Assembly: GCA_000002435.2 (NCBI GenBank)
Contig: CM018792.1
Length of the DNA stretch: 64,000 nt
Reading direction: 5' to 3' (one strand)
Source: Giardia intestinalis
Taxonomy: Eukaryota
Position numbers and translations under genes: made by a program. The notes under the pieces are model-generated. The model ran no database searches and was not told the origin of the DNA. It was given only the letters and a program-made list of their open reading frames with translations. Positions 1 through 64,000 of this stretch are shown one piece after another. How positions within the stretch are numbered: the stretch's first letter is position 1; the number at the start of each line of letters is the position of its first letter.

Positions 1-3000
1 ACGTCGCCCTATGGGTGTGGCGGAATTTTACAGCCCTCACTGTCGAGCGGCCTTACCCATAGGCATCCCCACAGCTCAGGGCCAGCAGGCGTAGGTGGCG
101 CCCTTGCAGTGAGCCCCAGAGAACAGCCAGCGCGGAGTTTGATACGATCCTTATCATACCTCGCCAGACCTGGTCGAGAGCGCCCCCATTTTCCATAGAA
201 TGGCCCCCAACACAGTCCCAAGGCTGGGCGTAATGGGCAGCCTTTGGATTGCAGGGCGACACAGTGGATACTAGTGCACCCCGGCGAGACCTTGTGACCT
301 GCTTCAGAGGTTGCAAGAAATGCCCGTCTCTGGCCTACGTTTGTGCTAACGCTACGGTCTCAGAACGAAGCGAGGGAAGAACGCCTTGCCAGGCCCCGTG
401 GTAGCCCGTCTGTTTGGGAGACTGCAGATTACTGACTTGTGCGAGGCAACCGGAGGAGCCTGCTGGGCCAGACTACGAGGACTATGAGAGCCGCGGACAT
501 AACAGCCACACGGCCCCTACCTTCTTTCGGCTTCTCGGATTCCAGTTGACGCATCTGGCTGTGCACGACTCTATTTCCCTTTGTCAGGTGCATGGCGCGA
601 AGGTAGAGCAGCCCAGTCACAGCGTTCAACGCGTCTACTGCTGGATGGGCCCGAATAGTAGAAGAATGCCCATGGGTGTAATGACAGCGGCGATTCACGG
701 GTAGTCCACGATTGTACGTTCCACAGCCACCGACCGGAGTAGCCTTCGACTGGGCGTGTCTATACTAAGCCGTGGGCTGCTCTTCGAGGCTCTAGATGCG
801 TTTGATCCCTGCTCATGCATCCTGGCCTTATGCCTGCGGGTCTTTGGCTCGCAGCTATCTGGGCTTCATTTATCATGGACCGTTCGCTATGTATCCTTGT
901 TCCTGGAAAGCCCTCTAATGGCTGACAGAACAGGACCACAGGCTCCTGTGTCGCCGCAGTACGTGTCCGTTTCCTTCACCAGGTGATCGTACTCTCGCAA
1001 ATGACTCTGCCACCGGCTCTGTCGTCTTGGAAGAGTCTATACTGCAGGACTTCCCGTGAACTGTTTCTATGCAGATTAGAAATCTTACGTGCTTACCAAC
1101 GTAGGGATCCAATAACATGGCGCCATGCTCACAGTCCCAGGGTCACCAGACAATGGAGCACGGGGCTGAGAAACTCAGATTGCAGCAGTCCAGCTCTTGA
1201 GAATCCCTGCATATATTAGGACAGAGTGACTGGGCTAGCACACAGTGACATATTGAACCAGCCAGAGAGGCAAACAATCTCCTCTCATGTAAGACCCCTG
1301 TATATCTAGGGCGCCCAGACCATCTGAACTCGTAGGCATGCATCCAGTTCAATATCGGTAATCTAAGCACTGATAGACCGGTTGTGAGGCAGAGCCAGTG
1401 CCGACCCCAAGAGCTCAACTGCTCTGAGGCAGCACATTGTAGGCTATAACATTCTACACACTTCTGCTGATCGACCTCGCGCTCCAGCTGGCGGCAGAGG
1501 AGTGCACAGAAGTAGCTGATGGCCGCCACAGCCACTGCACGGGCCTCCAGGGCAGGGGGTCTCTCTGCCACTGCAATCTGCAGCAGCGTGGGGGCCGCCC
1601 CGTGTGCTGCCCCCTCTGCCGTAGCGGGGCTTCAGGCATGCCATCGGGACTGTCCGACGGTCGCCGGTTGAGCCCTGTGTGCACGGCAGGATGAGAAGAC
1701 TGCCCCACAACGACATGCCCTCGCTGGAGGACACCTGCAGGGCAGGGGAAGCTGTGGCCCACTGGGGGAGTGAACGATCTCAGTGGATCCAGGCGCACTG
1801 CACTGCGGGCCCGTCGGGCCGGTCTCTGACGGGCGCCGCGATCACTCTGCTCGGTCTGGCAGATCACGAGGGGTCTGAGGCCGGTCTGTTGGGAGGAGGA
1901 CCGGGACCCTCGCTGATGGTCGAGCAGAGTCACCACAGGGGGGCACGAGCTCGAGTGAATGAGGGCCCTCTTAGCAGCGCGCATGTCAACCGAGCGAGGA
2001 GAACGACATGGCAGACACCAAAGGAGCCATGACCTCCTGAGCCCTCTGAGGTTTGTACTAGGCTCGCTGGGCTTATCAATCTCAGGCTCTGGTTCGCTCG
2101 AGTGAGCACTGCAAGGGTGGGAAGGGAACCTAAATGGAGATAAGCCTCCACAAGTGGCGGACAGAGTATCTGTGATCGACACTTGCCACTGATGCTGTCT
2201 GGCAACTTAGCTTTGCAGAGGCCCATTGAGTAAGCACTCCAGGCAGTAATAACGCAATCAGCTAGCCATAGCTCTAGACTGCTCCTGAAGACCTGCAGCA
2301 AGGAAAGGCGAAGTCCCCAGAGCTTACCGATGCAGTGCCAGAGCTTATGCTCTTCTTCGATGATCTGCTGAGGCTATCTCAAAGGCTCCAAGACTATGGA
2401 GAGGGAAGCTTGATGGTAGGAATTCATAATCAGTGCTGCTCAGGACCCAGTAAGCCCTCCTCTCCAGTCATGGCGAGCTGCCGGGCCCTGGGAACGTCAG
2501 ATGGCCTTGCCGATGTGCATGGACAGTGGGTAAGAGGATCCCCAACGTCTACAGTTCACAGGAGCTGTTTTACTACAGGCTGTCAGGCTTCTTCCATGAC
2601 ATCACAGGGTTTCTGAAGCAGAGGCCCGGCAGAAAGAAGGTGGTGATAAGATAGCTAGGTCTCCAGCAGTGCAACAGAGAAGACCCTTGCTCTATCAGCG
2701 ATGACTCGCTTCCGTTTCCTGACACAATCGAGCATTGACTGAAGTTACTCACGGGATCCTTGGGGTGTGCTCGTAGGCAGAGGTCCTAGCAGCACAACGC
2801 TGAAGGTGACTGGTAGGTGGAATGAAGAAGTCCGAAGCTCTAGTGCCCACCCTGCACTGGTGCCCAGCCGGCTACAACCCCACAATTGAAGTCATCTCTC
2901 ATTGGGCACTTACCACACAAGGCAAGAAGGGCAGAGGGAATCCAGGGTGTACAATCTGTGTTTGGTGCGCTATCTGGATGATCTGTAAACAATACCGTGA

Positions 3001-3049
3001 ATCGCAAGCTTACCAGTACACGCGTTTCCTTTGTGATTATGAAATAAAA

Positions 3050-3787
3050 ATGTCGTCTGCAGATGATTCGGATCACTGCTCTCAGGAGCACGACTGCGCC
3101 CCGCCCCTCATGCCCGAGAAGGACACGAGCGAAGAGGGCGCAGGCAAGAGCAGCCCCGCCGAGTCTCCACAAACAGATGATGAAGGCAGTGTGGACGAGG
3201 ACGGCGTCACCACGCTTATGAAGGCAGCCAGCAGAAACGACGTGAAAGCGGTGAAGCGCTACATCCCTTATCAGGCAAGGATGGTGGCGAAGCTTGTCAA
3301 GGCGGGGACAATAGAGATACGCGAAGGGACGGCCCTGATGGTCGCCGCAGTGCTTGGACACGTCGAGACAGTGAAGCTGCTGATGAGGCACGAGCGTTGC
3401 ATGAGGGATAGTAATGAATGGACGGCCCTCATGTGGGCGGCGGGCAACGGTTGTACCGAGGTCGTGAAACTACTCCTGGATGTTGAGGGAGGCATGGAGA
3501 AGGACAGGGGCCTTACTGCCCTCGTGTTTGCAGCAAATTTTGGTCACCTGGAGTGTGTCAAGTTACTGCTGGAGAAGGAGAAGGACATAAGCGGCAGATC
3601 TGCCATTCGTATGGCTGGTATGCACGGCTGTTCCAAGGTGGTATCTTTTCTTGAGAGTGAGGGTATTATGGATCCCTATCTGCAGATGCCGCCCAAGAAA
3701 TTCGTGAGTGAACCTGCCTACTTGTTGATTGCATTCGATAATGTACTAGGGCCTCTCCAGCTGTGCAGGGGGACGGCCAGCCAATAG
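3050..3787 (+). CDS. ankyrin-repeat protein (Giardia 'Protein 21.1'-like), about 245 aa
   Basis: About five ankyrin repeats with the TALMxAA / G(H/N)xExVKLL pattern (TALMVAAVLGHVETVKLL, TALMWAAGNGCTEVVKLL, TALVFAANFGHLECVKLL). The ORF track starts at 2822, but the ATG at 3050 is directly preceded by an AT-rich initiator (tgaaataaaaATG), so 3050 is preferred. Confidence 0.7.
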   Translation: MSSADDSDHCSQEHDCAPPLMPEKDTSEEGAGKSSPAESPQTDDEGSVDEDGVTTLMKAASRNDVKAVKRYIPYQARMVAKLVKAGTIEIREGTALMVAAVLGHVETVKLLMRHERCMRDSNEWTALMWAAGNGCTEVVKLLLDVEGGMEKDRGLTALVFAANFGHLECVKLLLEKEKDISGRSAIRMAGMHGCSKVVSFLESEGIMDPYLQMPPKKFVSEPAYLLIAFDNVLGPLQLCRGTASQ

Positions 3788-4028
3788 GGCGAAGTGCTGG
3801 CCGTCAGTGGGTCACACAGCTGCCCGTTTCCGCAGAGGTCAAGGGGAACAGGCCTTCTCACCCCCGGCCGGCACTGGAACGCCGGTGGGTGAAACGGTCG
3901 CGCAGGTGGCCTTCTTGCCCCTGATGCAGTAGCCCTCCGCAAGCATTGGACCACTACAGATCTGTAGACACAAACCCCTGTGGAAACGGATCGTTTCCAA
4001 AACTGTAGATTACCAAAATAAAACCAGG

Positions 4029-6044
4029 ATGGACACTGCCTCGTCTGAGCCTGCAACAGTGGCCTCTAGTGTCCCGCAGTTTACCCTCAATGACCTCTAT
4101 GAACGGTTAGGTGATATACTAAGCAAAGATATCACGGGTATAGTCTACTCTCTCAAGGACTATCCGAGTCTCGTTGTAAAGGTCGCCCCACTAGGTTGCC
4201 TGGAAAAGGATAACACAGACGCTGTCCGACTCGAGCTGGCTGCCCTCCCCGAGCTCTCCCACCCAGGGGTTCTCAGGTATCATCAAGTGATCGAGCACAT
4301 GAATTTCGTCTACTTTATCACAGACCGTTACAACAAGACTCTCGGACGTCTTCTCATTGAGCATATGCAAATGAAGAGTCCTGTGCCCACCAGAGTGATC
4401 CTCTCAGCTATAAGACAGATCGCTACCGCCCTTGCCTACCTTCACAGTGTCAAAAGGGCAGATGCTGAGGGGCTTGTTCACCGCGATCTTAGGTCTACCA
4501 ATATCTCCATCAGTGCAGACGGTGAGCACTTCATCATCGCCGGCCTCGAACTCTGCAGGAACATCTTGTGGAGTGGAAGCACTCTTATAGGAATAGGGGC
4601 ACACACGGCCCCCGAGGTGCTCCTCCACAACGAGCCCAGCCCCGCCTCCGACGTGTGGAGCCTCGGGGTCATCATTTATGAACTAGTAACTCTAAGGATG
4701 CTGGACTTCCTGGAGGACAGGGAGCCAGAGGATGTCTTCGTTGATGGGTGGAGGCCAGACCTGAGCGGTGTCACTGATGGCTTCATGCAGAATGTTCTGG
4801 AGAGGATATTCGTGCTGGATCCTGGGAGGAGGCCGACGGCCAGGGAGCTGCATGAGATGCTCGACACAGCAGATATTTCGGATAACGAGCCGGAACCTTG
4901 GCAAGTGGCGCTGGAAAGTAAGCATGGTTCCTCGAAGATCACTGCGAGTAATACTCATGCCAAGATCGCGCTTTTGGAGGAGGAGGTCAAAACTAAGTTG
5001 AACGAGATTGCTACTCTTAAGGCAACCCTTGAGAACAGGCCAAGTGAAGTCGACGCCCTGGGACAGGAGCCCAGAATTAAGTTAACTAGGATCGACATGC
5101 TTGAAGATCAATGTAGAGAGTACCTAGCCATGATAAAAGTACTAGACAGTAGAATTACACAGATTAGCATTGCGCTAGGTCTATCCAATTCTCAATTCAG
5201 CCTCTTCTTGCTACCCAGATTTATACGCGCCGCACGCACGAATGAAACAGAGACCGTCCGAATGCTGGTCAATGAGGGAGTCTACATCGGTCAGCGTGAC
5301 GAGAAAAAGATGACGGCTCTTATGCATGCGGCCCAGCAGGGGCACACTGGTCCCATTGAATTGCTTGTTAAAGAAGAGAGGGGCCTCCAGGACAAGAACG
5401 GCTGGACTGCGCTCATGCACGCCGCACACTGCAACCACCCTGAAGCAGTCGAGATTCTCGCCCCTTACGAACGTGGGAGAAGAAACAAGAACAGTCGAAC
5501 TGCTCTAATGGTCGCTGCAGAGAATGGCAGTGCAGAAGCTGCTTCCATTTTGGGCCCGTACGAGGATAACCTAATCGACAGTGAAGGCAACACGGCTCTG
5601 ATGATTGCTGAGAAAGCAGGACACAAACTTGTTGCAGAGATTCTCAGTCCGGATGAAGTGGATGGGTGTACAGCGCTTATGCAAGCAGCGAAATGTGGTC
5701 GCATAGATGCGGTAAAACTCCTAATAAAAAACAAAAGCCGTGCACAAAACATACTTGGAACAACTGCTCTCATGGAAGCAGCGTCCTGGGGCCATTCAGA
5801 AATTGTGAAACTGCTAATTGATCATGAAGGAGGCATGCAGGACATCTTTGGAGCGACTGCTCTCATAACTGCAATACGTAATAATCAACTGGAATGTGCT
5901 AAACTTTTAGTAGAGAGGGAAAGGGATATAAAAGATAAGTATGATAAGACTGCCCTTGATATAGCTAAGGCTATGGTCTATCCTGAGATGGTGTCTCTCC
6001 TTAGCAGTAGTGTATCTAGCACCGGCGGCCACAATGACTCTTAG
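4029..6044 (+). CDS. NEK-family kinase-like protein, predicted pseudokinase, with C-terminal ankyrin repeats
   Basis: The N-terminal kinase fold has a VAIK-like lysine (LVVKVAP), HRDLRSTN, TAPE and DVWSLGVIIYEL, but no GxGxxG loop, and DFG is replaced by AGL. The catalytic-loop K is replaced by R. The C-terminal half carries at least six TALMxAA ankyrin repeats. An AT-rich initiator (caaaataaaaccaggATG) precedes the start and an AGTAAAC poly(A)-like motif follows the stop by about 20 nt. Confidence 0.8.
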   Translation: MDTASSEPATVASSVPQFTLNDLYERLGDILSKDITGIVYSLKDYPSLVVKVAPLGCLEKDNTDAVRLELAALPELSHPGVLRYHQVIEHMNFVYFITDRYNKTLGRLLIEHMQMKSPVPTRVILSAIRQIATALAYLHSVKRADAEGLVHRDLRSTNISISADGEHFIIAGLELCRNILWSGSTLIGIGAHTAPEVLLHNEPSPASDVWSLGVIIYELVTLRMLDFLEDREPEDVFVDGWRPDLSGVTDGFMQNVLERIFVLDPGRRPTARELHEMLDTADISDNEPEPWQVALESKHGSSKITASNTHAKIALLEEEVKTKLNEIATLKATLENRPSEVDALGQEPRIKLTRIDMLEDQCREYLAMIKVLDSRITQISIALGLSNSQFSLFLLPRFIRAARTNETETVRMLVNEGVYIGQRDEKKMTALMHAAQQGHTGPIELLVKEERGLQDKNGWTALMHAAHCNHPEAVEILAPYERGRRNKNSRTALMVAAENGSAEAASILGPYEDNLIDSEGNTALMIAEKAGHKLVAEILSPDEVDGCTALMQAAKCGRIDAVKLLIKNKSRAQNILGTTALMEAASWGHSEIVKLLIDHEGGMQDIFGATALITAIRNNQLECAKLLVERERDIKDKYDKTALDIAKAMVYPEMVSLLSSSVSSTGGHNDS

Positions 6045-6221
6045 GCTCTCTGCGACCCACAAGTAAACTGCCGCTCTCTTAGAGGGGCAAGGCCTGGAGG
6101 AGCAGCGTTGCAGGCTGGTGCCTCGGGTTTCTAGCCTGCGCCCGGCACCATAGAGCAGGTGCTCCGAGCTGCCCGCCCACGGTATTTCTGAGGAGCCGCG
6201 ATCGCAATTGGGAGGCAAAGA

Positions 6222-6974
6222 ATGGCATTTATTGAGGCGGCCAAGGAGAACAGGCTGGACTACGTCAGGGCCCACAAGGCCGCGGACGCAGGCCAGAGGG
6301 ACGCAGACGGGAAGACGGCGCTCATGTGGGCCGCCGAGGCCGGGCACACCGCCGTCGCCCTGGAGCTGGTCGACGCAGAGGCGGGCCTGGTCTCGAACGA
6401 CGGGTCCTTTGCGCTGATTGCGGCGGCAAAGAGGGGGAACCTCGAGCTGATCCAGGCCCTTTTCGAGAAGGAGGGGAGGCTGCGGGACGCCGGCAAGCTC
6501 TCCGCCCTCAACCACGCCTCCAGGGCGAAGCAGTTCGAGGCGGCCAAGGTCCTCCGGCTGAAGACCATCGAGACGATGGACGCGGCGATGCTGGAGCAGC
6601 TCCGGCAGAGGGTCGCGGCCACCTACACCGAGATGGCCAAGAAGTCGCAGCAGGCCGAGGTCAAGAGCCACAACATGGCCATCTTCCGCTCGTTCTTCGA
6701 GGCGTTCTACTCCCTCTCCTGCTCGGGGATCGACCAGGGGGCGGAGATCTCGGAGGAGCAGCTGAACAAGTCCCTCGAGAAGTGCCTGGGCGAGATCCGC
6801 AAGCTCCTCAACTCGAAGAAGTACACGAAGTGCGTGAAGTGCCGCGCCAACGCCCCCAACCTGGTCTGCATGCCGTGCAAGCACTACGTCCTCTGCAAGG
6901 ACTGCGGGAAGGACGTGGCCAGCGAGGTCTGTCCTGGTCTGCGAGAACCCCCTTGGCACACTAGTAGGCACTGA
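6222..6974 (+). CDS. ankyrin-repeat / C-terminal RING-finger (MIB/IAP-type) protein; 3' end appears frameshifted
   Basis: Ankyrin repeats ([36 protein letters not shown]) are followed by [35 protein letters not shown], which fits C3HC4 through the seventh ligand. The eighth Cys is missing in this frame (CPGLRE) and is restored in the +1 frame (CPVCE). The region is very GC-rich, so long antisense ORFs overlap it. Confidence 0.7.
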
Positions 6975-7341
6975 TAGTACCGCTAAGGCATATGTAGGAG
7001 TATATGGCTGCTCCCGGTGTACAGCACCAACAGCTCTAACAACAGCTGGCATGACTGCTGCTGTGTGTACCTCCTGTGACAGTGGTAAGAAGCCCAACAA
7101 GGATGGCAGTGGGTGTGTAGTATGCTCTGACACCAACTGCAAGAGCTGTGTGGTGGACGGTGTGTGTGGGGAGTGCAACAGTGGCTTCAGTCTAGACAAT
7201 GGCAAGTGTGTGTCTATGAGCACGAACAAGAGCGGGCTCTCCACGGGGGCCATCGCTGGCATCTCCGTCGCGGCGGTTGTCGTCGTGGGGGGCCTCGTGG
7301 GCTTCCTCTGCTGGTGGTTCGTGTGTAGAGGGAAGGCGTAG
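6838..7341 (+). pseudogene. VSP (variant-specific surface protein) 3' fragment: CXXC-rich segment, transmembrane helix and CRGKA tail
   Basis: The called ORF (7051-7341) encodes [20 protein letters not shown] and [13 protein letters not shown] motifs, then [26 protein letters not shown] and a terminal CRGKA, the conserved VSP C-terminus. There is no signal peptide or N-terminal domain. The same frame stays open upstream to 6838, including CSRC. Confidence 0.6.
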
Positions 7342-7561
7342 GTACTTAGGTAGCAAACGCTGTGAGTGGTGTAGGGACTTCATAGGGTGCTGGCAGTGGG
7401 ATGCGCACTAGAGTTGAGGGTGGAATCGTGCGAACCAGCTATTTAATCTAGCATCGTTATCACCATTGTTAGAAAACAGGGCACTCGGTGCTATCTTAGA
7501 TAAAAGCCAGACATAGGCAGTTCTAGGGGCGATCGAAGTAGTGAGAGCTTTAAAATTTAAA

Positions 7562-7855
7562 ATGACGAGACCAACTCTGGAATTGCACATTAAGCTCGGT
7601 ATGACCATCTTTGACACCACGTTCAACAGATGTAAAGTGGCCCATGCAAAGGACGTCATAGTGCAAGCCCATTTAGACGATAAAATTAAGACTCTCCGAG
7701 AGCGCGCGCTTTCTAGTCTGTCTGTCTCCGTCACTCACGGTGATCTTCATTTTCAAGGATGTCCCCTTGATCCTCAGCAAACTGTAGCAGAGGCAAGATT
7801 GTCTAACGGGGATAGGCTCTACCTTTTTTACTCGGTTCCACGAGGATTGGAATGA
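7562..7855 (+). CDS. small ubiquitin-like (beta-grasp) protein, about 97 aa
   Basis: The ATG at 7562 is preceded by an AT-rich initiator (ctttaaaatttaaaATG). The sequence LELHIKLGMTIFDTTF...LHFQGCPLDPQQTVAEARLSNGDRLYLF resembles ubiquitin beta1-beta2 and the LIFAGKQLEDGRTLSDY...LHLV region, but there is no terminal GG. Confidence 0.45.
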   Translation: MTRPTLELHIKLGMTIFDTTFNRCKVAHAKDVIVQAHLDDKIKTLRERALSSLSVSVTHGDLHFQGCPLDPQQTVAEARLSNGDRLYLFYSVPRGLE

Positions 7856-7878
7856 AGTTAATTCTTTGCCACATCTTT

Positions 7879-8361
7879 TCAACGTTGTAGATAGGTTCTC
7901 ATTAGCACAAGGAAGTCATTATTGGTTGATTCCCTTACTAGCCATCTAGTGTTAAATTCAGCAGCAAGAGCGGTCTCCTCCTCGGCCTTCAGGCCCAGGC
8001 GCGCGGCGGCCCGGTTGGCGAAGTAGACGGCGCGCTGGTCTGGGGGCTCGTTGTTCGCGGCCGAGACCTCGATCGCCTGGGTGAAGAGCCGGATCGCCTC
8101 CTGGAAGTCCTCCGCCTTGAAGGCGGCGTTGCCCTGCGCCTTGAGCTCGCTGGAGCTTGTGCTGGAGACCGCCGGCGCCTTCGCCCCGCTCAGGATCTGC
8201 TCCAGGTCGCCGTTGCCGTGCCTGACGTCCTTGAGTCCGAAGCAGTCCCGGAGGCAATCGATGGCGACGTCCAGGTTGTCGGTGTCCTCAACGGCTTGCG
8301 CAGCCCTGAGGTAGAGGAGGTACTCGACGACGAGCCTCTTGGCGGCCAGCCTTGTCGTCAT
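7879..8361 (-). pseudogene. truncated duplicate of the SGT (Sgt2/SGTA-like) gene
   Basis: The first 134 codons are identical to the full-length SGT gene at 21757-22638. Identity ends exactly at the inverted-repeat boundary (7961), after which 26 unrelated codons run to a stop. The 5' initiator region is retained. Confidence 0.7.
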
Positions 8362-11300
8362 CTATTTTTAAGCAGTCGTTCACTCCCTCTCAAAGTACTC
8401 TCGCTGGTCCATGATCACAGAAACCACCGCGTTCATGTCGCGCCCGAGCCTGACATATGCCTCCCTCACCCGGTTGTAGTTCAGGTCGCCACCACAGATC
8501 CCGATGATCGTGGCGATGTTGTCCTCGTCGTCCGCGGTCAGCGGAGGGGGCTGCTCTGCAGGCTGCGGCGGCGCCCTTTCCCTTGGAATAAGGATCCCTC
8601 TCCCGGCCATCCCTGCCTCGATCATGTTCAGGTAGAGGTGGAGCACCTCAAGGAGCAAGTCGCGATCCTCGTTGAATCTCAGCACCAGATTGGGGCTCCA
8701 GTCGGATATCTGGGTTGTAAACATCTCCAAGAAGTTCGGTGTCTGGAGTATCTGCTCTAGCTCCTCGGTGCTGTACATGTGTGGTCTGTGGCTGTGTCTG
8801 GCCGCGCCCATGTGCCGGAGGGTGTCCTCGAGATCCTCTTCTGTCGGATCTTCGGCGATGATGGCAGCTGCCAGATCCATGTTGTTATTAGCCAGCTCGA
8901 GCGATATCTGCGCCAGCCGTGGCCTACAGGAAAAGGTCTCTACTAGCTGTGCGACGAGGTCCGAGTTGTTGCTAACTGGGTCTAGTTCTAAGGCATCTGA
9001 ATTGGATCCGGACGAGGAGTCTTGCACCTCAGCATGAGGATCTCGCGAAGCAGCCGATTCAATTTGCCGGGCCTGCGCGACCCCTGCGGCAGAACTGCTG
9101 GGAGGCGCTTCAAGGATCCTTCCGCGAGGTTTAGCCTGAGTGAATACTACGGTATCCTGAGTGATATTTGGAACCTTCGACAGTAGAATACCGTCATCAT
9201 TCAAGATAGATGCGTTGAGAATGAGACGGATGGTGGGCGCCTCTGCGGAGATGGCCTCAGCAACCTTCTTCCGCAGATCGCCGACGGTGCTATCTGGAAA
9301 AAACTCGAATGTCCTTGGCTCGAATTCCTTCACTGTGGACCTAACCGCGATCCTGATGCAATCAGACATTTTTTGTTTGCATAGACTAATAATTCACTTT
9401 ATCTCAGAGGGTGCGGTCACGGTTATCTCACCGGAGTAACAATCCGTTGTGCTCTGTGAGTGCCGATTGCTCTGCGGAACCATTTCCAGCGCCCTGACAA
9501 ATGAACGGTTAGAGCGTAGGGCCTTGTTAGCATACTGTGTATCCTCGCCTGCCACAAACTCTAACCCTAAGAAGTCGGCCATTTCGACATTGTTTGCTGA
9601 TGTTTCATGCCTAGACGCGAGGTGCGGCGCCTTCGACTGCGCTCGGCTCTTAGGCTTGAAAGCATTTGCTGCATGTAAATCCCCAAGCTGCCTTTCCTCT
9701 CTTCCGCAGGCGGCAGTGTTTTTCCGAGCAGGTAAAGAAACATCGCCAACTGATTGATGCCTTGCTGACAACTCAAGTTTGTTCTGAGACATATTGCCTT
9801 GAAGCTTACTCCCGTTATTAGGTAGGATGTTTCCCCCTTGAGACCTATTAGAAGTTAGTGAATTCTTGACTGTCGGGACGATTTCTTCTTGAGTTGAGCA
9901 GGAAACTACATCCCTCGCCGAAGCAGAAAGGTGACCTTGCTTGAGTGAGGCACCAAGCTCGCCTGCAATAGAGCTGCCACTCAGACGTGTACACGCAAGA
10001 TTAGCTGAGCTATCGTTTTGACAGATGATGATAGAATGGCTCTCCCCTTCTGTGTGAGGAAACTCAACAATGGTGTCCCGGCCGGAAAAGGAAACCCGGT
10101 CCTTTGTGGAAGTCGCTGGTTGCCCTTTAGCTCGTTTCTCGACCGCTTCAACACCTGCACTGGCCATGTTCTGCTTGCTAGTGTACCTGCTCTCCGAAAA
10201 TAACTCACCAGAGGTAACATTAGCATCATCCTCACTCATCGATGAAGTGGAATGCTGAGTCTCGACCTGCGATAGCCTGACATGTCGGCTTTCAAGGCAG
10301 TCAGCCGTAACAACTGTGTGGCCAAGCTTACTCAGGTGCTTCCCGTCGAAGTCGACGCTTTTGTTTTGCCGTAAGATGGACTGAAAGTTGGAATTGCGTA
10401 GTATGGAAGAGTTAGACAGCGCATGTCGCACACTCTGCTGAGATGAAGGATTGTCCGCGTCACATGTCCTTGGCGTCTTTGCACTAACTCTGAATTCATT
10501 GGTAGTCGTGGCACTATTTTGTGATAGAGATGTTCTGCTCAGCGAGTAGGGATCTTTGCTTTCCTGCCCCAGCGGAAGCGTGACCAGGCTTATGTTGCTA
10601 TCGCTGGAGGGTGTCTGTGGGAGGAGAGGGGCCGGACGCAGACGCTGAAAATCTGTTGAATGAGGTGCTCTGTCGCTATAGACTGGTGGTGAAGCTACTG
10701 AATCCCCTGTCAGAGGGAGAGTTGGCGGTATATAAATGGGGGTTATAGAAGTGTTTTGCCTGTCGTTCCTCATGTTGCTAAGCGGAACGTGCTTCGGTAT
10801 CTGAGTATCCTTGTAAATCGTAGAATCTTCTGTCAGGTGGCTTTCATTCTTTACATCCAAGTCAATCACTGTGGTCGAGGAAGCATGCGCCGAATGGACA
10901 TCGCCGGGGTCTTCCGACGAGGAATCCGAATAGTAATAGTAAGACTCTTCGTCGCTCTCCATTGAGTTGTAGTCCAGTTGACTGTGGTCACTGTCCTTCT
11001 TCTTGCTAACTGGTTCCTGTTTTTGCGCAGCAGGAAGTGTTGCCCTGGACTGAGTAGACGACGTAGTAATGGGCATTATGTCGGGCATTTTTCCGGTGAT
11101 GATAGGGAAAACCCGGGTAGCTTTTGGCCGAGTAGACTCTGACTTGGCAGAGTTTGTTACAGGGAAGGGCAAGCTTGCTATCTGCGTGATTAGGGGGAGC
11201 TGAGTATATGGCACCTTTTTCAACGGCAATGACACTGATGTTGCATTTTGCAGGGTCGTCAGTCGGTTTGGAGACACAATGACGGGCGCGGGCTGTACAT

Positions 11301-12089
11301 CTGGGCATAACGGAATTGATCGTTTTGTCGAGATCGACTCTGATGTATTTAGTGGAAACTTTACAGACTGTTCCTGCAAACAAGAAGGGTCTTGAGCATT
11401 AGTTGTTCGACGCGCAGAGCTCACGTGCATCCTATACCGACGATCCTTACTTGATGTAATTCGGGGCGCCCCCTGTAATTGGTACGGAGGAACAAGTTTT
11501 GGTACGGAAGTTCGGAACGGGATAGCCGAGCTTATCTCACTAGCTTCGTCTTGCTTAGTTCGTCCAAGAGTGAAGCAAATATTCCCAAAGTTTTCCGGAA
11601 ATTTCGTTGAAGGAATGACAATAGAGAGTGGAGGCGGGCGGAAGCTGGAAGAGTCACTAACAGTGCAATCGCTAGTAACCCTACTAAGAGAGAAGTTTGC
11701 TGGGCGAGCCGGCTCATTCGGCATGTGGAGGGATATACTTGAGCCCATAGAGACGCCAGCGGCTTCAGGAATGGGCAAGCCACCAAGCTGATTCTGAGAA
11801 GCACCGAGCCCCACCTCCCTCTCGGATCCGTTAGACTTAGACTGTCTTTCTATTTCCCGAGAAGACTTCTCGTTACACACAGCACTACAGGAGGCTACTT
11901 TTACCTCTGCAAGGTCTGGCCTAAACGAGTCGGCACTTTTCACCTCTTCCACGTTGTTTAGGGCTGTTGCGTGACCTGCGCATGTCTCTTGGCGGCCTTC
12001 AAAGGACGACGTTTTGCTAGTCACCTCCTTACACTCTTCAAGAGACGGCGGCGCGTCCGAGTCCAGCGCGGAAATCTGTCCGCTGCGCC
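7961..12089. repeat. inverted repeat arm A (4129 bp), reverse-complement of 18029-22157
   Basis: Every ORF in the arm has an identical reverse-strand twin, and coordinates map as x to 30118-x. Junction bases were checked by eye at 7961/22157 and at 12089/18029. Confidence 0.85.
8380..9369 (-). CDS. UBL-UBA domain protein (ubiquilin/Dsk2/Rad23-like shuttle-factor architecture), copy 1
   Basis: The N-terminal ubiquitin-like fold is IRIAVRSTVKEFEPRTFEFFPDSTVGDLRKKVAEAIS...TVVFTQ. The C-terminal UBA-like helix bundle is IATIIGICGGDLNYNRVREAYVRLGRDMNAVVSVIMDQ. It is 329 aa and identical to the copy at 20749-21738. Confidence 0.7.
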   Translation of the reverse strand: MSDCIRIAVRSTVKEFEPRTFEFFPDSTVGDLRKKVAEAISAEAPTIRLILNASILNDDGILLSKVPNITQDTVVFTQAKPRGRILEAPPSSSAAGVAQARQIESAASRDPHAEVQDSSSGSNSDALELDPVSNNSDLVAQLVETFSCRPRLAQISLELANNNMDLAAAIIAEDPTEEDLEDTLRHMGAARHSHRPHMYSTEELEQILQTPNFLEMFTTQISDWSPNLVLRFNEDRDLLLEVLHLYLNMIEAGMAGRGILIPRERAPPQPAEQPPPLTADDEDNIATIIGICGGDLNYNRVREAYVRLGRDMNAVVSVIMDQREYFERE

Positions 12090-15000
12090 TTTCAAATGAG
12101 CTTGTAATCGTCTTCTGCCCCAAAATCCCTATACTCTCTGGGGTTCCTTCTGTTCGAACTTCGGTGTCTATGAAAGCTTGAAGTTCATTGGGAGAACTTG
12201 TTTGCGAGAGAGCATACCCCAGCCCCTTGACAGAGTGATTCTGGTCTTTGGGAAGGTTCTTAACTAGCGTGTCTATACGCAGTTCGATTAGAGAGCCTGT
12301 GTTTTCCCTATAGAACGAGCCCTTTAGGGGCGTGGGAAGTAAAAACGAGGATTCAATAGCAGCTTCATAGAGAGACTTGAGTGATGAGGTGGAGCGTTGG
12401 CTGAGTTCGTTGCAGGTTATATTAGCTCGTTGTTGGCATGCATCGACTGGGGCGCGTGTGCAGTCCACCATCGAGGATTCAGGTACATCATCCAGACCAG
12501 GGATTTCGCAAAGCTGTGACGTGGAGGAAGAAACGGACTCAATCCGCAAAACAAGGGAGGTTAGCGATGGACACGATGAAGCATCACTCAACGCTACCGC
12601 ACCCAGCTCATCGTCATCGTATTGTGGTGAGCAGCTTGGCATCGGAGAAGATAAGATACTTATGGAGGCAGTGCTTATATTCTGGGAGGAGGTGAACACA
12701 GAGTCGCGATCCTTCAAGACTTTCGGACCAAGCTGAGAAAGATGAATGGCCAGAGACGCAGCCGCCCCCAGTGCATAGCCTACTTGCGCCTCTAGTGATA
12801 TGTAGGGGGCATTTGGAATGCAGGTAACGAAGCCTGTGTAATGTCTCCAATCGAAAACTGCGCCAGATCTAGTATTTGTTGCACAAGTACACTTATTGTA
12901 GGGAGTGCACGACGTAGAAGAGACACCGTCTTTGCTGATGGGAGATGCAACCTTCTGGGATTCTAGTGAGGAGGCAAACAAGTTGGGTAAGTACTTGTTA
13001 GAAAGGGTCAGCATCTTTTCCCGAATATGAATAAGCTTAATATCAACACTACGACTCATCACAGAAAGGGGCACGGAGCGGAAACTTTGAACATCAAAAG
13101 AGTCAGAGCAAACCCCCGAAGTTTGCCCCATTGCCTGCGTGCATGGATCGGGCAAAGTAACTGCAGAAGATAGAGGCATATCTGCGGAATTCTGCGGTGC
13201 ATCACCTTCGTTAAAAATATGTCCGGATATGGTCCTAATAGGAGGTTTAGAATCGTAACTAAACACGGAGCCACTGAGGCGGGAAGTTGAATAGATCTGT
13301 CCATGTTTTAAGAGCGAGCTATCCTTGCTCGTAGGAACCCCTGTGACGCCTCTGCCATCTTTCAGACAGGAGGTGGTCTGGAGAGATTGAACTACGGTGT
13401 TAAAAGTACAAGGTGGGATATTATAATGTGCATCTTTAACAATAGTTAAAAGGGCAAACGACTTCAAACCTACCATAGCCTCTTCTGCGGAGCTTTCCAT
13501 GTCTTCAGTATCCAAATCTAGGCCTAATTGCAAAATGATCTCTACAAGAGAGGCAAAAAGGTGCTCGTCATCTGACGCTGGGAGCAAGGTCGTGATGCTA
13601 CTCTTTGACGAAACCCGAGATATGGTTTTGAGGTGGTCCTCCTCGTCTGTTGTAAATGTCCTGTTTTGATCCGAATCGTCCGTTACAATCATGTGTGGCG
13701 CAGCTACGGATCGATTGTATGCCATTTTTACTTTGGAAAGGCTTGATGTTGCTGTCTCCAAAGAATCCAGCCCAATCAACTCAGTCTTGCTGGAGAGGGA
13801 GTAAAGGTCTGTAACGTTTTGACTACGAACCCCCTCGTCTTCTATCAAGCTCTGATTGTCTGAGTCTTCAGAGTTGTATCGAATGTGGTTAGGAAAGTCG
13901 CAAGTCTGGTTAGCCAAAGGGCTGTTAGAAATGTTACAGACCATGTTGTTTAACGATGACCCGACAGTTCTGGTCTTAGTATCGTCTAAGCGACCTGTCC
14001 TTGAAGTAGACGAGAAGGTGTCACGAGAAAGGTCTTTTGTGACGCTAGCCGCGTCGGCTAAATAATCTATAGAAAAGGAAGACACGTTTGAAGGAGCAAG
14101 ACTCTCGTCCAGCCCGCCACCAGCAGTATGACGGTATACAGACGAGTAGGCGCCAGAATCTTCTGCTCGAACGCGGGCCTTCTTATAGGTCTCAACTGGA
14201 ACATGGCGAAGTATTTCACGTAGTTTTTTAGTAGCGTGGACGGATCTGCGTACACTCATACGACTGGAGAGGTTTCCATCACGACTGCGAGGAACCAGCA
14301 GCACCGGGTCAGAAGAGGTTGAGTCGTTTTCTGTGTCTGGCTCGGAAAGTGATTCAGCCTGATACCGACCATTGTTACTGGCAACAATCCCACAAATTTT
14401 TAGTTCGCGCTCATTGAAAAGCTTCAGATCGGCGTCGTTGTTTATGCGAGGTCTCCAGTGGGTGGGAAGCGTATATAGAAACTCTTCGTCGGGATAGACT
14501 GGAAGGCGATCGAGAAGGTCCTCATCGAACTGGAAGGGCTCATTAGTGTGCTCAACTGCTTCTGTTTCTTCGTAACTCTTGTATGCATAAATGAGTTCTT
14601 GGAGCTCGGGCGTTTGATAGTTGAGAATCTGATTTCGCGAGTATCCACGAGTGAAAAAGGGATGATCCATAAGCGAGTGCAAGTGTTCCGAGCATCCGTA
14701 TCGCTTGGTAGGGTGGGCCATGAGGCCGTGGATCAGATCCCAAGCTTCGTCGCTGATGAAGTCAGGCCGAGACACACACTTATCATAGTCCTCTTCTGTC
14801 TTTATAGCAGCCAATCGCTGCACTAGCTCGTCAGGAGTCGATGCAACAAAAGCAACTTCGCCGGTCAGCAGCTCATATAATATGAGCCCGAGGGCCCAGT
14901 AGTCCACCGACCGCCCATAGGCCGGTGCATTGAAGATTTCTGGAGCCATATATTCAACGGTGCCAACTATCTCACGTTCTCCAACCAGTAGGGAGCTTGT

Positions 15001-17406
15001 TTCTCTTGTTGAAGAAATCTTCGTGGTGCTGGTCTGCTTTTCGGATACCTTGACAGCCTCGATAAGAGGAGAAGCACCCTCGTCAACGGATGGAAGCTGC
15101 TCTGCAAGCCCAAAGTCCGCTAAGAGAATATGACCATCATCACGGAAGAGGAAATTAAGCGGCTTGAGATCTCTATGCACAAAGATATCGATGAGTTGCT
15201 TAGACTCGTCACAGGGAAGATTTTGCGGAGGTGCAGGAGGTTTTGGTGGTAAAGCTTGCGAGAGATGAGGATCCACTCTCAGCTGTGACTGCTTAGGAGC
15301 CGCCGACTTGGCTGCAGGTTGCTGGTTCCTGAGAACATTTGTCGTGGAAAGAGACGCGGTATGTCCTGACGATTGCGTACGGGACAGATTCTGCGCAGTA
15401 GTGCCGGACAGGTTGAAACGCTCAGGAGGAAGAGGATGTAACGGAATTCGAGATCCATTTATTACTGGATTAGGCAGATGCTGCATGGTTGTACTATCTA
15501 AAGAAGCAGCCCCAGATTGTTCTGGAGGCAGCGCACTGATCATCATCGGCCGACTAAGAGCAGGGGAGGAAAGCCCGGGGACTAGCAGATTTCTTTGTGA
15601 ACTATTCTCAACGCGAGTCCTAGATGCTAATATGAAGGAGGAGTCGGCATCGCGTCCATCTAAGAAGCTTGCCTCCGTTATCTCTACATTTTCAGCCGGG
15701 GTTGCGACCTCTATACAGTCCTCGGATTCGGGCTGCCAGAAGGAGGCCTGAGTGAGTCCAGACAACGGTCCGCTCAGAGTAGATGTAGCATTTTCTGAAA
15801 TGCTAGCAGAGCCTCGTTGTATAGAACTAGAGGGCGTTTCCGAAGAGGTATGCAAGGGACAACGCTTACTTGACAAAAGATGGCTAGAGTTCTGATTTTG
15901 TTTCGATGAGGAGCTGGAGTCGTCGGGATCGGTGGTGGGAGCAGTTTCCATGCGACTCAGTAACGATCTCTGGACGACAGGCTTTGGACCCTGTTTGGAC
16001 TGTTTGCTGGAAAAGATAAGAGGAACAGGGGGGATGAGATTCGAAATGTCGCTTTTTTCCACAAGGTTCATGGGCGTGACATCGACCACCGGAGGAGGAA
16101 TTGGAGGTATTGCAAATCTGAGAAGCATCTTGTCAAATGATACTTGGTGGAGTGAAGCATTCGGTAGCGGAGCTGATTTGCTTGTGGAAAAGGCTGGGAT
16201 CTTATTTGTATTGGCCCTAGAATTCTTAAGGGCAAGTTTTGCTTTTTGTAGGCTACTTATTGCTGATCGCTGAGATTCTGAAAGAATGGGTGACGACCCC
16301 AAAGGCAAGGAAACCTTAGGTTGCGCACTCTCTGAGCGCACGGAGGCTTTGGCTTGAATCTCAAACAAGATGCTGTCGGTGAAGTGAGACGATACTTCGC
16401 TAGTCTTGGCAGAGGCTACCAAGTCATTGGATTCTGAAGAATTGGAGTCGGAGCTGCTGGAGGAATGGTAGTGACTATTTGCCTCACGCCTGGCCTCATC
16501 TGCCATGATTTCATTCACTACCTCTGCATTAGGCTGGTTCTGGTGCAGATCCAGATGCCTTTCCCCTCGATGTGCGATATGACCGTGTAAAGTTAAAACA
16601 GCGCAAACTATTTCTGCAAACCATCTCCTGGCCCAGCCTTCGCTGACACTCCCGACTATGTCCAGAAGAGATTTCATATCACCTCCAGCAGCATAGTCCA
16701 TAACAAAGTATATGTTTTCATCGTCGTAAAACGCATAGTGGAGGCCGACGATGAAAGACGAGCGAATGCGCATCATTATGCAGCGCTCTATGCGAAGACG
16801 TATTCTGTCTGAAAGATTTTTCATCTTGCTCTTGTTGATTTTCTTGAGGGCGAACAGCTGACCCGAAAACTTGTGCTTCACAAGGTGGACAGACGCATAA
16901 GCGCCAGAGCCAATGTCCTTTAAAAGGTAGAAGTAGTCCATTGAAATACCAGACCGCCGAGAACGCAAAAGAAACGATTCACGTATGTAAATCGTGTTCA
17001 TGAAGTCAGTCAGTGAAATCTGCTGAGTGTCCGACAGTGCCAGAGAATTCATGATAGTTAGATAGCGCTCCTTGTGTACCTGTTCACTATCATCATTTAG
17101 TCTGGGTAGTGCCTCGCCATTTTGAATGGCGTCATTTAGAGATTTAGAAGTATAGGGGTTCAATTCTGAAGAGAGATCATTGAGAAGGGGGCGTTGGCTG
17201 GAGTACTGCTTGCAGCGCTCTGGGCTAAGCAGTTGCTGCGACGCCTCTTCAATGAGATGCTCAAACATTCCTATCTGCGCTTCCTTGAGCCGGTGCTCCC
17301 GGCTCAGCAGATATGCAAACATCTCTTGAATGGAATCCTCCACAAACTTACTGAACATCGATATCCGCCCCTCGGTATCTTTATCCAACTCAAGATCTGA
17401 AGTCAT
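9394..17406 (-). CDS. giant (2670 aa) AGC-family-like (MAST/Greatwall-like) Ser/Thr protein kinase with large low-complexity inserts and a long S/T-rich tail
   Basis: The N-lobe has GSGAYASV, FALKKI and YFVMDYAAGGDMKSLL. A degenerate catalytic-loop-like stretch (LTLHGHIAHRGERHLDLH) is followed by an insert of about 445 aa, then genuine HRDLKPLNFLF, LADFGLAEQ, a 45 aa insert, GTVEYMAPE, DYWALGLILYELLTG and an AGC-type HPFF tail. The ATG at 17404-17406 has an AT-rich initiator. The 3' 2.7 kb lies in IR arm A. Confidence 0.75.
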   Translation of the reverse strand: MTSDLELDKDTEGRISMFSKFVEDSIQEMFAYLLSREHRLKEAQIGMFEHLIEEASQQLLSPERCKQYSSQRPLLNDLSSELNPYTSKSLNDAIQNGEALPRLNDDSEQVHKERYLTIMNSLALSDTQQISLTDFMNTIYIRESFLLRSRRSGISMDYFYLLKDIGSGAYASVHLVKHKFSGQLFALKKINKSKMKNLSDRIRLRIERCIMMRIRSSFIVGLHYAFYDDENIYFVMDYAAGGDMKSLLDIVGSVSEGWARRWFAEIVCAVLTLHGHIAHRGERHLDLHQNQPNAEVVNEIMADEARREANSHYHSSSSSDSNSSESNDLVASAKTSEVSSHFTDSILFEIQAKASVRSESAQPKVSLPLGSSPILSESQRSAISSLQKAKLALKNSRANTNKIPAFSTSKSAPLPNASLHQVSFDKMLLRFAIPPIPPPVVDVTPMNLVEKSDISNLIPPVPLIFSSKQSKQGPKPVVQRSLLSRMETAPTTDPDDSSSSSKQNQNSSHLLSSKRCPLHTSSETPSSSIQRGSASISENATSTLSGPLSGLTQASFWQPESEDCIEVATPAENVEITEASFLDGRDADSSFILASRTRVENSSQRNLLVPGLSSPALSRPMMISALPPEQSGAASLDSTTMQHLPNPVINGSRIPLHPLPPERFNLSGTTAQNLSRTQSSGHTASLSTTNVLRNQQPAAKSAAPKQSQLRVDPHLSQALPPKPPAPPQNLPCDESKQLIDIFVHRDLKPLNFLFRDDGHILLADFGLAEQLPSVDEGASPLIEAVKVSEKQTSTTKISSTRETSSLLVGEREIVGTVEYMAPEIFNAPAYGRSVDYWALGLILYELLTGEVAFVASTPDELVQRLAAIKTEEDYDKCVSRPDFISDEAWDLIHGLMAHPTKRYGCSEHLHSLMDHPFFTRGYSRNQILNYQTPELQELIYAYKSYEETEAVEHTNEPFQFDEDLLDRLPVYPDEEFLYTLPTHWRPRINNDADLKLFNERELKICGIVASNNGRYQAESLSEPDTENDSTSSDPVLLVPRSRDGNLSSRMSVRRSVHATKKLREILRHVPVETYKKARVRAEDSGAYSSVYRHTAGGGLDESLAPSNVSSFSIDYLADAASVTKDLSRDTFSSTSRTGRLDDTKTRTVGSSLNNMVCNISNSPLANQTCDFPNHIRYNSEDSDNQSLIEDEGVRSQNVTDLYSLSSKTELIGLDSLETATSSLSKVKMAYNRSVAAPHMIVTDDSDQNRTFTTDEEDHLKTISRVSSKSSITTLLPASDDEHLFASLVEIILQLGLDLDTEDMESSAEEAMVGLKSFALLTIVKDAHYNIPPCTFNTVVQSLQTTSCLKDGRGVTGVPTSKDSSLLKHGQIYSTSRLSGSVFSYDSKPPIRTISGHIFNEGDAPQNSADMPLSSAVTLPDPCTQAMGQTSGVCSDSFDVQSFRSVPLSVMSRSVDIKLIHIREKMLTLSNKYLPNLFASSLESQKVASPISKDGVSSTSCTPYNKCTCATNTRSGAVFDWRHYTGFVTCIPNAPYISLEAQVGYALGAAASLAIHLSQLGPKVLKDRDSVFTSSQNISTASISILSSPMPSCSPQYDDDELGAVALSDASSCPSLTSLVLRIESVSSSTSQLCEIPGLDDVPESSMVDCTRAPVDACQQRANITCNELSQRSTSSLKSLYEAAIESSFLLPTPLKGSFYRENTGSLIELRIDTLVKNLPKDQNHSVKGLGYALSQTSSPNELQAFIDTEVRTEGTPESIGILGQKTITSSFERRSGQISALDSDAPPSLEECKEVTSKTSSFEGRQETCAGHATALNNVEEVKSADSFRPDLAEVKVASCSAVCNEKSSREIERQSKSNGSEREVGLGASQNQLGGLPIPEAAGVSMGSSISLHMPNEPARPANFSLSRVTSDCTVSDSSSFRPPPLSIVIPSTKFPENFGNICFTLGRTKQDEASEISSAIPFRTSVPKLVPPYQLQGAPRITSSKDRRYRMHVSSARRTTNAQDPSCLQEQSVKFPLNTSESISTKRSIPLCPDVQPAPVIVSPNRLTTLQNATSVSLPLKKVPYTQLPLITQIASLPFPVTNSAKSESTRPKATRVFPIITGKMPDIMPITTSSTQSRATLPAAQKQEPVSKKKDSDHSQLDYNSMESDEESYYYYSDSSSEDPGDVHSAHASSTTVIDLDVKNESHLTEDSTIYKDTQIPKHVPLSNMRNDRQNTSITPIYIPPTLPLTGDSVASPPVYSDRAPHSTDFQRLRPAPLLPQTPSSDSNISLVTLPLGQESKDPYSLSRTSLSQNSATTTNEFRVSAKTPRTCDADNPSSQQSVRHALSNSSILRNSNFQSILRQNKSVDFDGKHLSKLGHTVVTADCLESRHVRLSQVETQHSTSSMSEDDANVTSGELFSESRYTSKQNMASAGVEAVEKRAKGQPATSTKDRVSFSGRDTIVEFPHTEGESHSIIICQNDSSANLACTRLSGSSIAGELGASLKQGHLSASARDVVSCSTQEEIVPTVKNSLTSNRSQGGNILPNNGSKLQGNMSQNKLELSARHQSVGDVSLPARKNTAACGREERQLGDLHAANAFKPKSRAQSKAPHLASRHETSANNVEMADFLGLEFVAGEDTQYANKALRSNRSFVRALEMVPQSNRHSQSTTDCYSGEITVTAPSEIK

Positions 17407-17436
17407 TAGGGTAACTTTTTTGGTTCAAAACTAAAT
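17407..17436. promoter_or_regulatory. 30 bp AT-rich bidirectional initiator region between divergent kinase and LRR genes
   Basis: The sequence tagggtaacttttttggttcaaaactaaat separates two ATGs that face away from each other. This matches the short AT-rich Giardia promoter architecture. Confidence 0.5.
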
Positions 17437-17994
17437 ATGACTCAGCGCCTCGGAATCGTTGACTTTTCCAATATAGACGTCAAGTCTCCTCAGGAGCTTG
17501 TGGAGGAAGAGTCCAATTGCAAGACTCGCAAGCCGGTTAAGGTCCAGGACGCTAAGAAACCGCGACCTGGGGACCAGGGACTCCGCATTGCAAATTGCGA
17601 GCTCAACACGCTATCTGGGATCACTACCCTTGTCGACGCTGCAATATGGTATCCGGAGCGGCTGTGCATGATGGATCTATCCTGCAATAAAATCACCACC
17701 GTTACTGAATTGGCGAATTTCCCAAACTTACGCATTTTATATCTACAGGGGAATCGTATCCAGGACGTCAGGGATCTAGCTCCCCTGTCGTCACTTTCTC
17801 TCTTAACATCCTTGACAATTCACGGAAATCCACTAGTTGCACAGAAGAACTTTCGACCATGGATCGTCCACAATCTCCCTCAGATCACCAAGCTGGATAA
17901 CATCCCTGTAACTGCTCGTGAGCGGAGAGACGCCGAGCAGCTTGTAAAGCTGGGGGCTGTTAGTTTAGTGCGAGATAACAATCTCAATGTCTAG
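17437..17994 (+). CDS. leucine-rich-repeat protein (SDS22 / LRR-cap type), 185 aa
   Basis: LRR consensus runs in LSCNKITTVTELANFPNLRILYLQGNRIQDVRDLAPLSSLSLLTSLTIHGNPL, followed by an LRRcap-like PWIVHNLPQITKLDNIPVT. Confidence 0.75.
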   Translation: MTQRLGIVDFSNIDVKSPQELVEEESNCKTRKPVKVQDAKKPRPGDQGLRIANCELNTLSGITTLVDAAIWYPERLCMMDLSCNKITTVTELANFPNLRILYLQGNRIQDVRDLAPLSSLSLLTSLTIHGNPLVAQKNFRPWIVHNLPQITKLDNIPVTARERRDAEQLVKLGAVSLVRDNNLNV

Positions 17995-18028
17995 CTTTGT
18001 AAATACCTTCGAAGTGTCGTTCAGCTGG

Positions 18029-20724
18029 GGCGCAGCGGACAGATTTCCGCGCTGGACTCGGACGCGCCGCCGTCTCTTGAAGAGTGTAAGGAGGTGACTA
18101 GCAAAACGTCGTCCTTTGAAGGCCGCCAAGAGACATGCGCAGGTCACGCAACAGCCCTAAACAACGTGGAAGAGGTGAAAAGTGCCGACTCGTTTAGGCC
18201 AGACCTTGCAGAGGTAAAAGTAGCCTCCTGTAGTGCTGTGTGTAACGAGAAGTCTTCTCGGGAAATAGAAAGACAGTCTAAGTCTAACGGATCCGAGAGG
18301 GAGGTGGGGCTCGGTGCTTCTCAGAATCAGCTTGGTGGCTTGCCCATTCCTGAAGCCGCTGGCGTCTCTATGGGCTCAAGTATATCCCTCCACATGCCGA
18401 ATGAGCCGGCTCGCCCAGCAAACTTCTCTCTTAGTAGGGTTACTAGCGATTGCACTGTTAGTGACTCTTCCAGCTTCCGCCCGCCTCCACTCTCTATTGT
18501 CATTCCTTCAACGAAATTTCCGGAAAACTTTGGGAATATTTGCTTCACTCTTGGACGAACTAAGCAAGACGAAGCTAGTGAGATAAGCTCGGCTATCCCG
18601 TTCCGAACTTCCGTACCAAAACTTGTTCCTCCGTACCAATTACAGGGGGCGCCCCGAATTACATCAAGTAAGGATCGTCGGTATAGGATGCACGTGAGCT
18701 CTGCGCGTCGAACAACTAATGCTCAAGACCCTTCTTGTTTGCAGGAACAGTCTGTAAAGTTTCCACTAAATACATCAGAGTCGATCTCGACAAAACGATC
18801 AATTCCGTTATGCCCAGATGTACAGCCCGCGCCCGTCATTGTGTCTCCAAACCGACTGACGACCCTGCAAAATGCAACATCAGTGTCATTGCCGTTGAAA
18901 AAGGTGCCATATACTCAGCTCCCCCTAATCACGCAGATAGCAAGCTTGCCCTTCCCTGTAACAAACTCTGCCAAGTCAGAGTCTACTCGGCCAAAAGCTA
19001 CCCGGGTTTTCCCTATCATCACCGGAAAAATGCCCGACATAATGCCCATTACTACGTCGTCTACTCAGTCCAGGGCAACACTTCCTGCTGCGCAAAAACA
19101 GGAACCAGTTAGCAAGAAGAAGGACAGTGACCACAGTCAACTGGACTACAACTCAATGGAGAGCGACGAAGAGTCTTACTATTACTATTCGGATTCCTCG
19201 TCGGAAGACCCCGGCGATGTCCATTCGGCGCATGCTTCCTCGACCACAGTGATTGACTTGGATGTAAAGAATGAAAGCCACCTGACAGAAGATTCTACGA
19301 TTTACAAGGATACTCAGATACCGAAGCACGTTCCGCTTAGCAACATGAGGAACGACAGGCAAAACACTTCTATAACCCCCATTTATATACCGCCAACTCT
19401 CCCTCTGACAGGGGATTCAGTAGCTTCACCACCAGTCTATAGCGACAGAGCACCTCATTCAACAGATTTTCAGCGTCTGCGTCCGGCCCCTCTCCTCCCA
19501 CAGACACCCTCCAGCGATAGCAACATAAGCCTGGTCACGCTTCCGCTGGGGCAGGAAAGCAAAGATCCCTACTCGCTGAGCAGAACATCTCTATCACAAA
19601 ATAGTGCCACGACTACCAATGAATTCAGAGTTAGTGCAAAGACGCCAAGGACATGTGACGCGGACAATCCTTCATCTCAGCAGAGTGTGCGACATGCGCT
19701 GTCTAACTCTTCCATACTACGCAATTCCAACTTTCAGTCCATCTTACGGCAAAACAAAAGCGTCGACTTCGACGGGAAGCACCTGAGTAAGCTTGGCCAC
19801 ACAGTTGTTACGGCTGACTGCCTTGAAAGCCGACATGTCAGGCTATCGCAGGTCGAGACTCAGCATTCCACTTCATCGATGAGTGAGGATGATGCTAATG
19901 TTACCTCTGGTGAGTTATTTTCGGAGAGCAGGTACACTAGCAAGCAGAACATGGCCAGTGCAGGTGTTGAAGCGGTCGAGAAACGAGCTAAAGGGCAACC
20001 AGCGACTTCCACAAAGGACCGGGTTTCCTTTTCCGGCCGGGACACCATTGTTGAGTTTCCTCACACAGAAGGGGAGAGCCATTCTATCATCATCTGTCAA
20101 AACGATAGCTCAGCTAATCTTGCGTGTACACGTCTGAGTGGCAGCTCTATTGCAGGCGAGCTTGGTGCCTCACTCAAGCAAGGTCACCTTTCTGCTTCGG
20201 CGAGGGATGTAGTTTCCTGCTCAACTCAAGAAGAAATCGTCCCGACAGTCAAGAATTCACTAACTTCTAATAGGTCTCAAGGGGGAAACATCCTACCTAA
20301 TAACGGGAGTAAGCTTCAAGGCAATATGTCTCAGAACAAACTTGAGTTGTCAGCAAGGCATCAATCAGTTGGCGATGTTTCTTTACCTGCTCGGAAAAAC
20401 ACTGCCGCCTGCGGAAGAGAGGAAAGGCAGCTTGGGGATTTACATGCAGCAAATGCTTTCAAGCCTAAGAGCCGAGCGCAGTCGAAGGCGCCGCACCTCG
20501 CGTCTAGGCATGAAACATCAGCAAACAATGTCGAAATGGCCGACTTCTTAGGGTTAGAGTTTGTGGCAGGCGAGGATACACAGTATGCTAACAAGGCCCT
20601 ACGCTCTAACCGTTCATTTGTCAGGGCGCTGGAAATGGTTCCGCAGAGCAATCGGCACTCACAGAGCACAACGGATTGTTACTCCGGTGAGATAACCGTG
20701 ACCGCACCCTCTGAGATAAAGTGA
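18029..20724 (+). pseudogene. promoterless duplicate of the 3' part (C-terminal ~898 codons) of the giant kinase gene, in IR arm B
   Basis: The 876 aa track ORF (18094-20724) is identical to the C-terminal 876 aa of the 9394-17406 product. The track ORF opens with GTG at 18094 and lacks a start/initiator of its own; the copy begins abruptly at the repeat boundary, 35 bp after the LRR gene stop. Confidence 0.7.
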
Positions 20725-20748
20725 ATTATTAGTCTATGCAAACAAAAA

Positions 20749-21738
20749 ATGTCTGATTGCATCAGGATCGCGGTTAGGTCCACAGTGAAGGAATTCGAGC
20801 CAAGGACATTCGAGTTTTTTCCAGATAGCACCGTCGGCGATCTGCGGAAGAAGGTTGCTGAGGCCATCTCCGCAGAGGCGCCCACCATCCGTCTCATTCT
20901 CAACGCATCTATCTTGAATGATGACGGTATTCTACTGTCGAAGGTTCCAAATATCACTCAGGATACCGTAGTATTCACTCAGGCTAAACCTCGCGGAAGG
21001 ATCCTTGAAGCGCCTCCCAGCAGTTCTGCCGCAGGGGTCGCGCAGGCCCGGCAAATTGAATCGGCTGCTTCGCGAGATCCTCATGCTGAGGTGCAAGACT
21101 CCTCGTCCGGATCCAATTCAGATGCCTTAGAACTAGACCCAGTTAGCAACAACTCGGACCTCGTCGCACAGCTAGTAGAGACCTTTTCCTGTAGGCCACG
21201 GCTGGCGCAGATATCGCTCGAGCTGGCTAATAACAACATGGATCTGGCAGCTGCCATCATCGCCGAAGATCCGACAGAAGAGGATCTCGAGGACACCCTC
21301 CGGCACATGGGCGCGGCCAGACACAGCCACAGACCACACATGTACAGCACCGAGGAGCTAGAGCAGATACTCCAGACACCGAACTTCTTGGAGATGTTTA
21401 CAACCCAGATATCCGACTGGAGCCCCAATCTGGTGCTGAGATTCAACGAGGATCGCGACTTGCTCCTTGAGGTGCTCCACCTCTACCTGAACATGATCGA
21501 GGCAGGGATGGCCGGGAGAGGGATCCTTATTCCAAGGGAAAGGGCGCCGCCGCAGCCTGCAGAGCAGCCCCCTCCGCTGACCGCGGACGACGAGGACAAC
21601 ATCGCCACGATCATCGGGATCTGTGGTGGCGACCTGAACTACAACCGGGTGAGGGAGGCATATGTCAGGCTCGGGCGCGACATGAACGCGGTGGTTTCTG
21701 TGATCATGGACCAGCGAGAGTACTTTGAGAGGGAGTGA
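20749..21738 (+). CDS. UBL-UBA domain protein, copy 2 (identical to 8380-9369)
   Basis: Same 329 aa product as copy 1. It lies immediately upstream of, and co-oriented with, the full-length SGT gene, with an 18 bp gap. Confidence 0.7.
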   Translation: MSDCIRIAVRSTVKEFEPRTFEFFPDSTVGDLRKKVAEAISAEAPTIRLILNASILNDDGILLSKVPNITQDTVVFTQAKPRGRILEAPPSSSAAGVAQARQIESAASRDPHAEVQDSSSGSNSDALELDPVSNNSDLVAQLVETFSCRPRLAQISLELANNNMDLAAAIIAEDPTEEDLEDTLRHMGAARHSHRPHMYSTEELEQILQTPNFLEMFTTQISDWSPNLVLRFNEDRDLLLEVLHLYLNMIEAGMAGRGILIPRERAPPQPAEQPPPLTADDEDNIATIIGICGGDLNYNRVREAYVRLGRDMNAVVSVIMDQREYFERE

Positions 21739-21756
21739 ACGACTGCTTAAAAATAG

Positions 21757-22638
21757 ATGACGACAAGGCTGGCCGCCAAGAGGCTCGTCGTCGAGTACCT
21801 CCTCTACCTCAGGGCTGCGCAAGCCGTTGAGGACACCGACAACCTGGACGTCGCCATCGATTGCCTCCGGGACTGCTTCGGACTCAAGGACGTCAGGCAC
21901 GGCAACGGCGACCTGGAGCAGATCCTGAGCGGGGCGAAGGCGCCGGCGGTCTCCAGCACAAGCTCCAGCGAGCTCAAGGCGCAGGGCAACGCCGCCTTCA
22001 AGGCGGAGGACTTCCAGGAGGCGATCCGGCTCTTCACCCAGGCGATCGAGGTCTCGGCCGCGAACAACGAGCCCCCAGACCAGCGCGCCGTCTACTTCGC
22101 CAACCGGGCCGCCGCGCGCCTGGGCCTGAAGGCCGAGGAGGAGACCGCTCTTGCTGCCAAGGACTGCGAGGAGAGTGTGCGCCTTTGTCCAAGCTACCAC
22201 AAGGCGTGGTTCCGCCTCGGGAATATCCGTGAGAGTGCTGGTAATAAGCCTGAGGCGTACAGGGCGTACAGCCAGGCCCTGACGGCAGACCCTAGCAATC
22301 CGAAGTATCGCGAAGCCCGTGATCGTGTCAGCGAGGGCCGTCCTGAACAAGCCACCCCTGACCTCTCAGCACTTGCCAATAACCCTCTCTTTTCGCAGCT
22401 TCGGGATGATCCTGAAATTATCGCCTTGATGCAAAACCCCAAGGTGGCTGACCTTTTATCTAAAGTTAACTCGAATCCAATGGCCATTATGGGCGCCATG
22501 TCAGACCCGGAACTAGCCCCTATTTTCCAGCGCCTCGTCCAAAAGCTTGGGCCACAGCTTTCTAGCATGCTCGGTGGACTTGGTGGACTTTTCGGAGGAG
22601 GCGGAGCGAACTCTCCACCCTCGGGTATGTACTCGTGA
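21757..22638 (+). CDS. SGT: small glutamine-rich TPR co-chaperone SGT (Sgt2/SGTA homolog), 293 aa
   Basis: The N-terminal dimerisation helix KRLVVEYLLYLRAA...LDVAIDCLRDCFGL matches SGTA KRLAYAIIQFLHDQL...LEVAIQCLETAFGV. Three TPRs follow (ELKAQGNAAFKAEDFQEAIRLFTQAIE..., AVYFANRAAARLGL, AWFRLGNI). The C-terminus has NNPLF, Q/M-rich and Gly-rich segments. Confidence 0.9.
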   Translation: MTTRLAAKRLVVEYLLYLRAAQAVEDTDNLDVAIDCLRDCFGLKDVRHGNGDLEQILSGAKAPAVSSTSSSELKAQGNAAFKAEDFQEAIRLFTQAIEVSAANNEPPDQRAVYFANRAAARLGLKAEEETALAAKDCEESVRLCPSYHKAWFRLGNIRESAGNKPEAYRAYSQALTADPSNPKYREARDRVSEGRPEQATPDLSALANNPLFSQLRDDPEIIALMQNPKVADLLSKVNSNPMAIMGAMSDPELAPIFQRLVQKLGPQLSSMLGGLGGLFGGGGANSPPSGMYS

Positions 22639-22725
22639 CAAGTGAATGTGGTTCACTCCTTGTTTTCTGCCTAAACAATTCGGTACGAGCTGCCTTCAAG
22701 CGGCCGTTTGAGCACATAAAATTGG

Positions 22726-23001
22726 CTATAAAGATTGGTACTCACTATCCTGCAGTAGATTATAAAGCTCTGGGATGCTGACATCCTTACAGCTACGAGA
22801 GGGGTAAACCGGAATTGCCCACGAGCGTGTCACCTCCTGATTTTCAACGGCGCAAGAGTAATCGCTCGGTTTTAGAAAGCGATACACCTGTCCGTTAATA
22901 ACGATGTCGTCATCCCTTGGTGTTCCCCGAATCTGTACCAACATGTCCGGCTTTGGGGCAGAAGCCTCCTTTTTGGTCTGCTGGATAATGAATGGCGGCA
23001 T
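22726..23001 (-). CDS. small hypothetical protein, 91 aa
   Basis: An intact ORF with an AT-rich initiator (tataaaaacaaATG on the minus strand). No family was recognised by eye. Confidence 0.4.
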   Translation of the reverse strand: MPPFIIQQTKKEASAPKPDMLVQIRGTPRDDDIVINGQVYRFLKPSDYSCAVENQEVTRSWAIPVYPSRSCKDVSIPELYNLLQDSEYQSL

Positions 23002-23042
23002 TTGTTTTTATACATCTTCCATCTCTAATGAAACTCCGCAGT

Positions 23043-23297
23043 TTACTTCTGCTCCGCCGCACGGGCCTGTCTTGCCTTGGGGGTGTAGAGAAGAAGGTCA
23101 TCAATCAGGTCAACATGCGTGAGGAGCATACGCCGACAGCAATAGCGAGTAAGGCCGAGTTCATCCAGCGCCCGCTTAGCAGGAGTCTCTGAGCTTCCAC
23201 TTTCTTCTGCTCCGTATTCTCCTAAAAGCTTAAGGTATTTCTCGTATAGACTTCCAATGACCTTCCCGCAGGTGAAGCACCGAACAGGGATGATCAT
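23043..23297 (-). CDS. RPB10: DNA-directed RNA polymerases I/II/III subunit RPB10 (RPABC5)
   Basis: [15 protein letters not shown]...[18 protein letters not shown] is the RPB10 signature, including the CxxC...CC zinc site. The track ORF (to 23411) is over-extended. The Met at 23295-23297 has an aaaaaataATG initiator and corresponds to the RPB10 N-terminus. An unusual C-terminal extension of about 20 aa is present. Confidence 0.9.
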
Positions 23298-23316
23298 TAT
23301 TTTTTGGTGCATAGGA

Positions 23317-26300
23317 ATGGCCCTCCCTGACACAGCTCCCTTGACTCTCTCTAGGCAGGTTGCCAGCCGCCTGAGCCATGTATACGGCGGGGATATCCGT
23401 GCTCGATGCATAGAGCATACCCTTCACCAGAACTGCATAAGGATCTGTGAAATGGCGCTCAATCTACGCAAGGACTTTCAACGAGAGCGACAATCGGACC
23501 CACCTCTGCCTGAATTCTACGCAGCTGCCATCAATAACATAGAGCCAATTGCTTATTACTATATGCTCCCTTGTAATATTTTACCGTGCCTCCCTGTTTC
23601 TAGCATTAAGAAGCGCTTTCTCTTCAGGACCCTTTTCGATATCCATCACTTTCCCGGACTCTATCATGTGACGGAGCTTCTTGAGACAGGCGTTTTTGAT
23701 GACTATTCAGAGGACGAGCACGATGAGCTGAACAAGAACTTCGGGCGGAGCATCCCAAATACTAATGGCCCTGCAATGCCACGTGCAAAGAAACGCTTGA
23801 GTACCCATGTCCTCCATGAAATCGCAGATATACGTTTGAAGGGCGTGGGAACTATGTCGGCCAACGGAGGACCCAAATGCACTGGCCAATTCGACAAGTT
23901 AGCTCAGGTACGAGCAAAAGATCATCTTATGAAGCAACTCAATACGATTGCTGTAACCACGGCGATGATTGAAGACGTTGACCGCACTGAGGGTTCTTCC
24001 GGCAACACTGCTTGTGATTCTAAAATACCAAGCACACTTAAGGACTCAGCCGAGGACACTCCCCTTCTCACAATAGACCATAAGCAGGAGTCAATTCGCC
24101 TCCTTGAGAACATGCTTCCATGCAGCGTGTTTGACTCTGTCGCTCAATTCATTCGAAGAAAGGATTTCACACCTCCCCTGACACGTGAAAAGTGGGTTGA
24201 TTATTCAACGAACTTCTTGAAAAAACGTTCGTGGGGAGAGATACGAACCATATCCTATGAGCAGGCCTTTTTGATATGCAACATTCTTGAGGTTGATGCG
24301 TCTCCAGACTTTCCCGATTTATCCATACTTACCAAACTGATCTGCGAAGAGCTAACGGAGAAAGGTATCGAAGTCATTCCCGAGTACGAACCGATTTTTC
24401 ATGAGATTGTCCGGGTAAAATTGCAGAATATCCTCCAAGATAATTCTGCACGCGTGATCACTGTTCTAGACACATTCACTCCTGATGATCTACAAAGCCT
24501 AATGATTGTGACCAAGGGGCACCGAAACATCACGGAGCAGCTTTCTACATCAGGAGCTAAGTTACTATTCTCCAGATGGCAAAGGCTTACAACAACCGAC
24601 TACATTATACGGTCTTCTGAGCCCACGCCTGAATCCATCCTTTATTCCCTCACAGAAACTAATTCTCTCGGAGTTTCTCGGAAAAGGGAAAAAGACGTCG
24701 CCGAAAACACTATGCTGGTAGCCATGCAACACTTTATTGAGGGTGTGTTACCTGATTGTCACCAGCTGATAAAAGACGCTATTTGTGACTTTTTGGATGC
24801 GAATACTACAAATAGCTGCTTTGTAGCCGATATCCTAGAGAATTTGACAAACAGGACTAAGGCCACAGAAAACCACAGCCAGATCACTCTTTCAGAATTG
24901 TCTCTTCCATCGTTAGACATCCTCGGCAAGGAGTATCACTTTAGCTCTAATGTTAGCGCTCAGCCAACTACTTGTCTTCTGGAAGAGAATAAGATAGCAA
25001 TTTCTGAAATGTTAACTATGCTTGGTAAGAAGGTCTGGATGCATAGAGTTTGCGATATGTATGCTCTCGTCACTAAGCTAGCTCCCTTCCTTCACCGCAC
25101 AGAAACGTCTGGAATCAGGGTAGTGCCACTTTCGTTGACATCTTATTTTGTCGATTATTTGAGTGCGCGTGCAAGCTACCTTGTATCCACAGAGGATGTT
25201 GTGAAGAAGGACCCTCTTTGTCGTTTCACAGACGGATGGACTAAATACGCACAACAGTCGTGCAATAACCTTTGGTATTGTCCGTTTCCCATTGATGATA
25301 GAATTGTTTCTCACTATACGCAACTCTTTCATACCATAATCGCATTTGCGATCACGCTTACTATCACTGAGCCACGAGTAGCTCCCAGAGAACTTGCTTA
25401 CGAACTTGGATATGTCGCCTTATTTGGCCTGGAACGATCTTCTGTGACTGCTCATGTTGTCACTGGCTGTAAGTATCTTTATGCTACAGCCGTCAACTGT
25501 TTGAACCACACCGCTGGAAACATCATATCAGACTACTTTCAACTGCCAAACATGACGTTTGTATCCGGATACTTAGCTAGAAGATGTTTATTATACATGC
25601 AATACTACTCAGCAGCAAAGAAGGACAAGATGTCCTCTAAGTCTGATAACCCTCTATCAGAGTCTAAATATGATGAGCATATAACTAAGTTTGGATCTCA
25701 ACTAGCACCCGACAGATCCCACTCGGTGCAAGAGCACTCTACGAGTCAAACGGAAACCAAGTGTCTAGTTTTTGCAAGAGGAAGGAAAGGTCCTTTGGGT
25801 GATCGTCTCTTTTCTGAGAGGAACATAATCCGTGATACTTCCACTCCAGGTAGAAGCTTTACGGTAAATGCCAGAGGATCTAAGTATGGATCCAAAACTC
25901 AACTGGCGCGACAGAAGATGTCGCTCCCTCCTAAGTCTTTGCGATGTGATTATTCAAATCGGTCTATATCTTCGCGGAAGAGTACTTGTCATTTCACACT
26001 AGCACCCAAGCAAGAATTAGATTCCGCGACTCCGTTTTCAACTACAATCAAGACACGACAGACTACTCAAGCAAATGAGAAGTCGTCATGTGATACTGGT
26101 GTGCACTCTTATGAGGATGAAGAGCACCTACTGATAGCGGGCTGTGTTCCAGATTTAGCGCTTTATAATGAGATTTACGAAGACTTTTCGCTGACAGACT
26201 TTCAGACGCGCAGTCTGTTTTCGTCCAAACCTGTCTCTGCTCGGCTCTGTCTCCAGATGCTTCTTATGTCTTCGTGCCTAAACGGCTCGCTCAATGTCGT

Positions 26301-29300
26301 CGATCTTCTAGCAGAGAGCACCATAAACCGGAGAATAGAAAACGAGATAAAGGCCTTACGTGTTTTGACAGGCGTTTGTATTTCTCAGTCCAGACTACTA
26401 TACGATAATATAACGTCATACGGGTTTCAATATATCTCTGATCTGGTAAAACCGCCGGGCACACGGATTTACCTACGGGAATGCAAGAGCGAAAACCACA
26501 TCATCGATGCAGAAATTCGGCTCATCAGATTGTTGATAGCGTGCAGGATCCCGTACGCATATTCTCCGTCGGTCGTTATGGCGGCTGGTCAGCTTGTGTT
26601 TATGGATATAAGTGGGACCCGCCTTTTGAACTCAATAGCGACGATGAACGAAAGAATAGTTGGTCTAAGTACTACAGAACGTTCTGTAGCGATGCAACCT
26701 CCTTGTTTCTTGCGGGGAGAGCTTCCTTACTCAACGTCTGGAGGTGGAATAATGGTAACTGCTGGCCTAGTTGAGAAGAAGAAAATCCTAGAAATGTGTG
26801 TAGAGGATGAGACCTTCTACATCAAGTCTCTCCTCATAAACAAAACCGACATGCCATCCCAGACCATTCCTCGAGCTCTCTTCCCAAGTTGGCCCACTAT
26901 GAACCTCTATCTTCCTTCCCATAATATTCCTTCAGCAAGTCTGGCCCACACTAAGATACAGGAGCAAATACTCAGGGACCGCCAATGCTATGGTTCTGAC
27001 TTAAGGGTGAATGAAGCAATGTTTTCGCTATTTACAGAGCCCATGTTTCTCAACAAGCACATAGACGCGGAAAATGCGGAGCTTTACTATCGTATTCGGA
27101 GGGTCCTTTCATCTGCCTGCAACATATGCGATGTCGTTTCCTTGGATTGGCGACTAACTTCTCTGTTGTACAGCCTTTCATTCTCTGGGGAAGAGTTTCT
27201 CAGCGGCCCCTCTCAGATCGCAGATCTTACGTTCAAACTCGATCCAGCGTCACAGCTAGTTACTCTGAGTATTCGCGTCGGTCTTTACATGCAGTTACAA
27301 GTAGAAACCGAGGCTATTTCTAATTGCATAACCATTGGAATGCTGATGGCGGTGTTGCAGAGCTCCCTTGAGAATACTGGCAGCTCCAAAGACATAACTA
27401 TTTACTTCACCCCTTTGCTAGTGGACTATATTTTAACTGCAATCATGTCCCAGCATTTTTCGGAAGATAAGAAGCTGACTCAGCGTGATGTCATCAACAT
27501 GATCGGTCTAACGGATCCCAACAATCTACAAGTGGCGTCCTTGTTGCCCTCACACGATAACAACTCGTATAGAACAAAGCTGTCAAGCAACATCGGGCAC
27601 AGAATCCTTACTCAGCAAGCAGAAGAAATAGCCGAGCTTTTCTTGTTCCAGTGTCCCGAGCATTACGGCCACCCGGGTGCCAACTGTGTCGCAGACTTTC
27701 TTAATTTGACAGCCCAAGCCCAGAGTGGAATAGCAGCAATACACGAGTCAGCGGCTCTGAGCAATTTGACAGAAACTCTCATGCCAACCCTTTTCTACAC
27801 GATGCTTTTCCCCGCTAGGCGATTCCTCCACAGCTATTTCGACAGCTGTGCCATGAACTACATGATGGCCGAGGAAAAGCTCGTCATTTTCGAGGATGGT
27901 TTTGTAGATGCTTTGCGCACAGGATACGTAACCGGCGTCAATCCCCACCGAAGTGGATCTGCTCTTCGCATTCATACAAATGTGGATGAGGACCACTTTC
28001 GGTGGCACAGCTCCCTCTTACACATCGGGCTTATTAGACTGAGAAAATACTTACTGGATCAGCTCTTTAGGAAAGAGTATCAGCTTAACTATGCAATGAC
28101 ACTTAAGTCTCACGCGATGATTGAACAAGCAAGCAGATACACATGCCTAATTATCAAGAACTCTATCACAGCTAGCTTTCTTCCAGAGCAGTTGAAGGAG
28201 TTTATACGGACCGTGATAAACGACATTTCCATCTACGGCAAGATCCTTTGTGAGCTGGCCAGCTTCAATCCACTGACGTCGAGCACTGTTATATCGCGCG
28301 CCTATGCAGAGTTTAACGGCATATACTATATGAGAGGGACCCATCTGGTGAACATCTTGGGGAAGATATTCTCATTATGCGATTGCACTCTAGAAAAGCC
28401 CAACCTCCGTGAGAAAATGCTTCATATCGTTCGAATAGGCTGTGAGAATAAGCACGAAAATGTGAACAAATATGAAGAAAACCCAAAGAGGACGGTCAGC
28501 CATATCACATCCACACCTCGGGGCCTAGTCCAGCTTCCTAAAGCTATCATACGGTACCTGTACAGATGTATGCAAAAGAGAGTCGAGCGCACGCTGTTTC
28601 CGCCTAAACACCCCATTAGAAACTATTTCGAACTAGGTCAGAAAACAGAGGCAACTCCTCTGATGCCCATAGTGTTGGGTGGCCTTCCACCATTTGAAGT
28701 TGTGGAACTGGCTGAGGGCTTAGTCTTTTCCAATGAGAGGTCACTCATGATCTCCAGCAACAAAATAATATTGGCCGACATCCTCAATAGGGCGATCATC
28801 CTTAGAACATCTATTGATGTTTTTGGTCAGTATAATGTAGGCACCATTTACCGTCGCTTCATTAAGCTCTATAGGCTCTGGAAACAATACGCAACATATC
28901 AGACTGTTGAGCTAGGGACTAGCGCGACTTCTAGCGGGATTCAAGAGCTAGGGTCGTCGCACACACTCATCAACGGTCTTATTCCCCTCGCTGAAGTACT
29001 CAAAGCATATGACACGGTAAACGATACTGCCCATCAGGAAAAATTTAAGTGCAATCTGGAGAACCTTCTTCAGGAGGCGGCAAGTACATCCGAGTCCGGG
29101 GTGCTTGTATCTCAAAGCCCTGAAGCAGCTATTTCAGATAACATTTTCGATAACGCATTTTTGGAATCCATAAAGGAACAGCTTAACAACTCGGTGGTGA
29201 CCAAGTTACATTCCTTAGTCATAACAGAAGACGATGGCAATTGCCAAAACAGAGCGCATCAACTAGAGATGCTGAGTCGCAGATATTGGATCCAGCAGAC

Positions 29301-29448
29301 AACTAATACGTCCGCCAATGTTCCCTTAGACACATTTCTTCACTTTGTAGCACGAAACTCCGCCTTGGCTCGCCATAACGGTAAGATTCTGGGGATGACA
29401 GGCCTAATATATAATGTCATCGAAGATGTTCTTGACTATGACGTCTAA
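23317..29448 (+). CDS. very large hypothetical protein (about 2040 aa), no recognisable domain
   Basis: A single uninterrupted ORF. The track start (23257) overlaps RPB10 on the opposite strand. The ATG at 23317 lies 19 bp from the RPB10 start, which suggests a shared divergent initiator. The composition is helical and globular, and no catalytic motif was spotted. Confidence 0.55.
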
Positions 29449-29831
29449 GAGGAGGCCGTATCCGCTACCATTCCCCCAACAAGCGGAAGCCCTTTGAGCA
29501 AAAATCCAAAGATGGCCATAAACGGCTTGAACAAAAGCAAAAAGCCCAACATCTGAACCACGCCGCCCACTACAACGTAGCGTGACAAAACAAGAATCAA
29601 CCCGAGCATATATAGTGACGTCGCGATCAAGGATGACCCGCGCAAGAAGAGCTTATAAAACCTGGAAGGACTCAAAAAGATTATGACGCCCGCTGTTGAT
29701 ACCAGGTTACCTAATGCAAGGAAGCCCCGGTCCAGCAGTAACACTAGGCCAAGAGCGCTGAACATAAGCCCGCACCCCAAGAGGACGAGCCCAACAGATC
29801 GGTCCTGGAAGTCCAGGATCCTGTTCAGCAT
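29445..29831 (-). CDS. GOT1: Golgi transport protein GOT1 (GOLT1/Got1p family), 4-TM, 128 aa
   Basis: There is collinear similarity to GOLT1B. LDFQDRSVGLVLLGCGLMF matches LTDTQKIGMGLTGFGVFF, LLDRGFLALGNLVSTAG matches FFDKALLAIGNVLFVAG, and GFLLLFKPFMAIFGFLLKGLPLVG matches GFFLLFRGFFPVVVGFIRRVPVLG. The stop (TAG) overlaps the stop (TAA) of the convergent giant gene within CTAA. Confidence 0.8.
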   Translation of the reverse strand: MLNRILDFQDRSVGLVLLGCGLMFSALGLVLLLDRGFLALGNLVSTAGVIIFLSPSRFYKLFLRGSSLIATSLYMLGLILVLSRYVVVGGVVQMLGFLLLFKPFMAIFGFLLKGLPLVGGMVADTASS

Positions 29832-29917
29832 CTTCTAGTTTGGTCGCTGTGCAACGCAATTTAAAAACTGCAATTTATCACTCATTCGATTTATTGGCAG
29901 AGGCTCAAGGCCCGATA

Positions 29918-30436
29918 ATGGGGAAGGGTGGCAGACATCCAGCATACATCAGGGCCCACTCCAAACGCCAGGATGTCACCCGGGCCATGGAGAAGAATGC
30001 CCAAGCTCTCAAGGAGGGGGACATGAACTTTACGAAACAGCTGCTCGAGAACCACCGCATAAAGGAACAGATCCAAGTCCAAATGAAACTGAAGCGGGCG
30101 CAGGAGGCGCAGCAGATAACGCAAGAATCTTCGCAAACTGAGGTCTTGTCCGAGAAATCCAAGGAGGAGATGTACAAGACTAACCAAGAGCGACTTCGAG
30201 AGTTAGCAGAGATACAGCCGACATCATATGAACACGCCATCAAATTGTCTGAAGAGCGCCAGAGAAGGATTGCATTGGAAAAGGAACGCATCGCAGCAGA
30301 AAAGCAAATTATAAAGGAAAAGAGAGAGCTGCGGAATCGGGCCCGGAAGGCCAGATTTAAGTTCACAGCAAAGGGGCAGCCCGTGATGGAGGCGTATATT
30401 GCCAACCTTCTCAAGCAAATCGAGAAAGGCAAGTAG
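29918..30436 (+). CDS. charged coiled-coil protein (K/E/Q-rich), about 172 aa
   Basis: The ORF runs from ATG 29918 (MGKGGRHPAYIRAHSKRQ...). The track start at 29840 is TTG. Heptad-like K/E/R repeats fill the rest. No family was assigned. Confidence 0.45.
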   Translation: MGKGGRHPAYIRAHSKRQDVTRAMEKNAQALKEGDMNFTKQLLENHRIKEQIQVQMKLKRAQEAQQITQESSQTEVLSEKSKEEMYKTNQERLRELAEIQPTSYEHAIKLSEERQRRIALEKERIAAEKQIIKEKRELRNRARKARFKFTAKGQPVMEAYIANLLKQIEKGK

Positions 30437-30568
30437 GAGCACAAGTAAATTTCTGCCCACGCTATTCTTTGGGACTTGGAAGATGCCCTGCGAGCTGGCT
30501 CGGGAAAAGGAATACAGAGTTAAAATGCTTATGTTATTGTGTGGACAAATTAAACGGAAAAAAGATAG

Positions 30569-33034
30569 ATGAGCGGTAGGGGCCTGGCTGACAAGGACGA
30601 GCAGCAGCACACTGCTAACTTCAAGAGCTTCCTTGACAGTGGGGACGGGCAGAAGCCAACGATCGCCAATATCCCCAAGAAGGTCTCGCTCTACTCCAGC
30701 CTGCCCAGCTTCAAGGACATTCAGGAAGACTCCAGACCCTTCCTCCTGATATGCAAACTTCGACAGTGCTCCAAGTTTGTTCGACAGGAGGATACAGAGC
30801 TGAGGAAGGTCAAGCACATGATCCTGTACCAGCTTTTGGATTACATTAACTCATCTAACAACATCTTTCCAGACATCGCCGTCCCAGACTTTTTTGCATG
30901 CGTTAGCGCAAACATCTTCCGTGCCACGGCGAAGCCTGCCTGTGACAATTATACCTGGGACAACGACGAGGACGAGCCAGCTATAGATAACAACTGGTAT
31001 CATCTGCAGTTTATCTACGAGCTACTCCTGCGATTCATCTTTGCAGCTAATCAGCATCCCCAGCACTCGGAGTATCACAAAAGTGTTAAGAAGTTCATCG
31101 ACACGGAGTTCATTCTGAAGCTTCTTCAACTTTTTAACACGTCCGATCCTCGGGAGCGTGACTACGTGAAGACAATCTTACACAGAATCTACGCTAATTT
31201 CATGATGATGCGCTCCTATATTCGGAGCATTATCAAGTCAGAGATCATGTGCTACATGAACTATTCTCAACGTCACAACGGTATTTGTGAAATCCTGGAG
31301 ATACTTGGATCTATTATCAACGGATTTGCCACTCCCCTCAAAGTGGAGCACATCTCTTTCATGGCGCAGGTCCTCCTTCCATTGCACCGTATTATGTATG
31401 TCAAGACAATACTGCCGCAGCTCAGCTACTGTGTATCTAAGTTTGTTGAGAAAGACCCCACGCTCTCTGCCGGCGTGGTCATGGGCGTTCTGAGCTATTG
31501 GCCGCGCCTCTCCAACCAGAAGGAGGTCAGCTTTTTGCAGGAGTTGGAGGAACTTCTGGAGGCCATACCCCCTGAACACTTGGTTACCACTGACACGTCA
31601 ACATATGTTCGGTTCAAGACAATTACTCAGAGCCAGAGCAGCACTGAGGAGCAGGCGACTATCACCAGTAGTGACCTCAAGAAGCCATCGTCTGCATTTA
31701 CGAAGAACTCCTGCCCCCATGACTTTGTGCCTAAGCTCCCAACCTTCCCTACGCCGAAGCTTGATCTGGCGATTTTCGACTTAAAGCCAGATTTCTTGCA
31801 GGATATCAAGAAATTCAACGTTTACAAGTCCATCTTCTATCACATTTCTCAGTGCATCTCCTCCTCTCATTTTCAGGTTGCCGAGCGGGCACTAAATATG
31901 CTTCTCAACACCAAGATTGCCAACCATCTCAAATTTGCAACGGCAAGCTATCAGAAGGTGGCCGATAGCTATGGGGTAGTTGTAACCAGCAAAAACTGTG
32001 TGTTTTTAAACGACTATAATTTCCCATACACCCTTGCAAAGCCTCTCAGCTTCAATGCACAAAATTATTGGAGCCAAAACATTCGCGCACAGTCAGAGTC
32101 GCTTTTCAAAGTGTTGGCTGAGGCGTACCCCGACGTTTGTAAAAGTGTTGACGACATGTTCTTCCAAGAACTGATTGCGCACGAACACCTGAAGACTGCA
32201 CGGAGGCAAAAGTGGGATGACATTGCCAAGCTCTGCGACAAGAGCTTAGGGGGATCAGGAGAACTCTCTGAAGAATACTTGCGTCGCATGAATTTTGTTG
32301 AGCAACGAGACATGATTGGAGAGTGCGTTGATGAGGACGAAGAACTCGGCAGTATGCAGTCAGGAACTAGCACTGCAAATTACCTGAGCCTCAACGCATT
32401 CACGTGCGGAGACAATGTCCATGAGATAGAAAGCTGCGGCCCCGCAAGTCAAAGCAACACAGAGCTATGGGGCGCGGAAACACACAGCCACGAGCCAGCC
32501 ATGCTGGAGTCTGACTATCCCATCAAGGAAATGTCCCTCAACCCTAACACAATACCGTTCGACCGATTGAGGACTGCATTTGTTCCTGGATACAAGGAGG
32601 AGCTTGTGCAGCCTGGAAATGTTGCACTGGCCATGGTTCCCGTGGACCCTTTGAACCGCACCATCGGATGTGGTCTTAAAGCGTACAACTTGACCGTTTC
32701 TCGTTTGCGCCGCTTGGTGGAGCTAGTCAATGAAGAAGCCAGAGGTGGCAACTTCGATAAGCTTCCGATTAAGAATATCGCGCTTAGAAATCAACTTCTG
32801 ACCCCTCGAAGTGAGCCCCTCGCCACTGACGCTGACGCAAAGGTCACCATCGCAGCTCCTGCGAACAGCAAGAAGTTGGCCTCTCGACGCACAACCACTA
32901 ACCAAGCGCCTGCAGGAGGAGTCAGGCGAAAGTCAATGACTCCCCTAACGTTTGAGGTAAAGGTGGCGAAGGATGAACTTAAGAATTACGTGTCCCCATC
33001 AGAAGGCATCAGCAGTCACGTCGAAAGTAAATAA
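30569..33034 (+). CDS. protein phosphatase 2A regulatory subunit B56 (B') with an extension of about 300 aa
   Basis: The B56 core is conserved: SDPRERDYVKTILHRIYANFMMMRSYIRS, HNGICEILEILGSIINGFATPLKVEH, LLPLH, LSYWPR...KEVSFLQELEELLE and HFQVAERALNML. The stop is embedded in the AGTAAAT poly(A) motif (33026-33032). Confidence 0.9.
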   Translation: MSGRGLADKDEQQHTANFKSFLDSGDGQKPTIANIPKKVSLYSSLPSFKDIQEDSRPFLLICKLRQCSKFVRQEDTELRKVKHMILYQLLDYINSSNNIFPDIAVPDFFACVSANIFRATAKPACDNYTWDNDEDEPAIDNNWYHLQFIYELLLRFIFAANQHPQHSEYHKSVKKFIDTEFILKLLQLFNTSDPRERDYVKTILHRIYANFMMMRSYIRSIIKSEIMCYMNYSQRHNGICEILEILGSIINGFATPLKVEHISFMAQVLLPLHRIMYVKTILPQLSYCVSKFVEKDPTLSAGVVMGVLSYWPRLSNQKEVSFLQELEELLEAIPPEHLVTTDTSTYVRFKTITQSQSSTEEQATITSSDLKKPSSAFTKNSCPHDFVPKLPTFPTPKLDLAIFDLKPDFLQDIKKFNVYKSIFYHISQCISSSHFQVAERALNMLLNTKIANHLKFATASYQKVADSYGVVVTSKNCVFLNDYNFPYTLAKPLSFNAQNYWSQNIRAQSESLFKVLAEAYPDVCKSVDDMFFQELIAHEHLKTARRQKWDDIAKLCDKSLGGSGELSEEYLRRMNFVEQRDMIGECVDEDEELGSMQSGTSTANYLSLNAFTCGDNVHEIESCGPASQSNTELWGAETHSHEPAMLESDYPIKEMSLNPNTIPFDRLRTAFVPGYKEELVQPGNVALAMVPVDPLNRTIGCGLKAYNLTVSRLRRLVELVNEEARGGNFDKLPIKNIALRNQLLTPRSEPLATDADAKVTIAAPANSKKLASRRTTTNQAPAGGVRRKSMTPLTFEVKVAKDELKNYVSPSEGISSHVESK
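33026..33032 (+). promoter_or_regulatory. AGTAAAT Giardia-type polyadenylation signal overlapping the B56 stop codon
   Basis: The sequence is gaaAGTAAATaag, and the TAA stop occupies 33032-33034. Confidence 0.4.
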
Positions 33035-33038
33035 GGTG

Positions 33039-33644
33039 TCATCCATCCAGTGGATACAAAGTAGAGACGAGATCGTGCAGGGCCGTACCCTTAGGGAAGT
33101 GGTAGAGCTTTGGATGGGCGCGCTCAATGACTTTGGCTTCATCTATCTTCCCCGTTAGAATAAGCGGAACCAGGACAAAGTCGGCCCAGATGGCGAGGGC
33201 CGGCTCACAGGGCCTAAGGGCGAGATATGCTTCCATAATCTTTAGTTGAATGGCAGTGGCCTTCGAGACAGGCACGCCACCGGCTGAAAGCTCTAGCTCT
33301 TCAGACAAGATGGTATCCAGAGTGCTAAGAACAGCAAGGAAAATATTAAGCGCTGTGGTTTCCTCAGGTAGACTAGTATACGGTGGGGTGAGAGCTGGTG
33401 CGTAATGCGTATCCAATAGCTCCTTGAAGATGGGACGAGCGACATCCTTCGAGAGAAGCCATAGAGCATCCATAAGAGACATCAGGAGACCAATGGATTC
33501 TCGCACGGTAGAGCCATCTCCTGCTTCGTCGACCAGTGCTGCCAGGGTAGTCGGCGATGCTATGAGAGCTCTAAGACGAGCTGCGCCGCCGAGCAGGTCT
33601 CCCTGTTCAAGCAAGCTCTGGATAACCGCAAAGGCATGTTGCAT
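33039..33644 (-). CDS. hypothetical alpha-helical protein, 201 aa
   Basis: An intact ORF convergent on B56 with a 4 bp gap. No family was recognised. Confidence 0.4.
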   Translation of the reverse strand: MQHAFAVIQSLLEQGDLLGGAARLRALIASPTTLAALVDEAGDGSTVRESIGLLMSLMDALWLLSKDVARPIFKELLDTHYAPALTPPYTSLPEETTALNIFLAVLSTLDTILSEELELSAGGVPVSKATAIQLKIMEAYLALRPCEPALAIWADFVLVPLILTGKIDEAKVIERAHPKLYHFPKGTALHDLVSTLYPLDG

Positions 33645-33754
33645 TTTCCCGGTTCAACAAAACATTTACTAGCACGTACCGCGAGACCATCAATGTAGAT
33701 TATGCTATGATAAATAGCTAATCAGTTTTATGCTCCACACATTCGGGACCATTG

Positions 33755-35590
33755 TCAACACTGACGGGAAAGTTCGTGCTCTTGTAGAGTCTCCACAGAA
33801 AGTGCTTCCGAAGCGGCATCAAGTCTGGGTGATCTGCGGCGAAAGATGAAGAAAAGCCCAATACCAATGCACGCCAAGAGAACCAAAACGGTAGCACTAA
33901 CAGATGATATTAAAACCGTTCTTCTTCCTACGCGCACAATTTCTTTGCATTGGCCATAAGCAGTCAGCTCTCCGAAAGAACACTGTGTACAGATCTCAAT
34001 ACTCTTTCCTGTTCTGGAATCTGTGCGAAAGCTGCAACTAGAGCAATCACTAATTGTACAAGGATAGCAGAGAGCCCCCTGCATTCCATATCCAACGCCA
34101 CAGGCGCTGCACTCACCAGTGGATTGATTGCAATCGATACAGTTAGTATCTGGGCAAGCTACAACACAGGCCTTTTCATTTGCATTCCATAGGTAGCCGC
34201 TAGAACACGTGGCACAAACGTCTCGGCTGTTGGCCAGGCACGCCAGACAGTTTGAGATGCTGCAGGAGTCCACGTCTACGTCTGGGGAATTCAATACGCA
34301 AACGTCGGCCGTCAACGTATAACCGTCCTCGCACGCAACACAGATGCTTGCGCTCTTACAGTCGAGGCAGTTCCCGACACAACGTGCACACCTGCCCCCA
34401 ACAACATAATATCCCTTTTGGCAACGCTTGCAAGTCTCTGTTCTCTCTGTGACGGTGCAGCTTCTGCAGTTGGGGCTCTGGCATCCATTGACAGGAACGC
34501 ACTCCTTATTATCGAGCATAAAGCCTGCAGCACACTGAACGCACGCTCCATCATCTCCACAGAATCTACAGTCGTCAACAAGGGTTAGTTGATCAGCTGT
34601 GCACTTTGTCCCCACACAGTTTGGCCCGCCTTTGCCATCAGGGCACGGCGTGCAAGAGCCCGTCTCATTGGGACTATAACCATTGAAGCAAAGTCGACAT
34701 GCCGTTCCACTTTCTGCACATGTCTGACAATTCTCCTGGCGGGTCCCAGAACACAACACCGCATTGCATGTAATCCCATCACTCAATCTATTGTCTGGAC
34801 ACGGTGTACAAGTAATGGAGTTACTAGACTCCTTGTAGTACCCATCTTTGCAAACTTTGCATGCCCCTGGCTCCAAGATTGCATCTTCAGCTGAGTAGCA
34901 AGTCGCACAATTCTCGGATATCTTTCCATTGCATTTAGTCTTCTCGCAATTGTAGCCACCGGTATTCCCTTGACATTGAACACACTTTCCAAGCTCATTA
35001 GGATGAAAGTCGTCGTAACACCGGCTGCAACGATTCGTCCCAGAAAGACACTCGAGGCAATAGTCTCTGGTTGTGGCCAGACACCTCATCGAAATGCACT
35101 CTGGTCCGATTCGGCCATCGGGGCATGCTTCGCACTTATTGGTCTCTGGAATCAGCTTGTAAGAATCCTTGCAAAGACCACAAGCATCTCTCGTTGCACT
35201 ACTACAAACTTCGCAGTTTGGTAGTGTAACATTACCGCAACGGAGGTCCTGACACTCATAGCCTCCGGTGCCTTCTGCACACGCACCACAGCCCCCATAC
35301 CACGTCACATAGTACCCGTCTTCACAGGTCCAACATCGATCTGTATAGCCACATTCTAGACAATGTACGCGTGTGGTGAACCAGCACTTGCGTGTGGAAC
35401 ACCTGGGACCCCATGTACCCTTTGGGCATGGAACGCACTTGCCCGTTTCCACGTCTAGCTTATAGTCATCCTGGCATATCATGCAGTTATCGGGGTAGTC
35501 TGGGACGCACTCGGTGCAGTAGTCAACCTCACAACTGGCAGATGCAGAAGACCGCACCAGAAGAAGCACGATTGACATAGACATCAACAT
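33755..35590 (-). CDS. high-cysteine membrane protein (HCMP-type: signal peptide, many CxxC/CxC motifs, one C-terminal TM)
   Basis: The signal peptide is MLMSMSIVLLLVRSSASA. There are dozens of CXXC motifs (CTEC, CMIC, CVPC, CLEC, CWTC and others). The TM helix is VLISSVSATVLVLLACIGIGLFFIF, followed by a 35 aa cytoplasmic tail with no CRGKA. The ATG at 35588-35590 has an aataaaATG initiator; the track start is TTG. Confidence 0.85.
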   Translation of the reverse strand: MLMSMSIVLLLVRSSASASCEVDYCTECVPDYPDNCMICQDDYKLDVETGKCVPCPKGTWGPRCSTRKCWFTTRVHCLECGYTDRCWTCEDGYYVTWYGGCGACAEGTGGYECQDLRCGNVTLPNCEVCSSATRDACGLCKDSYKLIPETNKCEACPDGRIGPECISMRCLATTRDYCLECLSGTNRCSRCYDDFHPNELGKCVQCQGNTGGYNCEKTKCNGKISENCATCYSAEDAILEPGACKVCKDGYYKESSNSITCTPCPDNRLSDGITCNAVLCSGTRQENCQTCAESGTACRLCFNGYSPNETGSCTPCPDGKGGPNCVGTKCTADQLTLVDDCRFCGDDGACVQCAAGFMLDNKECVPVNGCQSPNCRSCTVTERTETCKRCQKGYYVVGGRCARCVGNCLDCKSASICVACEDGYTLTADVCVLNSPDVDVDSCSISNCLACLANSRDVCATCSSGYLWNANEKACVVACPDTNCIDCNQSTGECSACGVGYGMQGALCYPCTISDCSSCSFRTDSRTGKSIEICTQCSFGELTAYGQCKEIVRVGRRTVLISSVSATVLVLLACIGIGLFFIFRRRSPRLDAASEALSVETLQEHELSRQC

Positions 35591-35903
35591 TTTATTGCGG
35601 TTTTCAACAAATAGCAACGTGATAATTTCCCCGTAATCTATCGTCGGTTACTACGCGTGGTCTCCAGGGAGCTACCACTGAAGTGGCTGTGCTTGTTTTT
35701 TACCTAAAATGCAGCCGAGTCTTACATTCTTCCAGTCAATAAGTTTGTAAAAATAAAAGCACAACCCCGAAACGTCCGACCTACTTACAAGCGCGTGCAT
35801 AATGTGGTCGACGGAGAGCATATGAAGCATAGCTGATGTCTCCATGCGCGGATCTCCGCTTCGGCGTTAACTAATAACAGCCCCGTACTAAATGAAGGGT
35901 GGC

Positions 35904-38900
35904 CTACTTAACTCTACCAAGGTCAAGATAGCGACATATCTCAGATTGGATTTCAGGTCGGAGAGCCGCCGGCGCCGTAGAGCCTGCGGCTAGCTTCTGT
36001 AGTGCTGTCTCTCCGAACTGTGGGGCACAAGCTGGAGCTAGGATCCTTATGCACGACAGTTGTCCGTACTTCACTGCAAGATCGAGAGCCGATTGGTCAT
36101 TCTCATCAACCAGGTCTAGCTCGTAGGGGACGAGATACTTGACTATGTTTGGATGATCCCACGCCGCAGCGTGCATTAGCGCTGTCCAGCCTAAAGAGTC
36201 CTGCTCGCCCGCTTCGGCGCTTCGCAAAACTTGAACTGCCTCGACGTGCCCCACCTGCGCTGCAATCATGAGAGACGTCATCTGCTGCTTGGTTTCTGTC
36301 ATCTTTTTTTCATACTCGCCCAGCCACTTCAGGCATCGTACGCTTTTCGCGACGATTGCCAGCATCAGCGCTACTGGCTTTCCGATCTCTTGTTTGTTGC
36401 TCAGGTGTATATTGCTGGATATGCGTATCCCTGACTCATGAGGCGCCAGGAGCCGGCATGCTTCTGCATTATCCTTCTCCGCAGCAATCATGAGCGCAGT
36501 TCGACCGTCCGGTCTCCGCATCCCCTTCTCACTGGCGATCAAGTGCTTGATTGCTGGGATGTTATTGCTATACACAGCGATCATCAGGGCTGTGTGTCCA
36601 TCTTTTGTACGCCGGCGAATGCTATCCTTGTATTGCACCAGTGGCTCTGCAGAGCGCATTGCTACGGCTATCATCAGCTGCGTAAAACCATCTTCCTCCA
36701 ACAGGCACTTTTCATGTGTGATAAGCAGCTTCAAGCACGCAACTCGACCCATCTCTATGGCGTAGCGTGAAGCGCACCAGCTCATACTATCGCGTCTTCC
36801 GGCCTGGTACGGTATCAGAATCTTTAATCTCGCACAGTCTCCTTCCCGTGCAGCCAACATCAAGAGGGTTCTACCTGTTGCAGATCCCTCGAGAATAGGT
36901 ATTGGTAGGTCAGCTTCGTACTTACAGAGCCTTTCCATAACATTTAGGTTCTTGTTCTCATATGCATGATAGAGGGCAGTCTTTCCTTTGAAGTCGGCAA
37001 GGCCCTTCTCATAAGGTCCGAGGACATCAATGAGACGCAGTGACTGGCGGTCAATGCAGTACATAAGAGCGGTCTTCTGGAGAGAATCCTGGACTCCGTG
37101 TTCATGCCGTGCCAGGATCATTGCAATGTCGTAGTAGCTTTTGCGGAGCGCAAGCATAAGTGCTGTGCACCCCTTATCGTCACGGCGTTTGGCGTGTGTT
37201 TTCCTTAACGAAAAAACAGCATCAATGTCGTTATTAGCCACCGCTTGAAATAATGCGTCCGGTCCAGGAGCAGAGATAGCCGTGTTCCAAATTTTCATTA
37301 TATTGGGGCTGAGTAGATATTGTGCTGTGGCTCTCTTGACATCGCCCTTGTTCACCGATCCAGGCGACTGAAGAGTCTCCGAATCAAGGGTGCATTTAGC
37401 TCCAGGAAGAGTCGGGGTTGATCTAGACAATGAAAATGGCGTACCGGCTAATGACTGTGAAGATTCACGAATAGGGGAATTCTTACCAGGAATCTGTGGG
37501 CTTGTCATTGTGTGTGAACTACTGGACGGATCAGTCAAACTATTATTGCTAATGAAGCTTGCTAGAACGCCCTTCATAGATGCACTGTTAGAGTGAATGT
37601 CCTGCTTAGGTAGAATCTCCTCGTAATAGTTAATGATTGTATTGATTGCGTCTGTGCTTCCATGCCGTAGTGCAAGAATAAATGGGGTGGTTCCGTTGGC
37701 TAGCACGAGATCTCCTTCCTCGGGCAATAGAGCTTCCACAGCATCTTTGCGATTGAAGATACACGCAAACATAAGAGCGGTGTAACCAAACGAGTCTGTT
37801 TTCCCCGCAAAACTCTTTTGCATCACTTTGAAAGAATTGATGTTATAACAGGCAACTGCCTTCATCAAAGGTGTGAACTTGCACTTCTTTAAAAGGTCCT
37901 TTTCATAGCTCAGTAGAACACTGATAGAGTCTTCAGCTCTGGAAGTAAATGCTAAATGCAACGCAAACTCTTCAGAATCTGTTTCCATGCCTGCCTCCAT
38001 CTCGGCAAGAGCCTTCACCAACGTCTTATTGTTATTCATAGATGCGTACATTAAAGCTGTCATCCCATCAGGTCCTCTGATTCCTGCTTCAACACTGACT
38101 AGCTCGAGTCCCTCTTCTGTGCGCCCTCTTTCACAAGCCAACATAAGAGCCGTCATCCCATTATTATTCATCTTCTTAGCCATGTAAGGAATCAGCGTCC
38201 GTATTAGCTCGATATCCCCCATTTCTACGGCACGCATAAGATACGTTGTGTTTGTTGCCTCATTTGTTGTGAGCTGCGCTACAATTCCTTGCGCGTGGCT
38301 TGCGCTGAGCAAAATCCGCAAAATGTCGATGTTCTGATTTTGAAGCGCGATCATGAGGGGGCTTCGGCTTCCTAATTCCCGCAAGCCTAGCTCTAAACTT
38401 GCAAGCAAACGCACTATCTCTAGGTTAGAATGCTCTACAGCTATTAGCAACGCCGTTTCTTTCTTTTTATTCCGTAGGCCAGCCTCCGACTTTAGTAGAA
38501 GCTTCGCCACATCAGCCGCGCCAGTTCGGGCACAATACATTAGAGCACTATTTCCTGCAGAATCGCGTATACCTGATTGGTAAATGTAGTCTTGAGCTAG
38601 CAGAACATCGTTACTTATGGCTGCTTTCATTAGCGAGGTGACTCCCATACCATCAGGATAAAACGTAGTTCGAAGAAAGTTTTCAACAGTTCGGAGAGGC
38701 TCCATGACGAGCATTGTGGAAATCCATGGAAATCTGTCGGGGAAATATTTTAGAACAGCCTCATTTATCGTGGGCCATTTCTTCTTTGTGCTATCTTCGC
38801 TGTCCTCACTATCCTCGCTATAAGTAGTGCTTCTTGACCCTTCAACGACAATACCGCATGGTTGAACTGCCACACATACGGTAGAATTCAAGCTATTAAG

Positions 38901-40121
38901 AATTAGTGTACCCGCATAGCCAACTTTCTCGCAACAATCTGTGTCAATTGAAGAACATGATAATAAGCTGCTGGTGACTGTTCTTCCAGCAATCTCCTCC
39001 AGAATCTGTTGAGGCCTTAAAACTTGACGAAAGTTGCTCGAAAGAGATCCACGGATAATGCTGAGCGCAATATCTGGATTCTTCTCGCAAGACAGCTGGA
39101 AGGGAAGCTGGGGCACGACAATAATCATAATCATAAGCTGATTGATAAGTTGGAGAAGAGCCTCTTCTGCAGCCTTTCGTGCCTGAACAGCTTTATTGTT
39201 AGACACAGTAGACGCTGCCCTAGAAAGTGAGCGGTGCGAAGAAACCAAAGACCCAAGCGAGCAATATGACCCTGCAAGGTTTGTGGTAGATAAAGATAGG
39301 TTAGTGCGATTCAGGGAGCTTGTGGTCAATAGTGAGTTGACGGAGTCCGACCGAGCAGAAGAATTTCCTCCGTAGATAGTTGATGTTGCACGAAGCCCAG
39401 GTCCTATGGAGGGACCTCTGCTTAAAGATAGTTCATTAAAAACGGGAGTTAGTTCAGAAAAACCGGTACTATCTGCGAGGCATTCGAGAGTCGAAGACAG
39501 GTACGCTAGGTATGCTTCGACGGTGTGTATTTTGATAAGCTCGCGAGTCTTGAACAAAGTCACTTTTGGGTCTATTAGATATGGCATTAACGCTGAAGGA
39601 AGAGACTTTTGCTCTGAAAGGTACTCGGCAATATGTAGGTATTGCAAATACAATGGAAGCAACTCCTGCTCAGTCATTGCTCGTCTCGTTATCACGCCAT
39701 CTTGAAGGATGGCTTGGAGTGTGATTGTCGGGGGACACTCGGTCGTAATTAACAGAGAATTGGTCTCCTCATCTCTGTGTATTCCATATATCTTTAGAAA
39801 ATTGTAACCATCCAAGCGTGCAAGTGCTTCAATGGTTCGTACTGTATCTGCAATTACAGGCTTGGAAAAACCACTTAGAAAGACGGTATAAACAAAACAT
39901 GGCTCATCACTTTCTTTCATACTAGCTCCAGTGCACCCGAAAAGCTTCCCTTGAGCATTTTTGGCCTGAAACAGAGCAATCGCTGGAGGAGATGTGTGTT
40001 TCTCAGTTAATTTAAACACCGGAAGAGCCCTGTGCGTTGAGGACACTAGCTCTGACTTTGTCAGTGAAAGAGCGGACTCAGCAATGCTTGGGGTTTGCTT
40101 CATTGAAGTGCTGAGGTGCAC
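35904..40121 (-). CDS. Protein 21.1-type ankyrin-repeat protein with an N-terminal degenerate (NEK-like) kinase-homology region
   Basis: The N-terminal ~230 aa has kinase-like secondary-structure spacing (YLHIAEYL, LITTECPPTITLQAIL) but no catalytic motifs. More than 20 TALMxA ankyrin repeats follow. The likely ATG is at 40101-40103; the track start is GTG at 40121. Confidence 0.75.
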   Translation of the reverse strand: MHLSTSMKQTPSIAESALSLTKSELVSSTHRALPVFKLTEKHTSPPAIALFQAKNAQGKLFGCTGASMKESDEPCFVYTVFLSGFSKPVIADTVRTIEALARLDGYNFLKIYGIHRDEETNSLLITTECPPTITLQAILQDGVITRRAMTEQELLPLYLQYLHIAEYLSEQKSLPSALMPYLIDPKVTLFKTRELIKIHTVEAYLAYLSSTLECLADSTGFSELTPVFNELSLSRGPSIGPGLRATSTIYGGNSSARSDSVNSLLTTSSLNRTNLSLSTTNLAGSYCSLGSLVSSHRSLSRAASTVSNNKAVQARKAAEEALLQLINQLMIMIIVVPQLPFQLSCEKNPDIALSIIRGSLSSNFRQVLRPQQILEEIAGRTVTSSLLSCSSIDTDCCEKVGYAGTLILNSLNSTVCVAVQPCGIVVEGSRSTTYSEDSEDSEDSTKKKWPTINEAVLKYFPDRFPWISTMLVMEPLRTVENFLRTTFYPDGMGVTSLMKAAISNDVLLAQDYIYQSGIRDSAGNSALMYCARTGAADVAKLLLKSEAGLRNKKKETALLIAVEHSNLEIVRLLASLELGLRELGSRSPLMIALQNQNIDILRILLSASHAQGIVAQLTTNEATNTTYLMRAVEMGDIELIRTLIPYMAKKMNNNGMTALMLACERGRTEEGLELVSVEAGIRGPDGMTALMYASMNNNKTLVKALAEMEAGMETDSEEFALHLAFTSRAEDSISVLLSYEKDLLKKCKFTPLMKAVACYNINSFKVMQKSFAGKTDSFGYTALMFACIFNRKDAVEALLPEEGDLVLANGTTPFILALRHGSTDAINTIINYYEEILPKQDIHSNSASMKGVLASFISNNSLTDPSSSSHTMTSPQIPGKNSPIRESSQSLAGTPFSLSRSTPTLPGAKCTLDSETLQSPGSVNKGDVKRATAQYLLSPNIMKIWNTAISAPGPDALFQAVANNDIDAVFSLRKTHAKRRDDKGCTALMLALRKSYYDIAMILARHEHGVQDSLQKTALMYCIDRQSLRLIDVLGPYEKGLADFKGKTALYHAYENKNLNVMERLCKYEADLPIPILEGSATGRTLLMLAAREGDCARLKILIPYQAGRRDSMSWCASRYAIEMGRVACLKLLITHEKCLLEEDGFTQLMIAVAMRSAEPLVQYKDSIRRRTKDGHTALMIAVYSNNIPAIKHLIASEKGMRRPDGRTALMIAAEKDNAEACRLLAPHESGIRISSNIHLSNKQEIGKPVALMLAIVAKSVRCLKWLGEYEKKMTETKQQMTSLMIAAQVGHVEAVQVLRSAEAGEQDSLGWTALMHAAAWDHPNIVKYLVPYELDLVDENDQSALDLAVKYGQLSCIRILAPACAPQFGETALQKLAAGSTAPAALRPEIQSEICRYLDLGRVK

Positions 40122-40144
40122 TGATATTTTTTAAACTGGTGCAT

Positions 40145-42424
40145 TTACTGAGAGTTGAGCAAACGAGGGATAAAATCATTAAGAATCAGGTCCACTATTA
40201 TAGGTTCTGGTCTGAAATCGGTGACGTACTTCATGATCATATCAATCAGGGTAGATTGCCCCACTATGGACGCCTCCTCTAGCAGCTCCGTCACAATCTC
40301 GGCGTGTCCTCTGGTAGCTGCGTAGAACAGGGCTGTTTCTCCGCTATCGTTCTTCATCCCCAGCTCGTAAGGCTTAAGTAATCGCACACACTCCAGTGAG
40401 CCCAGACGTGCTGCACTCATGAGTGCGGTATTCTTTGTGTCATCAGCCATACCTGCCTCTTCCAGAAGAAGGGAGACTGTCTCCGGGGAGCGAGCCGATG
40501 CAGCATACTTGAGCGCAGTAGAACAAACAGCCGACTGCTTCATCACGTACTCTTGCCTGTACTGAAGCGTGCCCTCTACGTCCCCGCAAAATGCCGACCA
40601 GATCAATGGATTTATCTTGGTCTTCCTCACCTCTGCATCTGATGAGTATAACAGTTTAGCTACTTCTACGTGTCCTTCTTGCATAGCCAGTGCAAGAGCA
40701 GTGTACTTCTCACTGGTGATAAACCCTGCCTCTTCATGCATCAAAATTCTAACTATTTCTATGTGATTATTATAGGATGCCACCATCAACGATGTATATC
40801 CATTGAAATTGGGTATTCCTTGCTCATAGCTAGCTAAGAGCTTTACTGCCTCCAAGTTATTATGGATGACGGCATGCATGAGAGCAGTTCGCCCAGACAG
40901 ATCCTGGGCGCCCACCTCCAGGTGTAGAAGACCTCGCAAATAAGAAATATTTCCCCGATGTGCAGCATACATAAGAGCAGTCATCCCTTGGTCATCTTTA
41001 TTTCCGTGTTCGGCAACAAGATACGGGAAAGCATCAAATAGGATTGGAGAGTCAGTCATGCTTGCTGCCAGCATAAGCGAAGTCCTATGGTGGGAGTATG
41101 TCATCCCCAGCTCCCCAAGTAAAAAGGGAATGTATTCATAGTTCGCAGTCAAAATCAGTACTTGGAGGGCCGAAAGCGGCAATGGAAATAGATTGGTAGA
41201 AACAATCCCGATTTCCTCCCGAAAGAAAATATAATCGTCGGGAGTTCCTTGCATAATTGATTCTATCAGATGCGTGACAGTGCCTTGTATACTGAGTGGG
41301 TCTCTTATGCTGATTTTGTAGTGCTCAGGTTTGTATCCCTTCCTTATGTTGATATCGAGACAAAATGCCATAAGATCTAGATTTCTCGAAGAGACGGCAA
41401 CAGCAAACGCATTGTTTCTATCTCCAAATGTTGCCTCCATCTCCTTTTCATAGAGAAGACTTGCTAGGGGCATGTTATGCGTCATAAACGCATAACAGAA
41501 GGCCATGTATCCCGAGTGATCTCGCAGGCCTGCTTCCCTTTCTATAAGTAGGTCGATAGTGTGCTGAGGATTGGTGTTTGTTTGCCCACAGTACATTAGT
41601 GCTGTCCGCTTGTGAAAGTCCCTCTTCGTTGCCCAGGTATCCAGATCAGTCGTACTTATGGGTTGCCCAAGAGCTACCTTGTACATCAAGGGTGTCGTTT
41701 GAAGAGCGGTATTCGTGCTACTCAGCATTGTAAGTGCGTTCGTAAGGCACATGCTCCAACCAATGCTTAGCTCCATGTCGTTATTACAGAAGAGATTGGA
41801 AAACAAATGCGGTCTTTGGTGAATAAGGAATGATGTAGACAGCAGCTGACTCTGCTTTATGGCCAACTGAAGCACGCCGATAAATGAAAAATCCTCTAGA
41901 GTTTGCTCATTCACAAATAAGTACTCCAAACACTTAATGTTGCCGTAAAGGGAAGCAAACATTGTTGCCGTGTATCCATTAAGGTCCTTCTTATCGAGGT
42001 ATCTAGTATTTAGAAGTAGCTGGTCGCAATCACCTAGTGCGGCTGCTTGCATCAACGGAGTAATGCCAGATAGTTGTCCCTCATACGGACACAAGAAGAA
42101 TGCGCACGAAAACCGCTCTGCTGCTATGGCTCTCGAAAGAGCTGTCACGCCTCTCTCGTCCACCATTCCAGCCTCCCCCGCTTCTGCTAATAACTTGCAA
42201 CATTCTAGGTGTCCATTTTCGGCAGCCAACATTAGCGCTGTCCTATCATGACGGGCCACACGTGCCTCATGCAAATTGGCGCCAACCTTGTCTATCTGCC
42301 CTGCTCGAGCGGCATGCATCAGCTGTGTGGGGCGATCTGCCCTAGCAATAGGAACCTTTGGAGCGCGCTCATGAGGAAAAAATAAAGTGTGGATCTCTAT
42401 TAAGGCTCTAGTCAGTGAGCTCAT
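40145..42424 (-). CDS. Protein 21.1-type ankyrin-repeat protein, 759 aa
   Basis: TALMxAA/GHxExV repeats run throughout. It sits in tandem, same strand, 23-41 bp upstream of the previous gene. Confidence 0.85.
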   Translation of the reverse strand: MSSLTRALIEIHTLFFPHERAPKVPIARADRPTQLMHAARAGQIDKVGANLHEARVARHDRTALMLAAENGHLECCKLLAEAGEAGMVDERGVTALSRAIAAERFSCAFFLCPYEGQLSGITPLMQAAALGDCDQLLLNTRYLDKKDLNGYTATMFASLYGNIKCLEYLFVNEQTLEDFSFIGVLQLAIKQSQLLSTSFLIHQRPHLFSNLFCNNDMELSIGWSMCLTNALTMLSSTNTALQTTPLMYKVALGQPISTTDLDTWATKRDFHKRTALMYCGQTNTNPQHTIDLLIEREAGLRDHSGYMAFCYAFMTHNMPLASLLYEKEMEATFGDRNNAFAVAVSSRNLDLMAFCLDINIRKGYKPEHYKISIRDPLSIQGTVTHLIESIMQGTPDDYIFFREEIGIVSTNLFPLPLSALQVLILTANYEYIPFLLGELGMTYSHHRTSLMLAASMTDSPILFDAFPYLVAEHGNKDDQGMTALMYAAHRGNISYLRGLLHLEVGAQDLSGRTALMHAVIHNNLEAVKLLASYEQGIPNFNGYTSLMVASYNNHIEIVRILMHEEAGFITSEKYTALALAMQEGHVEVAKLLYSSDAEVRKTKINPLIWSAFCGDVEGTLQYRQEYVMKQSAVCSTALKYAASARSPETVSLLLEEAGMADDTKNTALMSAARLGSLECVRLLKPYELGMKNDSGETALFYAATRGHAEIVTELLEEASIVGQSTLIDMIMKYVTDFRPEPIIVDLILNDFIPRLLNSQ

Positions 42425-42440
42425 TTTTAAAAGGCATTAG
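42425..42440. promoter_or_regulatory. 16 bp AT-rich divergent initiator (catTTTTAAAAGGCATTAGatg)
   Basis: It lies between the ATG of 40145-42424 (minus strand) and the ATG of 42441-43031 (plus strand). Confidence 0.4.
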
Positions 42441-43031
42441 ATGGAGCACGCTACACGACGAGCGATTCTCAATAGCCCACTTTATTTAATGGAATTCAAG
42501 CACCTTGGTGTTATCGGCCTTCTCAAAGATGTACTTGTGACTCGTAACATAGATTTAGAGTACGGCCAAGAACCTTCGCGGCTCTTATGTTCGCTTGTAC
42601 GGCTATATATGCTTCGTCCAGACAGATCCATCGTCCATGAAATACTCTCCGCAAGGGGCTTTGCATATGCAACAGCCTTCGCAGCCATTCACGTCCGCAG
42701 CTACTGGTCCTCTCTGGACATTCACAAGGCTCTGACACCTCTACTAAACAACTATACTAAAATCCGCGTCTCCGGCCTGAAGACGCTAGGTCTACAAGGA
42801 CACGTTCCCCTCGACGTTTTTGTTGAAGCCCTCCTGCATCAGCCTTCCACCTTATCTACATGCAGTGGAACCTTCGCACCTATGGGCTGCCTCCGCCTTC
42901 CCCTCCTGACGAAGCGGGAACTCTTCGAACTCTCTGGGAAGCTGCGTCCATTCAGTGAAGAGCTGCAAGAGATGTTAAGAGAGAAAGCAGCAGAGAATGG
43001 TTCACATGCAGAAATGAATGTTGTCAGTTGA
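42441..43031 (+). CDS. hypothetical protein, 196 aa
   Basis: An intact ORF with an AT-rich initiator. No family was recognised. Confidence 0.45.
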   Translation: MEHATRRAILNSPLYLMEFKHLGVIGLLKDVLVTRNIDLEYGQEPSRLLCSLVRLYMLRPDRSIVHEILSARGFAYATAFAAIHVRSYWSSLDIHKALTPLLNNYTKIRVSGLKTLGLQGHVPLDVFVEALLHQPSTLSTCSGTFAPMGCLRLPLLTKRELFELSGKLRPFSEELQEMLREKAAENGSHAEMNVVS

Positions 43032-43037
43032 TATCTC

Positions 43038-43625
43038 CTATGTAAATATAGCAGCGTCGTCTTCCGGTGCCATTAGAGTGCCTCCAAACATCCGCTTTCC
43101 CGCATTTCTAGGGGCCATCTGAGCGGGAATCTCACACTTGGCCAACTTTAGAAGAGCAGGACGCAACACCTGGTTCAGAAGAAGCACAATAACTGAAGCG
43201 GATACTGCACTGGGATCATGGCCTTCGGGAAGACCACGTTGCAGAAAGCGACTGAAAGGCGGGACAGATAGGGGAAAGTAAAAAGGAAGGTAGCCCCCCA
43301 GTGTATCGTTCTTCACAGAGAGTAGCTTGTTGAATAAACGGAGGATAACAGCGCTAATAATGTACGTCCCGATCCAAGAGGTCCACTTCATACGTGTAAG
43401 CTTGGCCGATAACACTTCAAGGCGCTTGACTACTTGCTCCTTCTGCAGGCGTTGTGCCTCTGTGATGATGACAAAACTGTCAATCTTATCCAGAATTACA
43501 TAATCCTCCTTCATCTTACCTGCTAACTCTTGGAAGTCTTTTCGCCGATACATCAACAAGTAAGAGGCTCCGATAGCGCTCAAAGTCCCCACGAGACTCT
43601 GGAGGAAGAGGTAGAGGAGTGCCAT
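43038..43625 (-). CDS. candidate Get1/WRB-family tail-anchored-protein insertase subunit (3 TM plus coiled-coil), 195 aa
   Basis: The topology is TM1 (aa 1-25), coiled coil, TM2 and TM3. The alignment to human WRB recalled from memory is collinear: DSFVIITEAQRLQKEQVVKRLEVLSAKLTRMKW versus DEFARYARLERKINKMTDKLKTHVKARTAQLAKIKW, then TM2, then a Pro-rich loop (PFYFPLSVPPF versus SVPVAVVPSKWITP), then TM3. Confidence 0.55.
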   Translation of the reverse strand: MALLYLFLQSLVGTLSAIGASYLLMYRRKDFQELAGKMKEDYVILDKIDSFVIITEAQRLQKEQVVKRLEVLSAKLTRMKWTSWIGTYIISAVILRLFNKLLSVKNDTLGGYLPFYFPLSVPPFSRFLQRGLPEGHDPSAVSASVIVLLLNQVLRPALLKLAKCEIPAQMAPRNAGKRMFGGTLMAPEDDAAIFT

Positions 43626-43679
43626 GGAATTTTTACTCCGTCATAAATTAATAACTTCTACAATTGGGGGTTTGCAATC

Positions 43680-46600
43680 ATGAACAGCGCTCCCCTTGAC
43701 GGTGTCCGCCTCAGGGCAGAACTATATAAGAGCATCCAGGCACAGAGCAGGTTAGAAAGCCTCTATGGAACAGCATACAGGCTTCCCGCAACACAGCAGG
43801 CTGGTAGAGCGAATGGCACTACCCTAGGAGTTAGCACAGTCTATACCCAGGCATCTAGCATCAATGGGTATGAACAGGATCGAACGGCAAATGATCTACA
43901 CGTCCAGCTCATGGAGACAAAGTCACGCTCTCTTCATGACCTTACCGAAAAGAGGATGGTTGAGCTAAAGTTAGATCAGGTGGTCCAAGAAAATGAAAAA
44001 CTTAAGCAGAAAGTATTACAGCTGGATGGAGAACTCCAGGCAGCCATTCGTCAGTGCGAAGAGCTTTCTCAATATAAGGATGCTAGGGCAATCATAGAGA
44101 ATAATAGGCATCAGATAGAAGAGCTTGAACATTGCCTAGCTGATAAGGAAAAACAACTTGAGACGCTACAGCTTCAGCTTATTGATCAGCAGAATGAGAA
44201 CAGAGTGCTCAGCATAGGGAAGCACAAGCAAATCGAAGAGCTCATCGCCATTAATGCCTCGCAGGCGCTGCAATTGAAGCAGTTTGAGTTTGAAAATGTT
44301 CCGGGACTGCACAAGCAAGTCGAGGCCCAAGAGCTCGAGCTTAAAAACATGCAAGCACGCATTTCTTCGCTAGAATCAAGCGGTAAAACTCTTAAGGCAG
44401 AGTATGAGGAGTTCCTTTTATCAATAGTGGAGGAATTTAATAGATTACATGCATGGATGTGTAACTATAGAAGCAAAGCAGCCACCCTGGGAGGTGCCTC
44501 AGGAAAAACAGCTGCTACCTCTGCGTCCTTGGGAGCTTCCCTGCGATGCGATGATCTAGGCTCTAGGGGTGCAGATCTAGAGCAAGATTTACTTATTAGT
44601 CAGTTGTCTGAAGGCATGAAGCAAATGTATTACAAACTGGGATTGTCAGCAAACTCTGGGCCTCTCTCGTGGAGCGAAAAGCTAGTCCGCGAGGTATGTC
44701 TCCGTCTAGCACGGGTGCTAGATGATGTGCAGCAGTTCTCACAGATGAATAAAGAGCTTTCTGTAGCATACAGCGCCAAGGATGACGAAGTGCTTGAATT
44801 GACTCGTCGTCTTGAAGACTCTGAGCGACAGGTTGGCGTGCTCCAGTCCCACCTAGTATCCAAGGACACTGAGATTCAAGACTGCAGGCGTGCATGTCGA
44901 GAATGTGAAGATAAGCTCTCACTTCAAGAAGCAGAGCTCTCTTCCTTGCGCTCTATTTCTGACGAATTTGATGGCATCAAGATTGTCGCTCTGAAATTGG
45001 TCGATCAATTGGCAATGCCAGACACGTCGAACCTTAGCGCTTCCGCAGTGCTTAAATCGTCACAAAATAAGGGTCCATTACTATCTCATTCTAATGCTTT
45101 TAGTGCAACTTCAGGCCCAACCGACACGCGTATCCGTTATGCTTCCTCAAAAGGAATCGATGTTCGCTCCATTTTGGTTGACACATGCCTTGCGCTTCAG
45201 GATGCTCAGGAAAGCAAGGTCTCTGCAGCCTTGGAGCTGCAATCTCTAGAGGCACGTCTGAGAACTGTGTCCGACGATCTGCTATTTCAACAAAATAAAT
45301 GCCAAGAGATAGAACAGCGAGGCTATGATTCCGTCGAGACAGTGAGAAGCGACATGACTAGACAGATCAAGGAACTGGAACTGGAGATCAAGCAGACGTC
45401 TGAGTCATACGCTGCCCAGGTCGCGTCGCTTACTGAGGATGTAGCACATCGCCAACAGAAGCTATCCATATTTGCATTTGTCATATACTCTCTATGCAAG
45501 GTAATTGAGTTTGATCGTTATTCACTGCGTCGTATACTACTTGACTACAAACTACTCCTTGGAATGTATAACCATCAAGAAAAAGCTATCGAAAAGCTGA
45601 GGCACCTTAATGATAAGATTGAGAAAAGCATTCACGGAATAGTTATTGCTGTGGACCCTGCAACGGGTGTGCAGGTTGAACGGGAAAACGAACAGTATCT
45701 TTTCATCTTAAAGAGCCGAAGAGACATCATTAAGAGGCGAAAGAAGCAAGCACTTATCCATATGGTTGTATTCTGTAGCTACCTTCTCTCGGCTGATACT
45801 CTTGTTCATGGCCCCCGTGGCTCTAGTCTCGTGCGACCGCGAACTACCATGTCAGCTTCGTTGCAGCAAAGTCACGGGCCTCGTGATGACTTCTTTGTGG
45901 GCCTGGATAGGCTATTCTCCATCTTAAACCGCAACAATACGGTACCCGTGGAATTTTACGGTTTCTCAACCAGCTACTCCAGTATCTCTGGTACAGATGC
46001 CGTTCAGATGGATGGAACCATCAAAGAGAGAGATCTCGCTGGAGTACAACAAGCAGGAAGCCCTTCAATCCTAGAGTTGATGAGCCTTCCTAGCCCATCG
46101 CCCGCAGGGGGTACAATGAGTACGCCACTTTATTTGCAGACAGAAATGGCAGCTATTATGAAGGTGACTGGATACCTGTCCTCAATTTTCACCGACTCCT
46201 TTATGTTTTCAAATCTCTTTGACTTCTCCAACCGCTTAGGAAAAGCAACTGTCCATATAACATCTATTTCAAACCACTATACCTCTGCAAATGCGCACCT
46301 TAACGATTCGCTAGCTCTGAATCTATGTGATCTAAAGCTTCTCGTCAACAACCTTCACCTCTGTTTCAATACCCAGACTGACCTGCTCCTAGAAGCACGC
46401 ATGAATTATACAGTAACATACCAGCAGGCACTGGCTTCACAAGGAGCAATCGTTGAGCTGGAGAATCTAAGGGCTCAGCAAGCATATGAAATTACAGAGC
46501 TGACGTCTCAAGTACAGACCCTAACCCTTGAAAAGAGCAGGCTACCCACAGAAGAGGAATACGGAGCACTAAAAGCCGAGAATGTGGATTTAGCGTCTCG

Positions 46601-47456
46601 CTTGCGTGATACCACCAATATGCTGAATGCCGAGAGGTCACTCCATAATACCCTTCAGCAGGAGCATGAGCATGGGTTCAGCCAGATGACCCTTGAACTC
46701 CAGACTCTTCGGGAAGAGAAATCCAGGCTGTCTATGGAGGTTGAGGAGCTCAATCTTAAACTGCAACGCTCACATAAGTCCCTGGATACTCTTGAAACAA
46801 AGCCTGTCCAGTCCCTTTCTAAGGAGAGTGCGAAGGATTTACTAAGTCGGTTATCTGGAGACAAGAAGCTTCAAAGAAGTCAATCAGCCACTGGTCCCGG
46901 AACTGTACGCTTCGCTGACTCACTTCCATCTGATAGCTCCACGCTTGAACAAGATACATTATCGTCTAATTCGGGCGCGTCCTTCCGCTCAACTCGCGAT
47001 AGCATATGCCTGGCTGACATGGACATCGTAATCGCTCCAAATAGCGAGCTACCGCCAAGCACTCATGCTCCTCCGAGGCCTGCTCCACAGGCACCCCCTC
47101 ACCCACCTCTATATCCCGCCCCCTCTACTTTACAGGCAGCTTCTGCAAACACAAAGGCTCCAGACGCCCCCGCTCTGTCTTCCACTACTACCGACTATTC
47201 GCGATTGATTAAGAGGTACGATATCGGGGCCGACTCGGCTGGACCCACTGAGGCAGAAGAAATAGAGTCTCTTAACCGTCAGTATATAAGGCCCGACCCC
47301 ACGGTCCCGTCACTAGACAACTTCAGCACGTCTCAGGTGACAGATTTGGTCAACCAACTAAACGTACACAAAAACACAGATGAAATGTTCCAGGACCCGA
47401 CTTTGCGTGATGCTAATATCACTCAGTATATCGAAAATTTGACGATCAAGCACTAG
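43680..47456 (+). CDS. large coiled-coil protein (1258 aa)
   Basis: There are long heptad-rich stretches (LKLDQVVQENEKLKQKVLQLDGELQAAIRQCEEL...) and a Pro-rich segment near the C-terminus (PPRPAPQAPPHPPLYPAP). Confidence 0.7.
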   Translation: MNSAPLDGVRLRAELYKSIQAQSRLESLYGTAYRLPATQQAGRANGTTLGVSTVYTQASSINGYEQDRTANDLHVQLMETKSRSLHDLTEKRMVELKLDQVVQENEKLKQKVLQLDGELQAAIRQCEELSQYKDARAIIENNRHQIEELEHCLADKEKQLETLQLQLIDQQNENRVLSIGKHKQIEELIAINASQALQLKQFEFENVPGLHKQVEAQELELKNMQARISSLESSGKTLKAEYEEFLLSIVEEFNRLHAWMCNYRSKAATLGGASGKTAATSASLGASLRCDDLGSRGADLEQDLLISQLSEGMKQMYYKLGLSANSGPLSWSEKLVREVCLRLARVLDDVQQFSQMNKELSVAYSAKDDEVLELTRRLEDSERQVGVLQSHLVSKDTEIQDCRRACRECEDKLSLQEAELSSLRSISDEFDGIKIVALKLVDQLAMPDTSNLSASAVLKSSQNKGPLLSHSNAFSATSGPTDTRIRYASSKGIDVRSILVDTCLALQDAQESKVSAALELQSLEARLRTVSDDLLFQQNKCQEIEQRGYDSVETVRSDMTRQIKELELEIKQTSESYAAQVASLTEDVAHRQQKLSIFAFVIYSLCKVIEFDRYSLRRILLDYKLLLGMYNHQEKAIEKLRHLNDKIEKSIHGIVIAVDPATGVQVERENEQYLFILKSRRDIIKRRKKQALIHMVVFCSYLLSADTLVHGPRGSSLVRPRTTMSASLQQSHGPRDDFFVGLDRLFSILNRNNTVPVEFYGFSTSYSSISGTDAVQMDGTIKERDLAGVQQAGSPSILELMSLPSPSPAGGTMSTPLYLQTEMAAIMKVTGYLSSIFTDSFMFSNLFDFSNRLGKATVHITSISNHYTSANAHLNDSLALNLCDLKLLVNNLHLCFNTQTDLLLEARMNYTVTYQQALASQGAIVELENLRAQQAYEITELTSQVQTLTLEKSRLPTEEEYGALKAENVDLASRLRDTTNMLNAERSLHNTLQQEHEHGFSQMTLELQTLREEKSRLSMEVEELNLKLQRSHKSLDTLETKPVQSLSKESAKDLLSRLSGDKKLQRSQSATGPGTVRFADSLPSDSSTLEQDTLSSNSGASFRSTRDSICLADMDIVIAPNSELPPSTHAPPRPAPQAPPHPPLYPAPSTLQAASANTKAPDAPALSSTTTDYSRLIKRYDIGADSAGPTEAEEIESLNRQYIRPDPTVPSLDNFSTSQVTDLVNQLNVHKNTDEMFQDPTLRDANITQYIENLTIKH

Positions 47457-47525
47457 CTGGATCTCCAATCCGTGATAGGAAGGTTACTAGCAGAAGTGAA
47501 TCTGTCTCTAAAAAAGTTAAGTGGC

Positions 47526-49856
47526 ATGTTTTCCGAGACGATCGGACGGCTCTACAAGAACCACGTCGTCATAGGGAATGGTTCGTTTGGAAAGGTTTTT
47601 AGCGCCCAACGGGTATCAGACAGCAAAACAGTGGCCGTGAAGGAGGTTGACACAACTGGTGCTGGACTCGCAGAGCGGATGATTATCCTCGCTGAATACA
47701 CATATTACCCGCACATTGTTGATCCTAATGTTGTCACATGTTATACAACACACTTCGATAAGGAGTCCGGACAGCTATACCTCGAGATGGAATATTGTCC
47801 CGGTGGATCTCTTTCAGACCTGATCAAGAGCCAACGAGTGAGGAAGCAACCCCTCCCCGAGCGGACTATTTGGCAGATTTTCAAAGGATTGGCCTCAGCA
47901 CTTGTTTATCTTCATTCCCCAGAAAAGAAACCCACCGTGGGTGCAATCATCCACAGAGACATTAAACCGACCAATATTGTCTTTACCAAGGATGGTATCG
48001 CTAAGATATGTGACTTCGGCCTCTCTCGAGGGCTGCACGAACTGTCGATGGCCTCTAGCAGAGTAGGAACAGATGCTTACATGGCTCCAGAGGTCAATGA
48101 CGGCGAGTACAATGAAAAAGTAGACGTATGGTCGCTAGGATGCGTCATTTTGGAACTGTGCAGCCTTCATAAGCCAAAGCCCCGCGACCCCATCATCCTG
48201 GAGGCATACTCACCACAGCTAGCATCAATACTTAGAAACTGTCTGACAGTCTCACCAGACGATCGCATATCCAGCGCTAGGCTGCTCCACTTACTATCGA
48301 CGCAAGAGTCCGAAGCATTGTCACGCAAGCCATCCACATACTATGGTTTAGATGACAATGACGAAGATACTGAAGAGGACGCGGGGGACTTAGAGCTACG
48401 AGAACAGAAGGAGAAGATCCGCGCTCAGGAACAGATGCAGCAGGAATGCAACGCAGAGGCGGTAGTAGAGGAAAATGAAAATGCAAGAACAGAAGCAGAC
48501 GCCGAGATGGAATCCTTGGTCTTTTTCGACCAAAACATCACTCTTCCAACTACACATAGTACAGAAGCTGAAGACGACAATGAGCACTGTTCTCAATTGG
48601 ATGCAACGTCTGTCATTCATGAAGTCCCAGAATTGACGGCTACATCTATCCTTAAGCAGTTAGATTTTGCCAGCAAAGACCCAGAACTGGTTCGATCGTT
48701 ACTGTTACAGTATGCATCTGCTTTGGAGACCCGTGACAACGAGATTGCTCAGCTCAAGGGTCTGCTCAGTTTCCAGAATCAACGACTCCCCTTGTCCACG
48801 GCACGCCCCAGTATAGAGACACCGATCTGCATGAGCACTGACACTCATGCAGAGTCCATAGACTTCACTGTCAAAGAGCCGACACAGTTTGGTACTATTA
48901 CCGAGAAAGAATCAATCTGTCCATCTCCACGGTCTTTTGATTGCAGCATGGGGATTGTGCTAGATGATTTGGTTGCAAATCAGCATAGATTGAAGACGAA
49001 TATAGAGATAGATATCTTGCAACGCTCTATTAAAGCCAAGGACGCCATTATTGATAGTATGAAGAAGCAATCGGAAGCAGATGCCAAAGGAACAAAGGTC
49101 TTTATAGATGCTCTTTATAAAGACATCAATACTTTAGAATCCGAGGTGCGAGAAAAGAACATTATCATTGATGAGCTTTGCGAGGCTATTGAAAAGAATA
49201 GTACACTGTTGGACTCCGCCAAACGAAGGGGAAGTCTAGGCATGTCCACAGATGGCTCATTTACAGACAGAAGCAAGTCTGCCACACCCGAAGGTAGGCG
49301 TCCCCGTAGAAATTCACTATACAGTTCTGATATGGCCGACAAGGAGCAGGAGATCCAGCACTTGAAGGACGAGCTTATCAAGCAGCAGGCAGAAAGCGCC
49401 GCCCTCAGGGAACAGAAGTTTATCAAGCAGGAGTGCATCATCCAAGACTTGACCGCGTCTCTCCGCGCAGCTACCGCCGAGATAGACTCTCTTCGACAAA
49501 AGGTTGCACTGCAAAGCCCAGTGCAAAGCAGCTTGTCTTCAAGCACGCTTACTGTGGTTAAAATGCCGAGCCTTGAGCTATCACAGTATGTATTCCAAAT
49601 CAATGAGTTGGAGCAAATTAAGGAAACACTCTCAGAGGAGCTAGAAGCAAAGGACTCAACAATACAGCAACTACGCGAAGCAATACTGCACCAGGAGATC
49701 TCCTTTACTAAGTTGCGCGAGGCCTCAGAGGCCACCCAAGCAGAAAATAGGAAGCTTCATGACACCATCAGGATGCAGGCTGGTACCATCTCGGCCTTGG
49801 TTCGGAAGAGGAGCCCTCAATTATCCTCAAATGCAAGCCCCCCTGGTAAGCAATAA
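47526..49856 (+). CDS. NEK-family Ser/Thr kinase (catalytically intact) with a C-terminal coiled-coil region
   Basis: GNGSFGKV, VAVKEV, HRDIKPTN, DFG, GTDAYMAPE and DVWSLGCV are all present, followed by coiled-coil sequence. The ATG at 47526 has a ctaaaaaagttaagtggcATG initiator; the track start is GTG at 47472. Confidence 0.85.
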   Translation: MFSETIGRLYKNHVVIGNGSFGKVFSAQRVSDSKTVAVKEVDTTGAGLAERMIILAEYTYYPHIVDPNVVTCYTTHFDKESGQLYLEMEYCPGGSLSDLIKSQRVRKQPLPERTIWQIFKGLASALVYLHSPEKKPTVGAIIHRDIKPTNIVFTKDGIAKICDFGLSRGLHELSMASSRVGTDAYMAPEVNDGEYNEKVDVWSLGCVILELCSLHKPKPRDPIILEAYSPQLASILRNCLTVSPDDRISSARLLHLLSTQESEALSRKPSTYYGLDDNDEDTEEDAGDLELREQKEKIRAQEQMQQECNAEAVVEENENARTEADAEMESLVFFDQNITLPTTHSTEAEDDNEHCSQLDATSVIHEVPELTATSILKQLDFASKDPELVRSLLLQYASALETRDNEIAQLKGLLSFQNQRLPLSTARPSIETPICMSTDTHAESIDFTVKEPTQFGTITEKESICPSPRSFDCSMGIVLDDLVANQHRLKTNIEIDILQRSIKAKDAIIDSMKKQSEADAKGTKVFIDALYKDINTLESEVREKNIIIDELCEAIEKNSTLLDSAKRRGSLGMSTDGSFTDRSKSATPEGRRPRRNSLYSSDMADKEQEIQHLKDELIKQQAESAALREQKFIKQECIIQDLTASLRAATAEIDSLRQKVALQSPVQSSLSSSTLTVVKMPSLELSQYVFQINELEQIKETLSEELEAKDSTIQQLREAILHQEISFTKLREASEATQAENRKLHDTIRMQAGTISALVRKRSPQLSSNASPPGKQ

Positions 49857-50116
49857 AGTGGGGCTTTTGGATTTTCTATCAATCGTTCTATGGAAAAATA
49901 TAATTCAACAGCATCTAAAACCGGTTAATCTGGAGGTGAAAATATAGTGTTGTGAAATCCTGAAACCCTTTGTCTAGCTTATCTTAGCGGCTGCTTGTTA
50001 CACAGCAGTAAATTACTCTCTCCCGGACGATCCAGTAATGACAAACATGTCTTTCGCGTGAGAGGTGTCTCTAGATGATGATTCATAATTAACTTGAACA
50101 TAAAAGTCAGCAATCT

Positions 50117-50713
50117 CTAGAACGATTCCTGGAACGTTCGTGACTGTTCTTCCAGGACCACAATCGGCACGCTGACCCGCGGAGAGTAGCAAATGCGGTG
50201 GAAGACAGACCAGTCGAGGGCCCCGGAGCTCGCGATTGTCAGGTCCTGGATGAGGGGCGGGAGCTGGAGGATATCCCCGAGTAGAATGATCTTGTCGAAA
50301 GGGGCGACCAAGAAGGGCGCAAACTCGTGCTCTGAAAGGCGCGCCGCCTCCTCGACAATCAGGTACCTGCGGTGGCCACCTTCGTCTGCGATAGACGCAG
50401 TAGTACTTCTCACCAACTTGGAATGGTGGGAGATGTGATTAGAGGAAATGTGGTCATAGTCGACCAGAATGTCGTTGTAACTATTCGTTCGCGATATATG
50501 GGACCCGCCACTGAAGCAAGAAAGTTGATTGTACATTGATCTGCCATATCCACCGTAGACCTTTGAGCTACCCTTTAAGGGATCAAAGGAAAGGGAATCT
50601 TCAAGGCCATCTGTGGCCACGTCAGTGAAGTAGCGCAGATATATGCTAAATCCAGAGGTGGTGTTGACGATGATGGTCGCCGAGCTCAAGAGTTTGTGAT
50701 TGAAGAAATTCAT
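50117..50713 (-). CDS. orphan SF1B (Upf1-like) helicase core fragment covering motifs II-IV only, degenerate; possible pseudogene
   Basis: RRYLIVEEAARLSEHEFAPFLVAPFDKIILLGDILQLPPLI...ALDWSVFHRI...IVVLEEQSRTFQE aligns collinearly to Upf1 [38 protein letters not shown]...SLFERL...IRLQVQYRMHP. The DE pair (DEST) is changed to VE (VEEA) and QYRMHP to QSRTFQ. There is no Walker A and no motifs V or VI. It has its own AT-rich initiator (ccagaaaATG). Confidence 0.45.
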   Translation of the reverse strand: MNFFNHKLLSSATIIVNTTSGFSIYLRYFTDVATDGLEDSLSFDPLKGSSKVYGGYGRSMYNQLSCFSGGSHISRTNSYNDILVDYDHISSNHISHHSKLVRSTTASIADEGGHRRYLIVEEAARLSEHEFAPFLVAPFDKIILLGDILQLPPLIQDLTIASSGALDWSVFHRICYSPRVSVPIVVLEEQSRTFQESF

Positions 50714-50842
50714 TTTCTGGAACTCTAAACTCTAAATTCAAAGATTAAAGATTGGCCTCGGGATTGGGGTCGAGTGAGATTAATCTAGCGTTAAGTATGC
50801 AGTTGCCAATAGCTTTCCGTGGAGACTCAGTAGCAGATGAAT

Positions 50843-52759
50843 TTAGAGGCACGTAAATCCAAAGAAGGAAAAGATCAAAGCGTAGATGTTGTCCTCTGTC
50901 GGATATGTGGTCATTGCCTTTGTTTTTGCGTATAGCTTTTTATAGCATGATTCTATAGTTGCACCATCGCCGTTTGCTTGGGTGGAAATTGCCAGATGAA
51001 CTTCGTCTAGCTTCTTCGCTAACAACTCAGGGGAAAGGTGAAGTAGGATCTTCCCTATATGTGCTCGAAATGCACGCTCGTACTTCTGAACGTTATCACC
51101 TCGTGGTTGTGTGTCAGTAGGAGCGTTAGATGCTGCGATCTTCTGTACACCAGGGCATTCGGTGGGCACCGTGAGGCACTGTGCCTTTAGGTTCTTCTGC
51201 TTCAACGACGGTTCCTGATCGTTCTGAGTGGTTAAGAGTTGGCTGAGACACCCCAAAAACCTGTCCCCCTTGTCGTTTTTATAATAGGAGAGCTTTCCTA
51301 CAACACCATCAAGAATGTCTGAATAAGCTGTGGTCAACGGTGGAGACCGTCCACTGCAGAAGTCACAGCACCATGCTGGGTCTGTGGAATGGTCCTCAAC
51401 ACCACTATTGAAGTAATCTAACAAAACGCGGCGTCTGCACTTCCGTTGTAAGCAGAAGGAGAAGAAGCTATACAAAGAATACAACTCAAAATCGGATCCA
51501 TCTCTCTGGATACGTGTGACAGCGCCGGATACGTCTGCGCTGTCAAACAAGACAAGGCTGAGGGCTGGCTCTGAGTCACGCCCTGCTCGCCCAGACTCCT
51601 GATAGAACCCCTCCATGGAGCGGGGGATATTATAGTGAACCACTAATCTGACGTTAGATCTATCTATCCCCATGCCAAATGCAATAGTGGCAACGATTAT
51701 CTGCATGTCACTGGGGTCCCCAGCTTCTGACGTTTGCTTGCTTGAATCGTCCTTGACCCAATCCATGAGAATTTGCATCTTAGTGTCCTGGGAAAGCTTT
51801 GCATGGAAGTGCTGCGCATTAAAGCCCTCATCAGCGAGGCGCCTAGCAACGGCTTCTGTCTCGTCTCTGGTATAACAATAAACTATGACTGCACCAAGCG
51901 ATTTAGGATACTCCGCCGAACAGGACCTGTGCCTACTTCTTTGCTCAGGTCGCGTGTGCCTCGAGGCAGCAAGGCCACGGGGACCTGCTACGCATGCTTG
52001 ATAATTTTTAAGATAATCCAGAAGGAGCGCAATCTTAGACGAATTGGGCCCAACATACATGATACGATAGTAGAGATTTCTTCTATCAAACGACCTGATA
52101 AAGAGCTTAAACGAACTGTTAAGCTGCAAGCATGAGACAATGTCGATGGCCGTGTACTTTGTGGCTGTTGCCGTCAACGCTATGATTGGTATTTCAGGAA
52201 AATTTGTGCGTAGCGAAGACAGTCCACGGTAGCTAGATCGAAAGGTATTGCCCCAATCGGTTAAAACGTGACACTCATCCACTGCAATGAAGCCCACCAT
52301 GCCATTTGTCACCATGGCTTTGAGAAGATGCACAAACTCTTCAAGGCGGAATGTCTCTGGGGTGACATAGAGCAAGGAGATGGACCCAGGGTTTGTTCGC
52401 ATCCTATCGAATGCTTGAATCCGCGTATTCATGGAGGTGGAGGAGTTAACGGTGAATGCGGTGATACCAAGAGAACGAAGCTTGGTCACCTGGTCATCCA
52501 TGAGAGAAATCAACGGAGAAATGACGACCGCTGTCTTCTTGCTGTATACTGCGGCCAGCTGGTATATTAGTGATTTGCCGGCCCCTGTGGGGAAAATAAC
52601 CAACGTATCATTGCCCTCTACAATGGAGATGATTGCCTCTAGCTGCTGATCTCTGAATTGGGCCAATCCAAACACAGTGTGTAACACCTCGTGATACCTG
52701 GTTAGGTGTTCCGCTACATCTGCAGTGTGTCCATCAGAGGCATCTGTGTCTACAGACAT
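50843..52759 (-). CDS. RecQ-family DNA helicase
   Basis: FPTGAGKSLIYQL, VISPLISLMDDQV, DECH and IIALTATAT are present. The helicase-C region (IVYCYTRDETEA, IVATIAFGMGIDRSNVRLVVHYNIPRSMEGFYQESGRAGRD) and a Zn/RQC-like LLDYF...CCDFC follow. The ATG at 52757-52759 is used; the track start is TTG. Confidence 0.9.
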   Translation of the reverse strand: MSVDTDASDGHTADVAEHLTRYHEVLHTVFGLAQFRDQQLEAIISIVEGNDTLVIFPTGAGKSLIYQLAAVYSKKTAVVISPLISLMDDQVTKLRSLGITAFTVNSSTSMNTRIQAFDRMRTNPGSISLLYVTPETFRLEEFVHLLKAMVTNGMVGFIAVDECHVLTDWGNTFRSSYRGLSSLRTNFPEIPIIALTATATKYTAIDIVSCLQLNSSFKLFIRSFDRRNLYYRIMYVGPNSSKIALLLDYLKNYQACVAGPRGLAASRHTRPEQRSRHRSCSAEYPKSLGAVIVYCYTRDETEAVARRLADEGFNAQHFHAKLSQDTKMQILMDWVKDDSSKQTSEAGDPSDMQIIVATIAFGMGIDRSNVRLVVHYNIPRSMEGFYQESGRAGRDSEPALSLVLFDSADVSGAVTRIQRDGSDFELYSLYSFFSFCLQRKCRRRVLLDYFNSGVEDHSTDPAWCCDFCSGRSPPLTTAYSDILDGVVGKLSYYKNDKGDRFLGCLSQLLTTQNDQEPSLKQKNLKAQCLTVPTECPGVQKIAASNAPTDTQPRGDNVQKYERAFRAHIGKILLHLSPELLAKKLDEVHLAISTQANGDGATIESCYKKLYAKTKAMTTYPTEDNIYALIFSFFGFTCL

Positions 52760-53068
52760 AACGACTCTTCCAACGCCAAGCAAGTATGCGAGTATGGAAA
52801 GCTTGCTGGGGCAGGAAACAGGTCAAGGCCCAATTTTAATTAATCTTGCATAAGGAGGCCTGCTCTCCTACACTACACCCACTCCCGGCTTGCCTGTATA
52901 TCTTCTTTGTCCGTTCCATGCACTGGAGCATCCAGAAGAATCCAGAAGCATGAAATCCGATGCATTAAAATTATACGTTCGCTTGCTAATTTGCTATGTC
53001 CTTTAAAACAGTTTAATAATGATTATTAATAATGAAATTTTTGACAGTAAAATTTCTCCCTAGATAGC

Positions 53069-54901
53069 ATGCCAGTCCAAGGACGGATGGTTGAATTTAT
53101 ACCAGACCGGCTTTATTATGCGACCATCACCGGATCCAGTTCCGATACAGCCGATACGCATTATTTTACCACAGACTCCACGCTAGTATACTATCCTTTT
53201 GAGCAGGACTTTGGCCCCTTGAACCTGGGACAGACCTATGTGTTTTTTGCGCAGCTATCCAACAAGTTAAAGGATCCTAACTTGAAAGCGAAGAAGATCG
53301 TCTATTATTCTAGCTCAAACTTTAGCCATCGGGCCAACTCAGTGACCCTGATAGGGTTATTCATGGTTTGCGTTCTGCAGAAGTCAGCAAAAGACATTGC
53401 AGATTTAATATCCAAGAATGTCCAACCGGCTCTGGTTCCGTTTCGCGACGCGTGCATGGGTCCGTGCTCGTACGGGATGACCGTGGCTGATTGCCTGTTT
53501 GCGATGGAGAAGGCGATGAGCAAGGGTCTCTTCAACCTCAACACCTTTAAGTATGATGACTACTACTTTTATTCTCAAGTGGAAAATGGTGATCTTACGT
53601 GGATGCTTCTCGATAAATTTGTCGCGTTTGCTGGACCGGTGTCCCAGTCTCATCCGTTCTTTCGCTATCACCCCTTCACTCCGGCGTCATACATACCGCT
53701 ATTCCAGTCTAGAAACATCACGGCAGTAATACGACTCAATGAGGCCTGCTACAATAGGACAGATTTCATCAAAGCAGGGATCCACCACTATGATTTGCCA
53801 TTTCCCGACGGGTCTTGTCCGCCCGACAAGATTATAAAGCAGTTTATTGAGATTACAGACAAAGAAACGGGAGGAGTTGCTGTCCACTGCAAGGCTGGGT
53901 TAGGGAGAACGGGGTCCCTCATTGCGCTTTATATGATGCAGAGATACGACTTCACTGGCCGCGAGATCATCGCATGGCTCCGCATTCTTCGCCCTGGGTC
54001 TATATTGGGTCAGCAACAGCAGTTCCTTATATCTATGGAGAGCAAGATCAAGGCGTACTATCGGCAGAAGGCCGCTGCGGCTCAGGAGGGGAGCGCGGCT
54101 GACCAGCACGACCAGGCTGTCACTATTCCCATATCTGCGAGTCCGTCTCGGGGTACTGCAGCGCACCCAGGTTTGGGATCCAGCAACATGACTGGAGCCT
54201 TGGCTAACACTACAAGCCCAGATAGGCATGCAGCAACGTCTCGCTCTGGCGCTTCTGGATCCAACCCCATGCATTCCCCATCTCGTAGCTCTCCAACAAG
54301 GGGAGTGGTGAACTCATCGCCGTCTAGACAGCCAGATATTGCGAGGACATCCGGAACAGATAGAGTTCGACAGAAGTTAGCTGACTATCTAAAGAATTCC
54401 CCTACACGCACAGCGAACACAAGGTCGTCAAACTACGATGGGGCAACATCCAAGTCCTCCTACCAAGGCGCGTTAACAACGGGAAGAGTAGGCTCATCAG
54501 TCCGCGCTATGACCCCAGGGACGGGAGCCCCTGGGAGCCCCATGAATCTAGGCGGTGGAATGTACCCGAGTAGCGTAAATAGGCCGGGCATAGCCTCTGG
54601 GCGTGGAGGAAGGCAAGGGGCATCTGGTACATATGGAAGCGTAACCAGGGTTCCACGCACAGGCAACATGCCGCGAACTCCTGGGGTTGGTGAGCGTAAA
54701 GAGGAGATGGTTTCATATGGCTTTGGAGCCAACGGAAGGGTGCATCCAGACGTAGTGCAGACCCCTAAAAGCCAGCTCGGTAGACATACGCCCTCACGCA
54801 GTACAACGTCGTCTGTCAACGTTAAGGGTGGACGAACAAATGAGCTACCAACTCTCAAGCCTGGGCGACAGGCTGTTCGTCCGGTAACGGAAATGTATTA
54901 A
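53069..54901 (+). CDS. CDC14: CDC14 dual-specificity phosphatase with a long S/T/P/G-rich tail
   Basis: The A domain is (L)YYATITG...YYPFEQDFGPLNL. The B domain with the catalytic loop is VAVHCKAGLGRTGSLIALYMMQRYDFTGREIIAWLRILRPGSILGQQQQFL. The tail carries many S/T-P-x-R/K motifs. Confidence 0.9.
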   Translation: MPVQGRMVEFIPDRLYYATITGSSSDTADTHYFTTDSTLVYYPFEQDFGPLNLGQTYVFFAQLSNKLKDPNLKAKKIVYYSSSNFSHRANSVTLIGLFMVCVLQKSAKDIADLISKNVQPALVPFRDACMGPCSYGMTVADCLFAMEKAMSKGLFNLNTFKYDDYYFYSQVENGDLTWMLLDKFVAFAGPVSQSHPFFRYHPFTPASYIPLFQSRNITAVIRLNEACYNRTDFIKAGIHHYDLPFPDGSCPPDKIIKQFIEITDKETGGVAVHCKAGLGRTGSLIALYMMQRYDFTGREIIAWLRILRPGSILGQQQQFLISMESKIKAYYRQKAAAAQEGSAADQHDQAVTIPISASPSRGTAAHPGLGSSNMTGALANTTSPDRHAATSRSGASGSNPMHSPSRSSPTRGVVNSSPSRQPDIARTSGTDRVRQKLADYLKNSPTRTANTRSSNYDGATSKSSYQGALTTGRVGSSVRAMTPGTGAPGSPMNLGGGMYPSSVNRPGIASGRGGRQGASGTYGSVTRVPRTGNMPRTPGVGERKEEMVSYGFGANGRVHPDVVQTPKSQLGRHTPSRSTTSSVNVKGGRTNELPTLKPGRQAVRPVTEMY

Positions 54902-55367
54902 TGCCTTGTTCATGTTGTAAATGCGCAGACACAATCTTTTCCCACTCTCCTCTTTCGACGGCCTTCGCTGCATCAAGGTTCAGTGGATGCTCAAGTCCTG
55001 GTTCCTCGACAACACACAAGATAGCCATCAGTAGACTAACCAGCGTATAGCTAGGCTCATAGTCGTCCCGCAGCAAGTTTAGACAAACGCGACCATCTGA
55101 TGATACATTTGGATGGAACATTCGTCGATAGCCACAGAGAAACCGTGGAGGAATCTGCGGCCATTTGTGCGGCACGTCTACCATGAACGTTAGTTGGCGC
55201 CCTAAATACGCTCCTTTGGAAACTTTCATGGTGACATAGAAGGTGTTAATGTAGCCGCTTGATGGCAAAGTCAAGATCACTCCTGCTTCTCTACTGAGTA
55301 AGTGCAACTCCCGTAACAAGCGCTCAGTGCGTGCTCCCTCCGACAGAAACTCTGCAGTTGGCTCCAT
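54855..55367 (-). CDS. ubiquitin(-like)-conjugating enzyme E2 (UBC fold, UBE2M/F-like)
   Basis: HPNVSSDGRVCLNLLRDDYEPSYTLVSLLMAILCVVEEPGLEHPLNLDAA holds the catalytic Cys in the HPN...C context. The preferred start at 55365-55367 has a ttttaagttttttcATG initiator. The track ORF extends to 55733 and overlaps the TTLL gene. Confidence 0.8.
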   Translation of the reverse strand: MEPTAEFLSEGARTERLLRELHLLSREAGVILTLPSSGYINTFYVTMKVSKGAYLGRQLTFMVDVPHKWPQIPPRFLCGYRRMFHPNVSSDGRVCLNLLRDDYEPSYTLVSLLMAILCVVEEPGLEHPLNLDAAKAVERGEWEKIVSAHLQHEQGINTFPLPDEQPVAQA

Positions 55368-55380
55368 GAAAAAACTTAAA
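55368..55380. promoter_or_regulatory. 13 bp AT-rich divergent initiator (catGAAAAAACTTAAAatg) between the E2 and TTLL genes
   Basis: Both flanking ATGs are immediately adjacent to the A/T run. The alternative longer ORF starts lack AT-rich context. Confidence 0.5.
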
Positions 55381-57705
55381 ATGTACTCCGCCAAACCAGC
55401 CAGCAAGTCTCCACGCCGTCTTATGCGACCGCTATCAGCAAACCTGGGTGTTGCCGTTTCGTATGACATGGTAGTGATAGGGCACGGGGCGGGAGGGCAG
55501 TCAAAGTCCCACTTTTCGCGGACAGCTTCCGATGTGAAAGCACGGAGTAATAGCTCGAAGCAGCAGAAGATCACAGTATCGAGACCAAACACTTCACAGG
55601 GGAGTCTTAAAACCGTTGCTAGAACACCATTACAACGACCTGCTCCTCGGCCACGATCGACCAATTTGGCCGTACGGCCGCTCTTGACCCAAAGCCTAGC
55701 ACATGATAGAATACGTGACAAAGCACATGACAATACGGTAGAGCCAAAACTCTCGTTACCAACAGCTAACGATCTGAGGATAGCAAGTCAGGTGCTCAAG
55801 CAAACCCCTCTTCTGCGGCCCAGCACAGCTACTACAATTTCTGCTATAATGGCTAGCAGGACTTTGAGAGCACGGGGCAAAGTAGACCTAACGCCACAAC
55901 TCACAACCAAGCAGAGTGTAATTACTCCTAGCCCCACCGACACACCCGCATGCTCGCCACTCCATGCATATTGCAATATAGAGCCCTGCAGCAGTATCCT
56001 CTCCACTTCTCCACCATCAGCAACTGAATCTAGATGTGGTGCAGATGCGCCGTCTTACAAGGGGATAGATGCTCTACTCCTGCAGTTGAAGAAGGAAGCT
56101 GTCACACCCACAGAGCTCCCAAGCTCACCTACGTCAGAGCTGCCATTGACACACACCGTTTGCGGGGGTGTGTCATCGGAAAACGTTAGGGCGGAGTTTA
56201 GATTTACTGACGTGGGCAACTCAGTGGATAGCTTGGGGGCTGATCTGATGTTAGTAGCAGAACAAACCAAGAGCGATACTGTTACAGATTCCAGCCTAAT
56301 TGAGATTCAACGTGTCAACACACCACAAGCGCGTTGTAAAACGCCGAGAAGTGCAGCAAGAAGATCTGTTAGCAATCGCCTGCACCTTATCAGGCAACCC
56401 GGCTCAACCAAGTCGGCATCTGATGAGACGCTGATTAACACGGAGGAGGTAGAAAGTGGGTATCAGCTCCTCCTTTTAGAGTGCCCAACCGACATTGTAA
56501 CTACTTTTCTGATAGGGCTCGACTGGTTCCATCGAGAAAAGTCTCTGGAGACCTTCATAGTAACAAGAGGACTGGATGTGTTGCCCCCAGTATTCACCCT
56601 TGTTCATAAGTCGCACTTCTATACCTATTCTGCAATACTAAAGTACGACTTCCGGGTCTTCTGGTCGTGGCGGACCAAACTGGATCGCGACTTTTATAGC
56701 GCCTTGCACCCAGACCAGTTGGTTAACCACTTTCCAAATATCACCAATATAACGCGTAAGGACATGCTTTGGAAGGGTTATCAGCTCTTACGTACCTGCA
56801 CGCCTGCCGCCTCCAAAGCTTTGCCGGAGACCTTTCTCTTGCCAGCAGACTACCCAAAGCTGAAGGCCTATGTTGCCGGAAAAGGAGAGATGCCCCCCAG
56901 CTTCAATAGGGATTCGCTCATTTTCATAGTAAAGCCTCTTGCTCTATCACGGGGTCGCCAAATACAGCTCTTCCGGGACCCATCGGAAATAGAATACAGT
57001 GTCCCGTCCTTGGCCCAGATTTACATTACCAACGCCATGCTGATAAACCGACGCAAGGTCGACTTTCGCCTCTATGTGGGCTTGTTCTTTAACGCTCAGG
57101 AACGCTCATATAGTGCGTTCTTGTTTAGAGATGGTATCGCACGCCTCTGTAGCAGAGAGTATGATATAAATAACATCCAGTGCCTCCGTGCTCATTTGAC
57201 CAACACAAGTATCAACGGTGAGCATGAAACAGCCTTCTTGAAGGCACGGATGCCGTACACAGACGCTCTATCAATTCTCTCTGTGACATACAATGTTGAT
57301 AAGGCCATCATGGAGGCCTTAATCAAGAGAGTTATCATTATCGGCATACTAACTGGCATAGTCGGCACTTCCAATATTGGAGGTATGCATCAGATGGAGG
57401 CCTGCTTCGAGCTTTTGGGCGCCGATATATTGCTGTCATATGATGCAAAGACAAGGGCACCCCATGCACACTTGCTGGAGTTTAATGCCAGCCCGTCTTT
57501 GGCCATTAACTGCCCTCTTGACAAGGAAGTCAAGCCCAAAATAGTCTCTGCCATGCTCTCGCTCGCCGTAGCCAACGCTAGTGGCTTCCTTTCAGAATTT
57601 GCAGAGGTTATCAAGGAGCAAGTTGACCCACTAATTCCAAGCAAGCAATATGAAGTGCTACGGACATCCATCAAAAGGGGGTCAGCTTCTGGTCTCATAA
57701 TTTAA
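55381..57705 (+). CDS. tubulin-tyrosine-ligase-like (TTLL) protein with an N-terminal S/T-rich extension of about 380 aa
   Basis: The TTL domain has NHFPNITNITRKDMLWKGY, FIVKPLALSRGRQIQLF, RKVDFRLYVGLF, FLFRDGIARLC and HLTNTSIN. The stop (TAA) overlaps the stop of the convergent gene within TTAA. Confidence 0.8.
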   Translation: MYSAKPASKSPRRLMRPLSANLGVAVSYDMVVIGHGAGGQSKSHFSRTASDVKARSNSSKQQKITVSRPNTSQGSLKTVARTPLQRPAPRPRSTNLAVRPLLTQSLAHDRIRDKAHDNTVEPKLSLPTANDLRIASQVLKQTPLLRPSTATTISAIMASRTLRARGKVDLTPQLTTKQSVITPSPTDTPACSPLHAYCNIEPCSSILSTSPPSATESRCGADAPSYKGIDALLLQLKKEAVTPTELPSSPTSELPLTHTVCGGVSSENVRAEFRFTDVGNSVDSLGADLMLVAEQTKSDTVTDSSLIEIQRVNTPQARCKTPRSAARRSVSNRLHLIRQPGSTKSASDETLINTEEVESGYQLLLLECPTDIVTTFLIGLDWFHREKSLETFIVTRGLDVLPPVFTLVHKSHFYTYSAILKYDFRVFWSWRTKLDRDFYSALHPDQLVNHFPNITNITRKDMLWKGYQLLRTCTPAASKALPETFLLPADYPKLKAYVAGKGEMPPSFNRDSLIFIVKPLALSRGRQIQLFRDPSEIEYSVPSLAQIYITNAMLINRRKVDFRLYVGLFFNAQERSYSAFLFRDGIARLCSREYDINNIQCLRAHLTNTSINGEHETAFLKARMPYTDALSILSVTYNVDKAIMEALIKRVIIIGILTGIVGTSNIGGMHQMEACFELLGADILLSYDAKTRAPHAHLLEFNASPSLAINCPLDKEVKPKIVSAMLSLAVANASGFLSEFAEVIKEQVDPLIPSKQYEVLRTSIKRGSASGLII

Positions 57706-58469
57706 CCGAGGCTTTGAATACTTACAACACCTTTGCTCATAGAGCCTGTCCCGTTGCAGTAGTTGATAATTTCCCCCATCAGGCTAAACAGCATGACTCT
57801 AGAACTCATTATGCTGCTCTCCGTCTGGCCTATTGATAAGTTTAGTGCCACCTCAGAAAGAGTAGTGTGTTCTATTCTGTAATCATGCGAACGACACAAA
57901 ACAGTTCTTAATGCAAGCGCGCGTCTCATCTGAACCTTCGTGAATGACTCCAGAGATGCCTCTATAGATCCACTGGCAAGAGCTTTTCCTTGCAATGTAT
58001 TCTCTTTAGCGCAATCCAGTAAACACAGCAATACCCTCAGTGCTTCAGGAGTATGGTCCAGGTCTGTGGGCGCTCGTGATAGAAGAAGGTCGCAGGCTGA
58101 GCTTTTGAGGCTTCTATCCACAAGGACAGCATCTTGAACGCCAAGGGGCCATATGCCAGTGAAACACCGGTAGCAGAGATTTTGCAACGAAAAGACAATA
58201 GAGGCTCGATGAAAGGATAGCTCAACTAGGCATGAGAGAAGATCTGCATTCATCTCTTGAATAGCCTCAGAGGCCACTACAAACATATCGTATTCCCAGA
58301 GCGCAGGAGCAGAAAGACTAGACGCATCTACTACGGAACCCTCTATGGAGCAGCCCCGTTGCAGTTCCTGTGCAAGAAGAGATAGCCATTGCTTCACGCA
58401 TACCACACCTAGCGAACTGTCGCTGGACACAAGGAGCACTCTTGAGACGCTATTCCCCTCCACTACCAA
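57702..58469 (-). CDS. hypothetical protein; ORF has no ATG near its 5' end
   Basis: A 255-codon open frame begins with TTG/GTG, and the first ATG is codon 62. It lies 14 bp from the divergent Mpp10 gene across an AT-rich run (aaaagaaaataaataaATG). Confidence 0.3.
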   Translation of the reverse strand: MVVEGNSVSRVLLVSSDSSLGVVCVKQWLSLLAQELQRGCSIEGSVVDASSLSAPALWEYDMFVVASEAIQEMNADLLSCLVELSFHRASIVFSLQNLCYRCFTGIWPLGVQDAVLVDRSLKSSACDLLLSRAPTDLDHTPEALRVLLCLLDCAKENTLQGKALASGSIEASLESFTKVQMRRALALRTVLCRSHDYRIEHTTLSEVALNLSIGQTESSIMSSRVMLFSLMGEIINYCNGTGSMSKGVVSIQSLG

Positions 58470-58483
58470 AAGAAAATAAATAA

Positions 58484-59608
58484 ATGCAGCAGGATCTGCC
58501 TTCTATTGACCTTCCTCTTGTTCAGAGAATCAGGGATAGCAAGGCCATGCACCAGCAAGATACAGCTGCACTCCTAAACGCACTCCACGCCTTTCATGAC
58601 TACGCTGTTTCCTTTTCCATTGCTCCTCAGCCGTTATACATTGAGGATCTCCACTTAGAGCAGATATGGGAACAGATGGAGACTAACTATATGGGGCTAC
58701 CTGAGAAAGAAGAGGAAATGGAAGCAGGAGACGAAGAGACAGATAATATTGGCGGTTCAGACCTCGAAACAGTCGAGGAATTAGAAGAGGCAGACGACGA
58801 AGAAATGACATATTCCAGTGAACAGGAGGAAGACCTATGGCAAGAAAATATGACAGAAGCACAAGCACGCGCAATCGAGGCCGAAATCAGAGCAGCAGAC
58901 GACTATCAGGATGAGGAGGAATCGGAGGAAGAGGATGAAGAGAATGAAGACACCAAGCTTGCAGTTGATGGGCTAGATGACGAACTTTATGTCAAAGAAC
59001 CAAATATCAAGCAGACAGAACCTCGCAAGCCAGATGTTTATTCAGACTTTGAGCTGGCAAGGATGCGTCTGCAAGCAACAATAAAGAGGATAGAGGATGA
59101 CATGATGAACAGGCCCACATGGGACATGGCAGGAGAAATTTCTGCGCATCAGCGTCCGACAGATGCTCTACTTCGCAAGATAGATGACATAGATTTTGAT
59201 GTGAAGCAGCGGCCGCGAATCCAACTTTCTGAAGAGTTGAATGAAAACATTGAGAAGCTCATTAGCATTCGCTGTCGCGACGAACTCTTTGACGACCCCA
59301 TATACGTCAACGCAGATAGCAAGAAAGAACGGAGGGAAGTGGTAATAAGTGATGCACGAAGCCACAAGTCGCTTGGAGATGACATTAGGGACGCTGGTGT
59401 TGATAAGATCGGAGCACTCCGCGACGGAGAACTAGACAATGGGCCAGCTGCCATGGAAAAGGAGCGTCTCGGAGATGTATTGATCACTGGATCCAACGCA
59501 ACCAGCGACGCCATACGTGCAAAGGAAGACGAGTGCTACTCGTTCTTTGCAGAACTCGAGCGGGACCTGCACGCATACACAAGCTTTTATTCTACGGCCG
59601 TGAAATAG
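58484..59608 (+). CDS. MPP10: U3 snoRNP protein Mpp10-like (acidic nucleolar protein)
   Basis: Long D/E tracts are followed by SDFELARMRLQATIKRIEDDMMNRPTWDMAGEISAHQRPTDALLRKIDDIDFD...IEKLISIRCRDELFDD, which matches the conserved Mpp10 C-terminal block (W.L.GEV.A..RP.NSLL...FD, then IK.RI.D..FDD). Confidence 0.65.
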   Translation: MQQDLPSIDLPLVQRIRDSKAMHQQDTAALLNALHAFHDYAVSFSIAPQPLYIEDLHLEQIWEQMETNYMGLPEKEEEMEAGDEETDNIGGSDLETVEELEEADDEEMTYSSEQEEDLWQENMTEAQARAIEAEIRAADDYQDEEESEEEDEENEDTKLAVDGLDDELYVKEPNIKQTEPRKPDVYSDFELARMRLQATIKRIEDDMMNRPTWDMAGEISAHQRPTDALLRKIDDIDFDVKQRPRIQLSEELNENIEKLISIRCRDELFDDPIYVNADSKKERREVVISDARSHKSLGDDIRDAGVDKIGALRDGELDNGPAAMEKERLGDVLITGSNATSDAIRAKEDECYSFFAELERDLHAYTSFYSTAVK

Positions 59609-59625
59609 GGTTCCAAAATCCAAAA

Positions 59626-60663
59626 ATGTTTAACTACACTATTTATGAGCGCCCCATCACTCTCGCCATCTTCAAAGAGTGCGTGGGGGTGGGCGGAGAA
59701 GATATTATTCCGGTGCTTATGGAGCTGGAGCGTGCCAATATGCAAGGGAAGAGCCTAACCTCTCTTGATGGACTGGACATGTGTTCCCAGCTGAAGTGCG
59801 CAGATCTCTCCCACAATCTGATCTCGTCCATTGATCCTCTTGTTTTGGAGATCATACCAACTCTAGAAACTCTGAATCTTTCCCACAATAAACTGACCAA
59901 TAGTCTCGACCTGTCCTGCCTGCCGGAGCACCACAAGCTCAGACACTTGAATATTGCATTCAACCCTATCAAGGCCTTGGATGTGTCACGGCTCCCGCGC
60001 TCCTTAGAAATTCTCTGTGTTTCTGAGGGGCAGCTGGCAACTATCGACAAGGATGTCATCAAGAACCAGTGCCCTAACATAAAGGAAGTTATTCTAATTG
60101 AAGGGGAAGGCCACGAAGGTGTCCAGGTGGTGAATGCCATAGCAGAAAAGATCGAAAAGGACGCTGTACTAGGCACGGGCGTGGCCGCCGATACCGTGCG
60201 GTTTGATTCCGATCATAATATCATTGTGCCATCTACAAAGCAAAAAGCCTCAGCAGCAGCCGTGACAGCTAAAGCTCCCCTCAGCGGGTCACGAGGTCCG
60301 CCATCGAGATCATTAGGCGGCGTATCAGGGGCGGGCACCAGACAGAAAACAGTAACATCGACAGCAGGGGTGTCATCTGCCAAACCCAAGCCCGTATCTG
60401 CTGCCGGCCATGGAGCCGTGCGTGCAGGTTCACAACAGACAGCAGAGACCATTCCTGCAGCTCTGGACAATGCCGTGTCGAAGAAGGAAAAGACTGCTCA
60501 AGAGGCTCTTGACGGGCTCGAAGCAAAGCTTAACACTGCGCTGGACGTTGTAGATTCGATGGACCGGGAGTTTCTGCAGATAGAGGAGCTAGTAGAGGTT
60601 ACTCTCGAAAATTCTCGAAAACGGGAACTGGACCTCTTTGAGGCGCTGAGCAAAGCCAAATGA
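59626..60663 (+). CDS. leucine-rich-repeat protein with a C-terminal coiled coil, about 345 aa
   Basis: LxxLxLxxN repeats (LKCADLSHNLISSIDPL, LETLNLSHNKLTNSLDL, LRHLNIAFNPIKALDV) sit beside an Ala/Ser-rich linker and a C-terminal coiled coil. The ATG at 59626 has a ccaaaaATG initiator. Confidence 0.7.
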   Translation: MFNYTIYERPITLAIFKECVGVGGEDIIPVLMELERANMQGKSLTSLDGLDMCSQLKCADLSHNLISSIDPLVLEIIPTLETLNLSHNKLTNSLDLSCLPEHHKLRHLNIAFNPIKALDVSRLPRSLEILCVSEGQLATIDKDVIKNQCPNIKEVILIEGEGHEGVQVVNAIAEKIEKDAVLGTGVAADTVRFDSDHNIIVPSTKQKASAAAVTAKAPLSGSRGPPSRSLGGVSGAGTRQKTVTSTAGVSSAKPKPVSAAGHGAVRAGSQQTAETIPAALDNAVSKKEKTAQEALDGLEAKLNTALDVVDSMDREFLQIEELVEVTLENSRKRELDLFEALSKAK

Positions 60664-60961
60664 ACTTTTCGTTAATGTACGTATTGGTGCGTCGACCTTT
60701 ACCACACCGATGAGAATATACTGCATCTATGTATGCTTACTCTTGGAACCAATATTCTCTCTATAATTATTTGAAAATGTCAATCTATTCTTCTTGTATC
60801 AAAGTGACCCCATCTCGTTCATCAAGTGACCGCTGTTTGCACTTATCTTGTCAGGGTTGCACCCTATCAGTCGCACTTCGTCTCCTAGATTTTCAAAGTG
60901 AATATCCTCGTGAAGTGCGCCATCAGTGAAGCGTGGCCTTGCTCTTTACGGGTGCGGATGT

Positions 60962-62374
60962 TTACTTCTCGCATCTGAGACCGTCTGCGGATGGCTTGTA
61001 GTCACCATAGCACTCACAGAAGCCCAGCTCCCCACTAAAGACCTCATGGGAGTGCTCTGGACACGTAGAGATGCAGCAATTTTTACCTGGGCTAATGTAG
61101 TTAAACCTTAAGAGGCAGGTAGTACAGACAGAGACGTCACCATCACAGGTCCGGCACCCTTCACCGCACAAGTTGCACATACCACTTTCCAGTCCATAGC
61201 CAGCCTTGCATATATTGCAAACTGACGAGCTGGAGGTGCATACTTCGCAGTTATCCACGGCACATCTTTCGCAGACGCCCTCTGCCAGGCGATAGCCCGA
61301 CACACACTTAACACATTCATCATTGCGGCCATAGCTGTGGCATCCCTCTAGTTCGGTCACGCAGCGGTTGGAGTAATGTATCTTATTCTTAGGGCAGGAG
61401 ACAACGCAGCTGGTCTGAGTTCTGTCCTCAGAGATCAGCAAGTAAAAACCACCGGCGCACTCAGTACAAAATGCAGCCATATCAGAAGTACCCGGGTGTG
61501 GTGGCAAACATACTTGACAGTTCGGCACACCTGCATATCCATCTCCTCCCTTGTCGCAGGAAACACAGTGACCAGATGCCTTCAAGAATCCGGCAAAGAA
61601 GCCCCTCGCACACGAAGTACACTCTTCATCTGTAAGGCATGTTTCACAGTTCCTGATGGGATTACACGGTACGCATGCGCCTTTGCCGTCGTGCATGTCG
61701 CGATCGAGGTAGTATCCGTCGTGGCAAACCTCACAGTTAGACATGCTGACTCCGCACTTGCGACAATTTATGTCCTCACAGGCCAAACACGTACCTTTAT
61801 ATGTTTCATAACCAGCAAGACAAGCTCCACAGTGTCCAATGTGCTCTACGGCAGAAGAGTCGGCACAGATCTTGTTCCCAGGAAAGCGGTTCTTCCGGTA
61901 GCATCCCCCGTTGTGGTAGAAGTACCCAGTCCCGCAAGTTTCACAGACTCCCTCGTAGCCGGTTGTCCCACAGCGGTTCCCCTGGGCCTTTTTGGTGCAG
62001 GATCCGTCAATCGGGAACTCCCCGTAGACAACGCACTTTCTGCAAAGCGCTGTGCCGTCAACATAAAAAACGTCTTCAGATTTGCAGATAAAATTACCTG
62101 GATCCTCTCCGACCCGGTAGCATCCACCCCGGTAGCTTAAATATGGCCCGGCACAAGAGTCACATGTCCCGTTTCCGAAGGAGTGACGGCATGTATTGTC
62201 TACATTTGTGGATAGGCACTGGCCATCGATTAGAAACTCTGTCATTGCTGTGCAAACAGAACAATAAACTTGGTCCAGGATGACGTCGCAGCTTAGTAGG
62301 AAGCAGTCACCGTCAAGGATTCCCTCTCTGCATGATGCCAGCGCACCGGCGAGGACAATCCAGACGAATATCAT
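60962..62374 (-). CDS. secreted high-cysteine protein (CxxC / EGF-like repeats, signal peptide, no TM anchor)
   Basis: The signal peptide is MIFVWIVLAGALASC. There are numerous CxxC and CxC pairs (CSVC, CDSC, CETC, CRKC, CEVC, CETC, CTSC and others). The protein ends ...GLRCEK with no hydrophobic anchor. The initiator is gaaattaattatagttATG. Confidence 0.8.
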   Translation of the reverse strand: MIFVWIVLAGALASCREGILDGDCFLLSCDVILDQVYCSVCTAMTEFLIDGQCLSTNVDNTCRHSFGNGTCDSCAGPYLSYRGGCYRVGEDPGNFICKSEDVFYVDGTALCRKCVVYGEFPIDGSCTKKAQGNRCGTTGYEGVCETCGTGYFYHNGGCYRKNRFPGNKICADSSAVEHIGHCGACLAGYETYKGTCLACEDINCRKCGVSMSNCEVCHDGYYLDRDMHDGKGACVPCNPIRNCETCLTDEECTSCARGFFAGFLKASGHCVSCDKGGDGYAGVPNCQVCLPPHPGTSDMAAFCTECAGGFYLLISEDRTQTSCVVSCPKNKIHYSNRCVTELEGCHSYGRNDECVKCVSGYRLAEGVCERCAVDNCEVCTSSSSVCNICKAGYGLESGMCNLCGEGCRTCDGDVSVCTTCLLRFNYISPGKNCCISTCPEHSHEVFSGELGFCECYGDYKPSADGLRCEK

Positions 62375-62448
62375 AACTATAATTAATTTCCCACTTTCTC
62401 AACATGGCAATAGCTGTTGCCAAACTTTATGCAAAGCAATTTATTGAT

Positions 62449-63987
62449 CTACTTTTGGGACGCAGGGGATAAATGGAGATTTCGCTGAGCCAACTCTGCT
62501 CGCGAAAGGGTCGATTTGTTCTCCAGATACAGGTAAGTGTCCGCTGCAAAGTTAGCCCTGATGGCGACGTACTTAGGAGATGCCTGTCGGAAAGGCAAAA
62601 GCTGTGGATCCCACGAATTGATTCGTATCACGGTAGCTGCGTAGACACTCATTTTGTAGACGATTGGCCACGGGTCCATTGAGCAATCCACCACTGATTG
62701 ATTATGTGTGTCATACCCTACATTGTGTAGCTCTATGTTTGTGATATGAACATACCCCAGTCTCGACGCATCAGCCATCGCATCTGTAGCTTCCGATACA
62801 TGCCTAAGTACTCCACCGGTGTAGAGCATCCCTTTATAGACAACGTAGCGTGTGTTGGGCTGCGGAGGCTCTGGAAGTAGAACAGAGCAGAGATTAGCAT
62901 ACGGGACATTACCTCGGGCTAGCTGATGGCGCTTGGCGGTCAATATGAAGTCTAGAAATCTCCAGCATCGATTTGCCTCGCAGATAAGAACTCCGGCATG
63001 ATCCATGACTGCCATGCTCAGGTCTATTATCGGTTTTGCAAGCATGACAGCGTTAGCAAGCAATGAGTTAATAACATAGCCCTCTGCGCTGTGTACGGAA
63101 GTCGTTTGCAGACCTATTGACAGAGGTGTATGCATAGCCTGTACAGAGACTCTGTCAAGGATGTCAGCTGATTCAGTGAATGCCATGCTCCGCAAGCCAG
63201 GAAACGACCTTATCTCCTTGATGGTGATAAGGTTCTGGGGCTTTGATAGAGGAATCACATCACGAGTATCATCCTTCTGAATTAGTGACACAATTTGCGA
63301 AGGGCTTAGCCTTCCTTCGTCAGAGTACAGAGTGAGGGAGTAGAGATACTGTTTGCAAAGCTCCTTAAAGGCAGTGGGGTCAGCTACTCTTTCTTCTGTG
63401 AACACGCATGGTAACTGGACTGCTTGTTGTGATAGCTTTTGCACTTCTTCCAGATAACTGTTAAGCGCAGTTATAGCTTGCTCTCCGCTCTCCTCCCTTT
63501 TTGACTGCTGGGATCTACTTGTTTCTAAAACTAGCGCGTGATGAAGGTTTAACAGTCGAGCTGACGGGCCATACACTCGAAATTCTCGTGGATTGCCTAC
63601 TACTTGTAGGTCATCATCTGATTGTTTGTACCGATTCCTTTCTGTGTCACACAAGTTCTCCTTGCGTATGAACTTCTTTTCTAGAGATATGCTAAGGCCC
63701 AGGCCTGACCCGAGCCTATGTGACCCTAGTAGCACATCCTTTGACATGTCAACTTCAGATTGCTGTGATGTACGCGCCACGTCATCTACGCTATAAATTC
63801 TAGTAAGCTCAGTTGAGTGTTGAGGATCGCTTTTCAAGGTATCTGTATCAGACAATCCTTGGGTCCCCTCTGTGTGCAAGGATGTCAAAGCATTAGCCGT
63901 GCAGTTAGATGAGTCTGATAAGTCTGAGTCACTGCTCACAGCAAGTTCTGAGATGGCCTCATCGCTTACTGTTGCTCCTTGTGGCAT
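62449..63987 (-). CDS. hypothetical protein, probably 5'-incomplete at the window edge
   Basis: An open frame of more than 512 codons runs to within 13 bp of the window end. No family was recognised. Confidence 0.45.
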   Translation of the reverse strand: MPQGATVSDEAISELAVSSDSDLSDSSNCTANALTSLHTEGTQGLSDTDTLKSDPQHSTELTRIYSVDDVARTSQQSEVDMSKDVLLGSHRLGSGLGLSISLEKKFIRKENLCDTERNRYKQSDDDLQVVGNPREFRVYGPSARLLNLHHALVLETSRSQQSKREESGEQAITALNSYLEEVQKLSQQAVQLPCVFTEERVADPTAFKELCKQYLYSLTLYSDEGRLSPSQIVSLIQKDDTRDVIPLSKPQNLITIKEIRSFPGLRSMAFTESADILDRVSVQAMHTPLSIGLQTTSVHSAEGYVINSLLANAVMLAKPIIDLSMAVMDHAGVLICEANRCWRFLDFILTAKRHQLARGNVPYANLCSVLLPEPPQPNTRYVVYKGMLYTGGVLRHVSEATDAMADASRLGYVHITNIELHNVGYDTHNQSVVDCSMDPWPIVYKMSVYAATVIRINSWDPQLLPFRQASPKYVAIRANFAADTYLYLENKSTLSRAELAQRNLHLSPASQK

Positions 63988-64000
63988 TTCAACAATCAGG

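Follow-up and report, generated by a model that had tools for sequence, protein, structure and literature searches.

An ankyrin-RING gene adjoining a VSP 3′ remnant out of frame at several assemblage-A loci of Giardia intestinalis

Introduction

The genome of Giardia WB harbors 208 pseudo-VSPs without a signal peptide and 33 ARP-2 genes, and its synteny breaks are located at VSP, NEK and ARP regions (PMC7000408). Truncated vsp pseudogenes have also been described within contigs (PMC2996952), and in G. muris, pseudogenes of NEK, ARP and zinc-finger genes accompany the VSPs (PMC7641422). With regard to the definition of these elements, a VSP carries a cysteine-rich ectodomain with CXXC motifs, a C-terminal transmembrane helix followed by CRGKA, a signal peptide (PMC7000408) and its own start codon within the initiator PyAatgTT (PMC2996952), and a VSP homologue without a proper signal peptide or start is classified as a pseudo-VSP (PMC7000408). 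Members of the ARP-2 family combine ankyrin repeats and a zinc-finger Pfam match in one protein. The finger considered here, zf-C3HC4_3 (PF13920), is a C-terminal RING-HC of the IAP/MDM2/neuralized-like E3 class with eight zinc ligands. Mosaic archives of antigen genes are known from other organisms, such as the VSG pseudogenes of trypanosomes (PMC13233330), and VSP switching in Giardia has been described as epigenetic (PMC2996952).

Here, we describe a locus within a 64-kb stretch of DNA from Giardia WB, of assemblage A (hereafter, the window), in which an ARP-2 gene and a VSP fragment meet. In common with the pseudo-VSPs and truncated vsp pseudogenes of WB (PMC7000408, PMC2996952), the fragment has a transmembrane helix and CRGKA in the absence of a signal peptide and start, and it occupies a chromosome-internal site where synteny breaks, with NEK and ankyrin genes as its neighbors. 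It differs from them in that its 5′ end is defined to the nucleotide and truncates an adjoining non-VSP gene, and in that this chimeric seam exists in several copies, of which we found no description in the cited pseudo-VSP literature. As a pseudo-VSP, an ARP-2 paralogue and a rearrangement of multigene families, the locus falls into known categories, and it agrees with the published accounts of synteny breaks and truncated vsp genes in WB; what appears to be new is limited to its description at the nucleotide level and to the chimeric seam in several copies.

Results

The ARP-2 reading frame carries seven of the eight zinc ligands of its RING finger

The features of the locus are compiled in Table 1. 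The ankyrin-RING open reading frame (frame 0) encodes 250 amino acids, in which both ankyrin repeats (Pfam Ank_2, E=5.5e-18) and a C-terminal RING of the zf-C3HC4_3 type were matched, and it is annotated as Ankyrin repeat protein 2, like the known members of that family. Its accessions, XP_001707229.1 and KAE8303465.1, correspond to one WB record, and the two annotation versions agree on the reading frame; in WB, this gene and the NEK kinase upstream of it (671 amino acids) are located on the 2.76-Mb chromosome. We take the XP_ and KAE accession series to be the 2007 and 2020 WB annotations, respectively, and the identical 250-residue product in both therefore makes a sequencing error unlikely. 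The AACB03 (PacBio) annotation of WB is described in PMC7000408. No repeat of positions 5900-7600 was found elsewhere within the window, and a text search of papers retrieved no mention of the ARP-2 protein accessions.

Table 1. Coordinates of the features at the ARP-2/pseudo-VSP locus of the window.
Feature	Position	Strand	Basis or remark
NEK kinase with ankyrin repeats; lies upstream in the repeated module	4029..6044	+	Identical to WB P0259 (XP_001707230.1/KAE8303464.1)
Stretch homologous to intact ARP-2 genes	6186..6934	+	98.4% identical to intact copy L001; match ends at 6934
Ankyrin-RING ORF (annotated Ankyrin repeat protein 2)	6222..6974	+	Identical to P0254 (XP_001707229.1 = KAE8303465.1)
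RING finger remnant, ligands C1-C7, C8 missing	6831..6932	+	Ligand coordinates computed
Putative recombination seam TCTGTCC	6928..6934	+	RING DNA homology ends at 6934; VSP protein homology (SVL[AV]C.NPLG) starts at 6928
Pseudo-VSP, 5′-truncated remnant in the +1 frame (137 aa + stop; 5 CXXC)	6928..7341	+	Pfam VSP E=9e-22
VSP transmembrane helix (26 aa)	7246..7323	+	Aligns to the conserved VSP transmembrane segment
CRGKA cytoplasmic tail	7324..7338	+	Followed by TAG at 7339-7341
Conserved VSP 3′ flank GTACTTAGGTAGCAAACGC	7342..7365	+	Alignment with L012 (GTACTTAGATAGTAAAC)

In the annotated frame, the zinc ligands are C204, C207, C219, H221, C225, C228 and C237, and the eighth is absent. The spacing of C1-C7, including the C-x-H pair and the CP of the final CPxC, is that of the zf-C3HC4_3 RING-HC fingers, from which the window copy differs by the lack of the last ligand. 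In line with this, the Pfam match covered positions 3-40 of the 49 in the profile, compared to 3-48 in the intact paralogue P0245. The score of 32.6 bits, which lies above the Pfam gathering cut-off of 27, is best read as a sign of RING descent and not of completeness. Since the eighth ligand is missing, the second zinc site cannot form canonically, and the 250-residue product, if made, would probably be an ankyrin protein with a crippled RING, inactive as an E3. Two histidines of the frame-0 tail (H246 and H250) were considered as substitute ligands and rejected, because this tail is not conserved between copies (e.g., ...SRSSRYR, ISLW*); furthermore, dN was about equal to dS in frame 0.

Removal of one G from the GG at 6936-6937 converts the end of the finger into ...EVCPVCENPLG..., that is, a CPVC, and raises the zf-C3HC4_3 score from 32.6 to 38.2 bits. 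In this respect, sequence checks bore out what the original prediction had described: a reading frame without the eighth ligand, its apparent repair by loss of one G, and a +1 frame open as far as CRGKA.

Intact relatives place the end of the RING homology at 6934

Intact ARP-2 proteins comprise 252 residues with the C-terminus CPACNKPVEEFMEVFK (254 residues in G. muris, with 69% identity, to which the intact form is conserved). Records of them were found in WB (n=4), in the assemblage-A genome GCA_000498715.1, which we take to be isolate DH, in assemblage B (GS and others), in assemblage E (P15), in other lineages represented by assemblies of public reads, and in G. muris. All of them share the C-terminus VCPAC[ND]..VE..MEVFK, the final pair of ligands being continued as C237-P-A-C240-NKPVEEFMEVFK. 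Orthologues ending in ...CPGL, like the window copy, had been contemplated initially; in assemblages A, B and E as well as in G. muris, intact relatives have CPAC and the conserved tail at this place instead.

At the DNA level, the window and the intact copy L001 are unrelated beyond the end of their match at 6934, which indicates that the RING was cut rather than shifted. Identity of the same stretch to assemblage B was 81%, and the coding part (6222-6927) was 97-99% identical to its assemblage-A paralogues. Compared to the known ARP-2 family, the window copy has lost the true eighth ligand and 14 C-terminal residues (tail ACNKPVEEFMEVFK), and it ends in 12 residues derived from out-of-frame VSP DNA. 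The disparity between the ARP-2 gene (98%) and the neighboring kinase (74%) in their identity to L001 had raised the suspicion of contamination or transfer between assemblages. Both were rejected once a syntenic contig (L012) and a multicopy family had been found, L001 being a paralogue.

The +1 frame downstream of the seam is a VSP remnant

The VSP match of the +1 frame, which spans positions 286-397 of the 397 in the Pfam profile, is far beyond chance, and over about 137 residues this frame shows 84-85% amino acid identity to the WB VSPs XP_001705783.1, S6 and XP_001706653.1. The frame is open from 6838 to the TAG; it had been described as 168 codons leading to a CRGKA at 7341, and while its openness stands, it consists of 167 residues plus the stop, with CRGKA itself at 7324-7338. 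Not all of it is related to VSPs. Its first 30 codons (6838-6927) simply read the GC-rich ARP-2 coding sequence in another frame. This sequence also contains a 212-residue ORF in the sense +2 frame and an antisense frame that is stop-free inside a 451-residue antisense ORF; the VSP-derived coding sequence is restricted to 6928-7338.

Full-length VSPs have the consensus ...QSVLAC[GSE]NPLGTL..AKAYVGVDGCS.CTAPTAL..., whose motif QSVLAC[GSE]NPLGTL is matched by the +1 frame of the window. The more relaxed pattern S[VAI][LM].C.N[PSA]LG was present in 38 of the 116 VSP matches screened, with QSVLAC.NPLGT in most. As the match to the SVL motif lies upstream of the GG, VSP homology begins at 6928, and the cysteine at 6940-6942, which completes the finger upon loss of one G, is the VSP's own conserved cysteine in its native VSP frame.

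The remnant corresponds roughly to the C-terminal quarter to third of a typical VSP. It retains the C-terminal transmembrane helix, CRGKA and a cysteine-rich ectodomain segment whose five CXXC motifs align membrane-proximally. Upstream of it, no VSP sequence, signal peptide or initiator was found, and its only in-frame ATG, at 7051 in the context GGCATGAC, encodes a methionine conserved inside VSPs. Being devoid of a start context, a signal peptide and the N-terminal domain, the remnant is therefore a pseudo-VSP. It is presumably untranslated and would serve at most as 3′ UTR sequence and as a substrate for recombination. The Giardia poly(A) signal is AGTRAAY; in the VSP 3′ flank of the window, the usual AGTAAAC motif is altered to AGCAAAC.

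The same junction is present in several copies

The junction was found in the same phase at three loci (L012, L013 and L014) of GCA_000498715.1, and the phase of the GG is identical at the four loci read as DNA, that is, these three and the window. It was also present in the protein records P0253, P0248, P0249, P0251 and P0256, of which P0253 is a second WB copy known as protein and P0256 comes from one assembly of public reads. Among the records found, no ARP-2/VSP junction was present in assemblages B and E or in G. muris. In every chimeric copy, the VSP cysteine codon lies 7 nt past the codon of C7.

The contig of L012 is syntenic with positions 1-7115 of the window (94% identity), and its seam reads TCT GTA TTA GCC TGT (S-V-L-A-C), compared to TCT GTC CTG GTC TGC (S-V-L-V-C) in the window. 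Read in the VSP frame, four of these differences, the first two at 6933 and 6934, are silent changes in V, L and C codons, and the remaining one exchanges A for V. Their outcome in the RING frame is C-I-S-L-W-stop in L012 against C-P-G-L-R in the window, and the ARP-2 product of L012 is therefore 241 residues long. Nei-Gojobori counts over the 60 codons past the seam, with the window compared to each of L012, L013 and L014, gave, for the VSP frame, a dS of 0.35-0.69, a dN of 0.11-0.14 and a dN/dS of 0.2-0.3; dN was about equal to or higher than dS (dN/dS of ~1 or more) in both remaining frames. Substitutions after the junction thus fit the VSP frame alone.

A search with a hypothetical 372-residue in-frame fusion as a query retrieved ARP-2 clusters and hundreds of VSPs, and no in-frame ankyrin-RING-VSP fusion among 5.8 billion proteins. 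Similarly, no protein combining PF13920 and PF03302 was found in this collection. A scan of JGI metagenomes, a collection without a Giardia copy, for one or two bases between CCT and YCTGC yielded a single match, the bacterial recR zinc finger (EVCPICENP), which we regard as a coincidence.

The seam lies in a short stretch that is alike in both parental genes

The seam TCTGTCC fits both parents, being read as ..V-C-P in the RING frame and as S-V-L in the VSP frame. It constitutes a 7-nt overlap, inside the last C-x2-C, between two genes that are one base out of phase. At this position, intact RING genes read ..AGGTCTGTCC-CGCTTGC (K-V-C-P-A-C) and VSP genes ..AG-TCTGTCCTGGCCTGC (Q-S-V-L-A-C), and the parents are alike over about 15-16 nt (RING GTCTGTCC-CGCTTGC versus GTCTGTCCTGG[CT]CTGC in the chimeras). 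Owing to this similarity, a crossover at the seam would be possible and the removal of one base would recreate a C-x2-C. The only full VSP gene read as DNA (L015) encodes SVLAC by other codons (TCC GTG TTG GCA TGT); the 7-nt microhomology is therefore the overlap of two homologies and not a demonstrated donor sequence, and a microhomology mechanism is put forward for the seam as a plausible route.

The two sides of the seam differ in their relationships

A module made up of an ankyrin gene, a NEK kinase, an ARP-2 gene and a pseudo-VSP is repeated at several assemblage-A loci, and every ARP-2 copy read in GCA_000498715.1, whether intact or truncated, is preceded by an ankyrin gene and a NEK kinase. 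When paralogous modules are compared, nucleotide identity is 74-84% for the kinases and 97-99% for the ARP-2 coding parts, a contrast indicative of concerted evolution through gene conversion or of a recent spread of the ARP-2 segment. We consider it probable that gene conversion with intact copies has kept the ARP-2 parts at this level of identity.

The VSP tails of the chimeric copies, all open to CRGKA and differing by in-frame indels, were 63-78% identical to each other, compared to 82-85% to unrelated full-length VSPs. This greater proximity to unrelated VSPs suggests that sequence was exchanged with the VSP repertoire at large or, possibly, that the seam formed more than once. The boundaries of similarity vary as well: that to L012 ends near 7358, about 17 nt past the VSP stop, and the window flank at 7164-8453 matches the module on L013 (96%). 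A 3′ antigen fragment apparently exchanged with an expressed repertoire recalls the mosaic archives of trypanosome VSG type (PMC13233330), from which the window relic differs in having no evident role as a donor to expressed VSPs.

Discussion

Taken together, these results are, with high confidence on our part, best explained by an old recombination event in which a duplicated ARP-2 gene and a 3′ fragment of a VSP gene became joined out of frame. The crossover would have taken place inside the short stretch alike in both genes. Here, their reading frames lie one base apart, so that the ARP-2 frame would have entered VSP DNA out of frame and come to a stop after 12 junk codons, with the loss of the eighth ligand and of the C-terminal residues on the ARP-2 side. 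The VSP side (137 codons with the five CXXC motifs, the transmembrane helix, CRGKA and the 3′ flank) would have stayed open in its own frame. One of the two readings offered in the original prediction, namely, a disabled RING next to a VSP 3′ relic left by a rearrangement, is thereby retained in its outcome, though not in the one-base frameshift or sequencing error that had been invoked for it: the RING is cut by the junction, homology to the intact copies ends at 6934 and the cysteine in question is native to the VSP.

An explanation to which we give a small but appreciable chance is that the junction arose repeatedly and independently, the similar stretch of 15-16 nt acting as a hotspot at any place where a VSP lies downstream of an ARP-2 gene. 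The copies do carry tails of different VSP subtypes, as judged from the identity of these tails to each other relative to that with other VSPs, and the modules carry old, divergent kinases. Nevertheless, the junction is the same to the nucleotide in all copies, the codons around it are the same in most, and no junction was found outside assemblage A among the records from assemblages B and E and from G. muris. Moreover, the near-identity of the ARP-2 parts is such that conversion tracts including the seam would account for the pattern with one event.

Far less probable is the view that the G run at 6936-6937 of an originally in-frame, tail-anchored ankyrin-RING-VSP fusion gained one base, be it in the genome or through an error of sequencing or assembly. 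The textbook CPVC and the higher Pfam score obtained by deletion of one G speak in its favor, as does the constant distance of 7 nt between C7 and the VSP cysteine, by which a one-base skip gives a C-x2-C in all copies. Against this, the same phase was seen in four loci, two genomes, two WB annotations and one assembly of public reads; the +1-frame residues just before the cysteine are the VSP motif SVL[AV]; and the differences of L012 at this place are synonymous in the VSP frame. In addition, three changes within 6 nt would have to be assumed to derive CCTGGTC from the CCCGCT of the RING, with 99% identity in the rest of the gene, the CPAC and conserved 12-residue tail of the intact orthologues, as far as G. 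muris, are missing in the window, and the in-frame fusion was not found among the 5.8 billion proteins. This explanation is therefore largely refuted.

The least probable account, to which we attach next to no weight, is low-level +1 ribosomal frameshifting or transcript slippage, which would yield a complete C3HC4 RING fused to the VSP transmembrane helix and CRGKA; it can draw on a VSP frame that is open from the seam to CRGKA at four loci despite 15-37% amino acid divergence and in-frame indels, on a phase kept in every copy and on the fact that a C-x2-C would result from a shift at any of the few codons that separate C7 from the VSP cysteine, but repeated copying from functional VSP genes explains the openness and the low dN/dS just as well, inspection by eye revealed no obvious slippery or stimulatory element, and the product would be a VSP ectodomain fragment on a protein without a signal peptide. 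To our knowledge, programmed frameshifting has not been reported in Giardia. The related proposal of an unusual tail-anchored ankyrin-RING E3 that had captured a VSP tail is not supported either. A tail-anchored RING E3 carries its RING and a single C-terminal transmembrane helix in one frame, whereas here, the helix is in the +1 frame at all four loci read, every copy is out of frame, no in-frame fusion was present among the 5.8 billion proteins searched, frame 0 stops even earlier in L012 (CISLW*), and substitutions after the junction follow the VSP frame.

Returning to the recombination of an ARP-2 copy with a VSP fragment, the adjacent parts of the resulting chimera appear to have followed different courses, the ARP-2 part being probably homogenized with intact copies and the VSP part being seemingly exchanged with the VSP repertoire. 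That both reading frames are open at all four loci despite divergence and indels could also reflect function, and not gene conversion.

These observations have consequences for the annotation of the family. Among the WB genes that bear the name Ankyrin repeat protein 2, at least two (XP_001707229.1 and XP_001709652.1) are 3′-truncated chimeras with an incomplete RING, and there are three more such chimeras in GCA_000498715.1; they are therefore not to be counted as intact E3 candidates. As a more general caution, a textbook motif may reappear upon a one-base correction as a mere consequence of the short similarity that guided a recombination. Were the frameshifting account true after all, the product would be a membrane-anchored E3 made of antigen-gene parts. 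As it stands, the locus provides a nucleotide-resolved example of how VSP fragments, NEK kinases and ankyrin genes are shuffled at synteny breaks, in which two opposite homogenizing processes would adjoin, with near-identical ARP-2 parts on one side of the seam and rapidly exchanged VSP parts on the other.

Three Consecutive Gene Fragments beside a Large Inverted Repeat

The window contains a perfect inverted repeat of 4,129 bp (100% identity), whose copies are separated by a 5.9-kb spacer and each carry a 329-aa ubiquitin-like gene together with the 3' 2.7 kb of a 2,670-aa ORF. The edge of this repeat is probably the 'repeat boundary' named in the original prediction. A 160-aa TPR ORF represents a shortened version of a 293-aa SGT-like protein, and its truncation point coincides exactly with the boundary of the inverted repeat at position 7961. 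Therefore, the 6.2–8.4 kb segment contains three consecutive gene fragments, namely the truncated ankyrin-RING gene (ARP-2), the 5'-truncated VSP remnant (pseudo-VSP) and the truncated SGT gene.

Features of the fragment cluster and the adjoining repeat
Feature	Position	Strand	Remarks
451-aa antisense ORF	5907-7262	-	covers the entire ARP-2 gene and part of the pseudo-VSP
160-aa TPR ORF	7882-8361	-	adjoins the pseudo-VSP
Inverted repeat, first copy	7961-12089
Inverted repeat, second copy	18029-22157
293-aa SGT-like protein	21757-22635	+	SGTA dimerisation domain, TPR repeats, STI1 DP domain

Comparison with a Second Assemblage-A Genome

The flanks of the module (ankyrin gene, NEK kinase, ARP-2 and pseudo-VSP) were matched by two separate contigs of the second assemblage-A genome, with window positions 1-7115 matching the syntenic contig L012 and 7164-8453 matching L013, such that the switch between them falls within the pseudo-VSP. 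This switch could reflect either unequal recombination between paralogous modules or a difference in assembly. The end of L013 itself lies within the 4,129-bp inverted repeat. Identity between the window and the syntenic contig, measured per 200 nt, ranged from 86% to 100%, a degree of unevenness that is unusual for a pair of genomes from assemblage A.

A Coincidental Match to the ARP-2/VSP Junction and a Probably Incidental Antisense ORF

A recR-like bacterial gene (L016, positions 960-984; JGI metagenome contig Ga0210003_1057598), encoding ...EVCPICENPG..., equals the hypothetical in-frame version of the junction, with one G dropped, at 24 of 25 bases. As an instance of that version the match was rejected, being a pure coincidence between zinc-finger codons. 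On the opposite strand, one antisense frame of the ARP-2 coding sequence is free of stops. The high GC content of this segment (62–70%) most likely accounts for the 451-aa antisense ORF and its open frame.

Further Truncations and Chimeras in These Families

Assemblage E (Giardia P15) harbors an intact 252-aa ARP-2 and a second, truncated copy, P0261 (GLP15_3994, 229 aa). The break point of the latter differs from that of the ARP-2 in the window, with divergence setting in after the second RING cysteine (...KCMKCRAPVSSQYHPVANVPVITWSSV); P0261 is an independent truncation within the ARP-2 gene family. Separately, one assemblage-B record named VSP (923 aa) combines kinase, ankyrin and VSP Pfam domains in a single protein, and two records named Ser/Thr protein kinase contain a VSP domain only. 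These three records (P0080, P0180 and P0233) may represent more NEK/VSP chimeras or merged gene calls.

Follow-up and report, generated by a model that had tools for sequence, protein, structure and literature searches.

The SGT gene on chromosome 4 of Giardia intestinalis WB and the gene directly upstream of it are, in our judgement, likely to be ordinary neighbours in a compact genome, that is, two independent, monocistronic genes with housekeeping roles in cytosolic proteostasis, the upstream one encoding a divergent RAD23-type protein, whose order has been inherited in the genus and which do not form a coupled unit. A preliminary description of this stretch of DNA had proposed that the two genes make up a functional module. 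In such a module, the UBL of the upstream 329-aa protein would dock on the N-terminal dimer of SGT, failed tail-anchored or hydrophobic clients would pass to the UBA shuttle and on to the proteasome, and selection for co-expression would keep the genes linked. If this were true, it would give a handle on the choice between insertion and degradation of tail-anchored proteins where, as in this parasite, the GET pathway is minimal, but we consider it unlikely, and the tests run here point away from it. The proposal is left unsupported by a probable RAD23-type protein whose UBL lacks a basic surface, by spacing that is ordinary, by an adjacency that is lost in three relatives, and by an SGT gene that is only partly duplicated.

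The gene pair and its expression signals

Within the window, by which we mean the whole 64-kb stretch of chromosome 4 that was analysed, the open reading frames bear out the presence of a UBL-UBA gene 18 bp upstream of SGT on the same strand, with the following features:

20749..21738, + strand: gene for the 329-aa, probably RAD23-like UBL-UBA protein (ORF; GL50803_115338; KAE8303472.1, 'Ubiquitin-like protein')
21734..21740, + strand: Giardia-type polyadenylation signal AGTGAAC (AGTRAAY), overlapping the stop codon of the 329-aa gene (read directly)
21739..21756, + strand: intergenic spacer of 18 nt, acgactgcttaaaaatag, with the A/T-rich initiator-like element of SGT (read directly)
21757..22638, + strand: full-length gene for the SGT/Sgt2 co-chaperone, 293 aa (ORF; GL50803_7287; KAE8303473.1)

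Both genes had already been annotated, and mass spectrometry detects both products, with a coverage of 72 % for SGT. In one proteome, that of an Mlf knockout, the 329-aa protein and SGT were both increased ~1.4-fold. The expression of both proteins, and their parallel change in this one proteome, are weak points in favour of a module; the transcription signals are not. We take AGTRAAY to be the Giardia consensus for polyadenylation at mRNA 3' ends; in addition to the signal at the end of the 329-aa gene, one of the AGTGAAY type is found at the stop of SGT (22641-22647), and the stop of a kinase gene copy in the window has the same motif. An A-rich stretch lies directly before the SGT ATG, a comparable one precedes the 329-aa gene, and the pattern of an A-rich initiator and a polyadenylation signal is seen at neighbouring genes as well. 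These signals speak against a shared transcript, since both the 329-aa gene and SGT come with a polyadenylation signal and an initiator of their own, and this separation argues against a module.

The gap between the genes argues against it too, since a spacer of 18 nt is ordinary for the Giardia genome. Intergenic gaps in the 64-kb window measure 41 nt or less in 13 of 34 cases, with a median of 81 nt, and the genome-wide median intergenic distance in Giardia is 81 bp (PMC7641422). One consideration does count against the view that the genes are ordinary neighbours: by a rough estimate that assumes ~20 such genes in Giardia, the chance of a UBL-domain gene adjoining SGT is ~1 %.

Identity of the 329-aa protein

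The upstream product is probably a very divergent RAD23-type shuttle factor with the domain order UBL, UBA, four-helix domain and UBA, as judged from sub-threshold Pfam matches, a profile match in the PDB and a predicted structure. Prior labels for the protein were 'hypothetical' or 'ubiquitin-like protein', and the RAD23-like assignment is a modest new result. The predicted domains are:

aa 1-80: UBL
aa 136-172: UBA1
aa 201-256: four-helix XPC-binding/STI1-like domain
aa 279-321: UBA2

A homologue search of 1.84 billion representatives returned 8 matches to the 329-aa protein, and the strong ones (five of the eight, E ≤ 1e-10) came from Giardia or its relatives in metagenome or read-archive assemblies. 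When a 9-sequence family profile was compared with the PDB, the top match was full-length human RAD23A (1oqy, E = 1.6e-6), with profile positions 14-234 aligned to residues 12-247 of the chain, a segment of hHR23A that takes in UBA1; RAD23B and then the yeast Rad23 UBL came next. An AF2 model made from the single sequence was poor (pLDDT 50.8), and a model made from the 9-sequence alignment was used instead. In this model four folded domains (pLDDT ~80-94) are separated by disordered linkers and follow one another as a beta-grasp domain, a bundle of three helices, a domain of four helices and another three-helix bundle. The first Foldseek match to the model was again 1oqy (E = 7.8e-5, 394 aligned columns), which was also the sole whole-length, multi-domain match at E ≤ 0.001.

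Taken separately, the domains gave weaker sequence matches. The N-terminal ubiquitin-like (beta-grasp) domain that belongs to RAD23 proteins is present, and its sequence is closest to that of the yeast Rad23 UBL. UBA1, also part of the RAD23 arrangement, was modelled after a disordered linker as helices 136-146, 150-159 and 164-172 (pLDDT ~80), and two family members reached UBA models below threshold, the G. muris member Pfam UBA (E = 0.0028) and member P0044 Pfam UBA_4 (E = 0.003). The central domain was modelled as four helices (pLDDT 76-84); when it was compared with Pfam in isolation, XPC-binding was the sole recurrent family, matched by 3 of the 8 members at sub-threshold scores (E = 0.0021 at best), and its isolated-domain profile found nothing significant in the PDB. 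The UBA2 region was modelled as a three-helix bundle (pLDDT 86-90) with no significant sequence match, its isolated-domain profile also finding nothing significant in the PDB, and a Pfam scan of the entire 329-aa protein brought no model to its threshold. The UBL and UBA calls that had been made for this product from its sequence hold up, as a UBL and UBA-like three-helix bundles, in the Pfam and PDB profiles and the AF2 model.

In the predicted structure, the 329-aa protein has as many folded domains as RAD23 (hHR23A and hHR23B), in the same order and with the same long disordered linkers; it differs from RAD23 in being extremely divergent. By analogy with this family, its UBL would dock on proteasomal receptors, its two UBA bundles would bind ubiquitin chains, and its central four-helix XPC-binding/STI1-like domain would bind partner proteins; likeness to RAD23 in binding the proteasome (Rpn1/Rpn10), polyubiquitin, Rad4/XPC or Png1 is putative. 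The protein might instead be of the ubiquilin/Dsk2 type (UBL, STI1, UBA), with an STI1-like domain that would chaperone transmembrane segments in parallel to SGT. Ubiquilin and Dsk2 are likewise quality-control adaptors that combine a UBL, an STI1-like domain and a UBA, the XPC-binding domain is related to STI1, a weak family match (P0048) fits both UBQLN1 and XPC-binding models, and the UBLs of Dsk2 and ubiquilin are among the weak PDB matches of the 329-aa protein. We nevertheless find a ubiquilin-type protein improbable, because two UBA-like bundles around a single four-helix domain, as seen in the AF2 model, are the RAD23 arrangement and set the protein apart from ubiquilin/Dsk2, because the best whole-length matches of both the profile and Foldseek are RAD23A and RAD23B, and because the central domain matches the Pfam XPC-binding model rather than the UBQLN or STI1 models. 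If the protein is of the RAD23 type, as we favour, GL50803_115338 and its identical copy GL50803_115337 probably encode Giardia's RAD23-type proteasome shuttle factor, an annotation that would be relevant to the parasite's reduced ubiquitin-proteasome and DNA-repair inventories. RAD23 is also not among the partners reported to dock on SGT that the preliminary description had listed (Get5/UBL4A, BAG6 and ubiquilins).

SGT and the docking surface of the UBL

The domains of the downstream product agree with its earlier identification as SGT:

aa 1-60: N-terminal dimerisation/UBL-docking helices (predicted)
aa 68-190: TPR (Pfam)
aa 209-260: STI1/DP domain, followed by a Gly/Met-rich tail (Pfam)

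TPR_1 (50.6 bits), TPR_2 (47.9 bits) and STI1-HOP_DP (41.4 bits, threshold 29.1) were above threshold in Pfam, and the match to SGTA_dimer was weak, with E = 2e-4 and 21.5 bits for SGT and E = 6.9e-5 for a truncated copy of the gene, below the threshold of 26.8. Matches in the PDB included Sgt2 (9llv, E = 4.8e-15), the TPR domain of SGTA (2vyi, E = 1e-14) and Sgt2 (5lyn, E = 3.5e-14), the alignment with full-length Sgt2 in 9llv covering residues 64-287. The protein therefore has the three-TPR carboxylate-clamp domain and the C-terminal STI1/DP client-binding domain that define SGT/Sgt2, under which name it was already annotated. Its N-terminal helical domain also has the LxVAIxCLxxxFG motif of SGTA/Sgt2, with LDVAIDCLRDCFG aligned to LEVAIQCLETAFG of SGTA. 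The Giardia protein differs from SGTA/Sgt2 in being shorter (293 aa), in having a C-terminus that is rich in Gly and Met rather than Gln, and in that the genome also holds a separate, truncated N-terminal copy. In the cell, SGT would use the N-terminal helix pair for dimerisation and UBL docking and the TPR clamp for Hsp70/Hsp90 tails, and the STI1/DP domain and Gly/Met-rich region would hold tail-anchor segments before hand-off to Get3. A literature search found no description of Giardia SGT, of Giardia RAD23, or of an interaction between RAD23 and SGT.

Of the four acidic residues through which SGTA docks UBLs, three are retained in Giardia SGT (E25, D28 and D31 for D27, E30 and E33). Their retention weakly favours a module and makes it probable that the SGT N-domain can still bind a UBL of some kind. 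The 329-aa protein's UBL, in contrast, appears from its sequence to be without the canonical surface for docking on SGT. In UBL4A and Get5, K46 and K66 of UBL4A and the L-K-G-K motif common to the two proteins make the basic contact with the acidic SGT helices (PMC4240585). These contact lysines are missing from the 329-aa UBL: the positions of UBL4A K46, K48 and K66 and of the Get5 'KGK' are occupied by N, S and D/T, and they are non-basic in the other three aligned members as well, so that no basic residue stands there in any of the four. Across the family, the KGK position reads LNAS, HSAA, LAAS or LSTS and the K66 position D or T, and the net charge of the UBL is -1 in the 329-aa protein vs +5 in UBL4A. 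The UBL4A and Get5 reference sequences used in this comparison matched UBL4A and MDY2 in the PDB at ~2 bits per residue. Outside the UBL, the 329-aa protein had no Pfam or PDB matches to Get5 or UBL4A, and its architecture (UBL, UBA, helical domain, UBA) leaves the UBL without an adjoining region for binding Get4 or BAG6; Get5 and UBL4A, for their part, have no UBA domains. Both the RAD23-type architecture and the missing basic residues count against a module, and at the level of sequence this UBL lacks the conserved Sgt2-binding surface, a lack that the preliminary description had itself named as a ground for refuting the module.

Gene order in relatives and the inverted duplication

The head-to-tail adjacency of the two genes is real. 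The order is kept in all sampled G. duodenalis assemblages (A, B and other divergent ones), in G. muris, and in a muris-like organism. In G. muris the pair forms an isolated two-gene collinear block, none of nine other neighbouring genes mapping to the 64-kb WB window, and the persistence of adjacency and orientation across Giardia even though both flanks have been rearranged is a weak point for a module. However, the G. muris genes are separated by ~0.9 kb of non-conserved DNA, and in three more distant relatives (L008/L012, L013 and L014/L015) they are not adjacent, both of which argue against one. The 0.9-kb spacer was considered as the site of a hidden conserved gene and rejected, since it shows no conservation and holds short ORFs only. 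An abutting arrangement in reverse order of L008 (with SGT) and L012 (with the UBL-UBA gene), which come from one sample, was also rejected, since the contigs do not overlap and differ in GC content (62 % vs 51 %). Among the genomes sampled, the adjacency is limited to Giardia; local synteny is reported to be widespread (PMC7641422).

The pair lies at one end of an inverted duplication, a single inverted repeat with arms of 4129 nt that are 100 % identical and a spacer of 5939 nt:

7879..8361, - strand: truncated SGT copy, 160 aa (GL50803_104994), with the N-domain, ~1.5 TPR repeats and a 26-aa tail
7961..12089 (no strand): left arm, with 100 % identity to the right one
8380..9369, - strand: second, identical 329-aa, probably RAD23-like gene (GL50803_115337; KAE8303468.1)
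9394..17406, - strand: full-length kinase gene, 2670 aa (KAE8303469.1), of which the spacer holds the 5' 5.3 kb and the left arm the 3' end
18029..22157 (no strand): right arm, with the 3' 2.7 kb of the kinase gene, the complete gene for the 329-aa protein and codons 1 to ~134 of SGT
18370-20724: truncated kinase copy in the right arm

The UBL-UBA gene had been described as duplicated together with SGT. This stands for the 329-aa gene, which is copied whole, and not for SGT, which is cut at 22157, at about codon 134. If the genes are ordinary neighbours, as we think, the duplication would simply happen to contain the whole RAD23-like gene while cutting SGT and the kinase gene at its ends, and the genome would end up with two RAD23-like genes but a single full SGT, accompanied by an N-terminal SGT fragment. 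The 26-aa tail of the fragment is read-through unrelated to SGT and is not conserved, the truncated ORF of a divergent assemblage being 144 aa long with a different tail after the same junction codon.

That the second copy, and hence the presence of two copies next to SGT, arose in assembly is conceivable in view of the complete identity of the arms over 4129 nt and of the opposite spacer orientations in two assemblage-B assemblies. Independent assemblies, however, break precisely at the arm ends, as does a Logan contig from another assemblage-A-like isolate (L006), which has a length of exactly 4129 nt and shares its ends with the arm. In a sample with ~75 % nucleotide identity, the flank with a small UBL gene meets the arm at an unchanged codon of SGT, so that the unique left junction is found there too, by way of two contigs that overlap by 30 nt (k-1). 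Isolate DH likewise has an annotated truncated SGT, and assemblage-B contigs have the inner junction and 100 % identical inverted ends. An artefact is therefore extremely improbable, and as the source of the repeat it was ruled out by the co-terminal independent contig and the junction in the divergent assemblage. Comparison of these sequences indicates an old origin of the 4.1-kb inverted duplication within G. duodenalis, with gene conversion keeping its arms identical. Conserved in deeply diverged assemblages, identical within a genome, and yielding a stable SGT N-terminal fragment, the duplication may be of more interest to the field of Giardia genome dynamics than the question of a module.

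The small UBL-only gene that had been noticed near the other repeat boundary was confirmed 105 nt outside it:

7562..7855, + strand: 97-aa UBL-like gene without a C-terminal di-glycine (GL50803_107659), convergent with the truncated SGT copy

Its match to Pfam ubiquitin was weak (E = 6e-4, below threshold), and its best PDB matches, NEDD8 and ubiquitin, were non-significant. It does not align with the UBL of the 329-aa protein, and a paralogous relation between the two was therefore ruled out. A second UBL gene adjoining the truncated SGT copy is in keeping with a module, and a variant of that idea can be built on a reduced pre-targeting system, in which degradation would fall to the RAD23-like protein. 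Either its UBL or the 97-aa one would bind the acidic SGT N-domain in a non-canonical way, failed tail-anchored clients would be sent to the proteasome by its UBAs and UBL, the linkage would stem from selection on co-dosage, and the SGT fragment would modulate SGT dimers. We rate this variant as slightly less likely still than the module as first proposed. Homologues of the 97-aa gene form only 3 clusters and are found in G. duodenalis only. Between WB and a divergent assemblage, its substitutions at codon positions 1, 2 and 3 number 16, 4 and 40, a third-position bias which indicates that the gene is under purifying selection.

The gene pair and its products

In the window, a gene encoding a 329-aa UBL-UBA protein lies 18 nt upstream of SGT on the same strand, as determined from the ORF list and by direct reading of the sequence. 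This is the arrangement given in the preliminary description, which is largely correct, and both genes are already annotated. By exact sequence match, the window belongs to Giardia intestinalis WB.

The gene pair, its repeat copies and the nearby UBL-like gene
20749-21738, +, 329-aa gene (ORF list; KAE8303468.1/KAE8303472.1, 'Ubiquitin-like protein'; GL50803_115338/115337)
21757-22638, +, SGT, 293 aa (ORF list; GL50803_7287)
8380-9369, -, second copy of the 329-aa gene, inside the left arm of the inverted repeat
7879-8361, -, truncated SGT copy, 160 aa (annotated hypothetical, GL50803_104994)
7562-7855, +, 97-aa gene, weak ubiquitin-family signal, without terminal di-glycine

A proteomics supplement gives gene IDs and chromosome-4 coordinates for both genes, and reports expression of both proteins in trophozoites, with sequence coverage of 39% for the 329-aa protein and 72% for SGT. 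Both were raised ∼1.4-fold in one knockout proteome (-log p of 1.7 and 1.05), a weak sign of a module.

The 293-aa protein contains TPR and STI1/DP domains scoring above the Pfam threshold and a sub-threshold SGTA_dimer match, and it matches solved structures of Sgt2 and SGTA. A single TPR domain and a single DP domain identify it as SGT, as originally named, and not as HOP.

Examined alone, the 329-aa protein gave a sub-threshold Pfam match to ubiquitin and a weak match to the UBL of yeast Rad23. A word-indexed search returned four related clusters, all from G. duodenalis, and a profile search across 1.84 billion representatives returned eight matches, among them the orthologue in G. muris and three proteins from other relatives. 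The best match of the resulting nine-sequence profile was full-length human RAD23A (1oqy, E=1.6e-6), running from the UBL through UBA1 and beyond, with RAD23B second. An AlphaFold2 model built on the nine-sequence alignment (mean pLDDT 70.9) predicted four folded modules separated by disordered linkers.

Modules of the 329-aa protein predicted by AlphaFold2
residues 1-80, beta-grasp UBL
residues 136-172, three-helix bundle
residues 201-256, four-helix domain
residues 279-321, second three-helix bundle

In Foldseek, the top match of this model was full-length hHR23A (394 columns aligned), which was also the sole whole-length, multi-domain match at E<=0.001. For the central domain alone, XPC-binding was the only recurrent Pfam match (3 of 8 members, best E=0.0021, below threshold), and UBA matches among family members were likewise weak and sub-threshold. 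We interpret the 329-aa protein as a highly divergent shuttle factor of the RAD23 type, for which every Pfam score is sub-threshold and the central domain and UBA2 are predicted from the model. A RAD23-like identity can be newly assigned to the upstream gene.

Docking surface and gene spacing

The two genes had been proposed to form a tail-anchored-protein triage module, with the UBL docking on the N-terminal dimer of SGT. Binding of SGTA/Sgt2 to UBLs is electrostatic, with acidic SGTA residues D27, E30, E33, and E40 meeting lysines such as UBL4A K46 and K66 (PMC4240585). In alignments, Giardia SGT retains E25, D28, and D31. The positions of UBL4A K46, K48, and K66 are occupied by N, S, and D/T in the UBL of the 329-aa protein and are also non-basic in the other three family members aligned, and the net charge of this UBL is -1, compared with +5 for UBL4A (the UBL4A and Get5 reference sequences gave near-identity scores against PDB entries). 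By these measures, the conserved Sgt2-binding surface is absent from the UBL. A direct SGT-UBL triage module is unsupported by the tests run, and we consider it improbable. On the best-supported reading, the pair consists of two independent genes for proteostasis, side by side in a compact genome.

The 329-aa gene has AGTGAAC overlapping its stop, TTAAAAATAG lies immediately 5' of the SGT ATG, and AGTGAAT is found at the stops of a kinase copy and of SGT. At gene stops, we take AGTGAAC/AGTGAAT to be the Giardia polyadenylation signal, following the consensus of Giardia transcripts. Judged from these motifs, the 329-aa gene and SGT are monocistronic units. Intergenic gaps of 41 nt or less are common in the window (13 of 34), and the median of 81 nt equals the published Giardia genome-wide median of 81 bp (PMC7641422).

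The inverted repeat and its junctions

The window holds one inverted repeat, with 100% identical arms of 4129 nt each (7961-12089 and 18029-22157) and a spacer of 5939 nt. The repeat takes in the whole 329-aa gene, giving the second copy at 8380-9369(-), and ends at 22157, within SGT. The earlier statement that the two genes are duplicated together is therefore only partly right, because the other SGT copy is a 160-aa truncation. The opposite arm end cuts a 2670-aa kinase gene; its left-arm copy is complete, its right-arm copy truncated.

One Logan contig, assembled from a different isolate, is exactly co-terminal with the arm, and two more samples (71-74% identity to WB) yielded contigs that end at the same SGT position. 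In a sample of ∼75% identity, the arm contig and the contig with the 97-aa gene share exactly 30 nt, located at the same SGT codon, and the truncated SGT ORF of that sample has another tail. Inverted ends at the inner junction are 100% identical in assemblage-B contigs. The duplication is common to G. duodenalis assemblages ∼25% apart in nucleotides, with the same SGT junction codon in each (loci L002, L003, L004, L006, L010, L011, and L016). Accordingly, the inverted repeat is real and old. This divergence between assemblages, together with arm identity within genomes (100% in WB, and complete in the assembled parts of assemblage B), implies that the arms undergo ongoing gene conversion.

Two assemblage-B assemblies represent both possible orientations of the spacer (12090-18028). 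L010 has LRR(+), truncated kinase, 329-aa gene, and SGT, the same order as the window, and L011 has LRR(-), full kinase(+), 329-aa gene, and SGT. The difference reflects either flip-flop inversion across the repeat or assembly ambiguity.

The truncated SGT copy retains an upstream region of its own (within the arm), the dimerisation/UBL-docking domain, and ∼1.5 TPR repeats. Assemblages share its truncation point and differ in the read-through tail (ORFs of 160 aa vs 144 aa). The proteomics table groups it with GL50803_7287; if expressed, it could form a heterodimer with full-length SGT.

The 97-aa gene, described previously as a second UBL-only gene at the repeat boundary, does adjoin the junction and is truly coding, as judged by its substitutions at codon positions 1/2/3 (16/4/40), and its ubiquitin-family signal is weak. 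The homologue search found it in G. duodenalis only, comparison revealed no sequence relation to the 329-aa protein's own UBL, and alignment showed no lysines at the docking positions. Its position beside the junction looks coincidental. Just upstream, a short ORF at 7051-7341(+) ends in ...CRGKA, the C-terminal signature of variant-specific surface proteins (VSPs) in Giardia, and probably represents a fragment or pseudogene of a VSP. In a GC-rich stretch, long ORFs at 5907-7262(-) and 6222-6974(+) overlap on opposite strands; the latter (250 aa) appears ankyrin-repeat/RING-like by eye, and the antisense 451-aa ORF is probably spurious.

Conservation of the adjacency

Order and strand of the pair are kept in assemblage B, other divergent assemblages, G. 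muris, and a muris-like organism. In G. muris (published median intergenic distance, 37 bp), the genes are ∼0.9 kb apart. Across the two muris-type genomes, the flanking genes are ∼80% identical, whereas this spacer shows no conservation; it contains short ORFs only (L007, 7092-8000; L009, 2538-3510). None of the nine remaining genes around the pair in G. muris maps to the WB window, which makes the pair an isolated block of two genes. The G. muris genome paper describes widespread local synteny among 3043 shared one-to-one orthologues.

In three more distant relatives, the 329-aa homologue and SGT are not adjacent. One such sample has a Raptor-like gene upstream of SGT and unrelated genes downstream of the UBL-UBA gene, and no TPR was detected in the neighbouring genes of the other two. 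In two of these distant relatives (L012, 3111-8729; L014, 373-6408), a large Nucleoporin_N gene lies one gene away from the UBL-UBA homologue, a linkage unlike the local one in Giardia.

Follow-up and report, generated by a model that had tools for sequence, protein, structure and literature searches.

The window analysed here, a stretch of 64,000 nucleotides from Giardia intestinalis contig CM018792.1, carries at 50117..50713 a minus-strand open reading frame of 198 amino acids that runs from ATG to TAG in the ORF list and is identical to GL50803_14917 (XP_001708412.1) of G. intestinalis WB (assemblage A1), where it is annotated as a hypothetical protein. The match to that accession, together with homology to the full-length proteins P0125, P0126 and P0127, marks the ORF as a probable relic of an Aquarius-like SF1B helicase gene. 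Its upstream neighbour, on the same strand and outside the relic, is a RecQ/Sgs1 helicase (50843..52783; Pfam DEAD, Helicase_C and RecQ_Zn_bind), and RecQ orthologues anchor the synteny in DH (assemblage A2), P15 (assemblage E), GS (assemblage B) and assemblage C/D. The downstream neighbour is a convergent Ser/Thr kinase (47472..49856, plus strand; Pfam Pkinase) that occupies the same position in DH, P15 and GS and provides a second anchor. The placement next to RecQ given by the first-pass annotation is borne out, as the RecQ gene ends about 126–129 nt upstream of the relic ATG, and 260 nt separate the relic stop from the kinase stop codon. The spacer of 129 nt that separates the relic ATG from the end of the listed RecQ ORF, stop codon included (50714..50842, minus strand), is homologous to the RecQ-proximal spacer of assemblage B, and alignment of the two spacers indicates that the native helicase promoter region is missing from it. 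On the other side, the non-coding 3′ flank that reaches to the convergent kinase stop codon (49857..50099, minus strand) shows homology to the sequence 3′ of the fragment at the P15 RecQ locus (L008), with 71–81% identity to positions 8517–8771 of that locus in a multiple alignment. A scan for bacterial-type promoters and terminators gave chance-level results, these being bacterial signals that are not applicable to Giardia.

Similarity to SF1B helicases is local and lies in the last ~83 residues of the ORF (residues ~116–192), which cover motifs II and III and the start of motif IV. Pfam, PDB phmmer and profile matches all sustain the earlier reading of this block as SF1B (Upf1-like). Pfam AAA_11 aligns with residues 93–155 (E 6e-5, 23.4 bits, under the 27-bit cut-off), while the best PDB match by phmmer is Aquarius (E 0.035, residues 117–193), followed by ZNFX1 and Nam7/Upf1. 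A profile search, which the first-pass annotation had allowed might find no helicase similarity, recovered 167 of 1.84 billion representative proteins at E<=1e-3 when built from the ORF and one relative, and the same two-sequence profile matched full-length Giardia helicases at 1e-59 to 1e-116. The absence of parts of the helicase core was likewise confirmed: the 198-aa ORF contains no Walker A motif (GxxGxGKT/S), no motif Ia and no motifs V or VI. Motifs I and Ia lie at residues ~770–860 of the full-length proteins, within the 3.06 kb that has been deleted here. Pfam AAA_12 (RecA2) is matched in the P15 fragment and in the full-length proteins but not in the ORF, whose remainder of RecA2 consists of the first strand and the motif IV Q and R only. 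Without a P-loop, motif Ia or RecA2 past one strand, the product, if made, would be unable to act as a helicase.

Within the retained block the motifs themselves are in good order. Motif II, RYLIVEEAARL (50336..50368, minus strand), has at its centre IVEEAARL and thus the EEAA form typical of Aquarius and ZNFX1; the corresponding residues are MEEAAQ in Aquarius and VEEAAE in ZNFX1, and EEAA is found in all full-length Giardia copies. Motif II of Upf1 is DE, and the substitution of DE by VE reported earlier proved to be a one-residue misalignment against Upf1, since EEAA is the family-normal motif II and E121–A124 are invariant. Motif III, IILLGDILQLPPLIQD, was located by alignment at 50243..50290 (minus strand) with its core LLGDILQLPPLI intact. 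The start of RecA2 and motif IV, VPIVVLEEQSR (50138..50170, minus strand), retains the invariant Q190 and R192. The first-pass annotation had also taken QSRTFQ as a degenerate motif; the sequence tail does differ, reading TFQESF* as a result of a 10-nt insertion and frameshift, but the invariant Q and R that precede it are kept. Across an alignment of Giardia, Kipferlia and bona fide Aquarius sequences, all 17 invariant columns are preserved in the WB ORF (T18, E121, E122, A123, A124, E130, G146, D147, Q150, L151, P153, S169, R173, P183, L187, Q190 and R192). That the ORF is open in WB, DH and P15 with every family-invariant residue in place is an observation that, taken by itself, counts against a relic.

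The remainder of the ORF is of mixed character. Low complexity had been attributed to the whole N-terminus, and this description holds for the linker at residues ~30–114 (50372..50626, minus strand), which is predicted to be disordered from alignments and from AlphaFold (pLDDT 32–37). It does not hold for residues 11–26, SATIIVNTTSGFSIYL (50636..50683, minus strand), which form the conserved RecA1 strand before motif II, correspond to a KIIAMTCTHAALKR-type segment in the aligned Aquarius proteins and include the invariant T18. The linker is a lineage-specific expansion that is also present in the P15 full-length protein, the GS linker being much shorter, and its omega between WB and P15 is 0.46. 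An AlphaFold model of the 198-aa ORF has a mean pLDDT of 50, with residues 36–113 below 50 and no confident fold, and on this prediction the product would not be expected to fold.

The nature of the parent gene can be approached through its intact relatives. Full-length Giardia proteins comprise 1,464 aa in P15, 1,372 aa in GS, and 1,395 and 1,346 aa in two Logan lineages, with AAA_11 and AAA_12 within the C-terminal ~600 residues. The N-terminal ~750 residues match no Pfam domain at E<=0.01, Aquarius_N_1st, _2nd and _3rd included, and an hhalign comparison of the N-terminal 750 aa with Aquarius N-termini returned a probability of 0.15%. AlphaFold predicts residues 1–750 to be helical over 1–400 at low confidence (pLDDT 48), suggestive of an alpha-solenoid, for which Foldseek found only generic ARM/HEAT matches in the PDB (E>0.1). 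Among the best 40 non-Giardia matches to the fragment profile, 15 carry Aquarius_N_2nd and 12 Aquarius_N_1st, and none is listed with an NFX1-type zinc-finger family; of the six named nearest matches, five are Aquarius/Cwf11/K12874 and one is ZNFX1-like. Six profile matches picked at 1,366–1,529 aa all have Aquarius N-terminal domains, a length range that itself biased the pick towards Aquarius. Searched against the PDB, a full-length metamonad profile scored ZNFX1 (5.2e-30) and Aquarius (2.3e-28) about equally, with Upf1 lower (8.6e-24).

These comparisons place the parent within the Aquarius/ZNFX1 branch of SF1B helicases, apparently as a protein of ~1,370–1,460 aa. With Aquarius (IBP160, Cwf11, KEGG K12874), which is the SF1B helicase in the intron-binding complex of the spliceosome and the best PDB match of the fragment, the Giardia proteins share motif II EEAA, motif III GDxxQLPP and an L(D/E)xQxR...E(I/L)AD(L/I) block after motif IV, as well as length (1,372–1,464 aa) and layout, an N-terminal helical region followed by a C-terminal helicase. 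Unlike Aquarius, the fragment is without motifs I, Ia, V and VI, and the full-length Giardia proteins are without a Pfam Aquarius_N match. ZNFX1 shares the EEAA motif II and is the top PDB match of the full-length Giardia profile, but no NFX1 zinc fingers were found in the Giardia proteins with Pfam. Upf1/Nam7 shares the Upf1-like SF1B superfamily and the order of the motifs, and scores below both Aquarius and ZNFX1; the Upf1 CH domain is not among the Pfam matches of the Giardia parent. The earlier assignment to the Upf1 family is therefore right at the level of the Upf1-like SF1B superfamily and not at that of Upf1 proper, the closest relatives being Aquarius and ZNFX1. It is plausible that the parent is a very divergent Aquarius orthologue. 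The helicases of P15 and GS are 48% identical, where RecQ orthologues of the species complex are 77–89% identical, and on these figures the parent gene appears to evolve unusually fast. Our search of the literature on Giardia and Aquarius found no report of a Giardia Aquarius, and a 2012 spliceosomal inventory of Giardia WB names Aquarius for the human protein only and not among the Giardia homologues (PMC3424538).

Syntenic loci, retrieved through the RecQ neighbour, revealed what the ORF replaces. In GS, contig AHHH01000016 carries the genes TTL, Cdc14, RecQ, a 1,372-aa SF1 helicase, a kinase and a coiled-coil protein in the same order as the window, and this helicase, GSB_152074 (ESU44778.1), with both AAA_11 and AAA_12, stands in place of the WB 198-aa ORF. 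The fragment can thus no longer be called an orphan, as the first-pass annotation had it, since a clear parent gene exists at the syntenic position. A longer gene here in other assemblages, which that annotation had proposed to look for, proved to be present: the N-terminus of the long gene follows directly after RecQ in another assemblage B contig, derived from a human gut metagenome (at least 677 aa), and in an assemblage C/D contig (at least 380 aa), in addition to the 1,372 aa of GS and an ORF of 436 aa in P15. The distance from RecQ to the kinase grows accordingly from 986 nt (WB) through 1,838 nt (P15) to 4,642 nt (GS). Gene order in these genomes indicates that the ancestral arrangement RecQ – helicase – kinase survives in assemblage B, and that at least the RecQ – helicase junction survives in the assemblage C/D contig. 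Giardia muris has Cdc14 and RecQ with no helicase after RecQ. DH, which was assembled independently, has the WB-like structure too, as do an ENA metagenome contig and a Logan contig whose sequence is identical to that of the window. A further homologue on Logan contig L001 was considered as the parent and rejected: it is non-syntenic, ~70% identical to both the E and the B genes, and itself broken by stop codons and frameshifts, and it appears to come from a third lineage.

Comparison with the full-length genes allowed the lesions that produced the fragment to be mapped. In WB and in the P15 fragment alike, homology to the full-length P15 gene begins at the identical base (L012 8996, codon 999), 10 nt past the ATG, which sets a 5′ deletion junction at 50703..50704 (minus strand) common to WB, DH and P15. 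The deletion spans ~3.06 kb (GS coordinates 5860–8919) and covers the promoter, the start codon and codons 1 to ~998 with motifs I and Ia. The relic start codon and the bases that follow it, ATGAATTTCT (50704..50713, minus strand), derive from the RecQ–helicase intergenic spacer according to the alignment with assemblage B, so that the ATG and the first ~10 nt of the ORF are spacer DNA. In assemblage B their counterpart, CAGAAATGAGACCCCAATTTCT, is non-coding and precedes the true start codon by ~160 nt; the ATG is shared with that spacer. The shared 5′ junction and the alignment of the ATG with the B spacer indicate that the ~3.06 kb was lost in the A/E ancestor. This deletion in the common ancestor of A and E ran from the RecQ–helicase spacer to codon ~998, removed the predicted alpha-solenoid N-terminus as well, and joined a spacer ATG in frame with codon ~999. 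Rather than retaining an initiator of its own, as had been suggested from its AT-rich start context, the fragment has lost the native promoter and start altogether, and its initiator is a spacer ATG that came into frame by chance.

The 3′ end of the ORF bears a second lesion, confined to assemblage A. A 10-nt insertion, GAATCGTTCT (50119..50128, minus strand), present in WB and DH and not in P15, puts the sequence immediately downstream of EEQ(A/S)R out of frame and leads to the TAG stop at 50117–50119. Beyond it, AGAGATTGCTGACTTTTAT (50100..50118, minus strand) preserves 19 nt of out-of-frame residual homology to the PEIADLY codons, directly followed by the assemblage A deletion junction at ~50099/50100, and ~870 nt that carry motifs V and VI in P15 (L008 ~7645–8516) are missing from WB and DH. 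Assemblage A has gone out of frame past motif IV through the insertion, and has lost ~870 nt beyond it. A frameshifted continuation, which would point to a mis-split gene, was not found past the stop; only those 19 out-of-frame nt precede the deletion junction.

Assemblage E adds a second copy to this history. At the P15 RecQ locus the 436-aa ORF extends from the same 5′ junction through motif VI, while an intact 1,464-aa gene, GLP15_4901 (EFO60786.1), lies on another contig, ACVC01000769, among unrelated neighbours (ankyrin-repeat, Nek-type kinase and ABC-transporter genes). Over exactly 1,297 nt, without a gap, the fragment and GLP15_4901 show 99.3% identity, with nine differences (5 synonymous and 4 non-synonymous). 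Synonymous divergence between A and E is 0.62 for the fragment, 0.63 for RecQ and 0.61 for the kinase. The 3′ flank of the P15 fragment resembles the true 3′ coding end of GS but contains stop codons, and the tail of the relocated copy differs. We infer that the near-identity in P15 arose through gene conversion by the intact copy, which is the simplest reading: conservation stops precisely where homology with the paralogue stops, and the sequence beyond is decayed, a signature of gene conversion and not of selection on the fragment. The helicase would have been copied to a new locus in the A/E lineage, after which the resident copy would have been pared down stepwise, and the P15 RecQ-locus copy would be a decayed resident gene whose interior was recently overwritten from the relocated functional copy. 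Truncated pseudogenes can stay similar to a functional paralogue through gene conversion. The P15 relic fits this known pattern in being near-identical to the intact copy only over the shared 1,297 nt, although its truncation predates the A/E split; what differs is that in this case the ancestral locus is occupied by the relic and it is the intact copy that has moved.

Within assemblage A, substitution patterns leave a more complex record. Between WB and DH there are 16 nucleotide differences, of which 7 are non-synonymous and 9 synonymous, giving a Nei-Gojobori omega of 0.23 (P 0.005). Transitions make up 15 of the 16, however, and P rises to 0.053 once the neutral expectation takes this bias into account. 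Over the core, omega between WB and P15 is 0.13. With GS as the reference for polarising changes in the 79-codon core, 7 non-synonymous and 12 synonymous changes fall on the branch that leads from the A/E split to WB (a P of about 0.008 under the transition-aware neutral expectation) and 2 non-synonymous and 8 synonymous on the E branch, while the WB-specific tip carried 3 non-synonymous and 1 synonymous. These counts suggest that constraint, acting on the core itself or passed on by conversion from a paralogue under constraint, has prevailed over most of the period after the A/E split, and that the core looks to have been relaxed only recently. A core that has not been neutral since that split counts against a relic when considered on its own; gene conversion could account for the omega signal in the A core since the split, as it does in P15. 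A disabling allele also circulates in assemblage A, where four independent Logan samples (SRR3177745, SRR3177900, SRR445169 and SRR445172) share a 1-nt deletion just upstream of motif II that leaves an ORF of 117 aa.

The number of copies in assemblage A bears on the same question. In four A2-like Logan assemblies the contigs all end inside motif II, 23 nt past the frameshift variant, an ending expected where a contig runs into a repeat and one that hints at a second copy. The WB-type Logan contig identical to the window, in turn, is unbroken through the ORF, so that a near-identical second copy may be absent. Searches of JGI metagenomes with the P15 protein found no relative and no contig with this gene in the collection, and a degenerate DNA pattern for LGDILQLPPLI had no match in metagenome or prokaryotic genome contigs, neither set yielding a contig that carries the gene. 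Ankarklev et al. (2015) placed ORF 14917 among small, high-diversity ORFs taken as assemblage A-specific (PMC4570179). Literature searches by gene identifiers found no publication, and the article that does mention the ORF number (PMC4570179) is silent on its expression.

Taken together, the 198-aa ORF is probably a truncated relic of the resident helicase gene at its original position, most likely without a function of its own. This reading draws on the intact GS orthologue at the syntenic position, on truncating lesions that can be mapped, and on a disabling allele in four samples, and it vindicates the suggestion of the first-pass annotation that the ORF is a decaying remnant of a larger helicase gene: the full-length gene is syntenic in assemblage B, and both deletion junctions have been mapped. 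The preservation of motifs II–IV in assemblage A, we infer, reflects past gene conversion by a functional paralogue or a recent truncation rather than selection on the fragment.

The domesticated fragment that the first-pass annotation offered as its other possibility fares less well, with the evidence mostly against it, and we consider it unlikely. Here translation would begin at the spacer ATG, and selection would maintain the truncated protein of 198 aa (436 aa in E), perhaps as a decoy or regulator whose motif II–IV surface binds partners or RNA of the full-length helicase. In favour of such a protein are the conserved ATG, the frame that stays open in WB, DH and P15, the retention of every family-invariant residue of the covered block, and an omega below 1 both for the A branch and in the comparison of WB with P15. 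Against this, the WB–DH signal is marginal once transition bias is corrected (P 0.053), and the conserved stretch in P15 ends exactly where homology with the intact paralogue ends, with decay beyond. The A and E versions differ more than 2-fold in length and keep different domains, and what the A version encodes amounts to four strands of two RecA domains and an ~85-residue disordered linker, with no confident fold. Furthermore, a frameshift allele that loses the whole helicase block is found in four samples, and nucleotide diversity is high (PMC4570179). A more specific possibility, that assemblage A (WB and DH) is without any intact copy and that selection has kept the 198-aa piece as a small helicase-derived protein, strikes us as improbable. 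Were it true, the piece might serve for example as a decoy for partners of a lost spliceosomal or RNA-surveillance helicase, and this would be both a functional difference between assemblages A and B, which infect humans, and an instance of a protein created by deletion.

Two further explanations are effectively excluded. Giardia trans-splices a few split genes, among them Hsp90 and dynein heavy chains, and an ORF that represents an internal block of a protein could in principle be the middle piece of a helicase encoded in pieces at separate loci. That the ORF is such a split-gene exon is very improbable. The Giardia 3′ intron motif CTRACACACAG has no match near the ORF (two 1-mismatch matches in the window are at chance level and neither flanks it), and tblastn found no other helicase piece within the 64-kb window. 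Set against syntenic full-length genes, the ORF begins and ends at ordinary deletion junctions, and a complete, uninterrupted copy exists elsewhere in P15. An annotation or assembly artefact, in which a full-length gene was wrongly split or truncated, has a negligible chance of being correct, for although the broken L001 homologue shows that such versions do occur in assemblies, the RecQ–kinase gap, only 986 nt in WB, is shorter than those of P15 (1,838 nt) and GS (4,642 nt), and the same structure is present in the DH assembly, the ENA metagenome contig and the Logan contig identical to the window.

Recognition of GL50803_14917 as a probable relic has consequences for its annotation, which would become that of a helicase relic instead of a candidate lineage-specific effector; ORF 14917 has been listed as small, variable and assemblage A-specific among ORFs screened for links to virulence (PMC4570179). 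The locus also appears to record its own history within the Giardia intestinalis complex, from the relocation of a helicase in the A/E lineage to the stepwise loss of the resident copy, by a mechanism that is not itself new and yields a known kind of object. If the parent is indeed the Giardia orthologue of Aquarius, it would add one more component to the inventory of a reduced spliceosome.

Among the loci viewed, adjacency of RecQ and the helicase was found only in the Giardia intestinalis complex. In Giardia muris (CM016928.1, L015 8001-13191) the Cdc14-RecQ pair is retained, and the position after RecQ holds no helicase, an ankyrin-repeat gene lying there instead. In a distant Giardia-like organism (Logan SRR31929897) the locus viewed, L014 3483-11041, carries a 1,346-aa helicase homologue to which RecQ is not adjacent; a LUC7 (U1 snRNP) gene lies closely upstream of this homologue, which shares a 4-nt overlap with a 791-aa ORF.

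The full-length helicases of P15 (L012 6001-10395) and GS (L013 6001-10119) share 48% amino acid identity with a dN of 0.48, compared with a dN of 0.116 for the neighbouring RecQ. For a candidate component of the core machinery, the full-length helicase is evolving very fast. A further, non-syntenic homologue of the whole helicase was found in Logan SRR33769983 (L001 1200-5474), with approximately 70% nucleotide identity to each of the assemblage E and B genes. Motifs Walker A, Ia, II, III, IV and V are each discernible, and the reading frame is broken by five in-frame stops (TGA, TAA and TAG) and two frameshifts; this sequence is either a pseudogene of a Giardia lineage or a poor assembly.

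In the Logan assemblies of the A2-like isolates, the contigs all end within motif II, at an identical base in four of four (L004-L007; the last ~35 nt of each correspond to approximately window 50340-50375), 23 nt past the 1-nt deletion allele. This common break may mark the edge of a repeat present elsewhere in those genomes; such a repeat, if real, would be a full-length helicase paralogue. In a contig from Logan ERR3333382, a single-cell or pooled-cyst dataset, the stretch beyond RecQ (L011 5839-6131) is very AT-rich and resembles no other assemblage, possibly reflecting a chimeric amplification artefact.

Within the window, an 81-aa ORF on the plus strand (50193-50438), antisense to the relic's helicase core, was without support and is probably a side effect of sense-frame composition. 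The mechanically called RecQ ORF (50843-52783, minus strand; 646 aa from a TTG start) exceeds by 8 codons its orthologues from DH and P15, which are called at 638 aa, and the true start is therefore probably a downstream ATG rather than the TTG.
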